Assembly: GCA_001643675.2 (NCBI GenBank) | Contig: LSRY02000007.1 | Span: 124,001-188,000 of the forward strand | Source: Monocercomonoides exilis PA203 | Taxonomy: Eukaryota; Protista; Preaxostyla | DNA: 64,000 nucleotides | Direction: 5' to 3' | Shown here: positions 1 to 64,000 of the stretch, one piece after another | Layout of the letters: each line of letters opens with the position of its first letter | Numbering within the stretch: the first letter of the stretch is position 1 | Translations under genes and position numbers: made by a program | Notes under the pieces: generated by a model | Told to the model about the DNA's origin: nothing | Databases searched by the model: none | The model's input: the letters and a program-made list of their open reading frames with translations, nothing else

Positions 1-316
1 TTATGCACAGAAAAAGAAAGAAAAAGAGAAAAACATAAAGAAAAAATGAAGGAAAATATTCTATTTTAATTTAACATGAATATTCTTTCGAAATTAAACT
101 AGTATTCCAATTAATTAACACTCACTTCAATAAGAAAAATATTTCTTTGAGATTTTAAACAATTTTTTACTCAAAAATATACGAAGTGAAAAATGATTTT
201 TAAAAACAAAAATGACAAAATTTCATATTTTAATAAGTCACACATCTTGTCTGATGACGCGTTAAAAAGCAAAGTGCTGATTGAGTTATTTTTGTGACAA
301 GCAATTGCCAAGAGCT

Positions 317-1813
317 TCATGAACTCAACTCACTTGTGCTTGAGCTCAACCTGTCTGTGGCTTCACCTTCTTCATTTTTATAATCTGCAGAAAGGCTGTC
401 ATTTGAAGATGAAAGAGCATTGTCGTGGGATGCCGACAAATCTTGCTCTCCGCCATTCTCAGAACTTTCCTCTCCCCCATTGTCCTCCGCAACCACAACA
501 GGCGGGGGCTTCCTGCAAGAGTATAAAAAGTGTGACTGCCTATTTTTAATAGCAGATTCCGCAGCCACCCACGGAGCTGAAATTGATTGCTGATCTTTTT
601 CTGGCTGGGAAACGCCTTCGGATGATGAAAGAGTTGATGTTTCTGAAGTGGTTGGTGTTGGATCAAGAGACGAAGAGGTCAATGAAGATGTTGCTGGGTT
701 TGCCTGAGATGGATCGGATGACTCCTGTTCCTGAGCAATCTGAGGAGGCCCGCTTAAGGCAGGACGGGGAAGCGTGGAAACCGACAGCGTCCATGTACTA
801 AGTGTGTTTCATTGCAAATGTTTTTAAAAGCAAAAATGGATAGAAGTAAAATACGAAAGTCAATGTTATCAAATAAATAAAAATAAAAATATAAATATAA
901 ATAAAAATTTAAATGAAAAAATTTTTAGCAATACAAAAATTTTTGTTTGAGTTAATTTTAATAATGTGTACAGTAAAATCATTGAATTTTTGTTGTCAAT
1001 AAAAAGATGAAAAGAAAATAAATTTTAATTTTTCATACAATTCCTCAATTTGATAAAAATGTGAATGAATTTCTGGTTCTCGAAAAGAAACTGAAATAAA
1101 TGTTCCATTCATTTTTAAAATTCTGAGAAATATATAAATATAAAATTGTGATTCAAAATGCCAAAGTTATAAAAAATAATTCAGAAGTAACATATACACC
1201 TGTGAACTTCAGACAAAAATTTCATTGCTCTTGATTTATCTAATTGTCCGCATATCAAACAATCTAGTGTTCCTTTTTCGATAACAGCATCATATGATTC
1301 ACTGTCAATTGTTGTCATGTCCGTTGCATCCATCACCTGAACTATAACAGAAATATTCAATATTGATTTATAAATCTAAAAGCAAACAAGATATTCCAGA
1401 GGTCTGCGCATGGCGCCTCTGCATCATCTCTATACACGGTTGTGACCAATCGATGCAATCAATTGATTCATATCCAGCTTCAATCATATCATCAGGAAGT
1501 ACTAAAAGATTGAAAAAATATATTTAAACATATTGAAATTCAAATTGATACAAATTTTAATTGAAAAAATAACAAAATGAAGCAAACATGAAGTTCCACA
1601 TCCAACGTATAGCACCCTTGCGTCTTGAGGGATAAGTTCCTTTATTATTTGCCCAATAGTATCGAATGATTGATAAAATTCAAATGCCCTCTTGTCCGTT
1701 GAATACCGTTCATTCCTTTGATTGACAAATAATAACAATTAATGAGTCCAAGTAAAAAACGAAATTTTTTGTATAATTACATACCAGAAATCCAAACGAC
1801 CAAATCGAGACAT
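317..1813 (-). CDS. Class I SAM-dependent protein-lysine methyltransferase, EEF1AKMT4/METTL13-N-terminal-like; about 6 exons
   Basis: Manual splicing gives MSRFGRLDFW|NERYSTDKRAFEFY...RVLYVGCGTS (motif I)...MDATDM...YDAVIEKGTLDCL...EVHR|ILKMNGTFISVSF...|TWTLSV...HFLYSCRK. GT/AG boundaries checked in phase at 1784/1716, 1199 and 798. Last exon 797-317. Confidence 0.85.
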
Positions 1814-3445
1814 GTCTATTTCGAATTTTGGGCATTAATAAACTGAAAGTTCGTTTTCAGCTTAATAAAATAAGTAGTTACTTCAAAAACACATTTTATT
1901 GTTTCCATCATCGAAATAAAATTCTCATAAACGAATACAATTTGGAGTATTGTGAAAGGTTTTTTTATTTTGAAGTTTTAGCATTAATCTCCAAATTTTT
2001 CAAATAGAAAATGTTATTCCAAAAGAAAGAAATTGCTTCGTAAAAGATTCTATGTTGCAACAAATGAAATGTTCAAATACCTCTCTTTTCAAAAGAACAT
2101 AACGAACTGTTGAATCACTTCAATCATTTTTCAATCTGATCCTGAATTCTGACTCATCATTATTAATGTTACTTTGAATATTCGAAGGATAGCGTTCAAG
2201 TGAAATTCAACATTAGTTCTGGTAAAATCTGTTCTAAGTGCGCAAAAGAGATAAAAGAAGATCCTTCTCCTTCTGCTCCTTCAACTGTCTTTTCAACAAT
2301 TTCTTCATTTGTTTCCATTTAAAATAGAATTTGAGATTGTGGTATACATAAAAATATGAAAAAAAAATATTGTAATTTTGATTTTTTACGAAAATTTTTT
2401 TAAATATTTTTATATTGAATATTTGAAATTTTCGCAACAATAAACAATTAAAAATAAAGAATGAAGAATATCGATAATTGATAAAATGTTTATTTGTAAT
2501 AAAAAGAACATTGACTTCGAGTAAAACAACAGAAATGAAAATTTTGAAACAAGTTGTAAACCATTTATGAGAAGGTTAAAATATTCATCCATCAAGAGAT
2601 TTGCTTCCTTACTTCTTTTTAATGATTTTAGTTGTCTGGAAAAAAGTAAATTCACAATATCTAAAAAACTGTTCCTTTTTTCCATAAATACGATCTCAAA
2701 AGAAATAAACTCAAAATTAAAATTGGGTTATAGATTTTTTTTTTTTTTCTTTTGAATAGTTAAGGCAAAATCTTTTCTTTGGATTATTATTATTAATGAG
2801 AATCCGAAAATCGAAAAAAATTATCAAGTCGATGGAATAAAAATATTTTCTGTAAATTTTATTCTTGATAAATCAGGTTGACTTCATTTTTATAAATAAA
2901 AGTGGTCATATATGTTTTGTTAAAAAAATATTGATATGATGAAAAATATAAATGTGAAGAAAAAATTGATCATTATAATATTCACCATTATAAGTTGTTT
3001 TAAATTCCAATCGCTTAATCCAACTTTCAAAAGCACGGATAATCATGTCCGAAAAAATTGAAAAAAGAATAATTTTTTTTTTTTTTCTATTTCTTCAGTT
3101 TGAAATATTTTTCCCTTTTCAAAGCCTGCTTAACGTTCCCGAAGATGATAAAATCGCATGGTGCAACATCAGGAGAATAAGGAGGATGCGGTTGAGTTTT
3201 CACATTAAACTCTTCCGCAAATATCTTTGATACTGTTGCTGGGTGCGGACGAGGATTATCGAAATGAATAAAACATTCAATTGGAGAAACGGAAGAAAGA
3301 TCTTTTTGAATTTGGCTAATGGGCTTTTATATCGAATTTACGAAATATTCTGCTTCATTTCAGTTTTTTCTGGAATGATATCAAGAAAAAACAACTAATT
3401 GACAGAAATGAAAATTGTGTGTTTGAATTATTTATCTGAATATGT

Positions 3446-3649
3446 GGCTGATCCTTTTTGAAATCACACATTCGTTCGAGTTTTGATCAAAAAAATTTTC
3501 TGAAAGGGATTTTGAAAAATTGAACTAAAACTGATTATACATGTCGCACATGTAGATATTTTTTTGAAATTCTATTTTTTCAAAATCCCATTGAGATTGA
3601 AATAATGATCAAATCTCGAACGAAAGAATGATTTCAAAAAGGATCAGCC
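3446..3649. mobile_element. 204-bp MITE, copy 1
   Basis: Ends GGCTGATCCTTTTTGAAATCA.../...TGATTTCAAAAAGGATCAGCC with long imperfect inverted arms. ATGT is duplicated at 3442-3445 and 3650-3653. Confidence 0.9.
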
Positions 3650-4599
3650 ATGTGTAATTTGCGGAGGTTGACACATCAACTTTTATTTTCTTCATTTGCA
3701 TTCGAAATAATTCCTTCTGGAGATAAAAAACTCATCTTTTGTTATCAGCCCTTCAAAGTGTCTTTTTTGCAAATCTCGCAATTTCTCCAATAATTGCATG
3801 CCAATTTGACCACGGATTTTTTTACTGATCCTCATTCAGGGTGCACAGCATCTTCCTTGTTTTGTCCAAATAAAAATGCAATTTCTCATGAAGAATCCTT
3901 TAAATTGTTCTTTTTCCAACACTTGGGTGAAAATTTTCGAAAAATCACTTTTTTTTAGCCTGATCAGTCCCACAAAAAATCAGAACGAAATTTTTTGTTA
4001 CCGTAATTTTTTTACAAAATTAATTAATGCACTTTTTTCACTAAGGAAGAGTTTGTCGTTTAATTATTAACAATACACTTTGTTAACATAAACTGATAAT
4101 GTCAATAATTGAAGATAATTTGTTATCTTCTTCTTATTTTAATGAAACTCGCGCATTTGAATATTTCAAAATTTCTTCTTTAATGAGATGAGTTTTTCCT
4201 TTCAATTATTCGAGTTTCAACAATAATTATCATTGTGACCTCGTTGAGAAAACAAAATAATTAATTAATTTCATTGAATCTTTTGATTTACACACAAATA
4301 TTTCTGACAATTTTTCTTCATTTGACGTTTTCTGTGAATCAAATAAAGTATTTTTACAAAATAGAAAGAATTTGTTTGGATTAGTACTGAAAAGCAATAT
4401 ATAATAACTTATTAAAGCCAAAAAAATAATATCTTTAATAATTTTTGAATAACGTTCATTGTTATCTTGTGTTCAACCAATACTTTTCATCGATTGGAAA
4501 TAGCAGCGTTATAAACTTCGTTAAGTATCATTGATTTCATCGAGTGGAGCATGCTAATTATGATGTTTGAATCTAACGGATCGAAGAAAAATTGAAATA

Positions 4600-6041
4600 A
4601 TCCATTTCGGAGAGAGCTTCAGTTATAACTGGATTCGACTCAGGAGTGGAGTCATCTGCTGCATAAGGGTGCAGGCGCACAAGCGAAACGACACTTAAGG
4701 AGATGTTTTCCGTTTTGTGAGTAGTGCCACTTCCTTTGCTTTCAGCATTTATGGGAACGTCGTAGGGGAGTTGGTAAATTTTCTGGAGATTGATGTGAAT
4801 ACGTTCCCTTTGATCTGCGATATACTTGACTGGTTTCCAACGCAATCAGTGAAGAAGTGGATGGTATCGTAATTGCGAAAGTCGGAGAGCGTGGACGTGT
4901 AACTGGACGACAAAGGCGGATGAAGTGCAGATGCTGAGAGAGGCTTTCTGGAATAACGAGGCGATGGTGGCGGAGCTTGCAGGGGAGAAGGAGGGGCTGT
5001 GTGGCGGATAGGGAGCAAAAGGAGCAGCATGAGGAGGCTAAGCAGAAGATAAAGAAGAGGCATTCGGAGTTCAACATGCTGTTGCAGAAGATCCGGGACA
5101 AAGAGCGGATCTCGAAGATGACGAGCGGGCTGGCAGAGCAGCTGCAGGAGAAGGACAAAATCATCCGAATGCGGGAGAGGAAGATTCTGGAGCTGATCGA
5201 AAAGCACAACATAGAGGAGAAGGGATTGCAGGAGCAACTTGTTGCAATGAAGGAGAAGATGTCGTATGAAGAAACAGGGCAGTTATAGGCCAGAATGGTT
5301 AAGACACCGGAAGGGAAGGAGAAGCAGAAGAGAAACATGAACATGGAGTGTATTTTTTGGAAAAATTGATTACGATAGTGAATCAGATGATAACAGTTTC
5401 TGGGAAGCTTAGGCAAGAAGAGTACGAAACGGTGCATGTGCTTTGGATACCGATCACGTTGCATTCGTTTGTGCGGATGAAGCGTTTATTGAAGCCACTA
5501 AAGACAGAGCTTAAGAATTCGCTGGTATGGAAACTGTTAATGTCCGGTGGATATTCAGAGACTAATTCGCAGAAAATATAAGCAGGAGCAGAGAAGGGTG
5601 GTCAAATGTGGCGGCTCAGACGCAGATGTTTTGGGGCTTTGGATTTATGTGGATAGGGAAGAAGCGCGAGGTTCAGAAGAAGGCGAGGCGAATCGATAGG
5701 AGATGATCTACGTGGTGAATCCATACCTAAAAGACTTTGTAGAGGCGTGGCTGCGTGGGAAGTTTGTATAGGTGTTCTCAGGAGATTTGTTGTTGTTCAA
5801 ACTGGTATTTAACAAGGCGCTTGAAAGAGAATCGAAGATAAAAATCTAAATGTTTTTTGTGGTGTTTCAATGGATTCATATAAAGAAGCGGGACAAAGAT
5901 GTGTTGATATTACTGTCGTTTCTTGAGAACTACTTCATGGCAGAAGCAGCAAAGCGGAAGGAAGCGATAAAGGAGCTGTGCGATCAGATGCATAGAGGCT
6001 ATCCATTGACATTATCATCATCGCCATCGGGAGCTGCGTGA
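4600..6041 (+). pseudogene. GC-richer decayed coding segment (coiled-coil-like) inside the 4.55-kb element
   Basis: Consecutive ORF pieces 4977-5288, 5348-5581 and 5850-6041 are linked by single stops or frameshifts. E/K/Q-rich heptad-like sequence; composition differs sharply from the flanks. Confidence 0.5.
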
Positions 6042-7279
6042 AGATGCATCTTTTCAGATGAAATTGAGTCTTTCTGTGCGCATCATTAGCAGAGGCTTTA
6101 AGCGCTGTAGATGTCAATCTTCCAAGATACGAATTAACTGTCTGTGTGCTGTTTGCTATCATTTACACCGGTGCTTGAGGTGTGCCAGCGCAATGCCTTC
6201 TTCGAGCTGCGCCTGCATCTGCTAGATGTGTGCGACTCTGCTAACCGGTTAACACCTCTGACGGCGTCTGAGAACAGAGGGTTGTGAAGAAGGTGAATCA
6301 TAACTTTGCGCTGCAGAGCCGGAGCTGCACTATCTTGTGCGTATGCTTTAGTGGGTTTTGGAGGGAGCAGGGATTGAAATCTGGTTGAAGCGTCTGATGA
6401 AGACTGTGAAGTCGACTGTAGGGAAGAATTATGAGTGGCTAGAGTTGCTCCAAATGGTGCGGATGCTGGTGGAGCTTGCAGCAATGGAGGAGAAAGAAGA
6501 GGCAGAGGAAGGAGGAGGAATAGTTTGGGATTCCTCGATATTTTCCAAATCAGCAGAAGGCGAATTTTTCATCTGAATGAGAAAAATCAAATGGAAACGA
6601 ACGCGATTCTGGAAGAGAGTGGAGAGAAGAAAATGTGGAGCGAATATGAACGAGAATATGAAATGGATGTTTGGAGTCAGATGGAGAATTGAAACATTTT
6701 GGATAAGGCATGTGTGGAGAAGATATATATGATTATGCAGCGATTGAGGCGGTTGTGCTCAGCAAAATTAACTTTTGTCTCTCTGTCACTATTATTGGCA
6801 TTTTCACATATGCCTTATCTTCCTCAGAGGCGCATCGAAATAGCTTCTGGAAACTTCCTCCTTCCGTGCCGCACAGGCGCTGCAGCTTTGCTCTCTTATT
6901 TTTGCAGTTGATTGAAGCATCGAGGCAGAGCAACGTGTTCCATTCGAAGAAGCCTGATGTTGAGAAGATTTTGAAGGATCAGAATAAGACGAAAAAATGT
7001 ACACATGCATTGTCTCAATCATCATCTACTTCGAATAAGCATTCTGCGCATTTATCTTATTCTTATTTCTTCCAGTAACTATTTGATGATTCGTAATTGT
7101 TCTTTTCAACCCATAAAAGATGCATTAGGATAGTTGAAAAGCTATTTCTTGAATTGATAAGTGAAAATGATGAAGTATTGGAGATAAGTTTTGCTCACTT
7201 CATATTTCTGATCTATTGTATGTAATTCTGAACATTTATTTGCTCTACGGAAAATGCTGTTTGTTTTGTGTATCCGCTT

Positions 7280-7440
7280 CAAGAAGATATACACAGCCTG
7301 CATATGTGCATCTCTTCTGTTCCAGTGATCTCAAATAGCCCCGAGTCTCGATTATTTTCATATGCAGAGTCGTGCAAAAGAGTGAGGTTATTGACAGCAA
7401 ATGTTCCTATTGTAACAGAAAAAAAAGTCAAGCCAGCTTC
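7280..7440 (-). pseudogene. Fragment resembling the host giant surface-protein family
   Basis: Reads LTFFSVTIGTFAVNNLTLLHDSAYENNRDSGLFEITGTEEMHICRLCISS, patterned like FLSVDDGICKLSSLSIVFDSHESSRLFRLSSSNSQLLLQGLVIS in the 41078-50386 protein. Confidence 0.4.
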
Positions 7441-8666
7441 TTATAATTCTGTTTACTCCGTTTTGTAAAAATTGCTTCTATCAGAAATTATGAATGTCCT
7501 CACACCATGGTTCACACTTGTTCATTTTGAAATAATTCTTGTGAGAATCACAATATTTTTTTCTAAGTTGGGGATCAGCTGAATAAAAAAATATCAAATA
7601 GAATTTAATAGATGGCTTTATTTCTTTCTGGTTGTTGTTGTTCTTTTCCAAATAAATTCCTATGAAAAATAAGAATTACTCGAAATCTCACATTCATAGG
7701 TGTTCAATGAGAATTTTTCATGACAATTTTTCATTGAATTTTACAATCATATATGATAAACTTTATCATATTGATTCTTGTCATATTCTTCAAATGTGCA
7801 GCTAAAAGTGCAGTCATCAATCTTTTCGCCTTTTAACTTTTCTTTTAATTAAAAATGGCAGGAAGATTTGAAAGCCATATTTGAAAAAAAAAAGCAGTAT
7901 CTCTCATCTTATCAAGTCCAATCTTTCAGATGGAGTTTTGAAACTGGAAAGGTTAATATTGCTTGAGCAACAGACTTATGCTTGTGAAGCAAATTGACTT
8001 TCTTTGTGAATGAAATAGAGATGCAAAAATTTATGAGAAACTCAGAAATCCCAATAATAGATAGTGTATATTATATTTTCATAACATGATTTAATAAATG
8101 TTCGATTTCCAAACCCTATGTTCAAATGTTGAATCCAAAAAGCGCACAAATTATCGATTGATCATTACTGTAACAAATTTCGATTACCATGCTTCAAAAC
8201 ATCATTTTGTTTTTCGAAAGTGCTGTGAACAGTTTCATAACGATTATTTATATTAACCTGCATTCATTTATACTCGAAAGAACAGATTTCATTCTGATCA
8301 AATACACAATATAAATCCAAATTTATCAAAACTTTTTAAATTCTCCAAAAAAGAATGCATATGTCAATTTTTCATCGAAAATATGAACTTTATACATAAA
8401 AATTGAAGAAATTAAATCTGACAAAAAAATAGTGGTTTGAATTTTTGATCTGCAGTGATTTTTCAAAAATTTTCACCCACTTATTGCTCCGCCAACACTC
8501 TGGAGCTAATATGAGAATTTTCTTCCACTTTTTGTTGAATCTTCTTCATTAACACTTCATTAAATGGCCAGCTTTGATTATGGTGTCTCTATTCAATTTC
8601 TTCTCGTTGAAAAATTTTTATATTCCAGGAACAAATTGTTCAAATATCCGGATGTTGAATTCCATA

Positions 8667-8667
<1 letters not shown>

Positions 8668-8713
<46 letters not shown>
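8668..8713. repeat. (TTA)n microsatellite, about 15 units
   Basis: Direct reading. Confidence 0.95.
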
Positions 8714-8715
<2 letters not shown>

Positions 8716-8969
8716 TTTTATTTTTTTTTTTTTATTTTTTATTTTTTTTTTTTGGGAAGTTCGTTTAGTTATATTTTTTTGTGAAAATGAAAATTGAATT
8801 TTTTTATCAAAATTTCATTCCAACTCACAAATTTTCACCAGCATGAAAACAAATGCTTGAAAATATTATTCCATTCATTCCATTGAAGTTTCATGAGCGA
8901 GAACAGTAATTTGAAGCAAATATTCGTCAAACATTTTCACCTGAATAAAATTTTCAAAAAATTCGATCA

Positions 8970-8971
<2 letters not shown>

Positions 8972-9026
<55 letters not shown>
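8972..9026. repeat. Poly-T tract, about 55 nt
   Basis: Direct reading. Confidence 0.95.
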
Positions 9027-9033
9027 CGAAAAA

Positions 9034-9240
9034 AAAAGTTCCTTTTGATTTATTTTCAAATAAAATAAAAATTTCATTCAATCAAATTTCTGTTCCCACT
9101 CACCAAAATTTCTTGTCAAGAAAATAAAATCTTGACATTGGTATTATTTTTATTTTTGTGAAGTTTCATGAGAGAGAACAGAAATTTGATTGAAAAATGA
9201 AATTTTTATTTTATTTGAAAATAAATCAAAAGGAACTTTT
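9034..9240. repeat. Foldback inverted repeat (arms about 65 bp), possibly a MITE
   Basis: AAAAGTTCCTTTTGATTTATTTTCAAATAAAATAAAAATTTCATT..CAATCAAATTTCTGTTC is the reverse complement of about 9176-9240 apart from a 3-nt indel. Confidence 0.8.
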
Positions 9241-9548
9241 CAAAAAAAATTAGACATTTGTATTTTATTTATGAAACAAAGAGATGTTTGAAAAATGAAA
9301 TAAAATGAAAAAAATGATGAAATTTGATTTATATTACGAAATTTCAAAAATTCAGTGAAATAAAAAAAATTTTTTTTAAATAATTAATTCTGACGTGGAT
9401 TTTCATTTTCAAACTGACGTGACAATTGTTTTTATCTGTAACACATGTTAAGTTACCACTCTTAATTGTTTAAAAAAAATCAGAAAATTTTTTAAAGATG
9501 TGAATAACTGAATAATTTTTTGGTGAATCAAAAAAAGAATATTAAGGT

Positions 9549-9752
9549 GGCTGATCATTTTAAATTCATTCTTTCGTTCGAGTTTTGATCAAAAATTTCT
9601 TCTCAATGGGTTTTTGAAAAATTGTTCTGAACAGATAATATACGTAGTTTATGATGTTGTTGTTGCAGAAACAAATTTTTAACAAAAATCCCATTAAGAT
9701 TAAATTTTTGATCAAAACTCGAACGAAAGAATGATTTCAAAAAGGATCAGCC
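9549..9752. mobile_element. 204-bp MITE, copy 2
   Basis: Same GGCTGATC...GATCAGCC ends and same length as copy 1. AGGT is duplicated at 9545-9548 and 9753-9756. Confidence 0.9.
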
Positions 9753-9909
9753 AGGTTATATATCATTTAGCAATATGCAACTTTCATCACCTTTTGATTT
9801 CAACCACAAGAATTGTAAACAATAGAAATATGATGCATGAAAGAAAAGTGAACAAAATATCCAAATCAAAAATTTAATGTTGAGTTAGATCATAAAAAAT
9901 TTCTTGAAA

Positions 9910-12256
9910 ATGTTCAAATTATCATTTACGAAAACATTTTGCACATTTTGCGGGGAATATATTTCGATGAAGCTTGATGGAGATGATTGGATTCTTGGGA
10001 TTAAACGAGGGCTTGCAGACAAGTACGATTTAGACGCACGAGACTTGTATTTCACTCAAAAACAAAAGATCGTACCTGATGACGCGAAAGCAAGGGATAT
10101 CTTTAATGCATGCACATAATTTTTCTTTATTTCTTTATTTCTTTTTATTTTAATATGTATTATGCAAAAAGTATGGAGAAATGGTATATTTGGTGAAACG
10201 AAAATCATTAACCAAAAAAGCTTCCACAACAGCTGAAACGGAAGAAGTTTTACCTAAAATGGAAGAAATAGTTTCATCAGAGTTGCAAAGAGCAAAACCT
10301 TTTTCTGTTCGAGTTACAATTTGCACAGACGAGGCGAAGGGGAAAGTGGTGGTTGTGGAAAACATAAGCCCGGAGATGAAAATTGAGGTTCTGGCTGGAA
10401 GAGTATTTGAGCATCTACACATTCCTGCAGGGAGAATGACAATGGTAACAGAAATGGGAGCAAAAATTTTTGGAACATGGAAAAGTGGACATTTCGAGCT
10501 TCAGGAAAGCTCAGAGGAAAAGCTTGTTTCTAAACTGACTTATTGCGGACAGAGCGGAATAACGTGTCGCATTTATAATTTGATTTCATTCCCCCGACAG
10601 CTTTCGCAAGTTCCTGCACCGATCACATATTCGTCAGCTACTCCACTATCCAATTTGAATCCTTCACAACTTGGATCCGAGACTACCGAACAGGGAACTC
10701 ATGGTACATTTATCCTGCAAGTGAATTATGAGCCAGGAAAGAAAGTATATGTTGAAGCAGAAGGAGAGATGCTGGTGGAAGAATTGAAGAAAAAGCTGGA
10801 GGGAGTGATTGGAACAGCAGTAGAAAAGATGATGCTATTTTGGGGAGAAACTCAGATGGAGGATGATAAATCAATCTCTTCATTTGGTTTCAAGGATGAA
10901 GATAGCATTTATGCATTGGAGAAAAGTAACGGGATGTTTCCCTTGCCGGTCAAAACATTGACGGGAAAGGTCATAAATTTGATGGCTTACAAGTGGATGA
11001 AAGTGAGCGAGCTAAAAGAAAGAATTGCTGAGAAGGATGAAACCCCCGTGAACCTAATGCGTTTGATTTACAACGGCAAGCAATTATCGGATGAGTATGC
11101 GATTTCAGATTACAACATCCAAGAAGGCTCAACTATCTCTCTTGTTTTAAGGCTACGTGGAGGGAAGAGTAAAGAGCTATTTGTGAAGTCGCTCAGAGGG
11201 CAGACGCTGAGGTTTGAGGTGTGGAATGGAGAGACACGAGTGAGAGATATAAAGCGGATGGTGGCAGAAAAAGAAGGGATTCCAGCAGAGCAGCAGAGGC
11301 TATTGTGGGGCGGGAAAGAGCTGAGAGATGAAGTGCTGTTATCCGAATATGGAATGGAAGACAAGTCAACTGCCCATCTGCTGCTCAATCTGAGGGGCGG
11401 ATTCAACATCCGAGTGATGCATTTGGATGGGCGGACAGTGAATGTGGAGGTGGATGGGGCGGAATCGGTGGAGGATGTGAAGCGGAAGGTGACTGCAGTA
11501 GAAGGAGTGGATGTGAGTCAGATGCGGTTGGTGTCTTCGGGGCGGTGGTTGAAAGACTCTCATGTGCTGGAAGATTTCGGGATTGGGCCTGAATCAACGG
11601 TGCATCTGCTGCCAATAAGCAGAGGCGGGATGAGCGGGCCAGGACTTGCCTTTGTGGATGTGACGAAGACGGATGCATTGGTGGAGACGTCATTCAGCAG
11701 CACTGCTCCGCCATGGAGAATGGTGGGGCCTGGAATCAACATCGAAGGGTTTTGCCTCAACGATGGATGCCCAGCGTTTAGCAGGCAGGTGATCTGCCGG
11801 TGGGGGATGAAGCAGTACGATCTCCATGCGAATACTGCATTCTGTCCGTGCTGTCTGGAAAAGATTGTGCCTCTGAAGCCAGGCTTCTTCAGTTGCAAGT
11901 GGCGGATAACAGCAGTGAAAGAGGATGGGACAGTCATGCACATGCCCTGGAAGGAGGCAAGCTATGAAAAGTATACAACATACGACGAGAAGGAAGCTGG
12001 AACAGCCAAGTTCCTGCTGCTGCTTATCGAAGCCAAAGGACAAGAGAGTATTGTGAAGCACCCAACACTGTCATACGATGTGGCTGTGCCGGAGGTGTGC
12101 GGAATTTGCCACAGACACCAGGACAGCAGCTCAGTTCAAGTGTACACGTGTGGGCATGCTTTCCATCGCAATTGTGGGAGCGACTGGGAAGAGACCGTTG
12201 GGGAGTGCCCAGTTTGCCAAATGAAAATGAATAATCAACAGGCGCCTACTGCTTAA
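9910..12256 (+). CDS. Multi-ubiquitin-like-domain protein (about 6 UBLs) with a Cys-rich domain and C-terminal RING-H2; exon 1 9910-10107, exon 2 10172-12256
   Basis: UBL motifs VKTLTGK...RLIYNGKQL...[25 protein letters not shown]...LNLRGG and ...ISRGG. RING-H2 CGIC-x13[10 protein letters not shown]10-CPVC. Upstream exon is UBL-like and in phase with the acceptor AG at 10170-10171. Confidence 0.9.
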
Positions 12257-12521
12257 ATTTAATACTGTAAATTTATAATTTGAAACAAAAAAATTTCATT
12301 TGATTTTATTAGAGTGAACTGTGATTTACAAGTATTTTTATTTATTGATCGATGAAAAGAAAATTTGTGAATCTTTTCAACATTAATTTTGTTAAAGCTT
12401 GCTGAAATATCTGTTTTTTTAAACCGAAGTTCATCAATACGATGAGATTTATTAATTGTTTTTTCATTTTTATAGGATTTTTCCTTTTTGATGTCATGCT
12501 ATCACTCTTGTGGTATTATTA

Positions 12522-14559
12522 GGGTGATTTATTAACCCGAATATTTTTTTGAAAACCCGAATAAAAAATAATCAAATTTATTTTTGATTATTGTGTATTG
12601 ATTTCGTTTTTTAAAAAATATTAATAATTAATATAATCAACAAGCTCTTGTTTCACAATTTTTCGAATATTTCTTTCTTTTTTTTTCATCATCAGAAAAA
12701 TCATCATTTAAAATTTTCAATGGGTTGAATTTTCTTTTTTTCGGTTATTCATCTTCAAACAAAGCCTTTTCAATTTCTTCATTATCTTTTTCTTCATTTT
12801 TTGACTCTTTTCTTTCATCCTTTTCTTTTTTCCATTCTATTAAGAATTCTTCATCGGTAATTAATTTTCCAAAATAATCAAACCTTTTTGTTCTTTTCTT
12901 CAGAGTTACAGAAGGTTCTTTTGGCAGCTTCGCTAACACTTCGTGCCACTGATGTGACAGTACTCCGCTCTTCGCAAATGATGATTTGATTGTAGAAGGC
13001 AACAAAGAAGTTTGTAAAGCTTGTGGAAGCACATCAGCAAGCGCTTCTCGTCGCAAAACAACAGAAGAAGAAGAAGGAGCTTCATAATTAGCATTTATTG
13101 TCTTTTTAAACACAGCAAACACTCCACGGTCCAAAGGCTGTGCGATGTGAGTGGTGTGTGGCACGAAGGTGACGACATCCATTGAAGAATCAACAAACAT
13201 CTTCCATAAGTCTGGCTGTGCTCTTGAAGAATGGGAATCAAGAAGGAGAAGGCAACGTTCATCATTCTTCTTCAAAGTTTCTCTTCTTTGTGTGATCCCT
13301 GGAAGCAACACTTCTTCAGTATATTTGAGGAATAGCGCTTCAATCATCCAGCCTTCACTTTCACCCCAAACATCTAACTGCGAACTCAGAACAAGGCGTA
13401 GTTCATCTGGCAGTTTCCGACAAGACCATAGAACGACGCTTTTTAGGGAGTAGCCATCAGCTGCAGCTGCAACGACGAGAGTTGCATTCGGCATGTTCAT
13501 CGGTGCTTTGGAGAAACCGGCAGGTATGTCGGAAGGATGGAAAACAAGAGAAGAGAAAGAATCAGAGAGTCGAAGAGAAGATTCATCAATATAAAAGATG
13601 AGAGAGTTCGAATAATGATGTTGATCATGAAGGTTTTGCTGAAGAGTGAAAAATGGAAGAAGAGTTTGTTGATTTGATGCAGAGAGCCTTTGGATGTCGA
13701 CGTTTCGAGGGAGTGAAGATTTAAGCTCGGAGTTCCTTTTGGTGTATTGATAAGGATATGCTTTAGAAATTTTCACTTCTTCGTCTTCTTCATCAAAATC
13801 GTCTTTTTTCCTATCATTTATAACAGTGTTCATCTGAATATATAAAAAAATATATAAAACAACAAATTAAATATTGTGACAAACTAATTTCCTCATTTGT
13901 GCAGCATTGTAACTTGTCCCACTTTCACATTCGATTTTTAGTACACCAAATATCGTTTCCTTTTCTTCCTTATTGAATAATTCTGGTCTTCCATTCTGTC
14001 CTACTTTTCTTCCTTTTTCCACAGCTGCAACTGCTCTATCAATTGCCGAGCGAGTAAATTCCTTCATGTTCGCAGCATCAGCAACCCGAGCTTCTCCATT
14101 GGAAATAATCGTTGCAACACGCTCTAATCTACTTTCAATATGTCGATATTGGAAGGATCTCATTAAACTTCTAATTTTCTTTAATCCTTGTTGTTTTTTG
14201 TTTTCCACAACACTCATTTTAAAATATTTTTTGGTTATGATCATTTTTTTATTTAAAAAAAATTTTTTTTTGAAATGAAAAAAAAATTAAAAAAAAATTT
14301 CAATCAAATTCTAACTTAGTCAGCCCCGTTGCTATTACCTAATCTCCTCAGGGGAGGCACTAATCAGAGATGGAGGAGCTAACCCCCCCATCTCCCCCCC
14401 CATCAGAGATTAGGTATAGTAATTTGATCTTAATTTCTGACTTCTGACTTTTCCTTATATACTCAAAACAATTAATAAAATATGAAAAGTGGGTTGATTA
14501 AACTTATAAATAAAAAAAATGTTCGGGTTAAAAAAAATATTCGGGTTAATAAATCACCC
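12522..14559 (-). mobile_element. Apparently intact pogo/Fot1-like DNA transposon, 2,038 bp
   Basis: Perfect 29-bp TIR GGGTGATTTATTAACCCGAATATTTTTTT, TA on both flanks (12520-12521 and 14560-14561), and a second subterminal AACCCGAA at each end. Confidence 0.93.
12745..14217 (-). CDS. DDE_1 (pogo/CENP-B-like) transposase, DD35D, about 473 aa, one 51-nt intron at 13834-13884
   Basis: N-terminal HTH region with a GRP motif; catalytic FYIDES, LLLLDSHSSR and PHTTHIAQPLDRGVF (35 aa between D2 and D3). A phase-0 GTTTG...TTCAG intron joins the two ORFs. Alternative start at 14244. Confidence 0.9.
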
Positions 14560-15087
14560 TATTATTTTCCTGAGCAAGTTAACATAGGTAATTTATTTTT
14601 AAGTTTTCAAATGTGAATAAAATATTTTTTCTCATTTTTCGATGAATGAAGCAATTAAAGGAAAATTCGGACATAATATTGATATGAAAAAAGAAAAAGA
14701 AAGCCTTTTTTATCTTTCTTATCCCATAAGAAATTAGTCTTCATTATTCTTTTTTAAACCAATTCACAATATTTGATTGTTTTTGAAGGTATTTCGACAC
14801 TTTCTTTTTACTTATTTATTATTTGAATAAATATTGAATCTAGGTGAAATTTAATGAAATGAAAATCAATTAAACTGAAACACGAAATGCGATCAATAAT
14901 CATTTGAATTTATTACATTTGAACATAAAGAAGCAACAAAAGAGATTTTAATTGCTGTTGCCGAAGAAAACAATTTTGAAAGAATTAACAAAATTTGAAA
15001 AATAAATTACAATCGTATCATTTCATAATATATATGACATGAGTCTGTATAATCTTTAATAATTTGAGAAATTTGTTCGAAATAAAG

Positions 15088-15702
15088 ATGGCATTAATTC
15101 CTCAAATGCAAGCGCCTGATTTCAAGGCACAGGCTTATTTAGAAGGGAAGATTTATGAGTTCGATTCAGCCTCAATGAAAGGAAAGTATTTTGTTCTGAT
15201 GTTCTACCCATCAGATTTTTCTTTTGTATGTCCAACGGAAATCATTGAGCATTCAAGGGCAATTGATGAATTCAGAAAAATAGGATGCGAAGTTTGCTGT
15301 ATTAGCACTGATTCAGAGTTTACACACAAAGCTTTTGCAGAGACACCACAAGAAAGAGGAGGCCTTGCTCCTATTCGAGTTCCTCTTATCTCCGATCGTA
15401 GTGGGGAAATATCAAGATCATATGGAGTCCTGCTTAAAGAGGGATACTCCATTCGAGCAACATTCATTATTGCACCTTGTGGGAAGATTAGAGCAGTGCA
15501 GATGAATGACTCTACTGTTGGACGTTCTGTAGAAGAAACATTACGTTTGGTTAATGGATTTAAATTCTGCGATGAGAATGGATGTTCATGTCCTGTGAAT
15601 TGGAAGAAAGGAGAGAAAGGAATGCCGATGACAACTGAAGGAGTAATCGAATACATGAAAGAGCATATGAAACCAGAAGGCAGTCAAGCAAAGACTGCTT
15701 AG
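15088..15702 (+). CDS. PRX: Typical 2-Cys peroxiredoxin (AhpC/Prx1 family)
   Basis: APDFKAQA, FYPSDFSFVCPTE (peroxidatic Cys), STDSEFTH, RATFII, VGRSVEETLR, CSCPVNW (resolving Cys). Confidence 0.95.
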   Translation: MALIPQMQAPDFKAQAYLEGKIYEFDSASMKGKYFVLMFYPSDFSFVCPTEIIEHSRAIDEFRKIGCEVCCISTDSEFTHKAFAETPQERGGLAPIRVPLISDRSGEISRSYGVLLKEGYSIRATFIIAPCGKIRAVQMNDSTVGRSVEETLRLVNGFKFCDENGCSCPVNWKKGEKGMPMTTEGVIEYMKEHMKPEGSQAKTA

Positions 15703-16362
15703 CATTTCAAATATGAACGACTTTTTTTTTGCCCTTTGGTTTCATTATCTTTTAATCATTCAAGTTACAATGAAACTGTTTATAGCTTCATTGTTTGTAT
15801 TCAAATTAAAATAGATTGCTATAAAAAAATGAATATCTTTGGAGAATAATGTGGTATTTATTCCAGTTACAAGACTTGCTCAAGCAATGAACACAAATTA
15901 AAATATTGAACATATGTTTAAAATTGTTTTATTTTTTAAGATTTCGGAGACAAACGATGTTTCTATTATTTTTCGAAAAATACTCGCCTTGACATTCAAA
16001 AAAAATTTTACTTCCATTTATGAAAAACTCGATTATTATCAAAATATGAAGGTCCAAACAGGCCATCATTAAGAAAAGAGTACATGCATCACAATAAAAA
16101 TTCAATCTAATGTGAGCATTCTCGATGAAAAGAAAAAGGAAAGTCTCAAATCACAAAAAATTTATCAAAAAAAAAAAAAAAAAAAAATAAAAACATTTCT
16201 TTGTTTCTCTTCCTAATATAACATTAGCTGGTTTTAATAAACAGCCTTATTTGAACTTTTGTGAAGTATTGTTCCAACAATAAAAACAATGTTTTATAAC
16301 ATTTTATTCAAATACAAATCAAATTACAAAAAAATACCGGCGTAACAACTAACACATAGTGA

Positions 16363-17943
16363 CTATATTCGTGCAGGTGGAGGCAAAGGATAGGCAACAC
16401 TGGACTTTTTGAGAGAATGCTGAAATGGAGACTGAATCAGCTGTGATGCAGAAGATGAGGGAGAAGAAGAAAGAGAAGAAGAAGATGAAGGAGAAGTTGA
16501 AGCAACCACTTCATCTTTTTCTCTGCTGCTCTTCAATGACCCACCTGCCTCTCCTGCCTCCTGCGCCTCCTTCATCATCATCATCTTCTTCTTCATCTCC
16601 CTCATCTCCTTCCTCTTCTCCGCCACATCTTCACTCAGCAGCATTCCCAGTGATATGTCTGGATATGCACAGGGAGCATTCGCACTCACACAGCCACAGG
16701 GATTGTCTAACGAAGGGAAGGACTCCATCAGCTGCACTGTGCGACGCTTGGCAGTGTGCTGGTGGATGTTGAAGAGAGAAGAGAGAGAGGAAAGAGAGGA
16801 AAGAGAAGAAGAAGAAGAAGAAGAAGAAGAAGAAGAAGAAGAAGAGGAGGAGGAGGAGGAGGAGGAGGAAGATGAGGTGGAACTGCGGAAAAGAGCTTGT
16901 GGAGAAGGATTGGCAGGAGGAGAAGGGAGTTTTGTGAGAGGGTGGAGGAAGACGGAAGAAGAGAGAAGAGAAGAGAAAGTGTTGAAGATGGCAGACACTC
17001 TGAGAGACCAAGTGGAATACGAAGGAGAAGAGAGAGAAATGGGCACAAAGGAAGAAGAAGAAGAAGAGGAAGAGGAGGAAGAATAAGAACTATTTGATTG
17101 CTCATTGTCAGAAGAGCTGGAAGAAGAAGAAGAAGCAGAAGAAGCAAAAGAAGAAGAAGAAGAAGACGACGACGACGAAGAAGATGATGAAGAATATGAA
17201 TTAGAAGACGAAGCAGACGAGTCCGAGCCATCCGCTCCATCAGCAGCAGATGGCGCATTCGACGAGTAGTAGATGAGATATCCCATCGAGTCAACAAGGT
17301 TGAATGTGCAGCAGTCGGCAAAGGGAAGCATCTGCCCACACAGATGGAGCATAGCACAGATGCCCATGATGAGCCCGTCGCCGTAATTCTCCCACAAATT
17401 GATGGGAAAGCATTCACAGGACGGGTTGTATGGCCTGGAGGGTGGGCGAAGAGAAAGCGAGGAAGAAGAAGAAGAAGAGGAGGAAGAAGAAGAGGAAGAT
17501 GGAGAAGAGGAATTTTCTGAAGAAGAAGAAGAAGAAGTTTGAGAAGGATTTGATCCATTTAAAGCAAAGCTATTTTGAGAGGCATAAGAACACGAGGCGA
17601 AAGAATGAGAGGTGTGGAAAGAGGAAATGAGAGCATCGAAGACAGAACAGCAGACTTCATACAACATTTTGGAATGTGCAGAAAGAGAAGAAGAAGAAGA
17701 AGAAGAGGAAGAAGAAGAAGAAGAAAGAGAAGAAGAAAGAGAAGAAGGATTTACAACACCACTTGCACTGAATGAATTAGAGGAAGCAGTGGCAGAACGG
17801 GAAGAAGGCGCAGAAGAAGAGCTTTTGAAGGGAGATTTCAGATGCTGTTCAGGAGAAGTGGGAGGAGGAGAGACAAATGTGTGTTTCGAATGGGGACTCA
17901 GAAAATACTCAAATGGAGAATAGAACAAATGAGAGGAAGAAGA

Positions 17944-17982
<39 letters not shown>

Positions 17983-20900
17983 AGAAGAAGAAGGAGAAGG
18001 AGAAGGAGATGATGATGATGATGACAATGATGAGAATGATTGAGAATATTGATTGGATTCATCATTTGCACCACCAAATCCTTTTCCTCCTTCCACTCTC
18101 ATCTTCCACATCTCCTCCTTCTTCTCCTCTCTCTCCTTTCCGACTGCTTCTGCAATCTCTTCCTTAACATCAGCAATGGCGTGATACAGCCGATGCACAA
18201 AGTATGTGAAGTAAGGTCTTCTGTGAATGAAGTGTGTCTGAAGAGCAGCTGGTGCCAGAGAGAGAGGGAAAAGAGACAGATTCGGATATCTTGATGAGGA
18301 AGAGGAAGAGGAAGAGGAAGAAGGAGAAGTTGAAGAAGAGGTTGGAGTGGTGGGGGAAGGAGAAGAGGGAGAAGAAGGAGAAGAAGGTGAGACGGGGGCT
18401 GTGTGGGATGAGGAGAAAGAGGCAGAAAGATGAGCTTGGGAAGAAGGAGAAGAAGATGACAATGAAGATGAAGATGAAGGAGTTGTAGATATTTTACATG
18501 AAATAGGACGAGAGGAATTTGTTGGAGTTGAAGAAGAAGAAGAAGAGGAAGAAGAGGAGGAGGAGGAAGAAGTGTGAGAAAGAATAGTTGGTGGGGGAGG
18601 AGGAGAAGAAGAGATGGAAGAAGGAGAGGAAGGAGATGTGGAAACAAGAGAAGAGGAAAAATGGGAAGAGAATGAAGACGAAGCTGAAGCTGAAGACGAA
18701 GACGAAGGGGAGTTTGGAGCAGGGGCATAATTAGCAGAAAGTGTCCGAGAAGAAGGAGAAGTGGACAAGGAAGATGAAAACAACGAAACAGAACCAGAAG
18801 AAGAAGAAGAAGAAGAAGAAGAAGAAGCAGAAGCAGATGAAGGAGAGGCAGAAGGAGAGAAGAAGGAATGATAGCTGAGCTTTTCAGGGTCGATGGCTGT
18901 GTGGATGAGCTCGGCAGGAGTGAGGTAGTCTCCAATGGAAGGCTCTTTCGGGTGGCGGAAGCGGATCGAGGCACGCAGCTCAACAGACTTCCTGCTGAAC
19001 GAGGAAGGAGAAGAGATGGAATCAGATGGAGCATCTTTATCTTTATCTTTATCTTTATCTTTCTCTTTCTCTCTTTCTTTCTGTTTGCTGTCTTCTTTCT
19101 CTTTCAATGCTTTTGCTGCTGTGCTTTTCGCTTTCTTGCCCAAAATTGTGTATTCGATCATATCAACACTGTTACTCTTCTCCTTCTCTTTCTCCTTCTC
19201 CCCTCTCCACTTCATCCTCTCCCTCTCCCTCTCCCTCACATTCATCGTCACTGCCTTCCCATACCCCATCGCCCCTGACCCCAAATTAAACATCTCTGAA
19301 TCAACTGCACTTAGCCCTTCATCCAACAGCAGCACCATCCCCAGCAGATTCCCCAGCCTCGTCATCGCACTCGCAAACTTCCTCAGCTCAGTCGAATGAG
19401 CATACAGCTCTTTCCTTCGCATAAACAGCTTCTTGTCCACGCTGCGTGCGTCTGAAGAAGAGGAAACCGTGTTTTCTCTCCCCAAATACGGCAGAGTGGC
19501 TGCCAATGCGACGCCTGCTGTGACGATCTCTTTGACAGCCGATGGCAGCTCATCTGAAAGCGACAGGAGGAAAAACGAGACTTCTTCAGGCTCAATCCAG
19601 CGCAGGAAGGAAAGGAGGTGAGGGGAAGAGGCAAAGAACTGGGTGTTTGTGCCTGTTGACTCGGCAAAAAGAGAAAGAAGATGTTTTGTGAAGAGTCTTT
19701 CTGGTGGAATGCGATTGAAGCGATGGCGCTGCATCCGGACACAATCAGAGAGAAGGCGAAGACAATCGCCAAAGACAGAAGGGAGAGAAGAGAGGATGGA
19801 GTCAGACTGAGAAGAGGAAGAGGAAGAGAATGACAAAGGAGATAAAAACACACTCGTACATCTCGAAGAAGAAGAAGAAGAAGAAGAGAAAGAAGAAGGA
19901 TCAGATGAAGAAGCCATTCCAACTGGATCACCTCCTTTGAGAAGAGATTGAGGTGGAGTAAGCATCATTCCAGGCACAAAGCGCATTGTGTTGAGGTTGA
20001 AGCGCATTCCCTCCACAACATCATTCACCGCCACATCAGCCATCCTCTGAGAGATGACAGAAGAGAAGCAGACGAGAGAGGACTTGCCTGTGCGGGCATT
20101 CATAATGTCCCTCCACGTGTTGCGTGCTTCAACTCTGCGGAAGAGCGACTGGTGGATCTCAAACAGCACACGCAGCAGAATGTCAGCAGCCACAACAGTC
20201 TCCCTCTTTGAGAAGAGAGCACACGCCACCTTCACATTCTCTGTCAGCATGTCTTCGATGCGCTCCACAAGAAGCGAGGAGAAGTCGATGCGGTGGCCGA
20301 CAATCGACACATTCCTGTCCAAAGTGAGCAGACTTGCGAACGGAATGAACGGCGGAGGAAAGCGAGACACGCCTTGCATCTGCTGCTTTCGTGACCGCAC
20401 TGCAAATGAGTCACCCAGCACAACAGAACCAGACAGCATCAGAGAAATCCGTCTGTGCGAAGGGTCGTTGTCACACGCAGCAGACGAGAGGGATCTGTCG
20501 CCCACAATTCCAGTCACACCTGGCGATACAAGAGACAAAGATGAAGAGGCTGTACGCTCCCCAATGCTGCCACTGCCACTGCTGTTATTGTTGATGCTGC
20601 TTCCATCACCTGCTCCATTCACACTGACTGTTCTTTCTCCTCCTCCTCCATTGATGATACTACTGCCTCCACCAACATAGCTTCCATATCCTCCTCCGCC
20701 ACTTCCTCCACTTCCACTGCTGCTGCTTCCATTCAGAGCCAAAAACACTCCACTCCCATTGCCACTTCCATTCCCACCACTTCCTCCTCCTCCTCCTCCT
20801 CCTCCAACACCTGTGATGCCACTCAGCACACTCAAAATGCCTCCCTTCTTCTTCCTCCTCAGTGACAAGCCCATCTCTCCGAACAGCCGATGCTCCGACC

Positions 20901-23783
20901 CCACAAACTTCAGCGAATTCACTCGCTTCGAGTGGCGGAAGATGGCAAACGGAAGCTCCACCCTCAGCTGCTCCATGCCCAATTTAGCCTCTCCTTCTAT
21001 CTCTTCAAACAGAAAACGAGACTTCAGATCTCTCAATGCAACATCTGCAGCGTCTGTGTACAACGATATCATCTGAATGACGTTGTCCATGTCACACACT
21101 CTGTTCTGCGAGGTGTGGTGTGTCAGAATCCAAGGCAGCGAGTCTTCGATCGGAAACTGCGACCTCCCTCTTCTCCTCGCCCGCTCCACGTATTCCTCTC
21201 TAAACCAGAGGAAGCCCAACGAAGAGAGCTGGAGGAGAGAGGCAGAGACGCAGCGGAGCAGAGAAAAGAACTGCAAGTCGCGAAGGAAGCAGAGGAGCTC
21301 CTGCTGGTCAGAGGAGTCGAGGAGAGAAGAGGAGAAGAGAGAGCGGGAGGAGAAAGGGGAGCGAGGGGAGGAGACGAAGGAGAGCACAGAACGGAGGAGG
21401 AAGAGCTGGGTGGGGGTTGGAGGGTGGGTGAGATGAGGGGGAGAGGAGGAAGAGGAAGAGGAAGAGGAAGAGGAAGAGGATGGCTTGGAAGTATTGGAAA
21501 GTGAAGAATCAACAGAAGAAGAAGAAGAAGAGGAGGAGGATGAAGATGAATGAGTGGGAGAAATGCTGAGAGAAGAGGAAGGGAGTGAAAGAGGAGGCGG
21601 AGCAGCTGGTTGGAAAAGTGGAGCTGAAAAGGAAGGAAGCGGACGAGTTGGCACTTGTGGGACAGAACTGTCCACAAAAGCAGAAGAAGTCGTTGGCGAA
21701 AGAGAAACCTGTGGATAAGAAGAAGCATTCGAAGCATTCGAAGAGGAAGAAGAAGGAATATAAGGAGCAGGTGGTGCAAATGACCCAAAATAGTCCAAAA
21801 GAGGATCAGTAACACTTGAGCTTCTGTTATTCTGTTCATCTTCTCTTCTCCTTTCGCTTTCAGATGAGTTGTTGTTGTTGTTGTTGTTGATATCATCAGC
21901 ATCTGTTCGAGGCATTGGAATGCTTTGTGGTGGAACAGGCGAAACTAACACATCTTCTGCCTCATCCTCATCAATAAGCACAACATCATCTGTATTGTTG
22001 TTTTCTTCCTCTTCATCATCGTCATCTTCGTCATCGTCTTTATCCTCTTCCGTTTTTGAATTCCTCATTTTTTGTCTTTCTTTTGTTTTGCTCTCTGAAA
22101 TGCTTCTTTCCATTCCTCCAACAAATTCTCCTCCTTCCTCATTCCCCATCCTCCTTTCTCTCTCTCTCTCTCTCTCCCTCTCCTTCTCCTTCTCTCTCAT
22201 CTCTCTCCTCCTCCTCACCCTCGCCTTCCTCTCCTTTTTGTCCCTCACGCCCATCCCCACCTGCTGCACCACCGCCATCAGCTCTGCCCCTTCCTTCGAC
22301 CTCTTCCCACCTTTCTTCCTCACCTTCTCTGACAGCTTCTCCACCACATACAGACACAAATCTTCCACTTCTCTCATCATCACCTCGTCTGCGGCTGCTT
22401 GGAGTGCCTCTTTCTCCTTCAGCATCTGCCCCGCCAGGCTTTTGATGCACCCAACCACGACTGTCAGTGCTGAGCGCTCTTCCACACTCAGATTGTACCT
22501 TATGCACCGCTCATAATCAGACACCTCTTCTGTCTTCATCTGTTTGAAAGGCAGCCCCGCCGCCTTGTTGATCAGTGCCTCGTCATTCAGTGCTTGCACC
22601 AGCTGTTCATTGGAGGCAGAGAGAGAATATTTGGCTGCCAAGAACTCGATCAGAAAGCGCTTCATGCGGCAGAGGAGGACAAGGGCAGAGAGGGTGAGAG
22701 AGGCAGAGGCCGTGTAGATGTCGATGGAGCGGCTGTTGGATAGGGAATAGCGAATGACACGGAGGAAGACGGGCTGGCGGGAAGAGGCAGAGGAAGAGGA
22801 GGAGGAGGAAGAGGAGTAGGCAGAAGAGAAGGAGGCAGAGAAGGAAAAGGGAGAAGGGAGAAGAGACGGGAAGATGGAGAAAGAAGGAGGAGAGGAAGGA
22901 AGCAGAAGATCAGTCAGAATGGAAGAATTAGATGAATTATTATTATTATTATTTGCAGAAGAAGAAGCAGAAGAAGAAGAGGAATGTTCTGATTGAATGG
23001 AATAAGATCCGCTGGTAGAAGTGATAGAGGAAGAGAATGTTGTTGAAGGGAGAGAAGAAGAGGTACGCGGATTGGGAGGAAGAGGAGGGAAAGAGAAAGG
23101 GACATCATCAATTGGAAGGGGGAGAGGAGAAGAAGAAGAAGCAGATGAAAGATTGTTGAAGGAAGAGGAAGAAGTCAGAGAAGTTGAGGATGAGTGGAGA
23201 CTGCTGGAACGACTGGCTGGTTTGGCAAAAGAAGAAGAAGAAGCAGAAGAAGAAGAAGAAGAAGCAGATTTTGAGTTCTGCATAGCTTCCATGATGACAC
23301 TGGATGAATAAGCATAAAGAGAAGAGAAAAAGGAAGGAGAGGTGGGAGAAGTGGGAGTTTTGGGAGAGGAAGAAGGGGAAGAGGAGGAAGAGGAGGAAGA
23401 AGAGGAAGAGGAAGAAGAAGGAGAAGAAACTTGAGTCAAAGGAGAAGCATTAGAATTGTATGAAGGCAGTCCCATCAGACCTTCCTTGTCAGTCGGTGTC
23501 AGCTTTGCCGAAATGATGCGTTCTCTTTCCATTTTGATTCTCTCCTGCTCTTTCTCTCTCTCACTCACTTTCTTCCCTTTCCTCTCCCTCTCCCTCTCCT
23601 TCCGCTTGTATTCCTTGTTCTCCTTCAGCATCTGGCTGATGTACCCCAATTTTGCTGTAATTGCTGCGGTTGTCCGCTCAAATGCTGCTGCCTTCTGAAT
23701 GAGTGCACGCGCTGCTGGAAGAGGCGCCTCGTTCCAGCGAGACTGCTGCTCAGGCCAGAATTTGCACTGAGAGAGAATTACAA

Positions 23784-23826
<43 letters not shown>

Positions 23827-25659
23827 AATAGAAATATTTGAAATAGAATAAGCAATATAAAAATAAAAGAATTAAATGAAAAAAAAAAAAGAGAAATGAA
23901 TGAATGTTGAACATAAAAAATGAACATATTCAATAAAAAAAAATGCTTAATTGACAATACCATTTTCACGAATTTGAGTGTGATGAAAGTGAGTTCGTAG
24001 TACAAAGGTATTCGTGGGTGCTTGATGAGAAACCCTTTCAGCCCATCGAGATCGATCTTGAAGTCCTTCTTCAGCACACTCCCTCTCTTTTTGATGTTCC
24101 CTTTTGTTGTCTCGCTCTCCCTCACTCTCCCGCCATCCACGCTTCCTCCACCCAAATAGACTCTTTCCCTCTCAAACACCATGTTTCCTGTGCCCATCAG
24201 CTTCATCAGCCGAATCACAGACATAAACTGAAAACCCTCTTCTTCTCTCTCTCCTCCTCCTTCTCTTTCCTCTGCTGCCCCTCTGCTTCCACACCCTCTT
24301 CCTCTGCTCGCTATCTTCATCCTCTCCACCAGCGATCTTCCATTCCTCCTCTCCTCCTTCCACTCCTTCTCTGCCACCACTTCCATCCCATCCAGAAGAT
24401 ACAGACAGAGCGACGCTACTCTCAACAGCATGTGCCTTTCTGTAGGTGAAAAGGGTGTGTGACGGCGGTACAATGACAGAATTTCATTCAGAATGTTTAT
24501 AAGTGGGAGGGAAACACTGGATGAGAAGTAGAGATGGGTGGAAGATGAGCAGAGAAAAGAACAAAATGTTAATTGTTTTTATCATTTTTTTCAAATAAAA
24601 AATGCAAATTTCCGCAAATGATAAACAAAAAAAGAAAAATTACAATCAATAAATGAAAAATTCAAAAAGCAATCAAAAAGACACACCCCCAAATTGATTC
24701 CATCTTTCCTTTTATTTGATCGACAATTGAATTTGCAGATCCGAAAAACCTCTGCATATCATCCAAACTTCCTGAAAGATCAGAAGGCTCGTTTTCGCGC
24801 GTTGCAGCGATAAGACGCTTATAATAGGATATATCAGTTGTTGGAGATTCTTTTCTAGATTTTAATTCATTGAGAACAACAACTTTATCAAGAGTTTCAA
24901 TTAGTTCATATAGTAATGGTTCAGATATGATATCCTATAAAAAATAAAAGAAATAAAAGGGTTATAGAAAAAACTATTCTATGTTCAAAGTAAATGCCAC
25001 ACCGTTTCAGGATTCAAAGATGATAAAAACTCAAATATATCGACAAGAAGTGTCGAAAAATCGATTGAAAATCGAAAAAATGCAAGTAACTTGTAGAGGC
25101 GATTTTCAAGAAGTGATAGCTGTTCTTTTGTTATTCTTTTTAAAATTGTTGGCGCTATTCCTTGCTTCTTCTGAAAAAAAAAATATTTTAGCTTTCAAAA
25201 TAACTTTTAATGTAAACAAACTTCTTGAAGAGCAGAAAATGTAACAGATAAGCTTCGAAATGTATACATCATCGCAATGTAGGAATCAGCTTGCTTTCTC
25301 ATCATTGACTTGAAAGACGTTTTTTCCCCCCAGAAAATAGAAAAGAAAAGAAAACATTTGTTAAAATAAAAATTTGAAGGTAGTAAAGCGAAAGAAAGGC
25401 AAACCAACAGCATTGCTATCTCACTTTCATTTCTTTGTTGAATTTTAAATCTTTCAAAATCAATAAAATCCCAAGGATTGCAATCAAGAGGCTGATATAT
25501 ATCCTGACTTGTAATTGTGATAGCACGTTCAGCCGTATGTATTGTATGCGATGATGAAGTGAACAGCATTTTATCGATTTCATTTATATCACGATCAATT
25601 TGTGAAAACGTGTTCTGAGCAGTATTCTCATTATTCTTTTCCATGATCGTATTAACCAT
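16363..25659 (-). CDS. CYFIP: CYFIP/Sra1/PIR121 (WAVE regulatory complex subunit), multi-exon, with very large poly-Ser insertions
   Basis: Family motifs in the expected order: YIAMMYTFRSLS, VVLNELK...DISYYKR, RYNLSVEERSAL...IKSL, LWFREEY...QFPIEDSLPWILT, LYTDAADVAL..LKSRFLFEEIEGE, YGDGLIMG..LCGQ. Terminal exon runs from about 23765 to 16363; 5' exon boundaries are approximate. Confidence 0.88.
23783..23827. repeat. (TAAA)n microsatellite in a CYFIP intron
   Basis: Direct reading. Confidence 0.9.
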
Positions 25660-25685
25660 TGCAATTTTCTGTGTTTATTCAATTC

Positions 25686-27168
25686 ATGTTAAATTTATTT
25701 ATTTGCGTTTTTAACATTTATCTAACATGTTTTTGTGAAGTCGTACAACTTACAGAACAAACTTATGGTGAATTTTTAAAGAATAACAATGCTTTTGTGA
25801 GATAGTTTGTTTTTTTAAATTAATACATGTAATAATTTCTGTAATTTTTCTTTTAGCATTTCAACTGGATGCGGCCATTGCACCAGGTCAGGTCCACCAT
25901 TTCAAAAATTGGCATATAATTTTGCAAATTGTTCGGAGCGTATCAGTTTTGCAGAAGTTGACTGCGTTTCTCATCAATCCGTTTGTAAATCTGCTCAAAT
26001 ATCATCGTATCCAACTTATGTTCTACATAGAAAATTAACAAGTGATGTTGATATTTATGAAGGAGATCGAAGTGTGAAGCATATGACAAAATGGTTGAAA
26101 AAGAAGATAGGATACTTCGTTTATGAGACAAAAGCAAACATTACAGAACTCAATTGCTCTACATTCAACAAAATCGTTATGGATCCATCAGAGAATGTTT
26201 TTGTCACTTTTGTATCTGATTGGTGTCATTATTGCAAAGAATTTTTACCAATTCTTTCAGAAACATCAAAATTGTTTTATCCTGAAGATCATGTCCGCTT
26301 TGCAATTATCAATGCTGAAAAGAATGCAAAATGCCTTTATTCTTATAACATCCAATCGTATCCACAAATGAAGTTTTTCCCTGCCTACTCTTTGAATGAA
26401 ACTGATCAAAGAAAATTCGATTCAAATGAGATGAAAGGTACCAATAAAATAGTGAATTTCAAGGGGGAGCGGAGTGTCGAATACCTTACAGAATGGATTA
26501 ACAAGCAGACGGGTACTACATTTCGTTCTCCAGATGGGGTCTGGGAGGATTCCGGCATTGTTGATCATTCCATTGCCAATGCAATTACAAATGTTATCCA
26601 CTCTAAGATAGGAAAGCCAATTTCCAAATTGAAGTGCGAAAAGGTTCAGAAAGAAGTAATTGCGGACGACGACGATGATGAAGAAGATGAGGAAGCTGAA
26701 AATAATGCTGATGCAAGTGAGCATTTACACACAGGAACTGAGAACAATAAAACTTTACAAAAATCTGCAAAAACTGAAATTAATGAAGATAACCAGCAAG
26801 TTGACGAATCAAAGAAAGAAGGAAAGATGAAAAAAGAAAGAAAAGTATTGAAAGAAATTCTGGTGCCTCATGTTGAATCTTTTGATCCTCCTCCTTTTGA
26901 ACAATCGCTGAAGGAAGCAAACCATCTCATCGAAACCAAAATTCGCAATTCACCTGTTAAGGAGCATTTGTTGAGGTATCTGAATCTTTTCCTTTCTGGA
27001 GAAAGAGATTTGGACTGGTTTGCAAAAGAAAGAATGAGATTAGAATTGACATTGAAAAGCGATGGAGGCAGAAGAGCAGCGGATGACCTCAAACTCAGTT
27101 TAATAATAAGAAAGAATCTAATTTCTCTGTTTAGAGAGAGAACTGTACACAGTTGGGACCATTGCTAA
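25686..27168 (+). CDS. Protein disulfide isomerase, ERp38/P5-like (two thioredoxin domains plus ERp29-like C-terminal helix domain); one intron at about 25805-25856
   Basis: Signal peptide MLNLFICVFNIYLTCFC, VVQLTEQTY, spliced VRY|ISTGCGHC, AEVDC, ISSYPT, second site DWCHYC, IQSYPQMKFF, and C-terminal KERMRLE...IRKNLISLF. Confidence 0.88.
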
Positions 27169-27904
27169 ATGAATTAACTGTTCATGTGGAACGTCAACAT
27201 TACACTTTTTGAAACTGAAATCAACCATTGAGATCAGTTTGGGTTGAGAAAAGGAATTATTTGGGGAAATTTCGTGAAAGATAGTTTTTGGTCTTTGGAA
27301 AAGTTTTTGTGTAATATGAAAAAGGATATACGAACAATATTATTAACCTATTATTTGCTTGTGAAATCTTTTTTTATTTATATTTGGTAACGAAAAATTA
27401 TTTGCACTGCAAATTTTTCAGTTCGAGCAAATTGATATTTCATTTTTGTGAAACTAATAATTTATATTCGGAAATTACTTATTTCCGAATGCATTTCGCA
27501 AAATCTCAAAATTTACAAGATAGAATTTCAATTACTTTTGTTGAATAATTCATTCTTTTTCACAAATTTTGACATTGAAACACACACGAAAAAATGAAGA
27601 TTTAGTAAATCATTTTCAAAATTTTTCAGTTCAATCAATTATTTGTTGACTACTGTGAAGATTATCCCCTTTCTCCTTTCACTTTGTATCTCTCTTTCCC
27701 TTTCTCTCTTTCCCTCTCTCTCTCTGTCTTTTTTTTTTTTTTTTTTTTTAATTCACCGTTGCTGCGTCACACATTTATTTTTTTTTTTTATTATTTTTTT
27801 CATTGAAGATTGAAAATGCAAAATGATAGAATTGTGTGATTGAGAATTAAATGTTTAATGCATCAGATCAATAAATTTTTCCTTTCATAATGAAAAATGG
27901 ATTA

Positions 27905-30480
27905 ATGGAAAATTTTCCTAAAAAATTTGTTCCTTTGTCTTCCTGTGAAGTATTTGAATCATTAAGCTGTTCCTCGGACGAATGTTATGATTCATTTGAC
28001 GTTAAAAGTCTGTTTTAATTTTTATTGATTTTCTGTTTGATTGGACAAATTCTTGAAAAAAATAGATGTGTCAGAAGACATATGGGAAAGGTATAAAGAC
28101 ATTCTGCTCCGCTTTAGTTTCAACTTTTTTAAATCACCAGAATTTTTATGTTATGTGATACCAAAACAAAAATGAATCTTATGGGTACATCGAAGCAATT
28201 TCGCTCAATCTTAGATACAGAAGAGTTTGCATATGCATTTTTTGAATTTTTTATTAAGTTTCATTGGCGTTTGATAATTGGAAGATTCTGGCACGAAATT
28301 GTTATTGATGAGCTTCCTCGTTTGAAAGACAACATAAATTTGAATCAAAACGAATTTCTGGATCTGGATATGTACGATCCAAATAATACGGATGTTTGGA
28401 TTTTTGCTTATTTCAGAGAGAATGTACCGAACAGTCATATTTTTTAATATTTTTAAAGGAAATCTCTGATGGAACAAGATTTGGCCTGAGCGCGAAAGGT
28501 TGGAAGGATACAGTTAAATTGTACGGGACGTTTACGGAAGAGCTATTTGGGAAAAGACGAAGTATATGGAATGATATGCTCCATCTAAAAGAAGCAATAA
28601 AACATCCAAAAATCTGCCTTTGCTCATTCATAATGATGTGGATTGCTCTTGCTGTGTTTCTGATATTATTCTTTTTTGCCATCTTTTATTCAATGAATTG
28701 CATTCGGGGTCCTGTTTTCGACAAATTATCTGACGATCCGAACGTTTCCAATTTGGATGTGAACAAAGTGACGAGATCAGTGTTTTCATTCAGCCTTTCT
28801 CAGTCAAAATGGCAATTTCGTATTGCTCTCATGTTATTTGTCACTTTTACCGTTTTTCTGTACAGATTTCTTTCGAAAAAGAGAGAAGACTTAGCTTATT
28901 GGGTTTTTTATATCACAATTGGATGTTTTCTTATTGGATTGGATATCACATTGTGTCCAGGGGTTGACTACTTGGCAGATGGCTATGGATTCATATTCAA
29001 CCTGCACAATCGATTGGTTGATGGACCAGTTGTTGGTCGGCACGCAACATTCACACAAAACAAAAACTTTTCAGTCAATGAAACCATTTTTAACAGAGCC
29101 TCAGAAGACGACTCATTTGTGGAAGAGATTGTGAATCTGAGCAATGAAAGAGTAATTGTGCATATGATTATGTGGCTCATTGTATTCTTTGTATTGAGTT
29201 ATGTTCAGTCAATATGCTTTGGATTTTGGATCGGATGCAGTGGTGGTGTTTGCTGCAATGTTGTTCTCTTCACAATCATATGCTGTGGGGTTCTTGTGAC
29301 ATGGGTGCTATTCTTGGTCAATATGTGGTGTATGCAGAATGTGTTGTTAACATAGAAAAAAGAGAGAGCTTTGCTTTGATGTGAATTTGAAACTCATTGC
29401 TTTGAGAGAAAGCAATGTTATGTGTTCTTTGAAATAGTTTCTTTGCATCATTACTTTTATTGATCTTGAATTTTATTTTCTACCAATTTATTTTCTTAAT
29501 TTCTTTGCTTTTCTTTTTATGGATTGGCTTATTTATTATTTGGATCAAAATTATCTGTGACAAATGAACAAACAGATAACATTACAAACTCGTGGACAGT
29601 TATATTCATCCCACTTTTCCCAACAATAATTCTTATTAATGTTTTGATATTCAACATTCGCCCAATGAAGGATTATGAATTTTCTGCCATGTGCAGCAGA
29701 AGCATTCGTTTTGCTGGGATTGCCATTGGGTCATTTGCTGGGATTATCATCATTCTTATCCCTCTTCTGTGTCTGGATGGGATTGGAGAGTTTGATCCGC
29801 GCACTTCGAGTGGCGAGGTGTGGAAAGGGGCAGAGCGGTTCATGTCAGCTGTGGTTGTGACAGACGAGCTGATTGAGCGGGCACACAAAATGGAGAGAAA
29901 CATGATGCTGTCGATGATACCGATGATGCTGTGGTTTGTGGCTGTGCTGGTTGTGTTTTGTGTGTTGTGGTATTATGTGACTTGTAATGTGAAGAAAATG
30001 AAGCCGAAACTTGATTTGAAGAAGAAGTTGCGGGCGTGGGGAAAAATTGCACCAAAAAGGAGCATCGAAGAACAGGAAAAAGGGGCAGAGGAGTGGAGAG
30101 CACGGCGGATGGAGAGGATGCAAGAAAGGCAAATGGAAGCTGAAAAAAAGGCGAAAGTGGAGAAGAGGAAGAAGAGGAGGGAAACAAGAGAGAATGAGAA
30201 AGCAGCGAGACTTATAGAAGTTACTCAAATAGATATGAGTCTGCAAGAGCTGAGCGTGATTTTGGATGAAATAGATGAGTATTACTATAATGAAGAGGAA
30301 AAAGAAAAAGAAGCAGAAAAAGTCGAGGAAGCAGAAATGAAACGATTGGAAGAGGAAGCAAAGAAGAAGAAAATGATTAGAACATTCAGAAATAGAATAT
30401 TTGAACCACCTCTTAATCCTGTTATCCATGAAATTTGGCAGAGTATTCTGCAGCAGGGATCCTTTTCTTGGCTCCCTTGA
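27905..30480 (+). CDS. F-box-like domain plus multipass transmembrane protein, about 5 exons
   Basis: Splicing gives FDVKNVSEDIWERIFMLCDTKTKMNLMGTSKQFRSILD (F-box pattern). A 35-nt intron at 28424-28458 links the next ORF, and an acceptor near 29437 links the last ORF. Many hydrophobic segments and a charged coiled-coil tail follow. Confidence 0.7.
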
Positions 30481-31015
30481 GAAATGGTAAAGTTGAAATT
30501 TTTTCTTGTCATCATATTTTTTTGCGATGCAAATTCTTTCGTATGTAATTTTCTTTTTGACATTTTGGTTCGGTTTTTATTTGAAAATTCAGCTGTTCAT
30601 TTGTTGTTATAAATTCTTTTTTTTTGGAATTTTTATATTTTTTTTTTCTTTTTCTTTTATTTTTTTAATGATTATCAGCTTTATTTACGAGTTTTTGAGA
30701 TTTTTTGTTGATTGTCTATGTAGAACATACAATTTATGATATTTCTAAATTTGATTGGATTTATGTGTCACACAGTTACTTCAGTTTTTAATATTAGTTT
30801 TTCTTCGTCTAACAATCCTTAGGAATAGGAATTTTTTTTAATTCAGAAACGACTGCCTTTTAATAATTTCTATAATAATGAAAAGCATAATTATAGTATG
30901 AAAGCTAAATGAATTATGAATCAGACTTCAATTAAGAAAAAAAATATTTATCTAAATAATTTATTATATATAATAGTGATCATATCGAACTGTTCTTGTG
31001 CTACAAAAACTTTCA

Positions 31016-34000
31016 ATGATTCATAACTTACAATTATTGCTCAGAATTATTTTTATTGTTGTGTATACATTTGATGCATCAACATTTAGCCTGGATGTTT
31101 ATTTTAACAACACCAAATCGCATGATACAATTCGAAATAATCTTATTGAATTACAAAAAGGGAAATTCATTACAGCAGGTAGAAAATTAGAAGATGGATT
31201 ATTTTCCATTATTGGAGGACCCGATTTATCGACCGTTATCATGTCACCTTCTAAAAATTATCTATTTTCTTTATCAAACTTTTCGTTAACTTTTGATTCA
31301 GTAAAGCTTGTTGGAAACACTGTTACTTCAGTGATTGATCTTGATGCCGCTTCACTGTTAACATTGCGCGATACAACAATTGAAAATCCAATATCTAAAA
31401 CATCAACTTTTTTATCATCTGGAACCGTTAATCTTCGGAATATTTCCCTATCTTTCACTTTTGATCATGATCGCACCATTCGCTCGTTAATAGATTCAAA
31501 AGTCGAAGCAGGAAAGGCAAGCTTAACTTTCTCTGAATTTCGAGATTTGCAAGTTGTGAAAGGATCATCACTCCTGTGTTCTCCAAAATTAAGCAATTCA
31601 ATCGAAAGCTTTGTTAACTTTGAAAATATATCTCGACCTTATTGGGTGAATTCTTTCGAAACAAAGTTTTCTGTAAAATCTAGATCTTTAACACATTCAT
31701 CTCGAATGATAGGATGCGAATGTTTGAACTGCGAAGATGCTTTCTATGGAGTATGTTCAGTTGGTTCAATGGGAAACAAGTTTATTTCTGAAAACTCTTC
31801 ATTTATAAGATCATTCACTACAACAACAAATCAAAGCATAGGTTCAGCACTCCCTGTTTTTCAATCAGGAACAGTAGAATTTTTTGATTGTAACTTTTCT
31901 GCATGCCACCGAACTGCTGAGCCTGGTGGAGGTGGCATTTGCGTGAATGGTTCTTACATTACCTTCAAACTGGAGAGATGCATCTTTGAAGATTGTTATG
32001 TTGAATCAAAAGATAACAAGATTCGAGGTGGTTGTGCGTATGCTGTTTCTCCATTTGGTGATTTTGCGGTGAATAATTGCACATTTCGCAGAGGAGAAAA
32101 CAGAAAAGCGGCATATGGTTGGAGCAATTTTTCACATTCTGGGGGACTGGTGATGATGAACATGACTACATGCGTGATGAGCAACTGCTTGTTCGACAAA
32201 TGCCGCTCAGGATTAGGTGGAGCGCTGAATGTGGAACATCAAAAGGCAGGGACAGTGTTCGATACAAACAACTTCACAGAGTGCGAGGCCTACGGGATGT
32301 ACGGAGGCTGCTTCCACACTTATGGAGCACAAGGCGAGTTCAGCTTTCACAGCTGTCTGTTTCAGGGAAACAAGGCGAAGACACTTGGGGGCGCATTGGA
32401 AATGTGGAATTCAAACGGCCATGGCGCTATGAAAGTGTCGTACTGCTATTTTATTGGAAACAGGGTCGATTCGTCCATGGGAAACGATGTCTATTTGGAC
32501 TCATCGTTCAACAGAGACACAATCAGGCAGCTGTTCATGGCATCGTTTTCGACTTCTGACCGGCCGCATCTATTTTTCTGTCAAGAGTCCACAAATGACT
32601 GTCCGCGAGGCGATGAAGAGTATCAAATTCTACCTTACCCACCGTACAGAAATGTCACTGCGAAGTTTGAGGGAGGTGTGAATGAGTATTACTGCGGCAA
32701 CAACTCCTGGAACGGGATCAAGCCGACGGAAAGCCACATCAGCATTCCCAATATCAATGAAGATCTCACATACTACACCACCACATACATTGAGTGCAAG
32801 ACGATCGAGTTCTCTCTCACGCGGTGGAACCCTTTCATCAACCAGACAATTTACATCTTCGGCGACCTTTTCACAGAGAAGAACCTGTCTGTCGACTGGA
32901 AGATCATCACCATTCGCGGCGAGTCGTTCATCCAGCCCTCGCCAGGTGCTCCTGACCCAGCTGAAGATTTCTCCCTTTCTGTGCCTGCGCCTTCGCCTAT
33001 CAATTCAATCACAGCATCTGACTCAACCACCACAACCAGCCTCTTCAACGTAGACGCTGGAAAACTCCGCTTGCTGGGCGTTGCATTGATCCCAAATAGT
33101 CAACTGAATCTGTTTACAATCAACGAAAATGGGTATCTTTGTGTGCAAGGCTGTGTTGTGCAGCCTACAGTTACTTCTTTTTTGTCAAGTCTTCGCACTT
33201 CGAACATGCCATCTTCTTCTTCTGCTTCTTCTCATTTTTCTGACAAAGTCTTCCACTTTTTCGACCAGTCATCTTCATTCAGCCCGCTTTACACCTCATC
33301 CAATGCGCTCCAGGCAAAGACGCTCTTCCAGCTGTCTGGATGCACTGCCCTCATCTTCAACACAAAATTCGAAACATTCACATTCGGCGACGCTACTGCT
33401 GTGAAATGTCTGGATGTGAAGGAAGTGAGCATCACACACAACAACTTTACTTACCTCAGCCGTTCTGTCTCGTCTGGAGCTGCAATCAACGTGGAGGCCA
33501 CGACGAGTGCACTTTCGTCTGCTGCTGGAACTGCCACTGTCTCTATCGACAGCTGCTCCTTCTCTGACTGCATAACAACAGAGGCATCGAGCACAGAAGT
33601 CGGCGGGAGTGCCCTGTACATCACGCTCAGAGCGAACACTCAGTGGAAAGTGAACGGATCTTCCTTCACAAACTGCCTGGCACCTGTTGCATCTTCGCCT
33701 ACCTCGTCGCTTGCGTCAGACTCGAACGGGAGAGGAGGTGCAATGCGCTTCGTTCTGCTGGGCACGCTCTGCGACTTCGAGATCAAGACACCCACTTTCC
33801 TCGGCAACAACGCCCACCGCGGGCGGAACATCTTCGTGCGCTCTGACCAGCTGGCAGTGGACGTGCGGAACGAAACAGTCCCTTTCTTTGAACACGACCA
33901 GGCCCGCAAGTATTTCCCCCCGTCAGCCATTTTGCCTCCAGAAAGCAACTTCAACCCGAAGGAGCTGTCTGGCTCGCAGAGTGACAAGCCTGAGGCGATT

Positions 34001-37000
34001 CTGCCGCTGGCTGTGTTCTTCATTGAAAAGGACAAATGGATCATGTCATCGAATGAAGATGGCTTTGATGTAGATCATTGCGGATACCTCTTCTTTCCCT
34101 GCGGAACAATAAAACATGCAATTGACCTTAATCCAACAACTTCCACTTCCACTTCAGAATCTTCTTCTCCTTCTCATTCTTCTCGTGTGAATGCAACACC
34201 AGTCAAAACAAGAGTATTCATCTACAAAGGAATTACGATGAGTGAAAAGATCACATTCGATGCTTCGTCCAATGACATTGTGCATTTAGTCGGTGGAGAT
34301 TTCTACAACACAAGATTATCTGATGCTTTTGACCCAAATGTATTTATGGAGCAGCTGAACCCCACAACTGGCAGCTCTTCTTCTGCATCATCTTCAGAAT
34401 GGCAATATCGCGTCTCTTCTCAATCAGCCCCAGAAACCTCTCTTGTGAAAGTGACATCTTCTGCTGCCTTTTTGATTCAAGGCACATCCGCCTCATCTGG
34501 TTTTTCTGCTCCCACGTCGCATTTCCTCGTTGACTGCTTCACTTTCTCCCTTCCGTCCATCCATGAAGTTGCTGCTTCCTCAACAGACTCGCTCTTCAAA
34601 GTCTCCCGAGGAGACAACACAGGCAATGTTCTTCTGCTCATCACCCGCTGCGGTGTTGCAATGCAGAGTGGCGTGTCATCCATTTCGTACCCACTCTTCC
34701 AAGTGCTCGATGGGAAGCTTGTTGTTGGCACACTCACTGTCAGCAACGTCGTGTTCAACGGAGCTCCGTTTGTGTCTGTTGCGCTGGGTGCAGCGTCTCC
34801 TGCAGTCGCCATTCCGCCCACAGCACATTTGGACTCTCTTATTTTCGATTCCACTTCTTCTTCTTCATCTGTTGCAGACACTGTGCTGATTGATGTAGGA
34901 CAGAAATGCAGTGTGATTGTGAACAACTCAAGGATGACTGGGTGTCATCTCGGCAAGTCGAGCTTCATCGGAGCAAACCAGGCATCAAATGTGGTGCTGA
35001 AGAATTCGACTTATCAGAGCGATCAGAATAACAACGGAAACGGTACGTTTGTGAAGGGAAATGCAGTGCAGGATGGGCAGTATGTGGTGGTCGATGGCTG
35101 CACTTTCATCGACTGCAATGCCACCGGAGCGAATTGTGGAGGCGGGTGCGTGTTTGCAAGGCTTTTTGATACAGGGAATTTGACAGTGAAGCATTCTTCA
35201 TTCAGACAGTGCAGAGTGAACCAGGCAAGTGGACGAGGAGGAGCTATTTTGCTAATCTTGGACGACAGTTCCACGGACAATTTTGTATTTTCATTTGACT
35301 ACTTCAAAGACGATGTTGCATTCAAAGGGAAAGACATCTTCATCTACTGCCGATCGCTCATCCGCTGTGCAACCATGGCACGCTTTGACTTTTCAATGGC
35401 ACAGGCAGCGCTGGTCAGAGAGAACTCTCTGTATGGCGTGGGCACTGTGGACTTTCCCACAGACACAAATCTCTTCACCATCTGGGAGTTCAACAGAAGC
35501 ATTGTATATGTTTCGAATGAGATATATGCAGAGGACTTCCCACTTTGCGGATCGGCTGCTTTTCCCTGCCGAAGCGTGGAATATGCAGCCAATCAGGCGA
35601 GCGGAGACTTGCAGCAGATTGTTGTGTGGGAGAAGACGCAGCTGACTACAAAAGTTCCGATGGACGAGAAGAGATTCATTGCACACCCTGGAACAAGAGG
35701 AGAAGTCGCTATTGAACCGGCTGCTTCTGCAGTGCCATCAGGCGATGAAGGTATTTTGCAGGTGACTTCAGCATATATGCTCGTTCAGGACTTGAATGTG
35801 CTTCTTAAAGTGAACATAAAATACAATATTTTAATGAGAGCAGAAGGCATTGACGCAGAAATGGATGTGTTTGGCGTGTCGTTCAAGTTGAATCCAGCTG
35901 ACTATCCGTCTGGCATTCCTACCCCATCTCCTTCTCTTTCCTACTCGATCATTTACATCAATGGGGGCAAAATGACAATGAAGGAGTGCTCATTCAGCAC
36001 ATTTTCGCTATCTTCTCCAATTCAGAAGATTATTTCTGTGATTCCGCCAGAGTCTGTTCCGCATGATCCATCTATTCCTGTCCCTGCTCATCAGGACATT
36101 ACAATCACACACACATCCTTCACAGACATTGCCCGCACTCACATTGCTGATGGCAGTAACGATGTTGCGTGCGTCTTCACTTCATCTTCTTCAACACGTC
36201 TTAATCTCTCTTTGGCAAACTGCTCGTTCGTTCGGTGCATTTCATGGGCTGAGAAGGGAAGTGTGATGAACCTCGATAAATGTGAGGTGTTGATGGAATA
36301 TTGCTTATTTGAAGGAAACGGAGAAATTATCACCTCTTCAAGCGGAAGCGAAATGAGCTCAAATGAAAACGAAGAGGTAGAAACTGCAGGCGAATCAAAT
36401 ACTCAATTCATATTTCCTTCTATTCATTCATCACGTTTCGCGAATCCTGACTCATCTTCGCCTCTTTGTTCTTTTTCTGGCTCGCTTGTGCATGTTTCCT
36501 CATCTCCAAAAGCCACATTCATTCAGACGGCATTTACTCGCTCTCCAAAAGGAGCGTTGACGATTCACAATTCCGATGCGTCATTCACAATGGTGGAGTT
36601 CTCTCAGAATCATCATCCTTCATTTGATGCGAACTATCAGCAGGTTGGACACAACATCCGCTGCTCTGTGGATGCTGCTTCGCTTCCAGCTGGTGTGGTT
36701 GGAGAAGTCACACTGAATTCTCTCAGAAACGGCGATGGCCATCAAATCAACACGTCATTCTGGATGGTGAATGAGGGATGCACTTTAAAGGGGAAGCTGG
36801 CAAGGCAGAGAAAATCACTTCATTTCATTCCCATTCTCAGCAGCATAAATGTTGTTGACGAAGGAGAAGACGTGGATGTGTACAAAGCAGAAATAGAAGG
36901 ATCAAATCTGCTGCCATGCAATGTCACAGGACAGATACGATATTACCACGAAAACCACACGAACGAAACACAAGAAATTGAGATAACAGAATTTGTCAGC

Positions 37001-38650
37001 CAAGAAAAGGTGATCATAAATGTTCCTAAAGCAGATGTTGATGGAGCGCCAAATGGAACCGAAGTTGCGCTTTGTATTCTGTTTTGGAGTGCATCATCCA
37101 CAACGCCAACGCCTTCTTCTTCTCATTCTAAATCTAATTCTCTTCCAAACGATCTCACGAAGTTTGAATCAAATTATGTGGTTGTCAAATACGGCAAGTA
37201 CACTCCTGTTCCAGAGCCAGAGCCAGAACCAGAACCAGAACCCGATCCTGATCCTGAGCCTGAGCCCCCACCACCTCCTCCGCCACCTCCGGTGACAAAC
37301 AACACAATCAATAACACTATCACAAACACGAATGACGTTCCCAGCAAAGGCAGCAATCTTCTTTGGCTGGTGATTTTGCTGGGGGTGCTGCTTGTGGTGA
37401 GTGTTGTTGTGGTGGTAATAATCATTCTGGTAAAGAGGAAGAAGAAAGAAGGTGAATATGCGCTGAATGAGGTTGGGATTCAGACGAAAGAGCTGCTGGA
37501 CAAAGAAGGAGAAGGAGGAGAAGACGGAATTGAGGTGGAAGTGGATGTTGGAGACGTGGTGCTTCTGGTGTCGCCGAAGGGAAGAGGAGGAAGATTCGAC
37601 CGGCTGAGCGGAGAGAAAGACGACGATAGCTTTAACTTTGGCGAGAACGATGTTGATGCTGAGTTGAACGATCTCAAAAATATTGACGATTCAAAGGAAA
37701 CACTTGGAAAATCATTGAAATCTATTTCTTCTTCTTCTTCTTATGCCACATCATCCGCATCTACATCCTCCTCATCTTCCACCTCCACTTCCAAAGCCAC
37801 ATCATCTCCATTCATGCCAATTGAGCTTCTTGCCGAAAGCACTTCTTCGATGGGAGAAGTGAAAGGACAAAAGCAGAAAGGCACTTCATCCTCTTCGTCT
37901 TCATCCAATTCTGCTGCCTCTTCGTCTGCTCCGCCTTCGAAAGTGACATTTGCTGTGGACACAGCAACTGCCTCATCGAAGAAGAAAGACAAGGGAAAAG
38001 GGAAAGCAAAAGGCAAACCTGGAAAAGACCTCAAGATTTCAACCAAACGCACTTTGGCTACTATTCCTTCAGCTGTCCCAGAATCTTATGCATCCAACGA
38101 TGATAAACAGAAAGAGAACTCTTCTGATCCTTCTTCTCAGCAAAAAGCCAAATATCTTCGTTCTCTTGGATTAAACGAGAAAGAAATTTCAGAGCTGAGC
38201 AAAGTTTTGGATGAAGACGAAATGAAAATGATGTCAAAAGAAGAAATTCTCAGTCTTATAAGAGATTCTCATACAAGTGCAGGAAGAGACGAAATCCACA
38301 CCTCCGATGGGTCTTCTTCTGCAGATGAGGCATTCAATGACCACTCGTTCTTCTCTCTCCCGTCTCCCTCTACTCCACGCTCCACATTCAGCCAGGATTC
38401 ACAGCGGTCGACGCAGCAGCTGCTGAGCAAGAGGCCTGTCTCAGGTGCTTCGACAACTTCGAACGACGGAGCATTGCTTTCTCCACGTACCGAGGCGATG
38501 CAGCTGTCTTCAATCATTTCGACAACTTCAATGTCGGGTGATGGCTCAGATTCGGTGAATGATGTGCTTGGGATGCTGGGAGATGACATCGACTTGGACG
38601 AGATTGATCTTGATGATCTGCTGGGCGCAATGGAAGATGTGGAGCTGTAG
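31016..38650 (+). CDS. Giant type I membrane surface protein with pectin-lyase-like/PMP-like (GGAI, FxxC/N) repeats
   Basis: Uninterrupted ORF of about 2,540 aa with signal-like N-terminus, repeated GGA(I/L/M) and F..C motifs, D..CG....PC motifs, PEPEPD/poly-Pro stalk, TM LLWLVILLGVLLVVSVVVVVIIILV then KRKKK, and a Ser-rich acidic tail. Confidence 0.85.
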   Translation: MIHNLQLLLRIIFIVVYTFDASTFSLDVYFNNTKSHDTIRNNLIELQKGKFITAGRKLEDGLFSIIGGPDLSTVIMSPSKNYLFSLSNFSLTFDSVKLVGNTVTSVIDLDAASLLTLRDTTIENPISKTSTFLSSGTVNLRNISLSFTFDHDRTIRSLIDSKVEAGKASLTFSEFRDLQVVKGSSLLCSPKLSNSIESFVNFENISRPYWVNSFETKFSVKSRSLTHSSRMIGCECLNCEDAFYGVCSVGSMGNKFISENSSFIRSFTTTTNQSIGSALPVFQSGTVEFFDCNFSACHRTAEPGGGGICVNGSYITFKLERCIFEDCYVESKDNKIRGGCAYAVSPFGDFAVNNCTFRRGENRKAAYGWSNFSHSGGLVMMNMTTCVMSNCLFDKCRSGLGGALNVEHQKAGTVFDTNNFTECEAYGMYGGCFHTYGAQGEFSFHSCLFQGNKAKTLGGALEMWNSNGHGAMKVSYCYFIGNRVDSSMGNDVYLDSSFNRDTIRQLFMASFSTSDRPHLFFCQESTNDCPRGDEEYQILPYPPYRNVTAKFEGGVNEYYCGNNSWNGIKPTESHISIPNINEDLTYYTTTYIECKTIEFSLTRWNPFINQTIYIFGDLFTEKNLSVDWKIITIRGESFIQPSPGAPDPAEDFSLSVPAPSPINSITASDSTTTTSLFNVDAGKLRLLGVALIPNSQLNLFTINENGYLCVQGCVVQPTVTSFLSSLRTSNMPSSSSASSHFSDKVFHFFDQSSSFSPLYTSSNALQAKTLFQLSGCTALIFNTKFETFTFGDATAVKCLDVKEVSITHNNFTYLSRSVSSGAAINVEATTSALSSAAGTATVSIDSCSFSDCITTEASSTEVGGSALYITLRANTQWKVNGSSFTNCLAPVASSPTSSLASDSNGRGGAMRFVLLGTLCDFEIKTPTFLGNNAHRGRNIFVRSDQLAVDVRNETVPFFEHDQARKYFPPSAILPPESNFNPKELSGSQSDKPEAILPLAVFFIEKDKWIMSSNEDGFDVDHCGYLFFPCGTIKHAIDLNPTTSTSTSESSSPSHSSRVNATPVKTRVFIYKGITMSEKITFDASSNDIVHLVGGDFYNTRLSDAFDPNVFMEQLNPTTGSSSSASSSEWQYRVSSQSAPETSLVKVTSSAAFLIQGTSASSGFSAPTSHFLVDCFTFSLPSIHEVAASSTDSLFKVSRGDNTGNVLLLITRCGVAMQSGVSSISYPLFQVLDGKLVVGTLTVSNVVFNGAPFVSVALGAASPAVAIPPTAHLDSLIFDSTSSSSSVADTVLIDVGQKCSVIVNNSRMTGCHLGKSSFIGANQASNVVLKNSTYQSDQNNNGNGTFVKGNAVQDGQYVVVDGCTFIDCNATGANCGGGCVFARLFDTGNLTVKHSSFRQCRVNQASGRGGAILLILDDSSTDNFVFSFDYFKDDVAFKGKDIFIYCRSLIRCATMARFDFSMAQAALVRENSLYGVGTVDFPTDTNLFTIWEFNRSIVYVSNEIYAEDFPLCGSAAFPCRSVEYAANQASGDLQQIVVWEKTQLTTKVPMDEKRFIAHPGTRGEVAIEPAASAVPSGDEGILQVTSAYMLVQDLNVLLKVNIKYNILMRAEGIDAEMDVFGVSFKLNPADYPSGIPTPSPSLSYSIIYINGGKMTMKECSFSTFSLSSPIQKIISVIPPESVPHDPSIPVPAHQDITITHTSFTDIARTHIADGSNDVACVFTSSSSTRLNLSLANCSFVRCISWAEKGSVMNLDKCEVLMEYCLFEGNGEIITSSSGSEMSSNENEEVETAGESNTQFIFPSIHSSRFANPDSSSPLCSFSGSLVHVSSSPKATFIQTAFTRSPKGALTIHNSDASFTMVEFSQNHHPSFDANYQQVGHNIRCSVDAASLPAGVVGEVTLNSLRNGDGHQINTSFWMVNEGCTLKGKLARQRKSLHFIPILSSINVVDEGEDVDVYKAEIEGSNLLPCNVTGQIRYYHENHTNETQEIEITEFVSQEKVIINVPKADVDGAPNGTEVALCILFWSASSTTPTPSSSHSKSNSLPNDLTKFESNYVVVKYGKYTPVPEPEPEPEPEPDPDPEPEPPPPPPPPPVTNNTINNTITNTNDVPSKGSNLLWLVILLGVLLVVSVVVVVIIILVKRKKKEGEYALNEVGIQTKELLDKEGEGGEDGIEVEVDVGDVVLLVSPKGRGGRFDRLSGEKDDDSFNFGENDVDAELNDLKNIDDSKETLGKSLKSISSSSSYATSSASTSSSSSTSTSKATSSPFMPIELLAESTSSMGEVKGQKQKGTSSSSSSSNSAASSSAPPSKVTFAVDTATASSKKKDKGKGKAKGKPGKDLKISTKRTLATIPSAVPESYASNDDKQKENSSDPSSQQKAKYLRSLGLNEKEISELSKVLDEDEMKMMSKEEILSLIRDSHTSAGRDEIHTSDGSSSADEAFNDHSFFSLPSPSTPRSTFSQDSQRSTQQLLSKRPVSGASTTSNDGALLSPRTEAMQLSSIISTTSMSGDGSDSVNDVLGMLGDDIDLDEIDLDDLLGAMEDVEL

Positions 38651-39850
38651 GTGCATGGTAGCTGTAACCTTTCATTTTGTTTTAAGTTTTACAGATCCTT
38701 TAACTTATAAATATTAGTTACAATTTCTTCATTTCACAATTGAATTGCGCAATTTTTACAATTATTTAATGTTTTCCTAAATATTTAATTTTATTTTGAA
38801 TTATGAATTCACATTTTTTTTCATGAATGGAAAGTGTTTCTTTTGTTTGTGATTTTAGCTTTATTCTAATGTTTTTAAAATATTTTCAATGTTTTCAGTT
38901 TTTAAAAGTCAAAACTATTTTAACAATTACAATTATTAAAGATACAGAGATATAATCAACCATTTCACTTCATCTCTTAATATCTTTTGTGATTTTTAGA
39001 TATTGTCTTAATATTTGTTTTTATACAGTTATAAATAAATCTTTTTCAAAAGATTAAAACGTTATTTTGCATTCTCTTGTGTAATTTCTTTTTGCGCTTG
39101 CCTCCTCTGTTGAATTCATAAATCTGATTTTTATTCTACGCATTTTATAGTTTAACATATATGGTCTTATTTATTCTTTATTCATTTTTTTGAGTCTTGC
39201 TTTGCAATGAAGCTTTTGAAAAAAATATTTTTTTTGAACAGCCTTTTTATTTTTTTAAAAAAATAAGTCAAAACTTAAAATACAAAGTTATTTACAAGAG
39301 TCTTTGCACTTTTTCATAAAGATTTGAAAAAGAAGATGAGTGCAACTGAGATTGAGATTCTCACAAATTGAAGAATAACTTCGATCACTCGCGGGTATTT
39401 TGGCTATTTCTCTACAATAATGGACCTTTGTTCAAAAAAAAAAAAAAAAAAACTGCCATACTGAAGACTTGTGTTTGCTCGATATTCTGTGATAGCAATT
39501 CTTTTTGATAATGTTCTTTCATTAATCGAAAATTTGTTGATATTTCCTTCATCGAATTGTCATTCGACAAATCTTTTATCTTGAAACCATTTTCAAATAC
39601 TGCTGTTGTAATGATTGTATTTAAGACTATGTTGCATTTGGAAATAGAATTTCTCATTCATTATCTGAACTTATTAACAATTTCTATTTTGTTTGAGATG
39701 ATGTTTTTTGGAAAAAAAAAAGATCATTCCAATAGAAAATAGGTCTATTCCTTTTTTCAAAACTTGAATTCACTTTTCTCGACAATCAAATTTCAAAACT
39801 CAATGAATTCCACTCATAACAAAAAATTCAACATGAGAAATAATTAAATA

Positions 39851-40861
39851 GGGCTATAATTTTATCTTGACCTTTTTTCTTTATCTTGACCTTTTTCTTT
39901 TTTGCAATGCTTTTAGCTTTGCACAAGTCTGCGATAAATAAAAAATAACCAGAAATGTTTGAAATGTTTCAATTTCCTTATTCTATATTTTTTTTTCAAT
40001 ATTTCTTGTTTTTCAAAAGGATCGAGGATAATAAAAACTTTATGTTTTGATCATTGACTTGCTGCTTTTCCAGCGAATACTTATTATCAGAAGTTCTGAG
40101 CTTTCAAATCATAATACAATGTTTCTTTTTTTGTATGATTTAGTTGTTTCAAACTTTCTCAACTTGTTTTTTTAACATTTTTTCTCATTTCATACATTTT
40201 TTCAAAAAACACGATTTAAAGGACATATAGGAATTTGTTTTGAAATCTATTGAAATGATAAATAAACATTATTAAAATAAAACGATTCTTGTGTGAAAAA
40301 ATGATTATTTGTTTGTATATGTTTGGTAATTAAAATAACAAAAAAATCATACATACTTGCTTTTTAGTTAATATTCTAGAAAAGTTCATTTTCATTTCAA
40401 AACTTAATACAAATAAACGATAATCAAGACTTTGAGTATTTTTTTCATTTAAATAAAATTTGACTCAAACACTTGTTTATTAAAAAAATCGTGTTTTAAG
40501 CAAAAACAGTGATATGAGAAAAAAAGGTCAAAAATAAAATTGAAAAAGTGAAAAACAAGTTAAAATATTAATATAGGAGTGTAGAATTATGATGTTGTGG
40601 CTTAAAACGTTCAGTATAAAATATTCGCTTCAAAGCCAGCAAGTCTTTGATCTGGGTCCTAAAATAATAAAATTTTTGAATATTTTTTTGAACATAAAAA
40701 TCTCAAAAAATTTTTGAACAGAATTCTGAAAAACAAAAATATCAAAAAGTCTATTTATTTTGTTTTTGTTTTTAGCCTTTTCACAAATCAACAAAGCAAA
40801 AATAAGTTTCAAATTAATAGGGTTGAGATAAAAAATTGAGGTCAAGATAAAATATGCACCC
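39851..40861. mobile_element. Non-autonomous TIR element of about 1.0 kb with TA flanks (Tc1/mariner/pogo-type)
   Basis: Left end GGGCTATAATTTTATCTTGACC versus reverse complement of the right end GGGTGCATATTTTATCTTGACC. TA on both sides; subterminal repeat TTATCTTGACC; AT-rich non-coding interior. Confidence 0.55.
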
Positions 40862-41077
40862 TAGAGATCTAATAGTTCGCATTCACATCCACAAAAAACA
40901 ATTCAATGAACAAGAAATTGCTTCATAACCCAATTGAAGTCGTAGCAAGCACGCCACAAACAGAAAACAACAATTGATGCATTTTTTTAGTAAAAAAAGA
41001 CCTCATTTCATTTTCAGAATAACGAAAAATCAAAACAATCTCCATCTTATTATTAACCAACAAACTCCTTCTCTTCT

Positions 41078-44000
41078 TCATTTGTTCATGCTTTCAATCA
41101 GTTTTCTTGCCTCTGCTGACACACTCAACTCCTCTTCCTCTGACATCATGTTGTATCCAATCGCATCTGACATCGTCACTATCACTGTGCCTGCAGGAAA
41201 GTGCTGGATAAACTCTCTCTTCAGCACATTCAGCTCCACACGCTCGCATCCTCTCTCTGACACGCAGCTCTTCACAACTGCCTCGAATGTGTTCCCTGAA
41301 ACCCCCTTTATGTCTGGCCTCTCCCCATTCACAATCTTCTGCCCAGCCACCACTGCCTCATATTCTCCAAACGGGATCTTCAGGGTCAGGCACTCCCACA
41401 ACATCATCCCAATCGAGAATGAAACGGACTCCTTTGTTGCTCCCATCTTCTTGTTCATCTGCAGCTCTGGTGCCTTCCACCTCAGGCACTCCTTCCTGTT
41501 GTCATCCTCATCCTCAAAGGCTGATGAAGGTGGTGGTGAACCTCGACCATTCCTGTTGGCAGATGAGAAGTCAGAGGAAGATGTGATGATCGTGGAGGCG
41601 GAGGAGATGGATGAGGAATCTGAATCATCTGAAGAGAAGTCGGAATGCTTGGCAATGCAGATGATCATGTGCTCCGAGAACAACACAATGTGAGGACTCA
41701 GATTGGCAAGAGATGACAGCTCGTCTTCTTCATTCTCAAGTGAGTGGAGTGCCCCATTCGCCACCCAGAACAACACCTGGGCAGCTGTGTGTTCTCTCTC
41801 CTGCAAAGTGCCTATCGCCATCTCCTTCTTCTCATTCCTTCCATGAAGCAGCATGAACAGCGAATCTCTCAGATCCACTATCAGCTTTTCAAACACTGAT
41901 GAACAGGCAATTGCATCCACCAGATTCGACATGGATGAGGTGGTTGGACACAAACTCTCTGATCGAACAAATGTTGAATCTGAATCAGTTGTTGAAGTGG
42001 ATGAAATGGAAGGTGATGGTGATCTCTTTCTCGTTTCCTCCTCAACTTCTTTCTCATCAACTTTCTCCAATGCCCATTCAGGAATCTTATCTGAATCCCT
42101 TCCCAAGATATATTCAGTTGATCCACTCTCAGACAGAAGATGCTCAGATGACTCCGAATGTCCCAAGCTTTTCTCATAAACTCTCTTCTTTATCCTCTCT
42201 TCATTCTTCTTTTCAGCCTCCCTCTCTGCTCTCCTCCACTGCTCTTCAGGAGACATCTCCATCGTAACCATCTCAAATGCCTTTGGGTCCTTCTTCACTG
42301 TGTCATTCACAATCTCTTCTAATTCTTCAGTTCTCCTCTTTTGCTTTTTCCATCGAACCGTGACAATTATGGACACAATCAGAACAATAAGGAATAAAAC
42401 AACGAATATAACTGCAATAACAAAGGCCCATGATTTTCCATCTTTTCCTCCTTCAACGATTCTTTCATCTCCTTTTGATTCTGAGATGCTCTTGTTCTTC
42501 AGAATGAATGCCTCAGTTGCGGATGGAGAATCAGCACTCCCAAACAGAACACACACCCTCACTTCTGCTTCACTTGTCACACCTTCAATTGTTTCCACAG
42601 GAACAGACCCATGCACCTCTTCTTCTGAAATGAAACCGCTTGAATCAAACAAATGCTTTTCAACCACTTCCTCATCTCCTTCTGCTGCAACTGTTTCGAA
42701 TGAGAGATTGCAAGGGAGGAGAAGTGATCCTCTGAACACAACATTCACCTTCTCCCCTGACTTTTCAGCTGACACACTCTCCACCTTCGGGATGAAAAAG
42801 GGAGATGCCCTTTCTCCTGCAATCCCTTCCAATGAACATCCTCCATCCAATATCCACAACGAGGAATTATCTTTCACTCCATCACCTCCCTTCAAACTCA
42901 CAACACTCAATTCTGACGAGCCTTCACACAGGATGTTCCTTCTTGCTGATGGATAATTCTGAATTGATGGATTGTTTCCCTCAAATTTTCCTTCAGATAT
43001 CTCAACACATCCACCTGATAACGAAAGCCCTCCTTTCTTCGAGTTGCTGATTGTGGTGTCTTTCATTGTCACATTGCTTGACGTCACATCCACAACAGAT
43101 CCATTCCAACCACATAATTGGTTAAGTTCTTTTTCATTTTCTTCTTCATCTTCTCCAAAAGCATTTTTCTTCTGATGGCTGACTGGATCATCTGTTGTTT
43201 TGCCATCAAACAGACACGACACAACAGACACATCTGAACTGTCTGAAACAGACAACTGGCTTCCTTTCTCAGCTGAAAGCAGACAAAAAGAAAATGAACA
43301 ATTAATCAGATTCACATTTGATTTGTCACTCTCAATCCTCACAACACTCCTGTTGTTATTGCTGTTCTCATTTGATGAAATATTCTCAAAAACTGCTGCA
43401 GATATTCTGAGACTTTCCTTATCTTCATCATTTCTTCTTCCATTTCCATTCATGTTCAGCTCTTCCTTGTTCGTTGAGATCAGACAGCCATTGTTCAATG
43501 AGATGTTGGAACAGTTCATTTTTTCAATCGAGACGCTCGAACTCGATCCTATTGCAACAACATCAGCTGTTGATGTGAGAGACTCCAGAGTCATTTGGGA
43601 AAGCACAATTTCTGATTCATCAGAAAATAAAAGCAAGGATTTTGCAAAAGACAGCCAGCTGAATGATGTCTCACTCATCTTCAGAACTCCTCCCCAAACA
43701 GCCATCACATGTGAATCCAGCTCCAACAAGGCATCGCCTGCTGTGAATGTGCACTGAGACACTTCCAACGATCCATATGATTCAGCGAATACAGCTGAGT
43801 GTGCTGCCTCAAACGAAGAAGCAAATGATATCAGGCAGTTGCGAACTGTGCAATCCTCCTCAAACAGAACCACACTCTGGGCATCTCCTGTGTGTGGAAT
43901 GGTTGTGCTCAGCTGGACTGTTGCCTGCTGCTTTGTCGAAGGCAGGATGGACAGCCCATGCACAGTTGTCTCTGAGAGGAAGGTGGATGAGGTGTTGATG

Positions 44001-47000
44001 AAAATGATGTTGAGCAGTCCTGGCTGGATGTGGTGAACAGCAGATGAGATGCTCTGGCAGGGGTTTGTTGGCAATCCACACTGGCGAGTGTCTGCCGAAT
44101 CGAGACACACAAAGATCTGGGGTGCATACAAGAAGGTGATCAAGGGGATCAAGTCCACATCCTGCTCATCAGCATCACTCGCACAGATGGACTTGTTTGA
44201 CTGGAGCGACTCCTGGGAGAAGTCGAGGGCAAAGAGTGTTTCGTTGATCTGCTGCTCGATCGACTGGCAGTTGATGAATATATCCTTCCCCACCAGTGCA
44301 TCATTCATTGTGAATCGGATCTCTGAAATCTTCAGCGGGAGAAACAGTGAGCCATCTGGTGCTGGTGCTGGTGATGAGGGATCCACACAATCAAACATCA
44401 TTCCGCCTCCTCTCCCAACCACAGTCGAGCACCTGCACAGTGTGAATGAGCATTGCCTCACCTCCACCGATGACTCCTCGCTCTTCACACACATCATCAG
44501 TGCTCCTCCCCTTTCACTCGCCTCGCTCACACACCGGCTGAATGTGCACTTCTCAACAACACTCTCCACAACATCGAACACTCCGAGGCAAAGAATGGTT
44601 GCACTGTCACCAGAGCACGTGGTGTTGGCAAATGAGGATGACTGGATTTGGAGGGAGCAACAAAACTTGTCTGACACTTCATTGTGAGCAGATGAATTCA
44701 CAGGCAGATGAGATGGTGTTCTTTCGAATGACACAAGAGAGCACAAAGATGTCGAGACATTCGAGACTGTCATGTTGGAAAGGGTGATTGACTGAGAAGG
44801 AAGTGAAACAAGGAGAAATGGGTGAGTGGATGAGAACGAGTACAATGTGCAATTGTCAATCAACAAGCTTCCCTCTGAAACACTCAACAAAGTGAATGAG
44901 ACAGGCTCACTTGAACTTTGAGGGGTGAAAGAGCAGTGCTTCATTTGGAGAAGCGATGAGGAAGTTGAGGATCTGATGAATGTTCTGTGATGGGCAAATG
45001 CTGTTGGGATGTGGAAGGAGAGAACCTCAAATGAAAGATGGATGGTCGAATGGATCATCCATTCTTCACTTCCAACGGGATAATCACTCACGCCAATCCC
45101 TGACTCATTGTCTTTCCCAATGATTTCCATTGAGATTTGTTCTGATTCAACAGAAGGCGAAAGGGAAAGGGAAGAGGTGAGTGAAGAAATGTGAGACACT
45201 GAGATGGACAGGTTATCTTCTTCATCTTCAGAAGCACTTCCAGGGAGTGTGGTGAATTTGAGGGAGATGAGATGGGAGATTGATCTGCATGGAGCAACGG
45301 CATATCCACATCCACTGAAGTCTCCTCCTTCCTCCCCATCGACAAACCCACTCCCACTGAAGTTGCACCACAGATACACCACAAGCGGAATCACAAACCC
45401 AATCCCTGTGCTGCCTCTCTCCCACCCACACAGCTCCTCCATCGATGACTTCTCCTTCTCGCTCATCTCCCAGCAGAAATGTGTTGAATCCACAACCTCA
45501 TCCAGAGAGCTCCCATTCACAAACACATTCTTCCCTTTCCAGGCACAGCACCCCACAAACTTCATATCCCGAAGAGCAAACTGAATTGCTTCATCCTCCA
45601 ATGATAGAAATATACCCCCACCAAGTCCTCTTCCACCTGCTTCTCTTTCAGTTTCAGTTTCTGTTTCTGTGTCATCTTCAGGAACTCTACAACCACTCAT
45701 TTCTGTATTGTTGCACTTCAACTCACAAACCTTTGCCAGCTCAATCAGCATTCCTCCTCCCTTGAGGTTGTTTCCCTGGACACACGATGAATTCACTGTG
45801 CAATTATCAACTGTTATCCAACTGGCTCCTTCATCCATCCCAGTCACACTCAGCCATCCTCCATCACCACCCGAGTGCTTGATCCAAAGGATCTCAGATT
45901 TCTTGATTGTGATGTTTTCTCCATTGGTTATTGAGATTGGAGAAGAAATCGAAAACTCAACTTCTGAATTCATTGAGAATTCATTGAGCGTCAGATCCCC
46001 CCTTTCCACCAATATAACAGAAATGGTAATTCCCTCAGAATCTTGTTCTTCAGTAAAGGAGATGGAACAGATAGAAAGGCTGAGTGCAGATGAAGATTGA
46101 AGAAACGCCTTTCTGCTCTGCTGGAATGCTCTTGGAAGAACAAAGCTGAGCCCTGAAATGGACAGACTGTTGCTGCACTGAATCAAGCCATCTTGTGTTA
46201 CTTCTCCATTGTCACTCACATTCACAGTTATTTCACTTTCTTTTGAAGAGGAAGAAGATGATGAGAGAAGAAGAGGGAACAAAGCCACCGAGATTTGTGT
46301 GTTGATTGAGGAAGTTGATGCAACTTCAATCTCATTGATTGTTTGTGAAACCCTCTTGTTGGCACAGTAATCAATCGATCTGCAACAGAACAAAGGAAAT
46401 CCACATTTTGTGTGATCCACTCCTTCTCTTCCATCAACCATCACTGGACTTGGCATGGAGCACAAATACACATGCAGAGGAATGATGGGATCATCCTCTC
46501 CATTTTCACATCCACTCAGCCTTGCTCCATCTGATGGGAGAATTGAATGATCAAAGAACCCGAATGAAGATGTGTTGATCAACAATTCCAACTGAACTCC
46601 ATTCCTACACCAGACAAACACATCTTTCCCATCTCTTGCAATGTTCTCCTTCTCACTCGAAAACTGCACTCCTTGTTCAATACTCAACAAACACTCTGCA
46701 TCTCCCACTTGAACAAACACTCCTCCTCCCAAACCATCCTCTTCTCCTTCTTCCCTCTTTCCTGCACAGCACCCTTCAAACTTCGATGATCCATTCACAA
46801 CCATTTCATCATTGCCTCTCAGACACACATGCATTCCTCCCCCTTTTGCTCTGCTTCCCTTTGCCCAACATCCATTCAATGTGCAGTTGTCAATTATCAG
46901 TTGTTTCTTTTCTGACTCATGGGCATTTGTCTCATCCTCAACACAAACACAAACACAAGCTCCATTTCCATTCTCTTTTGTGATTCCCTCAAAAACACAT

Positions 47001-50000
47001 TCAACACAATTCGCAACAAAACTGCTCCCCTTCCCTTCAATCAACGAATGCGATGAAAACACCATTGCTCCTTTTGTCTCAAACATTTCCATCTTCAACT
47101 CCCCTCCAACCACACTCACAAAGCAGAATCCAATCACACTCCCTGACTCAAAAGATGAATTCATTGATGAGCAGTTTGAGAGAGTGAGAGAGGAAGTGGA
47201 AGCGGGGAGTGTGATGAAAGAGTGGGCATCTGAGAGAGAAGAAGGAAGAGAGAAGCAGATGTTGTACATTGAACACTCTGTAAAAACACTCACCAGCCAT
47301 TTATTGGAGAGATCTGCTTGTGGTTCATGCACATCAACAACCATCCCCTTTTGCTCACATGAGATGTTCCAAACTTGTCCATCCATCATCATCTCCTCAT
47401 CCAGCTCATATCCCTCTCCAACAACAATCTGCCTTTGTGATGAGCCAAATCTGAGCTGAGCAGCATGCATTATCGTCTGACATGGGAAGAAGCTGAATCC
47501 ACAAAAACAAGAATCAAAAACCCAGTTTCCTTCAGTTCCTCCAACATGTGCTGGTGGTTGGAATGACTCCAAAAACACATTCAAAGGAAACATTTCCATC
47601 TCACTCAGACTTCTATCAAAACCCATCAACTCTTCAAATCCCAGCCCATTCAGTGAAACACTAATCTTCTCCAAATTGATTGTCTCGCCATTCATGTTGC
47701 TCCCATTCACAAAGATATCTCTCCCTCCCTCTCTTGCCTCACAATCCACAAAACTCACTGATGAAATCACAAAGTCTGATGCTCCATCCCCCAGCCAAAG
47801 ATACAATCCTCCTCCGCACTTGCTGCATGAACATGAATCGAGTGTGGTTGGAAACGAGGAGGATCCCATTCTGAAGGTGCTTGTGGATGATGTCATGTCA
47901 ATCCTGATCCCTCCTCCATTCCCATTCGGACACTCACAGTTCTCGATTGTGGTGTTCCACAGACAAAATGACTCTCCCTCACTGATTGTCTTTGACAACA
48001 CTGCTCCATCCCCTTCTGTTTTTGTCACATGTGAAAAGTTGGAATTGGCAACAAAACATTCATCGCTGTTTGGAAGCGAAGAAGATGAAGACAGCAACAA
48101 CAATGAAGCAGAAGAGGTCTTTTGAAAGAGACTGGCCTTGGACAAGATGTTCTTGACAATGCAATCAGTCATTCGAAAGTTGGCAAAATTCACCTCAAAC
48201 AAACTGTTCAAATATTCTTTTGAGGGAAGGCCTTCCTGATTCAATGGGGTGCTGATGACAAGCCCTTGGAGTAATAATTGAGAATTTGAGGAGCTTAATC
48301 TGAACAACCTTGAACTTTCATGTGAGTCAAACACAATGCTCAAAGATGACAGTTTGCATATCCCATCATCAACACTCAGAAACATTTGATCTGCTCCAAC
48401 CTGGACTGGATTCAGTTGAGTCAGATCCTTTCCTCTCCCTTGAATAGAAATTCTCTTCCCAAACACAACGAATCCATTTGATTCATCCATTTCATAAGTT
48501 CCCTCGATCAGCATGATTCTGCATCTGCTCTTTGTTAATGTGTCTTCCAATGAAAATTTCAATGAGCTGCAGCCATCCTCAACAGTTAATCCACAGAGCG
48601 CATTGTTGTTTCCTCCATCTGGAATGACATATCTCACAAGAAATCCATTTGGCAGCCAATCATTCTTTGTGTCTAATGAGGAACTTACACATCTGCTCTC
48701 TCCATCTGTCAAGGAATAACATTCAACAAACGGATTTTCTTTAATCTTTTCATCAAGATCGTTCAAATAAACATCTGATGCCTGTGAAGCGGAATTATTG
48801 AAAAAGAAGCAATAGAAACAAAACTTTGAATTCATTTCAAGTGGGCTGACATTAATCCAAATTCCTCCTCCATTTGAATTCTTTGCAGAGCAATTCTGAA
48901 AAATACATTCACTCATTTTGAAAAATTTTGGAGCATTGTTTTCATAATATAATCCACCTCCTCTTGAACTATCAACTGTTTCATTTGCACATGTGACATT
49001 GAATAAAAGAATTGGCGATCCATTTTCGAGAAAATTCAAATTACAGTCTGTTGATGTGGAAGTACTTCCATAATTAAAGAAAAATGCTCCGCCAGACCAC
49101 GATGCGTAACCATTTTTTGCAATTGAATGAACAACATCATAACAATGTGAGACGCTAATGAAAACACATCCTCCATGAGAACCCGTATTATTAATGTTTC
49201 TTTTTCCAACACAATGATCGAATGTGCAGTTCCCTATCCTTGTGCTCAAAGATTCAAAAACACAAATTCCTCCTCCCCATCTGCTGCAGGAACAGTTCTT
49301 TATTCAAAAAATAAAAAGAAAAGAGAAAAAACAAACAAAAAATATAAAAATTTAGTAACTTCAATCATTTTTTGATTGAAAACAAAAAACGTATCAAACC
49401 ATGAATATACAGCTCTCCACACTCAGTGTAGATGAAGGACCATTGAATAAGATGGCTCCTCCACAAGTGTGAAATCCCTCATCTATTGCCGAATAATCAG
49501 TGACATGCTGATTGACAAATTCGGTGTATTCAAAGCTCCAATCCTCTTTGAGTTCCACTCTCGAGCCATTGTTCATTGTTCTGGCGCAATGCATCACACT
49601 TGTGTTGAAAACATGCAATGCATGATTTCGGTCTCCTATTCCTCCATAAAACACATTTTCAACACCACGCAATTCACATCCAGAAATGATGAATGCTCCA
49701 TTTCCTTTCTGAAGCTCTGATGTCCCTGAACAAAATGGATTCTTCTTTTGAGTGGAAGAAATGTTTGAGAAGACACATTTGGCAATGTTCAAAGAAGATG
49801 AATGTGAGGATTCAATAATCGGAGCCTTTTCAAATACAAGATCATTAAATGCTGAAGATGACAATGAGATTGCTTCAAAATCATTCCCAATCCATTTCTT
49901 GTTGGATAAATGCTCAGACACCAATAATTGGGGAATTTGGTGGCTTTGACTTTTTGTGTTCAATGATATGTTGTTGAACAGTGCTCTTCCATGCACAATT

Positions 50001-50386
50001 CTGAACAGACCACTTGCTTTCTCATCGTTGCACAATATCATGCACCCAAGAACAATCACGTTGGATACAGTTCCATCAACAACATTTATTTCTCCTCTTG
50101 TTTGAAGCTGCAACTTTGAGAATGAAATGGATGTGTTCATCAATGAAAACGAAGTTTTCAAACAAGAAAACTCCAATATTCTATCATCTTGAAAATAAGT
50201 GGATCGATCTTCACTGTTGTTGTTTTGTGAAATATTCGATTTTGGACTGGATAATGAATATTCATCGTTTTTGGAGAATCCGAAAAAAGATGATTCTCCA
50301 TTTTCACATCCCAAAGAATTGTCTTCAAAAGCATTGACATTCAAGTGAAAACTCAGAATTGCTACAAGACGAATGATTGACAACAT
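41078..50386 (-). CDS. Giant receptor-like surface protein with beta-helix-type repeats, single TM and degenerate protein-kinase C-lobe; intron 49298-49399
   Basis: Signal peptide MLSIIRLVAILSFHL, phase-0 GTTTG...AAAG intron, GGG/GGA and F..C repeats, TM WAFVIAVIFVVLFLIVLIVSIIVTV, then LRWKAPEL...FSIGMMLWECLTLKIPF...GERP. Confidence 0.88.
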
Positions 50387-51532
50387 GCAGGAATGAATTT
50401 TAATTTTTCCTGCACTTTGAAATTTTGTAAATATGGGTGACAATGATCATGAAGAAATTGAAAATGGCCAATTGCTAGGATTGGAAATGTATTCCAACAA
50501 CAAACTTTCAACTGAAAAAAAAAGCAAATTGTGGACTTTGAAATAATCATGGGAAAGAAATAATTTGAATTATTTAACAAACATATTACAACTGTTTTTC
50601 CAACCACTTTTTCTGTTTTGAAATCTAATCCTTTCACAAAAATTGAAAAAATCATGCTTTATTCAGAAGTGGATAGCACAATAAGCTTTTCGCCATTTTT
50701 TGAATCTGATATTTTGGTTTGGAATTCAAATTATTCTTCCAACTGAAAAAAGAGAAAGATAATTTTACTTTTTGCGGATGAAGTGCAAATAACATTTGTG
50801 TTATCAACAAAGAAAAACGAGTTCAGAAAAAATGAAGTGATATAATAAAGCTCGCTGAGAATGAAGAATATTTCAAAAAGAAAAATTTTAACTTTTAACT
50901 TTAAAATAATTTGAAACATTTTGAGCAATAACTATAAACCAGAAAACGCAAAATATAAAATCAATCAAAAATAAAAAGCCTATAATATATGAATTTTATA
51001 ATATTTAACAAAAATTGTACTGTATATCTAATGTTGTATAAAATATGCACACAAGCAATTGTCTTAAAATCAAAGAGAAGTACTCATCAAATCAGCACAA
51101 AGAAGACTCATTGAAAATACATATATGATTAATTGTATAACAGAACGTGTTGAATGACCAGATAATTGCAACACAGGCACAATACAATATTTGCTTCAAG
51201 ACTGATTTGTGGAAAATGAAGGGAAAAAAATTAGAAATTGATGTTTTTGATAATAACACAACAAAGAAATAAAAAATAAAATAAAATAAAAAGAAAGAGT
51301 GTAAAAAAAAAATACAGAAATAGTTTCACATAATATCAAGATTTAAATAAATTGCACTTCTTTTTTGTTAGAAAAGAATAAAGAAAAACAAAAAACGTTC
51401 AACTTTAAGAAAATAATTGAATATTAAAACAACGTTAAAAAGCTAATTGATTATTTGAAATTATTCTTTTATTGAAAAACCCTTCTTTTCCGATGCTTCA
51501 ATCAGAACAATTCTTCAAACCAATTATTATTC

Positions 51533-51574
51533 ACACACACACACACACATGCACATGCACATGCACATGCACAC
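51533..51574. repeat. (CA)n followed by (CACATG)n microsatellite
   Basis: Direct reading. Confidence 0.85.
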
Positions 51575-51632
51575 AAGCAAATAAACAAACAAACAGAGGC
51601 GGAATTAAATAAAGAATATAATGGATAAAAAC

Positions 51633-53916
51633 TTATGACGAGGAAAGAGGCAGTGAAATGTTGGATGTGAACGGGACAGGCGAAGGTGCCGAGAGAAGTG
51701 GCTGCGCAATAAAGTCGACTTGCACAGATGGAACTGATGAATACGCCGCTGTGTAGAACGGAGTGCCAGAGGCAGCTTGATAAGTTGCGGGGCTGGCTTC
51801 TGCTTCTGTTTGAGCAGCATAAGTGTTACTTTGTGGTGAAGGCTCTTGATAAGACCCCGTGTTTGTTCCAATGCCCACTTTTGAAAGAGAAGACGCCACT
51901 TCCTCGATTGTTGCGGAACCTGGTTTTTCTGCCTCTTTCGAGCTCATCCCAAGTGGTTGCTGGGGCAGTTGCTGCGATGGAATGAATGGAGACTGCTGGG
52001 GAAGAAGAAAAGAAAGAGAGAAAGGAGAAAACGTATAGTTCTGCAGGTATCCAGGTGCTGATGCCAAAAACGGTGCCTGAAGCGACAGCAGCTGCGAAGG
52101 TGTCAAAGAATAAAGCGCAGATGGTGTTTGTATTTGAGCACCAGAATATTGCTGGGCTTGCTGGAGTTGAGAGAATTGTTGCTGCTGTTGAGTGGACGGT
52201 GAAAATGTCTGTTGCAGTGGCTGCAGCAGAGGCGCCAGCTGCTGCTGGCTATTTTGGAGGGATAGCTGAAGTGGCAGTTGTGATGAAGCAAATTGAGTGG
52301 GAGCTGAAGAAGGTGAAGAAGATGCATTTGGCAACGAAGACAATGAAGACGTCATCGGAAGCGCAAACGCTGCGCCTGAAGGCGTTTGAAGAACAGATGG
52401 TTGCTGAGATGATGCGTCTGCAGATGAAACTGATGGGGGTGTGTTTGCGAAGGCAGGAGATGTTGAATTTGATTGCAATTGATACGCACTGTTATCCAGC
52501 GGACCGAACTTGGGCAGTCCATCTGGCTGTGCCAAATACCTCGATGCCGGCTGCTCTGTGGCTGTTTTCTGTGTTGCAGAATTCAGGTCAGAGGGCGATC
52601 GGTATGCCCTTGTGGTGTCTGCAACAGGAGCAGGCGGATGATCAAAAATTGGTTGGGTGCTCTGAGTTGCTGAAAGAGGATAGGCTTGTTCAACAGGAGG
52701 CACAACAGCCTGCGCTTGTGAATGCTGCTGTTGCTCTTTCTTCTGAACTGCTACTGTTGATGTGATGTTTGCATTTTTCACATTCCTTTCAGCTCCTCCT
52801 CTGCGAGCATGAGACCCTCCTCTTTGCCCACCTTTTCCTTTCCATTGCTTTGGAAGATACCGCTGGCTCTTCAAATGATACAGCAACTGCTTTTCTTCTT
52901 CACTAACTTGACTGGCAGGAACAAAGATATCAGAAATATCAACAGAATGTGGTGTGAACGCAATTGGGGCGGATGACCCTTCGCTCGAAACAACATCAGA
53001 TCCTTGAGTTGAATTTGATCTGTTTACCGGTGCTTCAGAAACTGTTGTTTCATTCACCGTTTCAGAAGCTGACGGAGGTGGAAATTCTGCTTCCAAACTT
53101 TCGCTAAGCTTCAAATCTAAATTTTCAGCAGGCAAAGCCGGATCCAAAGTCCTTGTTGTATCAAAAACACTCTGAACACTTGAATCAATTTGTTGCGCAG
53201 ATAGTTGGGTAAATTCATAAGTTTCTGAAGGCTCTGGAAATGAAGGTAAAGAAGCATTTAACTTAGAGCTTTCTGATAGGAGTGCTGATTTTTCGTTTTT
53301 AAATGCAGAAAGTGTTGGGGTGATAATTTGCTGTTGTGAAGTCACGGATTGCACTCCAGATTTAAATTCTCGAGTATTTATTGGAAATTTTGGAATTAAT
53401 GCAGGAAATGCTATATCCTAAAAGTGATGTCATCAATAAAACAAAGAAATGTGATAAATGCAAGTTTATTCGACAAACTCCAGAGACGCTCTGAGCCAGC
53501 AATTGCTTTGTTGGAACCGTACGAATTTCTCCATCTGGATCAACGAAAACGTGATGGAAAGGCTGCAACGGATTGAGTGAAGGAGGATTTTTTCGTTTTG
53601 TGGAAAATGGGCAGTCAAGCTTTTATAAAGAAAGATATTTGAGTTAAACGTAACATTTTTTTCTTAAATAAATAGCAAACATGATGATGACCTCTGCATC
53701 CACAATTAAAGCAAATGTCCATCTTTAAAGAAGGGCAGTCTCTTCCAAGATGATTCTTTCCATGGCATTTATAACACTCCATCTTTTTCGGCTCATTTGG
53801 ATCAACCGTACATTCATCAGACGTATGTCCAGTTCCTTGACACCTGTTCATGCGCGTGTTATATCATTACAATGCAAGCAAAAAGGAAAAAATACAAACT
53901 TATTACATATTCTCAT
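51633..53916 (-). CDS. CCHC zinc-knuckle protein (3 knuckles) with long S/P/Q-rich low-complexity C-terminus; about 4 exons
   Basis: Spliced MRICNK|CQGTGHTSDEC, CYKCHGKNHLGRDC and CFNCGCRGHHH|..C; basic/RGG patch KGKGGQRGGSHARRGG; last exon about 53360-51633. Confidence 0.75.
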
Positions 53917-54046
53917 TTTCACGATCTAATGGGTTTTCTGATTCCGAATATTATAATATTTTCATCAATTTCAACATAAATATAACAAGCATGATGCATT
54001 TGACAACGGATAAATAATTTTTAACATTCATGACCATCATAAAAAA

Positions 54047-57000
54047 ATGTCGGAATTTAAAGAAAAAATCTTTAAAGAAAACTGTCCATTTTGTGTGTAT
54101 GAATCAAACGAAAAGGGACGTGGAATAATTGCAACGCAACCAATAAATCCGGGAAATGTGATTTTGAGAGAATCTGCAATTGTTCTTTTGCTTTACACAG
54201 GAAAGCAATCTTATTATTGTTCTTATTGCTCAGACAAACTAAATTTAGAAAGTTTGCTTCAATATGATGAAAATGCATGCATTAACTCGTATTTTTTCCA
54301 ACTTCTTTGCTTTAGAAGCTGTTCATTGCGAAAAATGTTCAAAAGTTTTTTATTGCAACGAAAGATGTAGAAATGCCGACTTATTTTCTCATCGCTTTGA
54401 ATGCAGAGCTTATTGTGAAGCATTAGATAATTTTTGCAGCAGCGATGATCTTTATTTGGCTCGTATTCTGTCAGTTCTTTATTATAATGAAATTTTATCA
54501 CAACAAATAAATACGCTCACTTGCCCACATGTACAACCATTCTCGGATTTATCTCCAGTTGAAAAATTATTTGATCTTACAGGTCATGAAGGATCACAAC
54601 TTGACGAAATTATCGAAACATCCAGAGCAAGCATTGAGGCATGCCTTTCTCTGGCGGCAAATGAAGAGTTATTGAGAATGTGTCAAACAGTTGTGAAATA
54701 TGGAATTCATAAGCATAAATGCGCAATTTGTGGAAAGCAGAAACTCTTCAAAGATGAAATTGCGCGACATTGTTGCTTGAAAGAATCTTCTAGTAAATCT
54801 TTTCAACATATTCTTTCAGACGGAGAAACAGAAGCAGAATTAATATGTTTATTTGATAAATGGAAAGCAAAATCAGAAAATGCTACAAAGAATTCATCGT
54901 CTTTGTCTGAAGTTAAGAATTGCCGCTCGTTTTTAAAAGAACTTCTTTTCCCTGTCATTGCGAAAGCATCAGGAATCTGCGACTGCAATGCTCATACCAT
55001 TTTCCCAGACACTGGATTTGGTGTTTATCATTTTGGCTCAATGTTCAACCATTCTTGCGCAGCAAACGCTGCATTCTGCCACGACTCCAAGGGGCGGATT
55101 CTGATTGTGTCTCTGCGGCCGATACGGACAGCGGAGGAGATATTTGTGGACTACTGCGACGTGAACATGCGGATGGAGCAGCGGCAGAGCGAACTTTCAG
55201 GGTGCTATCATTTCAGTTGCCAGTGTGAAAGATGTGTGAGGACGCTTTTGAAGAAGTTTGGAAACGGTGTGCGGAAAGCAGGAATTTCAGAAGATGCAAA
55301 GTTGCTAGATGAACGCTTTGGAAGAAAGGCTATGAAGAGAAGAAGAATGCAGAAACAAAAAGAGAGAAAGATGTTCAGAAGAAAAAAGAAGATGGAAGCG
55401 AGAGCAAAAATGAACGATGAAGAGAAATCAGATCATTCATCATCAGGAAACAGTAATTCTTCAGATGAAATTGAAACAGAAAGTGAAACTTCATCCGAAT
55501 CTGAAGTAACAGACAGCTCTACGCTTTATGGTGAAATTGATGAGTATGGAGGATTTGGAGGCGCATGGGGAATGATGGAAAGGGATGATACTTCCAGTGA
55601 AGAGGATAACAGTGAAGTTTGCGATGAGAGCAAAGAGCAGTGTGTGGCAATTGAAAGGAAAGAAGTAGAAAATATTTCCATTCAAAAGGCAGAAGGAAAG
55701 ATTTCAAAAAGGCAAAAGATGAATCATACTCCTTTTTTAAACGAGTGGGAAATACCAAAAATGCCAGATTATGGAGAGGAAATAAACTCCAAAGTTGAAC
55801 TTGATGTAATGAAGCAGAGAATTTCCGAAATGAAGAATCAATCAAGCTCTTTTAATGAATCATCTAACAAAACAGCAGAGCTGCAAAAGTCGTCTCTATC
55901 TTCTTTCGGGGGAAAAATGCCTGTCCATCCGTATGTGTCTGTTGATGAAGCGATATTTGAGGCTGAGAGGGAGATGCGAATGATGAGCGGAGTTGAATGG
56001 GACGATGTACTTGCCTGTTGGTGCTGCTGGGAATGCGGCTCTCCACTGAAAGAAGTCAGAACATCGGTTGTGAAGAAAGAGATAGAAAAGATGAAGGAAA
56101 GAGAGAAGGAAAGAGACAAAAGAGAAGGAAGACTGAAAAAAGAACAAACAGAAAATGAAAAGAGCGATGAAGAAGATGAGGAAGAAGAAGAAGAAGAAGA
56201 AGAAGAAGAAGATATCACATATTATCTTGATCAATTGCTGGAGCGTGTTCAGTCATATGAATGGAAGGAAGGAGAAACAGCCGCAGAGGAAGAGGCTCGT
56301 ATTGGTATTACAAACGAAGAAAGAGAGATTGAAAGGGCTCTTTCAGATTTCGACGGGGAAGAATCAATTGAAAGTGTCATTAAAAGATTGCGCAAATTAA
56401 ATGAAGATGAAGATGGTGGCGCACTCAAAGAAAAAGTGGAACAAAATTGTGTTTCTGTATCGACAGTATTTTCTTCAAAGGAAACGTCTTCATTCAGTTT
56501 ATCTCCATTTAGCTCAGATTACAGAGACTATAAGTATGTTTATTTTTGTCGACATCATCCCATCAAGCATAAGATTATTGCAGGAAATCGAGCTATGCTA
56601 TTTAATGAAAGAATGTCGCATGCTTGCCGACAACTCAATCGCTTGTGGGTGAGATGCGAAAACTTGGGAGTGAAGCTTCCACTTGATTTCCCAGAGTTTG
56701 CTTTGTCCCAATTTCTTGGGACCATTCGCGTGTTTCAGAGGTTGCTGCATCCGTTCAATGAGCTTCTTGTCGAAGCTGTTGGTGGATATGTGACAGTTGT
56801 GTATAATTCGCTTGTTGTGTCAAACATGTTTGAGGTTAATCGAATATCATCTTTGAATCATTCAGCTGACAAGCAAAAAGCAGGCTATGGTATATCACCA
56901 AAAGAAAAATCAACGAAGAGCAACTTGTGCATTAAAGAGTTGTCAAATGAATCTGCTTCATCTTTAGCAATTTCAGCCACTTCATCATCAACATATTCAT

Positions 57001-57593
57001 CTACTCCTTCGCTTTCTTCAACGCATACTGCTTTGTCTCATTATATTTCACAACATCTGTCTTTTTCTCCAAGAGTCTTCCTCTCGCCTTTTTTCTCGCA
57101 AAAAGTTGTTTCAGCAGCAGCTCGATATTTTGCCAGGATTGTGCAGCTGTTGTACTATCCATCAGCTCCGCGGCGTGTTCTTGATTTGAAAATGTGCGGA
57201 ATTGTGTTGATGCTTTGTGCAGAATACACTCCAAAGGATGATAATGTGTCAAATTATGGAGAAGAAATGCAACATCAAACAGAAAAATCATTTTCTCAAT
57301 CTGTTTTTGCGGATGGTGTTAGTTTGCTGCTTCGTTCAAAAGAAGAAGGAATTGTTTGCTTTGGAGAAAATCATTGCGAGATTAAAGAGATTGATTTATG
57401 GCTGAAAGGAGGATGGAAAAAACTGTGGCACTATCAACGCAGGCAAAAGGCTTACGCGTTTTTAGCTTTGAAACGAGCAAAGGAAGAGATGATGCTCAAC
57501 AAAGAAAGTGAGAGAGATTTTGTTGAATTTGAAAGAAGAGTTGAGGAAAGTTTTAAAAACATTGAGGATGAAAATGAGAAAGAAAAAACATGA
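54047..57593 (+). CDS. SMYD-family (SET and MYND) lysine methyltransferase; intron 54252-54315
   Basis: KGRGIIATQPINPGNVILRE, MYND CSYC...CEKC...YCNERC...H..EC, SMFNHSCAANA, EEIFVDY, post-SET YHFSCQCERC. A phase-1 GTTTG..TTAG intron joins the two ORFs. Confidence 0.9.
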
Positions 57594-58225
57594 AACAAAC
57601 AATTTTAAAGGAGAAGACAAAAAATAGAAAAATGCTTCAAATTATTCGTAATATGATCATTTACAAAAGGATTTACTTTGTTATGATTGAGGAGTGATCC
57701 TTGAAACAAGGCTATACTTCCAAAAATTAAAAAGAGCACTTTATCGATGAGATTATCAAATTGCATGAGAAAATAAGATTGTTTATTCAACATTTTTCAG
57801 TTTGTTGTTTTGTAATCGAAATTTTATTAATTTTTACAAAGCCATCTTTCATGAAGATGTTGGTATTTATGCAAATTCCTTTGTCTGTGAAAAATAATGA
57901 GTTTAAAACTATTTATTCCATCTGATGTTTTTCACTTACAAACGAAATATGAGGATCGAAACAGCCGAAAAACAGAAAATGAAGAAAATGAAGAGCATTT
58001 GCAAAATAACTAAGCAATGAAATTTTTATCTTTGAATGTTTCAGAACCTTGTAAATAAATGTATAATAAACTTCTATCCACACGTTACAAACATATCAAG
58101 AAGAAAATGAAAAAAGAAAATGAATAACTTTAATCGCTCATTGTTTCTATTGGGAACAAAACATAGACAAACAAATCTATAACTCAAAATTCAGTGCGAG
58201 CATCTTCTCCCACACTCATTGAAGA

Positions 58226-61200
58226 TTAAACATCATCTACCCAATCAAAGAACCGATCCAATAAATACCTGGCCTTGGTCTGAATGCTGCTTTTATTGCT
58301 GTTTGCATCCTGCGTAATGCCTTCTCTTCTGAAAACGTCTTCGCCCTCGTTTGCTGCAGCTTGGAGTACGGAATTACCCTCACAGCTCACAACAAGCTGA
58401 GCTATTGGATTATCCTTTGTGTTGATAACAGGATCATGTGTTGTTGGTACAAAAGATTCGAACTCTGACTCTTCCTCGATTACTCCTCTCATTCCACTCG
58501 TGGATGTGTTTGCAAAATGACTCGGAAGCGACTGTTGTTGAGATTCTCCATTCATCGACGCATTAGAGCCTTCTGCAATCATTCCATTACCAACATCGTT
58601 AGTGCCTGCTTGGGTGAAAAGTGGAGGCAAGCTCACTGGCTCACTTTCCATTGTGGAGGGGTGTTGCATCTTTGCAATATCTTCCTCCATTCCAGTTCTA
58701 TTGCCTCTTTCTTCATTGTCCATCTCCTCCTGGTTAAGACTGAGTGCAAGACGTCTTCCGTGCTCCAGAAGTAGTTCAAGTGTCAGGATGCACTTCTCTG
58801 AAGCAGAATGCCCGCTGATTCCAATCCCCGCACATAGCAATGCAATCAAAAGACATACATACATAGAATTCGCGATGTTCCTCACCTGAGTAGCCACAGA
58901 ATTCTCTGAGCTGTCATACTCCAAGCTGTGCTCAGTCGATGATGAAGAAATCATTGCATCTGAAAGCTGTGCCAAAACCAGCGATTGCTGCTCGTCATTT
59001 CCATCAATCGTATTGCACAAAACCCAAAGTGCTTCGACTTTCTCTGGAAAAGACAGCTTTGATGTTTTGAATATTTCGACAGTTGGGAACGATGAGGAAT
59101 ACGAAGAAGTTTCAGATAGCTTGCCGGTAAATAGATTCAGAACAGATACAATCACTCCATTGTCGAAAATGAACTGACGCTGAAGACAAGATCCTGAAGC
59201 AATATTCGACAGCATCCAGAGTATCAGAGCAAGCGGGAAAGGAGGAGTTGTTTTCTCTGAGATTAATGACTTTGAAGGAAGACTTTGCAGCAAAAATGTA
59301 GAAAATGACGCAGATGTAAAAACGGGAGAAGCAGACTGCAACTGATGAGAAACAAAGCCAATTGGATTGTTGAAAGGAGTCATTGAAGTTGAAGATAAAA
59401 ATAAGGAAGAAGAAGAAGATAGTGAAGAAGAAGTTGAAGACATTGCTTGTGAAGCACTTATTTCCCTCATATCGTCTTTTCTAATTGCTGCTAATGCCAG
59501 TTTTGAATGAGGATACTCGTGTGGAACAGAACTTGGATCTTTGACTGATGGAGGAAGCAAAGAAAGAACAATGTTAAGCGCTCCCATTTTTAGTATAAAT
59601 TCTGTCACGTTTTCGTTTATTGCGATGCAGTTGCCAAGAAAAGGGATGAGATAAGACGTAAGTGATTGATATTGTTGGCACAAAAGAAGAGTTGCACTGT
59701 AGATGATGTTATACTTCAATATAGTTTTAATTGATTGAATGAAATATGGCTCTTCCAATGGAATTGGCACAGTTGAATCAGAAGTCATCAAAGAAGTTGA
59801 GTTGCTTTCAAAAGAAGGTGCAATTGAAGCTGAACTAAATGAGACAGGTGGCAGATGCAATGCAGATCCTAAAGAAGAAGCATTCGAGCTAGTAACACTG
59901 CTGCAATCGAATGAAGAGTTGTAAGATGATTGCGGAGTTGCCTGGACAGAAGCAGAAGAGAAAGGGTTTGTAAAGGATGAAGTGGAAGAAGCTGAAGTGG
60001 TGGAAGTGTTGAATGTGGATGACGTTGTGGATGATGACATGGGTGTGAAAGCAGATAAGGATGCGAATGAAGTGGAAGGGGTGGCAGAAGTGAATGTTGA
60101 TGTGAATGGGGAAGTGGTGGATGATGCAAAAGAAGAAGAGGAAGAAGAATATTGTGGTGGAGGTGGAGGAAGTGATTGTGATGGTTGATAATTTGTGAAT
60201 GGAGAGCTGACTGAAGGCAAAGAGCCAAACGGGAAAGGGTACGAAGACGATGTGGATGATGAAGAAGACAAAGACGATGAAAAATCAGGATCTGAAGCAG
60301 AGGGAGCAGTTGACGTGAAAGAGACATTCAAAGGTGGGGAATTCGTGAAGGAAAGTTTCGATTCGTTTTGAGTGGAGTAAGAAGTTTGCCCGAACAATGA
60401 GGCAATTGGATCGTCCCCCCAGCTGACTTCATTTTCGTGCTCTTGTGAAGCAAGTGGAAATATGCCCTGCTGTCCGTTTCCTCCAAACTTGGAAGCATTT
60501 CCTGCATCATCGTCACCATCATCATCGCTCCAGCTCTTTTCATCAGCATACTCTGCAAGTTCATCAGAGCAATCTGTTCCTTTCTTTTCTTTGCCTCGTC
60601 CACGCCGCTGTGTTTCTGCCGATGCTCCTTCTTTTGCTTTGTCTCCGTTTCTATCTCCTTTAAATAGATCGCTTATTGGCAAGCTTATCAAATGCGTCAT
60701 CACTCGAAGCGAATAACATGCAGCAGAAAATGCAGACTTTCTGTTGCCTTCTTCGTATTTTTTTCTTTTTTCCCTTTTCAGCTCATTTGAAACATGTAAT
60801 AGTTTGTTCATCGTCAGCTCATTTCCAACACCACTGCCCAACGGAAGTATCATGCTCGATGCTTCAAATACTTCGCTATCCAGTGCATTTGCACAATATA
60901 GAAAGATCTGACAAAAACAGACGGTGCGCGGGCACAATTCCTTCTGCAACGACGTACTCATCGGCTCCTGTGTCATATTGGCGAATAGATGAGCAAGAAT
61001 ACAGCAGAAGTTGAACGATATTGGAGTGATTGTGCTGCTTGACGTGTTCTCAACAGAGCCTTCAAATGAATCGTCTCCGCCTGAACTGAAAATCGAGTTG
61101 GGTTGTCCAAATAGAGAGATTGTTTGTAAATTCTCATCTGATTCTTCTGCCATTTGGTTGCGTTCTGCCAGTGACGGGACAGAGAGTGGTGCGAATGGTG

Positions 61201-62213
61201 GAATAGTTTCTTGGGCACGTGGAGGCTTGCTGCTGTGAGTGTTTTTGTACTCTTGCTCCTTTCTAGAATTTAAGGCTTGTGAAAGAATGTTTGCAGTTTC
61301 ATCTAGGATTGACGAAAGAAGAACAAATAGTTGCGGGTTTAGAAGACGTTCGCGCATGTCTTTTGGACCTGCCATTAAGTATGCAATGCATTGAAGAGCC
61401 TTGATGCATAAACATGAAAAATAGATTCATAATCAACATTTGTATTAAAAAATTTATAATCAGTAAAAATACTTGTTCTCTGAGTGGACTGTTTGGAACA
61501 GAAAGAAAGTAAGTAAGTATATCAGGAATTCCAGAATGTGATATATGCACACAACATTTCACAGAAATTGAAGCTTTATTTGATAAAGAGATGGTTGTTT
61601 ATTTAAAAATTAATCAACAATTGTCAGTTTTCACACTGTACATTGCAATGATGCAGAGTGCCTTGCAAACTACACTTAATTCTTGCGTGTTGGATAAAAA
61701 TGGCAAAATTGATTTGGTGAAGTCGGCTGGAGTAAGAACTTCAGCAATATCTTTATCACCTGATCGAAAAATTCAAAAACATGACATAATCGAGCAAGTG
61801 ATAAGGTGCAAATTGCATTTCTGATGCAAACCAATGCAAAGAATATTCATTACTTCACTGAAGCAATTAAAAATTTGACGTGAATCTTGAGAAGTCGACA
61901 GTTTCAAAAGAATCAAAAATTGCTCTTTCTGAAAAACAATAAAAAATAAAATTTTAAATTCTTAAATTTTTATTAATTTCAATTTAAAGCACACAAGTTT
62001 ATTAACTATTGCTCGTTTTTCTGGTGTTAACATCCCTTTTCTTCCTTGATCAAGAAAAAGATTTCTGTGTTGATTTCTAAGTTCTGTTGTGTGGATCTGC
62101 CTCATTTTGCTGACAGGAGATGTGTCCTCGCCATCAAAAGTGCGAAATCGTGTGCCACTTCTTTGATTAAGTGCGAATTGTCTTGAAATGATTCGATCAT
62201 ATTCTTTATCCAT
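58226..62213 (-). CDS. Divergent importin-alpha (IBB plus ARM repeats) with Ser-rich insertions; multi-exon
   Basis: IBB-like TTELRNQHRNLFLDQGRK; ARM motifs SPLREQ|ALQCIAYL, LIPFLGNCI, ILWMLSNIASGS..QRQ, KVEALWVLCN; terminal IQTKARYLLDRFF. Confidence 0.75.
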
Positions 62214-62548
62214 TTCACTTTTGTTATGGTCTCAGTCGTTTGAAGAAAAGAACCACAAAATTTGTTCTTATTTCAGAAAATTCTCAAACATTGAATACTA
62301 TTATAACCTTTTTTATTATTGTTTATCTGACCCTTACTGCATTTAATCAAAAATTAGGTACTTTTATAAAGGAAGATAAAAAAGTTGAAATCAAAAATAT
62401 TGGTAATATGTCAAGAACAATTCGTTCTTTTTCTCAAATTAAAACTCGGTATTCCCAAAGAAATATTCAAAATTTAATAATTAACTCGTACATTGCGACG
62501 TTTGAAATGAGAAATCAAAATTATTTTGAAAAAATGTGTTTGTCACTA

Positions 62549-64000
62549 TTAATTTTGTTCAAAGAAAAGTTGGTTTTGTTTTCCTTGTTCGGTTAAAGGC
62601 ATCTGCGTTGAATCAATCTTTGTATTATCAATTGGACTGTCAAAAGAGTCATCAAGGAGATTGGGCACATCATCATCAAGCATCTCATCTCTTTGAGCAG
62701 AGTTGTTCAATGAATTAAACAGAAACGAAAGTGATGATCTGTGAACGCCATAATCTCCGCTGTTTCCTGTGACAGATCTTCCCTTTGATGTTCTGAGGAT
62801 TCCTCCAACAATGTGGTTTTGAGCTTCTCGTTCTGATTCGTCTTTACGCTCTTTCCATTGCTTTTCTCGCTCACTCAGCAAACCTGAAAGCATCTCATCA
62901 TTGTATTCTTCCTTTGGATTTTCTTCGTTGCGTTCTTTTCCTTTATCATCGTCATTTTGCAAAGTGGCTTCATTTTGTGTGTTTGTGCCTTTTTCTTCCT
63001 CTTCATCTTCGTTTTCTTCTTTAATAACATTCTTGTTTTCTTCTTCTCCGCTTTCCTTCTCTTCTTTTTCTTTTAATGTCTTCTCTTCTCCCACCCCACT
63101 CACATTATTCTCTGTCTTACTGCTTATATCGTCTGTAACAGCCTCCGTTATGACATCATCCAGATCTGATACATCGAACTCGCTTAGAGACACAATTGGA
63201 GACAGCTCTGGAACAGAAAAGACATACGGCTCGTTTGAATTGCTCTTGTAATCAGACAAGTCGGTGGATTCGAGAGAAGATAGAGCATAATGAGTGGCAG
63301 ATGGCTCATTGGCTGATGGAGTGCAGAATGAGGGAGAAGAAGAAGATGTTGAAGGAGCTTGAGAAGGAGATAAGTGAGGTAAAGAGGAAGGTGACAATAA
63401 AGAAGAAGATGATGATGTTGGTGATGGTGTGATAGGAGGTATTTGCAAAGACAAGTCAACAGGCTGATTAGGCACAGGAGAAAGAGAAAACTGGATTGAA
63501 TCAACAGCAGCAGGTTGTTCTGCTCCAATATCGTGTGTGGCCGAAGGGGACGCAGCGCTGGGAGAAGCCGAAAGAGCTGAATGAGGCGAGCGATATCTGT
63601 TGACAGGTGGAGGGAGAAGGGACTTTGATCGTGTACGGAGCGATGGATGGGCTGAAAGCGGAGAGGAAACAGGAGAAAGACGATCAAACTTTCTATTGTG
63701 CTCAGAAGAAAGAGATGCTGTCTCAATTGTATCGAAGTCTGACACGTCAAGTGGCATGTCTCTGCCAGCAGCGTCGGCAGAAGCAGCCAGTGAAGCCAAT
63801 GCGAGTGGCTGAAGATCAGCTTGTGTGAATGAGTTAGCAGCGGATGTGTGCTCGTTGGTATTTTCACTCAGTGAGTTGGCAGAAGAACTTGCGGAAGAGT
63901 TCAGAAAAGAAGATGATTCGCGATTGGCATCAGAATTTGCTGAAATGTCAGACGAAGGCAGAGAATGCTCTGAATGCTCTGAATGTGTTGAATGTGTTGA
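62549..64000 (-). CDS. 3' part of a hypothetical Ser/Pro-rich, acidic low-complexity protein (5' end outside the window)
   Basis: Frame appears open from the window edge to a TAA at 62549 with coding-like composition; includes a 9-bp repeat GAATG(C/T)(T/G)(C/T)T at about 63963-63999. Confidence 0.65.
   Translation of the reverse strand, partial: STHSTHSEHSEHSLPSSDISANSDANRESSSFLNSSASSSANSLSENTNEHTSAANSFTQADLQPLALASLAASADAAGRDMPLDVSDFDTIETASLSSEHNRKFDRLSPVSSPLSAHPSLRTRSKSLLPPPVNRYRSPHSALSASPSAASPSATHDIGAEQPAAVDSIQFSLSPVPNQPVDLSLQIPPITPSPTSSSSSLLSPSSLPHLSPSQAPSTSSSSPSFCTPSANEPSATHYALSSLESTDLSDYKSNSNEPYVFSVPELSPIVSLSEFDVSDLDDVITEAVTDDISSKTENNVSGVGEEKTLKEKEEKESGEEENKNVIKEENEDEEEEKGTNTQNEATLQNDDDKGKERNEENPKEEYNDEMLSGLLSEREKQWKERKDESEREAQNHIVGGILRTSKGRSVTGNSGDYGVHRSSLSFLFNSLNNSAQRDEMLDDDVPNLLDDSFDSPIDNTKIDSTQMPLTEQGKQNQLFFEQN

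What the first reader, a model, noticed from the sequence alone, without database searches (positions are those of the whole stretch)
9910..12256. Self-contained modifier-plus-E3 polyprotein: six divergent ubiquitin-like domains, three ending in RGG, fused to a RING-H2
Seen: about six tandem non-identical UBLs. The first three lack a diglycine; the last three end LRLRGG (about 11163), LNLRGG (about 11402) and ISRGG (about 11629), followed by MSGP..., a Cys-rich domain and a RING-H2. Known: DUBs cleave after RGG, as in polyubiquitin and Ub-ribosomal protein precursors. Inference: processing would release a four-domain UBL ending LRLRGG (ISG15/FAT10-like but longer), two single-domain modifiers and a free E3, all in 1:1 ratio from one gene. 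The RGG units differ at key positions: K48-equivalent K, K, R (the last a possible chain terminator) and residue 72, an E1 selectivity determinant, R, N, I. This could be a lineage-specific conjugation cassette.
Basis: partly seen in the sequence, partly recalled or inferred. Interest (0 to 1): 0.8.

Follow-up and report, generated by a model that had tools for sequence, protein, structure and literature searches.

The report
Ubiquitin-like repeats fused to RING ligase
This two-exon gene of the protist Monocercomonoides exilis encodes four certain and two probable ubiquitin-like domains, an undescribed zinc-binding beta domain and a RING-H2 ligase. It belongs to a large, unstudied family of eukaryotes and giant viruses whose best-conserved feature is a ubiquitin-type Gly-Gly just before the ligase half, so the protein is probably made as a precursor that is cut there.

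Summary
The gene (exon 9910-10107, GC-AG intron, exon 10172-12256, + strand) encodes the 760-aa protein annotated 'putative ubiquitin' in Monocercomonoides exilis. Pfam and profile comparison confirm four ubiquitin-like domains (UBLs); the two N-terminal ones are only probable.

The cysteine-rich domain ('X') has no Pfam, NCBIfam or solved relative, yet matches 1,246 cluster representatives. In the best 151, the usual layout is UBL(GG)-X-RING-H2. The UBL next to X is only about 58% identical to ubiquitin, but its Gly75 and Gly76 are its most conserved positions (0.96, 0.98), and the next residue is never Pro. That fits cleavage releasing an X-RING ligase.

It is not lineage-specific: matches in Barrevirus and Pandoravirus cover X plus RING.

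Against the full 'cassette':
- An intact, divergent M. exilis paralogue has lost all three GG.
- One Streblomastix homologue lacks GG.
- This gene's last UBL ends PISRGG, not LRLRGG.
- Conservation among the close paralogues is weak evidence.

No RNA or protein evidence could be obtained. The scan found this family before, on a paralogue elsewhere in this genome (s1-464201).

The parts
9910..10107 (+). Exon 1 (residues 1-66), holding most of the probable UBL 1
   Evidence: Open frame from the ATG at 9910. The annotated protein P0001 reads ...DIFN|YGEM.... Residues 28-66 are strongly conserved in ten paralogues.
10108..10171 (+). 64-nt phase-0 intron with a GC donor (GCATGC...) and an AG acceptor after a T-rich tract
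   Evidence: This is the only junction that gives the annotated protein. Paralogues have an intron at the same site: GT-AG in three copies, GCATG in the C46 copy.
10172..12256 (+). Exon 2 (residues 67-760 plus the TAA stop)
   Evidence: Open frame; 100% match to P0001.
9931..10204 (+). Probable UBL 1 (residues about 8-77, spans the intron); no diglycine
   Evidence: hhalign against a ubiquitin profile: 43%, P 2.5e-4, 66 columns. Strand and helix order fits a beta-grasp, but in a low-confidence model. Atlas neighbours are all ubiquitin-type. No Pfam hit.
10295..10588 (+). Probable UBL 2 with an insertion (residues about 108-205); no diglycine
   Evidence: hhalign: 55%, P 1.2e-4, but only 36 columns. 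No Pfam hit. Atlas neighbours are ubiquitin-type at TM about 0.4.
10715..10921 (+). UBL 3 (residues 248-316); ends ...YALEKSNGM, no diglycine
   Evidence: Pfam ubiquitin E 1.7e-7, 31.4 bits, above the 25.4 cutoff. hhalign 96%.
10943..11164 (+). UBL 4 (residues 324-397), 46% identical to M. exilis ubiquitin; tail LVLRLRGG, followed by K
   Evidence: Pfam 72.2 bits; hhalign 100%; key residues; identity.
11174..11401 (+). UBL 5 (residues 401-476), 39% identical to ubiquitin; tail LLLNLRGG, followed by F
   Evidence: Pfam 65.6 bits; hhalign 99.7%.
11402..11629 (+). UBL 6 (residues 477-552), 39% identical to ubiquitin; tail LLPISRGG, followed by MSGPGLA then FVDV
   Evidence: Pfam 57.4 bits; hhalign 99%. 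The RGG here is invariant in ten paralogues.
11630..12073 (+). Domain X (residues 553-700): an all-beta domain with an invariant four-Cys site (C594, C599, C624, C627) and a nearly invariant fifth Cys (C641)
   Evidence: No Pfam, NCBIfam or solved-structure sequence relative. 1,246 cluster representatives match at E <= 1e-3. AlphaFold2 model of X+RING: pLDDT 94.9, pTM 0.86. Invariant columns.
12098..12220 (+). RING-H2 finger (residues 709-749, C3H2C3)

Best explanation
The gene encodes a RING-H2 ubiquitin ligase of a widespread, unnamed family with the layout UBL(GG)-X-RING-H2. Here the family has grown to about eleven M. exilis copies, and this copy has six UBLs.

Shown: the domain order; the family; the strong conservation of the diglycine before X; and a confident model in which X and the RING form one compact unit.

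Inferred: the protein is made as a precursor. A ubiquitin- or UBL-specific protease cuts after the Gly-Gly that precedes X, as in ubiquitin-ribosomal protein fusions, and frees an X-RING ligase that starts MSGPGL. X then serves as the substrate-binding or regulatory part, and the RING recruits an E2.

The two internal RGG sites (after U4 and U5) have the right sequence to be cut too. That would give a four-domain UBL ending LRLRGG and single UBLs, but this is less certain. Whether any released UBL is conjugated is unknown.
For: - Family and layout. Of 135 relatives with upstream sequence, 126 have GG at the junction and 116 have a ubiquitin domain directly upstream of X. Of all 151, 100 have a RING-H2 downstream of X.
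- The X-proximal UBL is diverged (median 58% identity to M. exilis ubiquitin, none at 90% or more). Even so, G76 (0.98), G75 (0.96) and L73 (0.89) are among its most conserved positions, against a mean of 0.55 elsewhere. The residue after GG is never Pro.
- Where relatives have several UBLs, only the X-proximal one usually keeps GG: 2 of 31 internal UBLs end in GG.
- RGG before X is invariant in ten M. exilis paralogues.
- The short paralogues have a canonical LVLRLRGG directly before X.
- The RING-H2 is complete. X+RING model: pLDDT 94.9, pTM 0.86.
- Established knowledge: ubiquitin fusions with an intact RGG tail are cut in eukaryotic cells unless the next residue is Pro.
Against: - There is no direct evidence of cleavage.
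- In this gene the UBL next to X ends LLPISRGG. It differs from ubiquitin at positions 71, 72 and 73, which the family usually keeps.
- The intact C80 paralogue (784-aa open frame, 43% identical, same domain order) has no GG at any of the three sites. Streblomastix P0036 has none before X. The array therefore also works, or at least persists, uncut.
- U1-U3 never had a diglycine.
- The RING linchpin position is Q here, against R in the family consensus.
Confidence: 0.5

Rival explanations
1. The protein stays whole. The UBLs act in cis, as in Parkin, HOIL-1L or UHRF1, or as proteasome- or shuttle-binding handles as in Rad23 and Dsk2. They would regulate the RING or dock the ligase to ubiquitin-binding partners. 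The diglycines are leftovers of the ubiquitin ancestry and part of flexible linkers.
For: - The C80 paralogue and Streblomastix P0036 keep the UBL array, X and RING without any GG.
- U6 has a non-canonical PISRGG tail, and R74 is P or C in U4 of some paralogues.
- M. exilis has other head-to-tail UBL arrays without GG, for example a 681-aa open frame on C1.
- GG conservation among the close paralogues is statistically weak.
- The residue after GG is Gly in 63 of 83 family members, which would also suit a flexible Gly hinge.
Against: - Family-wide, G75 and G76 are the most conserved residues of a UBL that is otherwise only about 58% like ubiquitin. L73 and R72 are also kept. A mere hinge would not need them.
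- Internal UBLs of multi-UBL relatives lose GG, whereas the X-proximal one keeps it.
- Pro never follows GG.
Confidence: 0.33
2. All three RGG sites are cut. The released four-domain UBL and the two single UBLs are new modifiers that are activated by an E1 and attached to targets, possibly by the co-encoded X-RING ligase, in fixed 1:1 amounts.
For: - All three GG are kept in the five long paralogues, although R72 and R74 vary.
- The family-wide pairing of a diverged UBL bearing a conserved RLRGG tail with a ligase in one gene fits a modifier and its ligase.
- R42, I44, L8 and H68 are moderately kept in the family UBL.
Against: - No E1, E2 or conjugate evidence.
- Cleavage would leave Lys and Phe N-termini on U5 and U6, which are destabilising under the N-degron rule (established knowledge).
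- U6 has I72 and S73, where ubiquitin needs R72 and L73 for E1 and protease recognition (established knowledge).
- The C80 paralogue lost all sites.
- In relatives, internal UBLs almost never end in GG.
Confidence: 0.14
3. A decaying or non-expressed duplicate of a multigene family, with no function of its own.
For: About a dozen copies exist, one with an in-frame TAG (C27) and one a fragment (C47). The donor site is GC rather than GT. Expression was not checked.
Against: The 760-codon reading frame is intact across two exons. All Zn ligands of X and the RING are present. The protein is 64-76% identical to its paralogues, with conserved cores. GC-AG introns are a known minor class of spliceable introns, and the C46 copy shares this donor.
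Confidence: 0.03

Closest known systems
Ubiquitin fusion precursors (ubiquitin-L40 / UBA52 and ubiquitin-S27a / RPS27A; protist fusions to actin, P1, NiSOD and 'zinc ring finger', PMC6332867)
   Same: A ubiquitin-type domain ending in RGG is joined directly to an unrelated protein, and the next residue is not Pro. Such fusions are cut by deubiquitinases. Ubiquitin-RING finger fusions were listed for Bigelowiella and Guillardia.
   Different: The UBLs here are only 39-46% identical to M. exilis ubiquitin, so they are not a source of ubiquitin; the genome has separate polyubiquitin genes. The partner is a ligase with an undescribed domain X. The algal fusions (145-273 aa with one or two ubiquitins) are too short to hold X plus a RING.
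ISG15 and FAT10 (tandem-UBL modifiers ending in GG)
   Same: Several UBLs in one chain with a C-terminal LRLRGG-type tail. The U1-U4 product would resemble them.
   Different: Four domains rather than two, made as part of a ligase precursor. No known E1 or E2. Processing and conjugation are untested.
Parkin, HOIL-1L and UHRF1 (ligases with an uncleaved N-terminal UBL)
   Same: A UBL at the N-terminus of a zinc-finger ubiquitin ligase. The GG-less C80 paralogue and Streblomastix P0036 look like this type.
   Different: Those UBLs lack a diglycine junction. Their catalytic parts (RBR, or PHD-SRA-RING) are unrelated to X-RING-H2.
RING-H2 ligases of the RNF38 / Arkadia / RNF165 / RNF13 / HRD1 type
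   Different: The match covers the RING only. Domain X has no counterpart in these proteins.
Giant-virus 'ring and ubiquitin domain proteins' (Barrevirus A0A3G4ZQ93, Pandoravirus salinus S4W648)
   Same: Foldseek E 3e-19 and 7e-19 over 211-220 columns covering X plus RING, at 27-34% identity. They have the same family layout.
   Different: Uncharacterised as well, with different numbers of UBLs. Their sequences were not examined here beyond the fold match.

Membership tests
Ubiquitin family domain (Pfam PF00240) | Match to the family model above the gathering score, for each claimed domain | tested here: met
   U3 31.4, U4 72.2, U5 65.6 and U6 57.4 bits, against a cutoff of 25.4.
Ubiquitin family domain (Pfam PF00240) | The same, for the two N-terminal domains U1 and U2 | tested here: inconclusive
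   No Pfam hit. hhalign 43% and 55%, P about 1e-4. The AlphaFold2 model is poor, pLDDT 42. Atlas neighbours are all ubiquitin-type but at TM 0.35-0.44.
RING-H2 finger (Pfam PF13639 / PF12678) | C3H2C3 ligand pattern and a model match above the gathering score | tested here: met
RING-H2 finger (Pfam PF13639 / PF12678) | E2-dependent ligase activity | not testable with these tools
   Needs a biochemical assay. The linchpin position after the last Cys is Q here, and R in the family consensus.
Unnamed UBL(GG)-X-RING-H2 family | Domain X with the invariant four-Cys site and the FVDV and APxWR motifs | tested here: met
   phmmer: 405 cluster representatives at E <= 1e-10. Invariant and nearly invariant columns are present in P0001.
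Unnamed UBL(GG)-X-RING-H2 family | A UBL ending in Gly-Gly within about ten residues upstream of FVDV | tested here: met
   [14 protein letters not shown]. 126 of 135 relatives have GG at the junction.
Unnamed UBL(GG)-X-RING-H2 family | A RING-H2 about 55-100 residues beyond the end of X | tested here: met
   RING at residues 709-749, X ends at 700. 100 of 151 relatives have a RING-H2 downstream.
Ubiquitin fusion precursor (UBA52 / RPS27A type) | N-terminal moiety is ubiquitin itself (near-identical sequence) | tested here: not met
   U4, U5 and U6 are 46%, 39% and 39% identical to M. exilis ubiquitin. Family median is 58%, with none at 90% or more.
Ubiquitin fusion precursor (UBA52 / RPS27A type) | RGG tail joined directly to the partner, next residue not Pro | tested here: met
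   The next residues are K, F and M in this gene. In the family it is never Pro.
Ubiquitin fusion precursor (UBA52 / RPS27A type) | Cleavage after Gly76 in vivo | not testable with these tools
   No proteomic or biochemical data.
Conjugated UBL modifiers (ISG15 / FAT10 / NEDD8 type) | Activation by an E1 and isopeptide attachment to targets | not testable with these tools
   Only the sequence motif could be checked. R72 is present in U4 but is N in U5 and I in U6.
Uncleaved UBL-ligases (Parkin type) | The UBL-ligase junction lacks a diglycine | tested here: not met
   RGG is present before X in this gene and in ten paralogues. The feature is met only by the C80 paralogue and Streblomastix P0036.

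The most novel reading that the evidence does not exclude
The whole UBL(GG)-X-RING-H2 family, found across eukaryotes and in giant viruses, encodes a private modifier together with its own ligase in one reading frame. The diverged UBL, or in M. exilis a four-domain UBL plus two single ones, is cut off at the conserved diglycine. It is then attached to targets by the co-translated X-RING enzyme. The nearly invariant fifth cysteine of X might act as a relay site. This would be a self-contained conjugation unit that has gone unnoticed because it is annotated as 'ubiquitin' or 'polyubiquitin'.
Probability: 0.15. Interest if true: 0.85.

Novelty: new variant of a known kind. Interest (0 to 1): 0.6.

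Why it matters
Natural ubiquitin fusions are known mostly for ribosomal proteins. Here the partner is a ubiquitin ligase with a domain that has no Pfam model, no solved relative and, as far as my searches reached, no literature. Yet the domain matches more than a thousand protein clusters, in many eukaryotic groups and in giant viruses.

The diglycine is the most conserved part of a UBL that is otherwise diverged. That makes a concrete, cheap experiment worthwhile: is the junction cut, and what does the released UBL do? If the UBL is a dedicated modifier, this would add a new branch to the ubiquitin-like systems. If it is only a cleavable chaperone, or a handle acting in cis, it is still a new way of building or controlling a RING ligase.

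M. exilis offers a natural comparison set. It has long forms with three GG sites, short forms with one, and one paralogue with none.

Tried and rejected
2. AlphaFold2 of the N-terminal 325 residues with six paralogues. The model was poor (pLDDT 42), so it cannot settle U1 and U2.
3. A known fold for domain X.
   - A profile search of PDB sequences gave only chance-level centrin hits, E about 0.03.
4. Pattern search of viral contigs with a small X alignment. There were 82 pattern hits and none was confirmed; the larger alignment had no usable stretch. Giant-virus members were found instead by fold search of BFVD.
5. Literature. Three full-text searches found only a descriptive listing of ubiquitin-RING finger fusions in two algae. 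Nothing turned up on domain X or on this family.
6. A word search from a canonical member gave few named relatives: one diatom protein.
7. The idea that the UBL moiety is simply ubiquitin, a ubiquitin-supply gene. Rejected: 39-46% identity here, about 58% in the family, and separate polyubiquitin genes exist.
8. X as a self-cleaving cysteine protease. Considered and set aside, because no conserved histidine accompanies the conserved cysteines.
9. An alternative GT donor at 10072. Rejected because it would delete twelve residues that are conserved in the paralogues.

Full report
**What is there**

The window comes from Monocercomonoides exilis. The best database match to the 691-aa open frame at 10181-12256 (+) is a 760-aa M. 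exilis protein annotated 'putative ubiquitin', P0001, at 100% identity.

The extra 69 residues come from an upstream exon. Exon 1 is 9910-10107, a 64-nt phase-0 intron is 10108-10171, and exon 2 is 10172-12256.
- The donor is GC (GCATGC) and the acceptor is AG after a T-rich tract.
- Three paralogues have a GT-AG intron at exactly the same site. The closest paralogue (contig C46) also has GCATG.
- Exon 1 residues are strongly conserved among the paralogues, so the two-exon model is sound.
I did not pursue this by other means.

**Domains**

Pfam finds four ubiquitin stretches and a RING-H2. Piece by piece:

| Part | Pfam result |
|---|---|
| U3 | 31.4 bits |
| U4 | 72.2 bits |
| U5 | 65.6 bits |
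| U6 | 57.4 bits |
| RING (zf-RING_2) | 38.8 bits |
| U1, U2, Cys-rich domain (553-700) | no hit |

Profile-profile comparison with a ubiquitin alignment gives U3 96% and U4-U6 99-100%. U1 reaches only 43% (P 2.5e-4, 66 columns) and U2 55% (P 1.2e-4, 36 columns). An AlphaFold2 model of residues 1-325 from six paralogues was poor (pLDDT 42). Its strand and helix order still fits beta-grasp units. The ten nearest ESM Atlas structures for residues 1-215 all carry ubiquitin-type domains, at TM 0.35-0.44. I therefore count four certain and two probable UBLs.

- Tails LRLRGG|K, LNLRGG|F and ISRGG|M.
- K48-equivalents K, K, R.
- Residue 72 is R, N, I.

U4, U5 and U6 are 46%, 39% and 39% identical to M. 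exilis's own ubiquitin. That ubiquitin is encoded elsewhere, as ordinary polyubiquitin.

**The cysteine-rich domain is the key**

Domain X (residues 553-700) has no Pfam, NCBIfam or solved-structure relative by sequence. An exhaustive HMMER search nevertheless found 1,246 cluster representatives at E <= 1e-3 and 405 at E <= 1e-10.

In the best 151:
- 135 have at least 30 residues upstream of X.
- 126 of those 135 have GG at the junction, typically LVLRLRGG, then 0-8 mostly Gly residues, then F[VA]DV.
- 116 of those 135 have a recognisable ubiquitin domain directly upstream.
- 100 of the 151 have a RING-H2 55-100 residues beyond X.

So the canonical family layout is UBL(GG)-X-RING-H2, about 350-400 aa.

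Taxa on record include Oomycota, Mucoromycota, Rotifera, Euglenozoa, a diatom and the oxymonad Streblomastix. A fold search of viral models found Barrevirus and Pandoravirus salinus proteins covering X plus RING, at E 3e-19 and 7e-19.

**Is the diglycine meaningful?**

Across 83 full-length X-proximal UBLs from organisms other than M. exilis:
- Median identity to ubiquitin is 58% (range 24-79%, none at 90% or more).
- G76 (0.98) and G75 (0.96) are the two most conserved positions of the domain. L73 is 0.89 and R72 is 0.82, against a mean of 0.55 for the rest.
- The residue after GG is Gly in 63 of 83 and never Pro.

In relatives with several UBLs, only 2 of 31 internal UBLs end in GG. Streblomastix P0040 has nine UBLs, and its X-proximal UBL and one internal UBL end in GG. 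This points to selection on the UBL|X junction itself. Combined with the established fact that ubiquitin fusions with an intact tail are cut in eukaryotic cells, it makes a precursor that releases X-RING the best reading for the family.

**What speaks against the full cassette in this gene**

- M. exilis has twelve loci with X: five long forms like this one, three short forms on C17 with U5-U6 missing, a shorter C17 copy (409-aa frame), one copy with an in-frame TAG (C27), one fragment (C47) and one divergent copy on C80.
- The C80 copy has an intact 784-aa frame. It is collinear from U2 to the RING at 43% identity, and its Pfam domains are intact. It has lost GG at all three sites (RAQTG|V, RKKGW|F, SRCGW).
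- Streblomastix P0036, the closest homologue found outside M. exilis, also lacks GG before X.
- In this gene the X-proximal tail is LLPISRGG, which differs from ubiquitin at positions 71-73.
- In the long forms, R74 is P or C in U4 of three paralogues, and M in U5 of one.
- Among the five long paralogues, 55% of the U4-U6 columns and 16 of 23 Gly columns are invariant. Keeping six Gly there is only weakly informative, roughly 0.03-0.12 by chance.
- Cutting after U4 and U5 would expose Lys and Phe, which are destabilising N-termini (established knowledge).

One point does fit selection at the junction. RGG directly before X is invariant in all ten aligned paralogues. The short forms carry a canonical LVLRLRGG there.

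**Conclusion and odds**

The architecture and the family membership are secure. My estimates are:

| Reading | Probability |
|---|---|
| At least the GG-X junction is cut, freeing an X-RING ligase | about 0.5 |
| The protein stays whole, with UBLs acting in cis | about 0.33 |
| Dead duplicate | about 0.03 |

The feature is not lineage-specific. What is special to M. exilis is the expansion to six UBLs and three consecutive GG-ended units.

An earlier follow-up in this scan, on a paralogue elsewhere in this genome (s1-464201), reached the same family-level reading. My analysis was done before I saw it. Its giant-virus remark was a lead that I tested and confirmed.

**Limits**

- There is no expression or protein evidence.
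- U1 and U2 are unresolved.
- X was not folded alone.
- Taxon names are known for only a few family members.
- The ubiquitin reference used was a repeat of a tick polyubiquitin-like protein. It differs from M. exilis ubiquitin at nine positions. The key figures were recomputed with M. exilis ubiquitin and barely changed.

Noticed in passing
window 12745-13833 (-): A 362-aa open frame about 500 bases downstream of the gene matches Pfam DDE_1 (DDE superfamily endonuclease, E 3.3e-12). It looks like a pogo/Tigger-type transposase gene.
   Followed up: partly
L005 1276-3630 (-) = G000:C80:192275-194629: A divergent paralogue: 784-aa open frame, 43% identical, with the same order U2-U6-X-RING. It has lost the diglycine at all three junctions and carries an (EK)n insert in U6. 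It is a natural 'uncleavable' version.
   Followed up: yes
L008 (G000:C1:1992700-1995100), with a second inverted copy near C1:2078210-2080237; also C10:1705494-1707740: M. exilis has other long open frames made of about nine head-to-tail UBLs that lack Gly-Gly ends (681 aa on C1, 951 aa on C10). The genome gave 104 ubiquitin-like matches in all.
   Followed up: partly
P0006-P0009, P0012, P0014 (short paralogues on G000:C17 and C27): If the short forms are cut after RGG, they would start GSCPSH, or RSCPSH in P0012. Gly1 with Ser5 and a nearby Cys resembles an N-myristoylation/palmitoylation motif (from my own knowledge). Family-wide, the residue after GG is Gly in 63 of 83, far more than cleavage alone needs.
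   Followed up: no
window 10108-10171; L002 (G000:C46): The intron of this gene and of its closest paralogue has a GC donor (GCATG). Three other paralogues have GT at the same site. The annotated model of the C46 copy (P0035, 1285 aa) uses another donor and looks like a fusion with an upstream gene.
   Followed up: partly
G000:C27:863444-863878 (-) and G000:C47:1651339-1651473 (-): One family copy has an in-frame TAG inside X and another is a 45-residue fragment. These are probably decaying copies.
   Followed up: no
window 16363-23649 (-), 30998-38650 (+), 41078-49249 (-): Three very long open frames of 2,428-2,723 aa lie in GC-richer stretches of the window. They were not examined.
   Followed up: no
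ESM Atlas cluster, Rotifera: A rotifer cluster of NAD(P)+-arginine ADP-ribosyltransferase proteins (PF01129) matches domain X structurally: TM 0.60 (Atlas's own model) and 0.45 (my model) by query, over about 115 residues. X may also occur fused to an ADP-ribosyltransferase.
   Followed up: no
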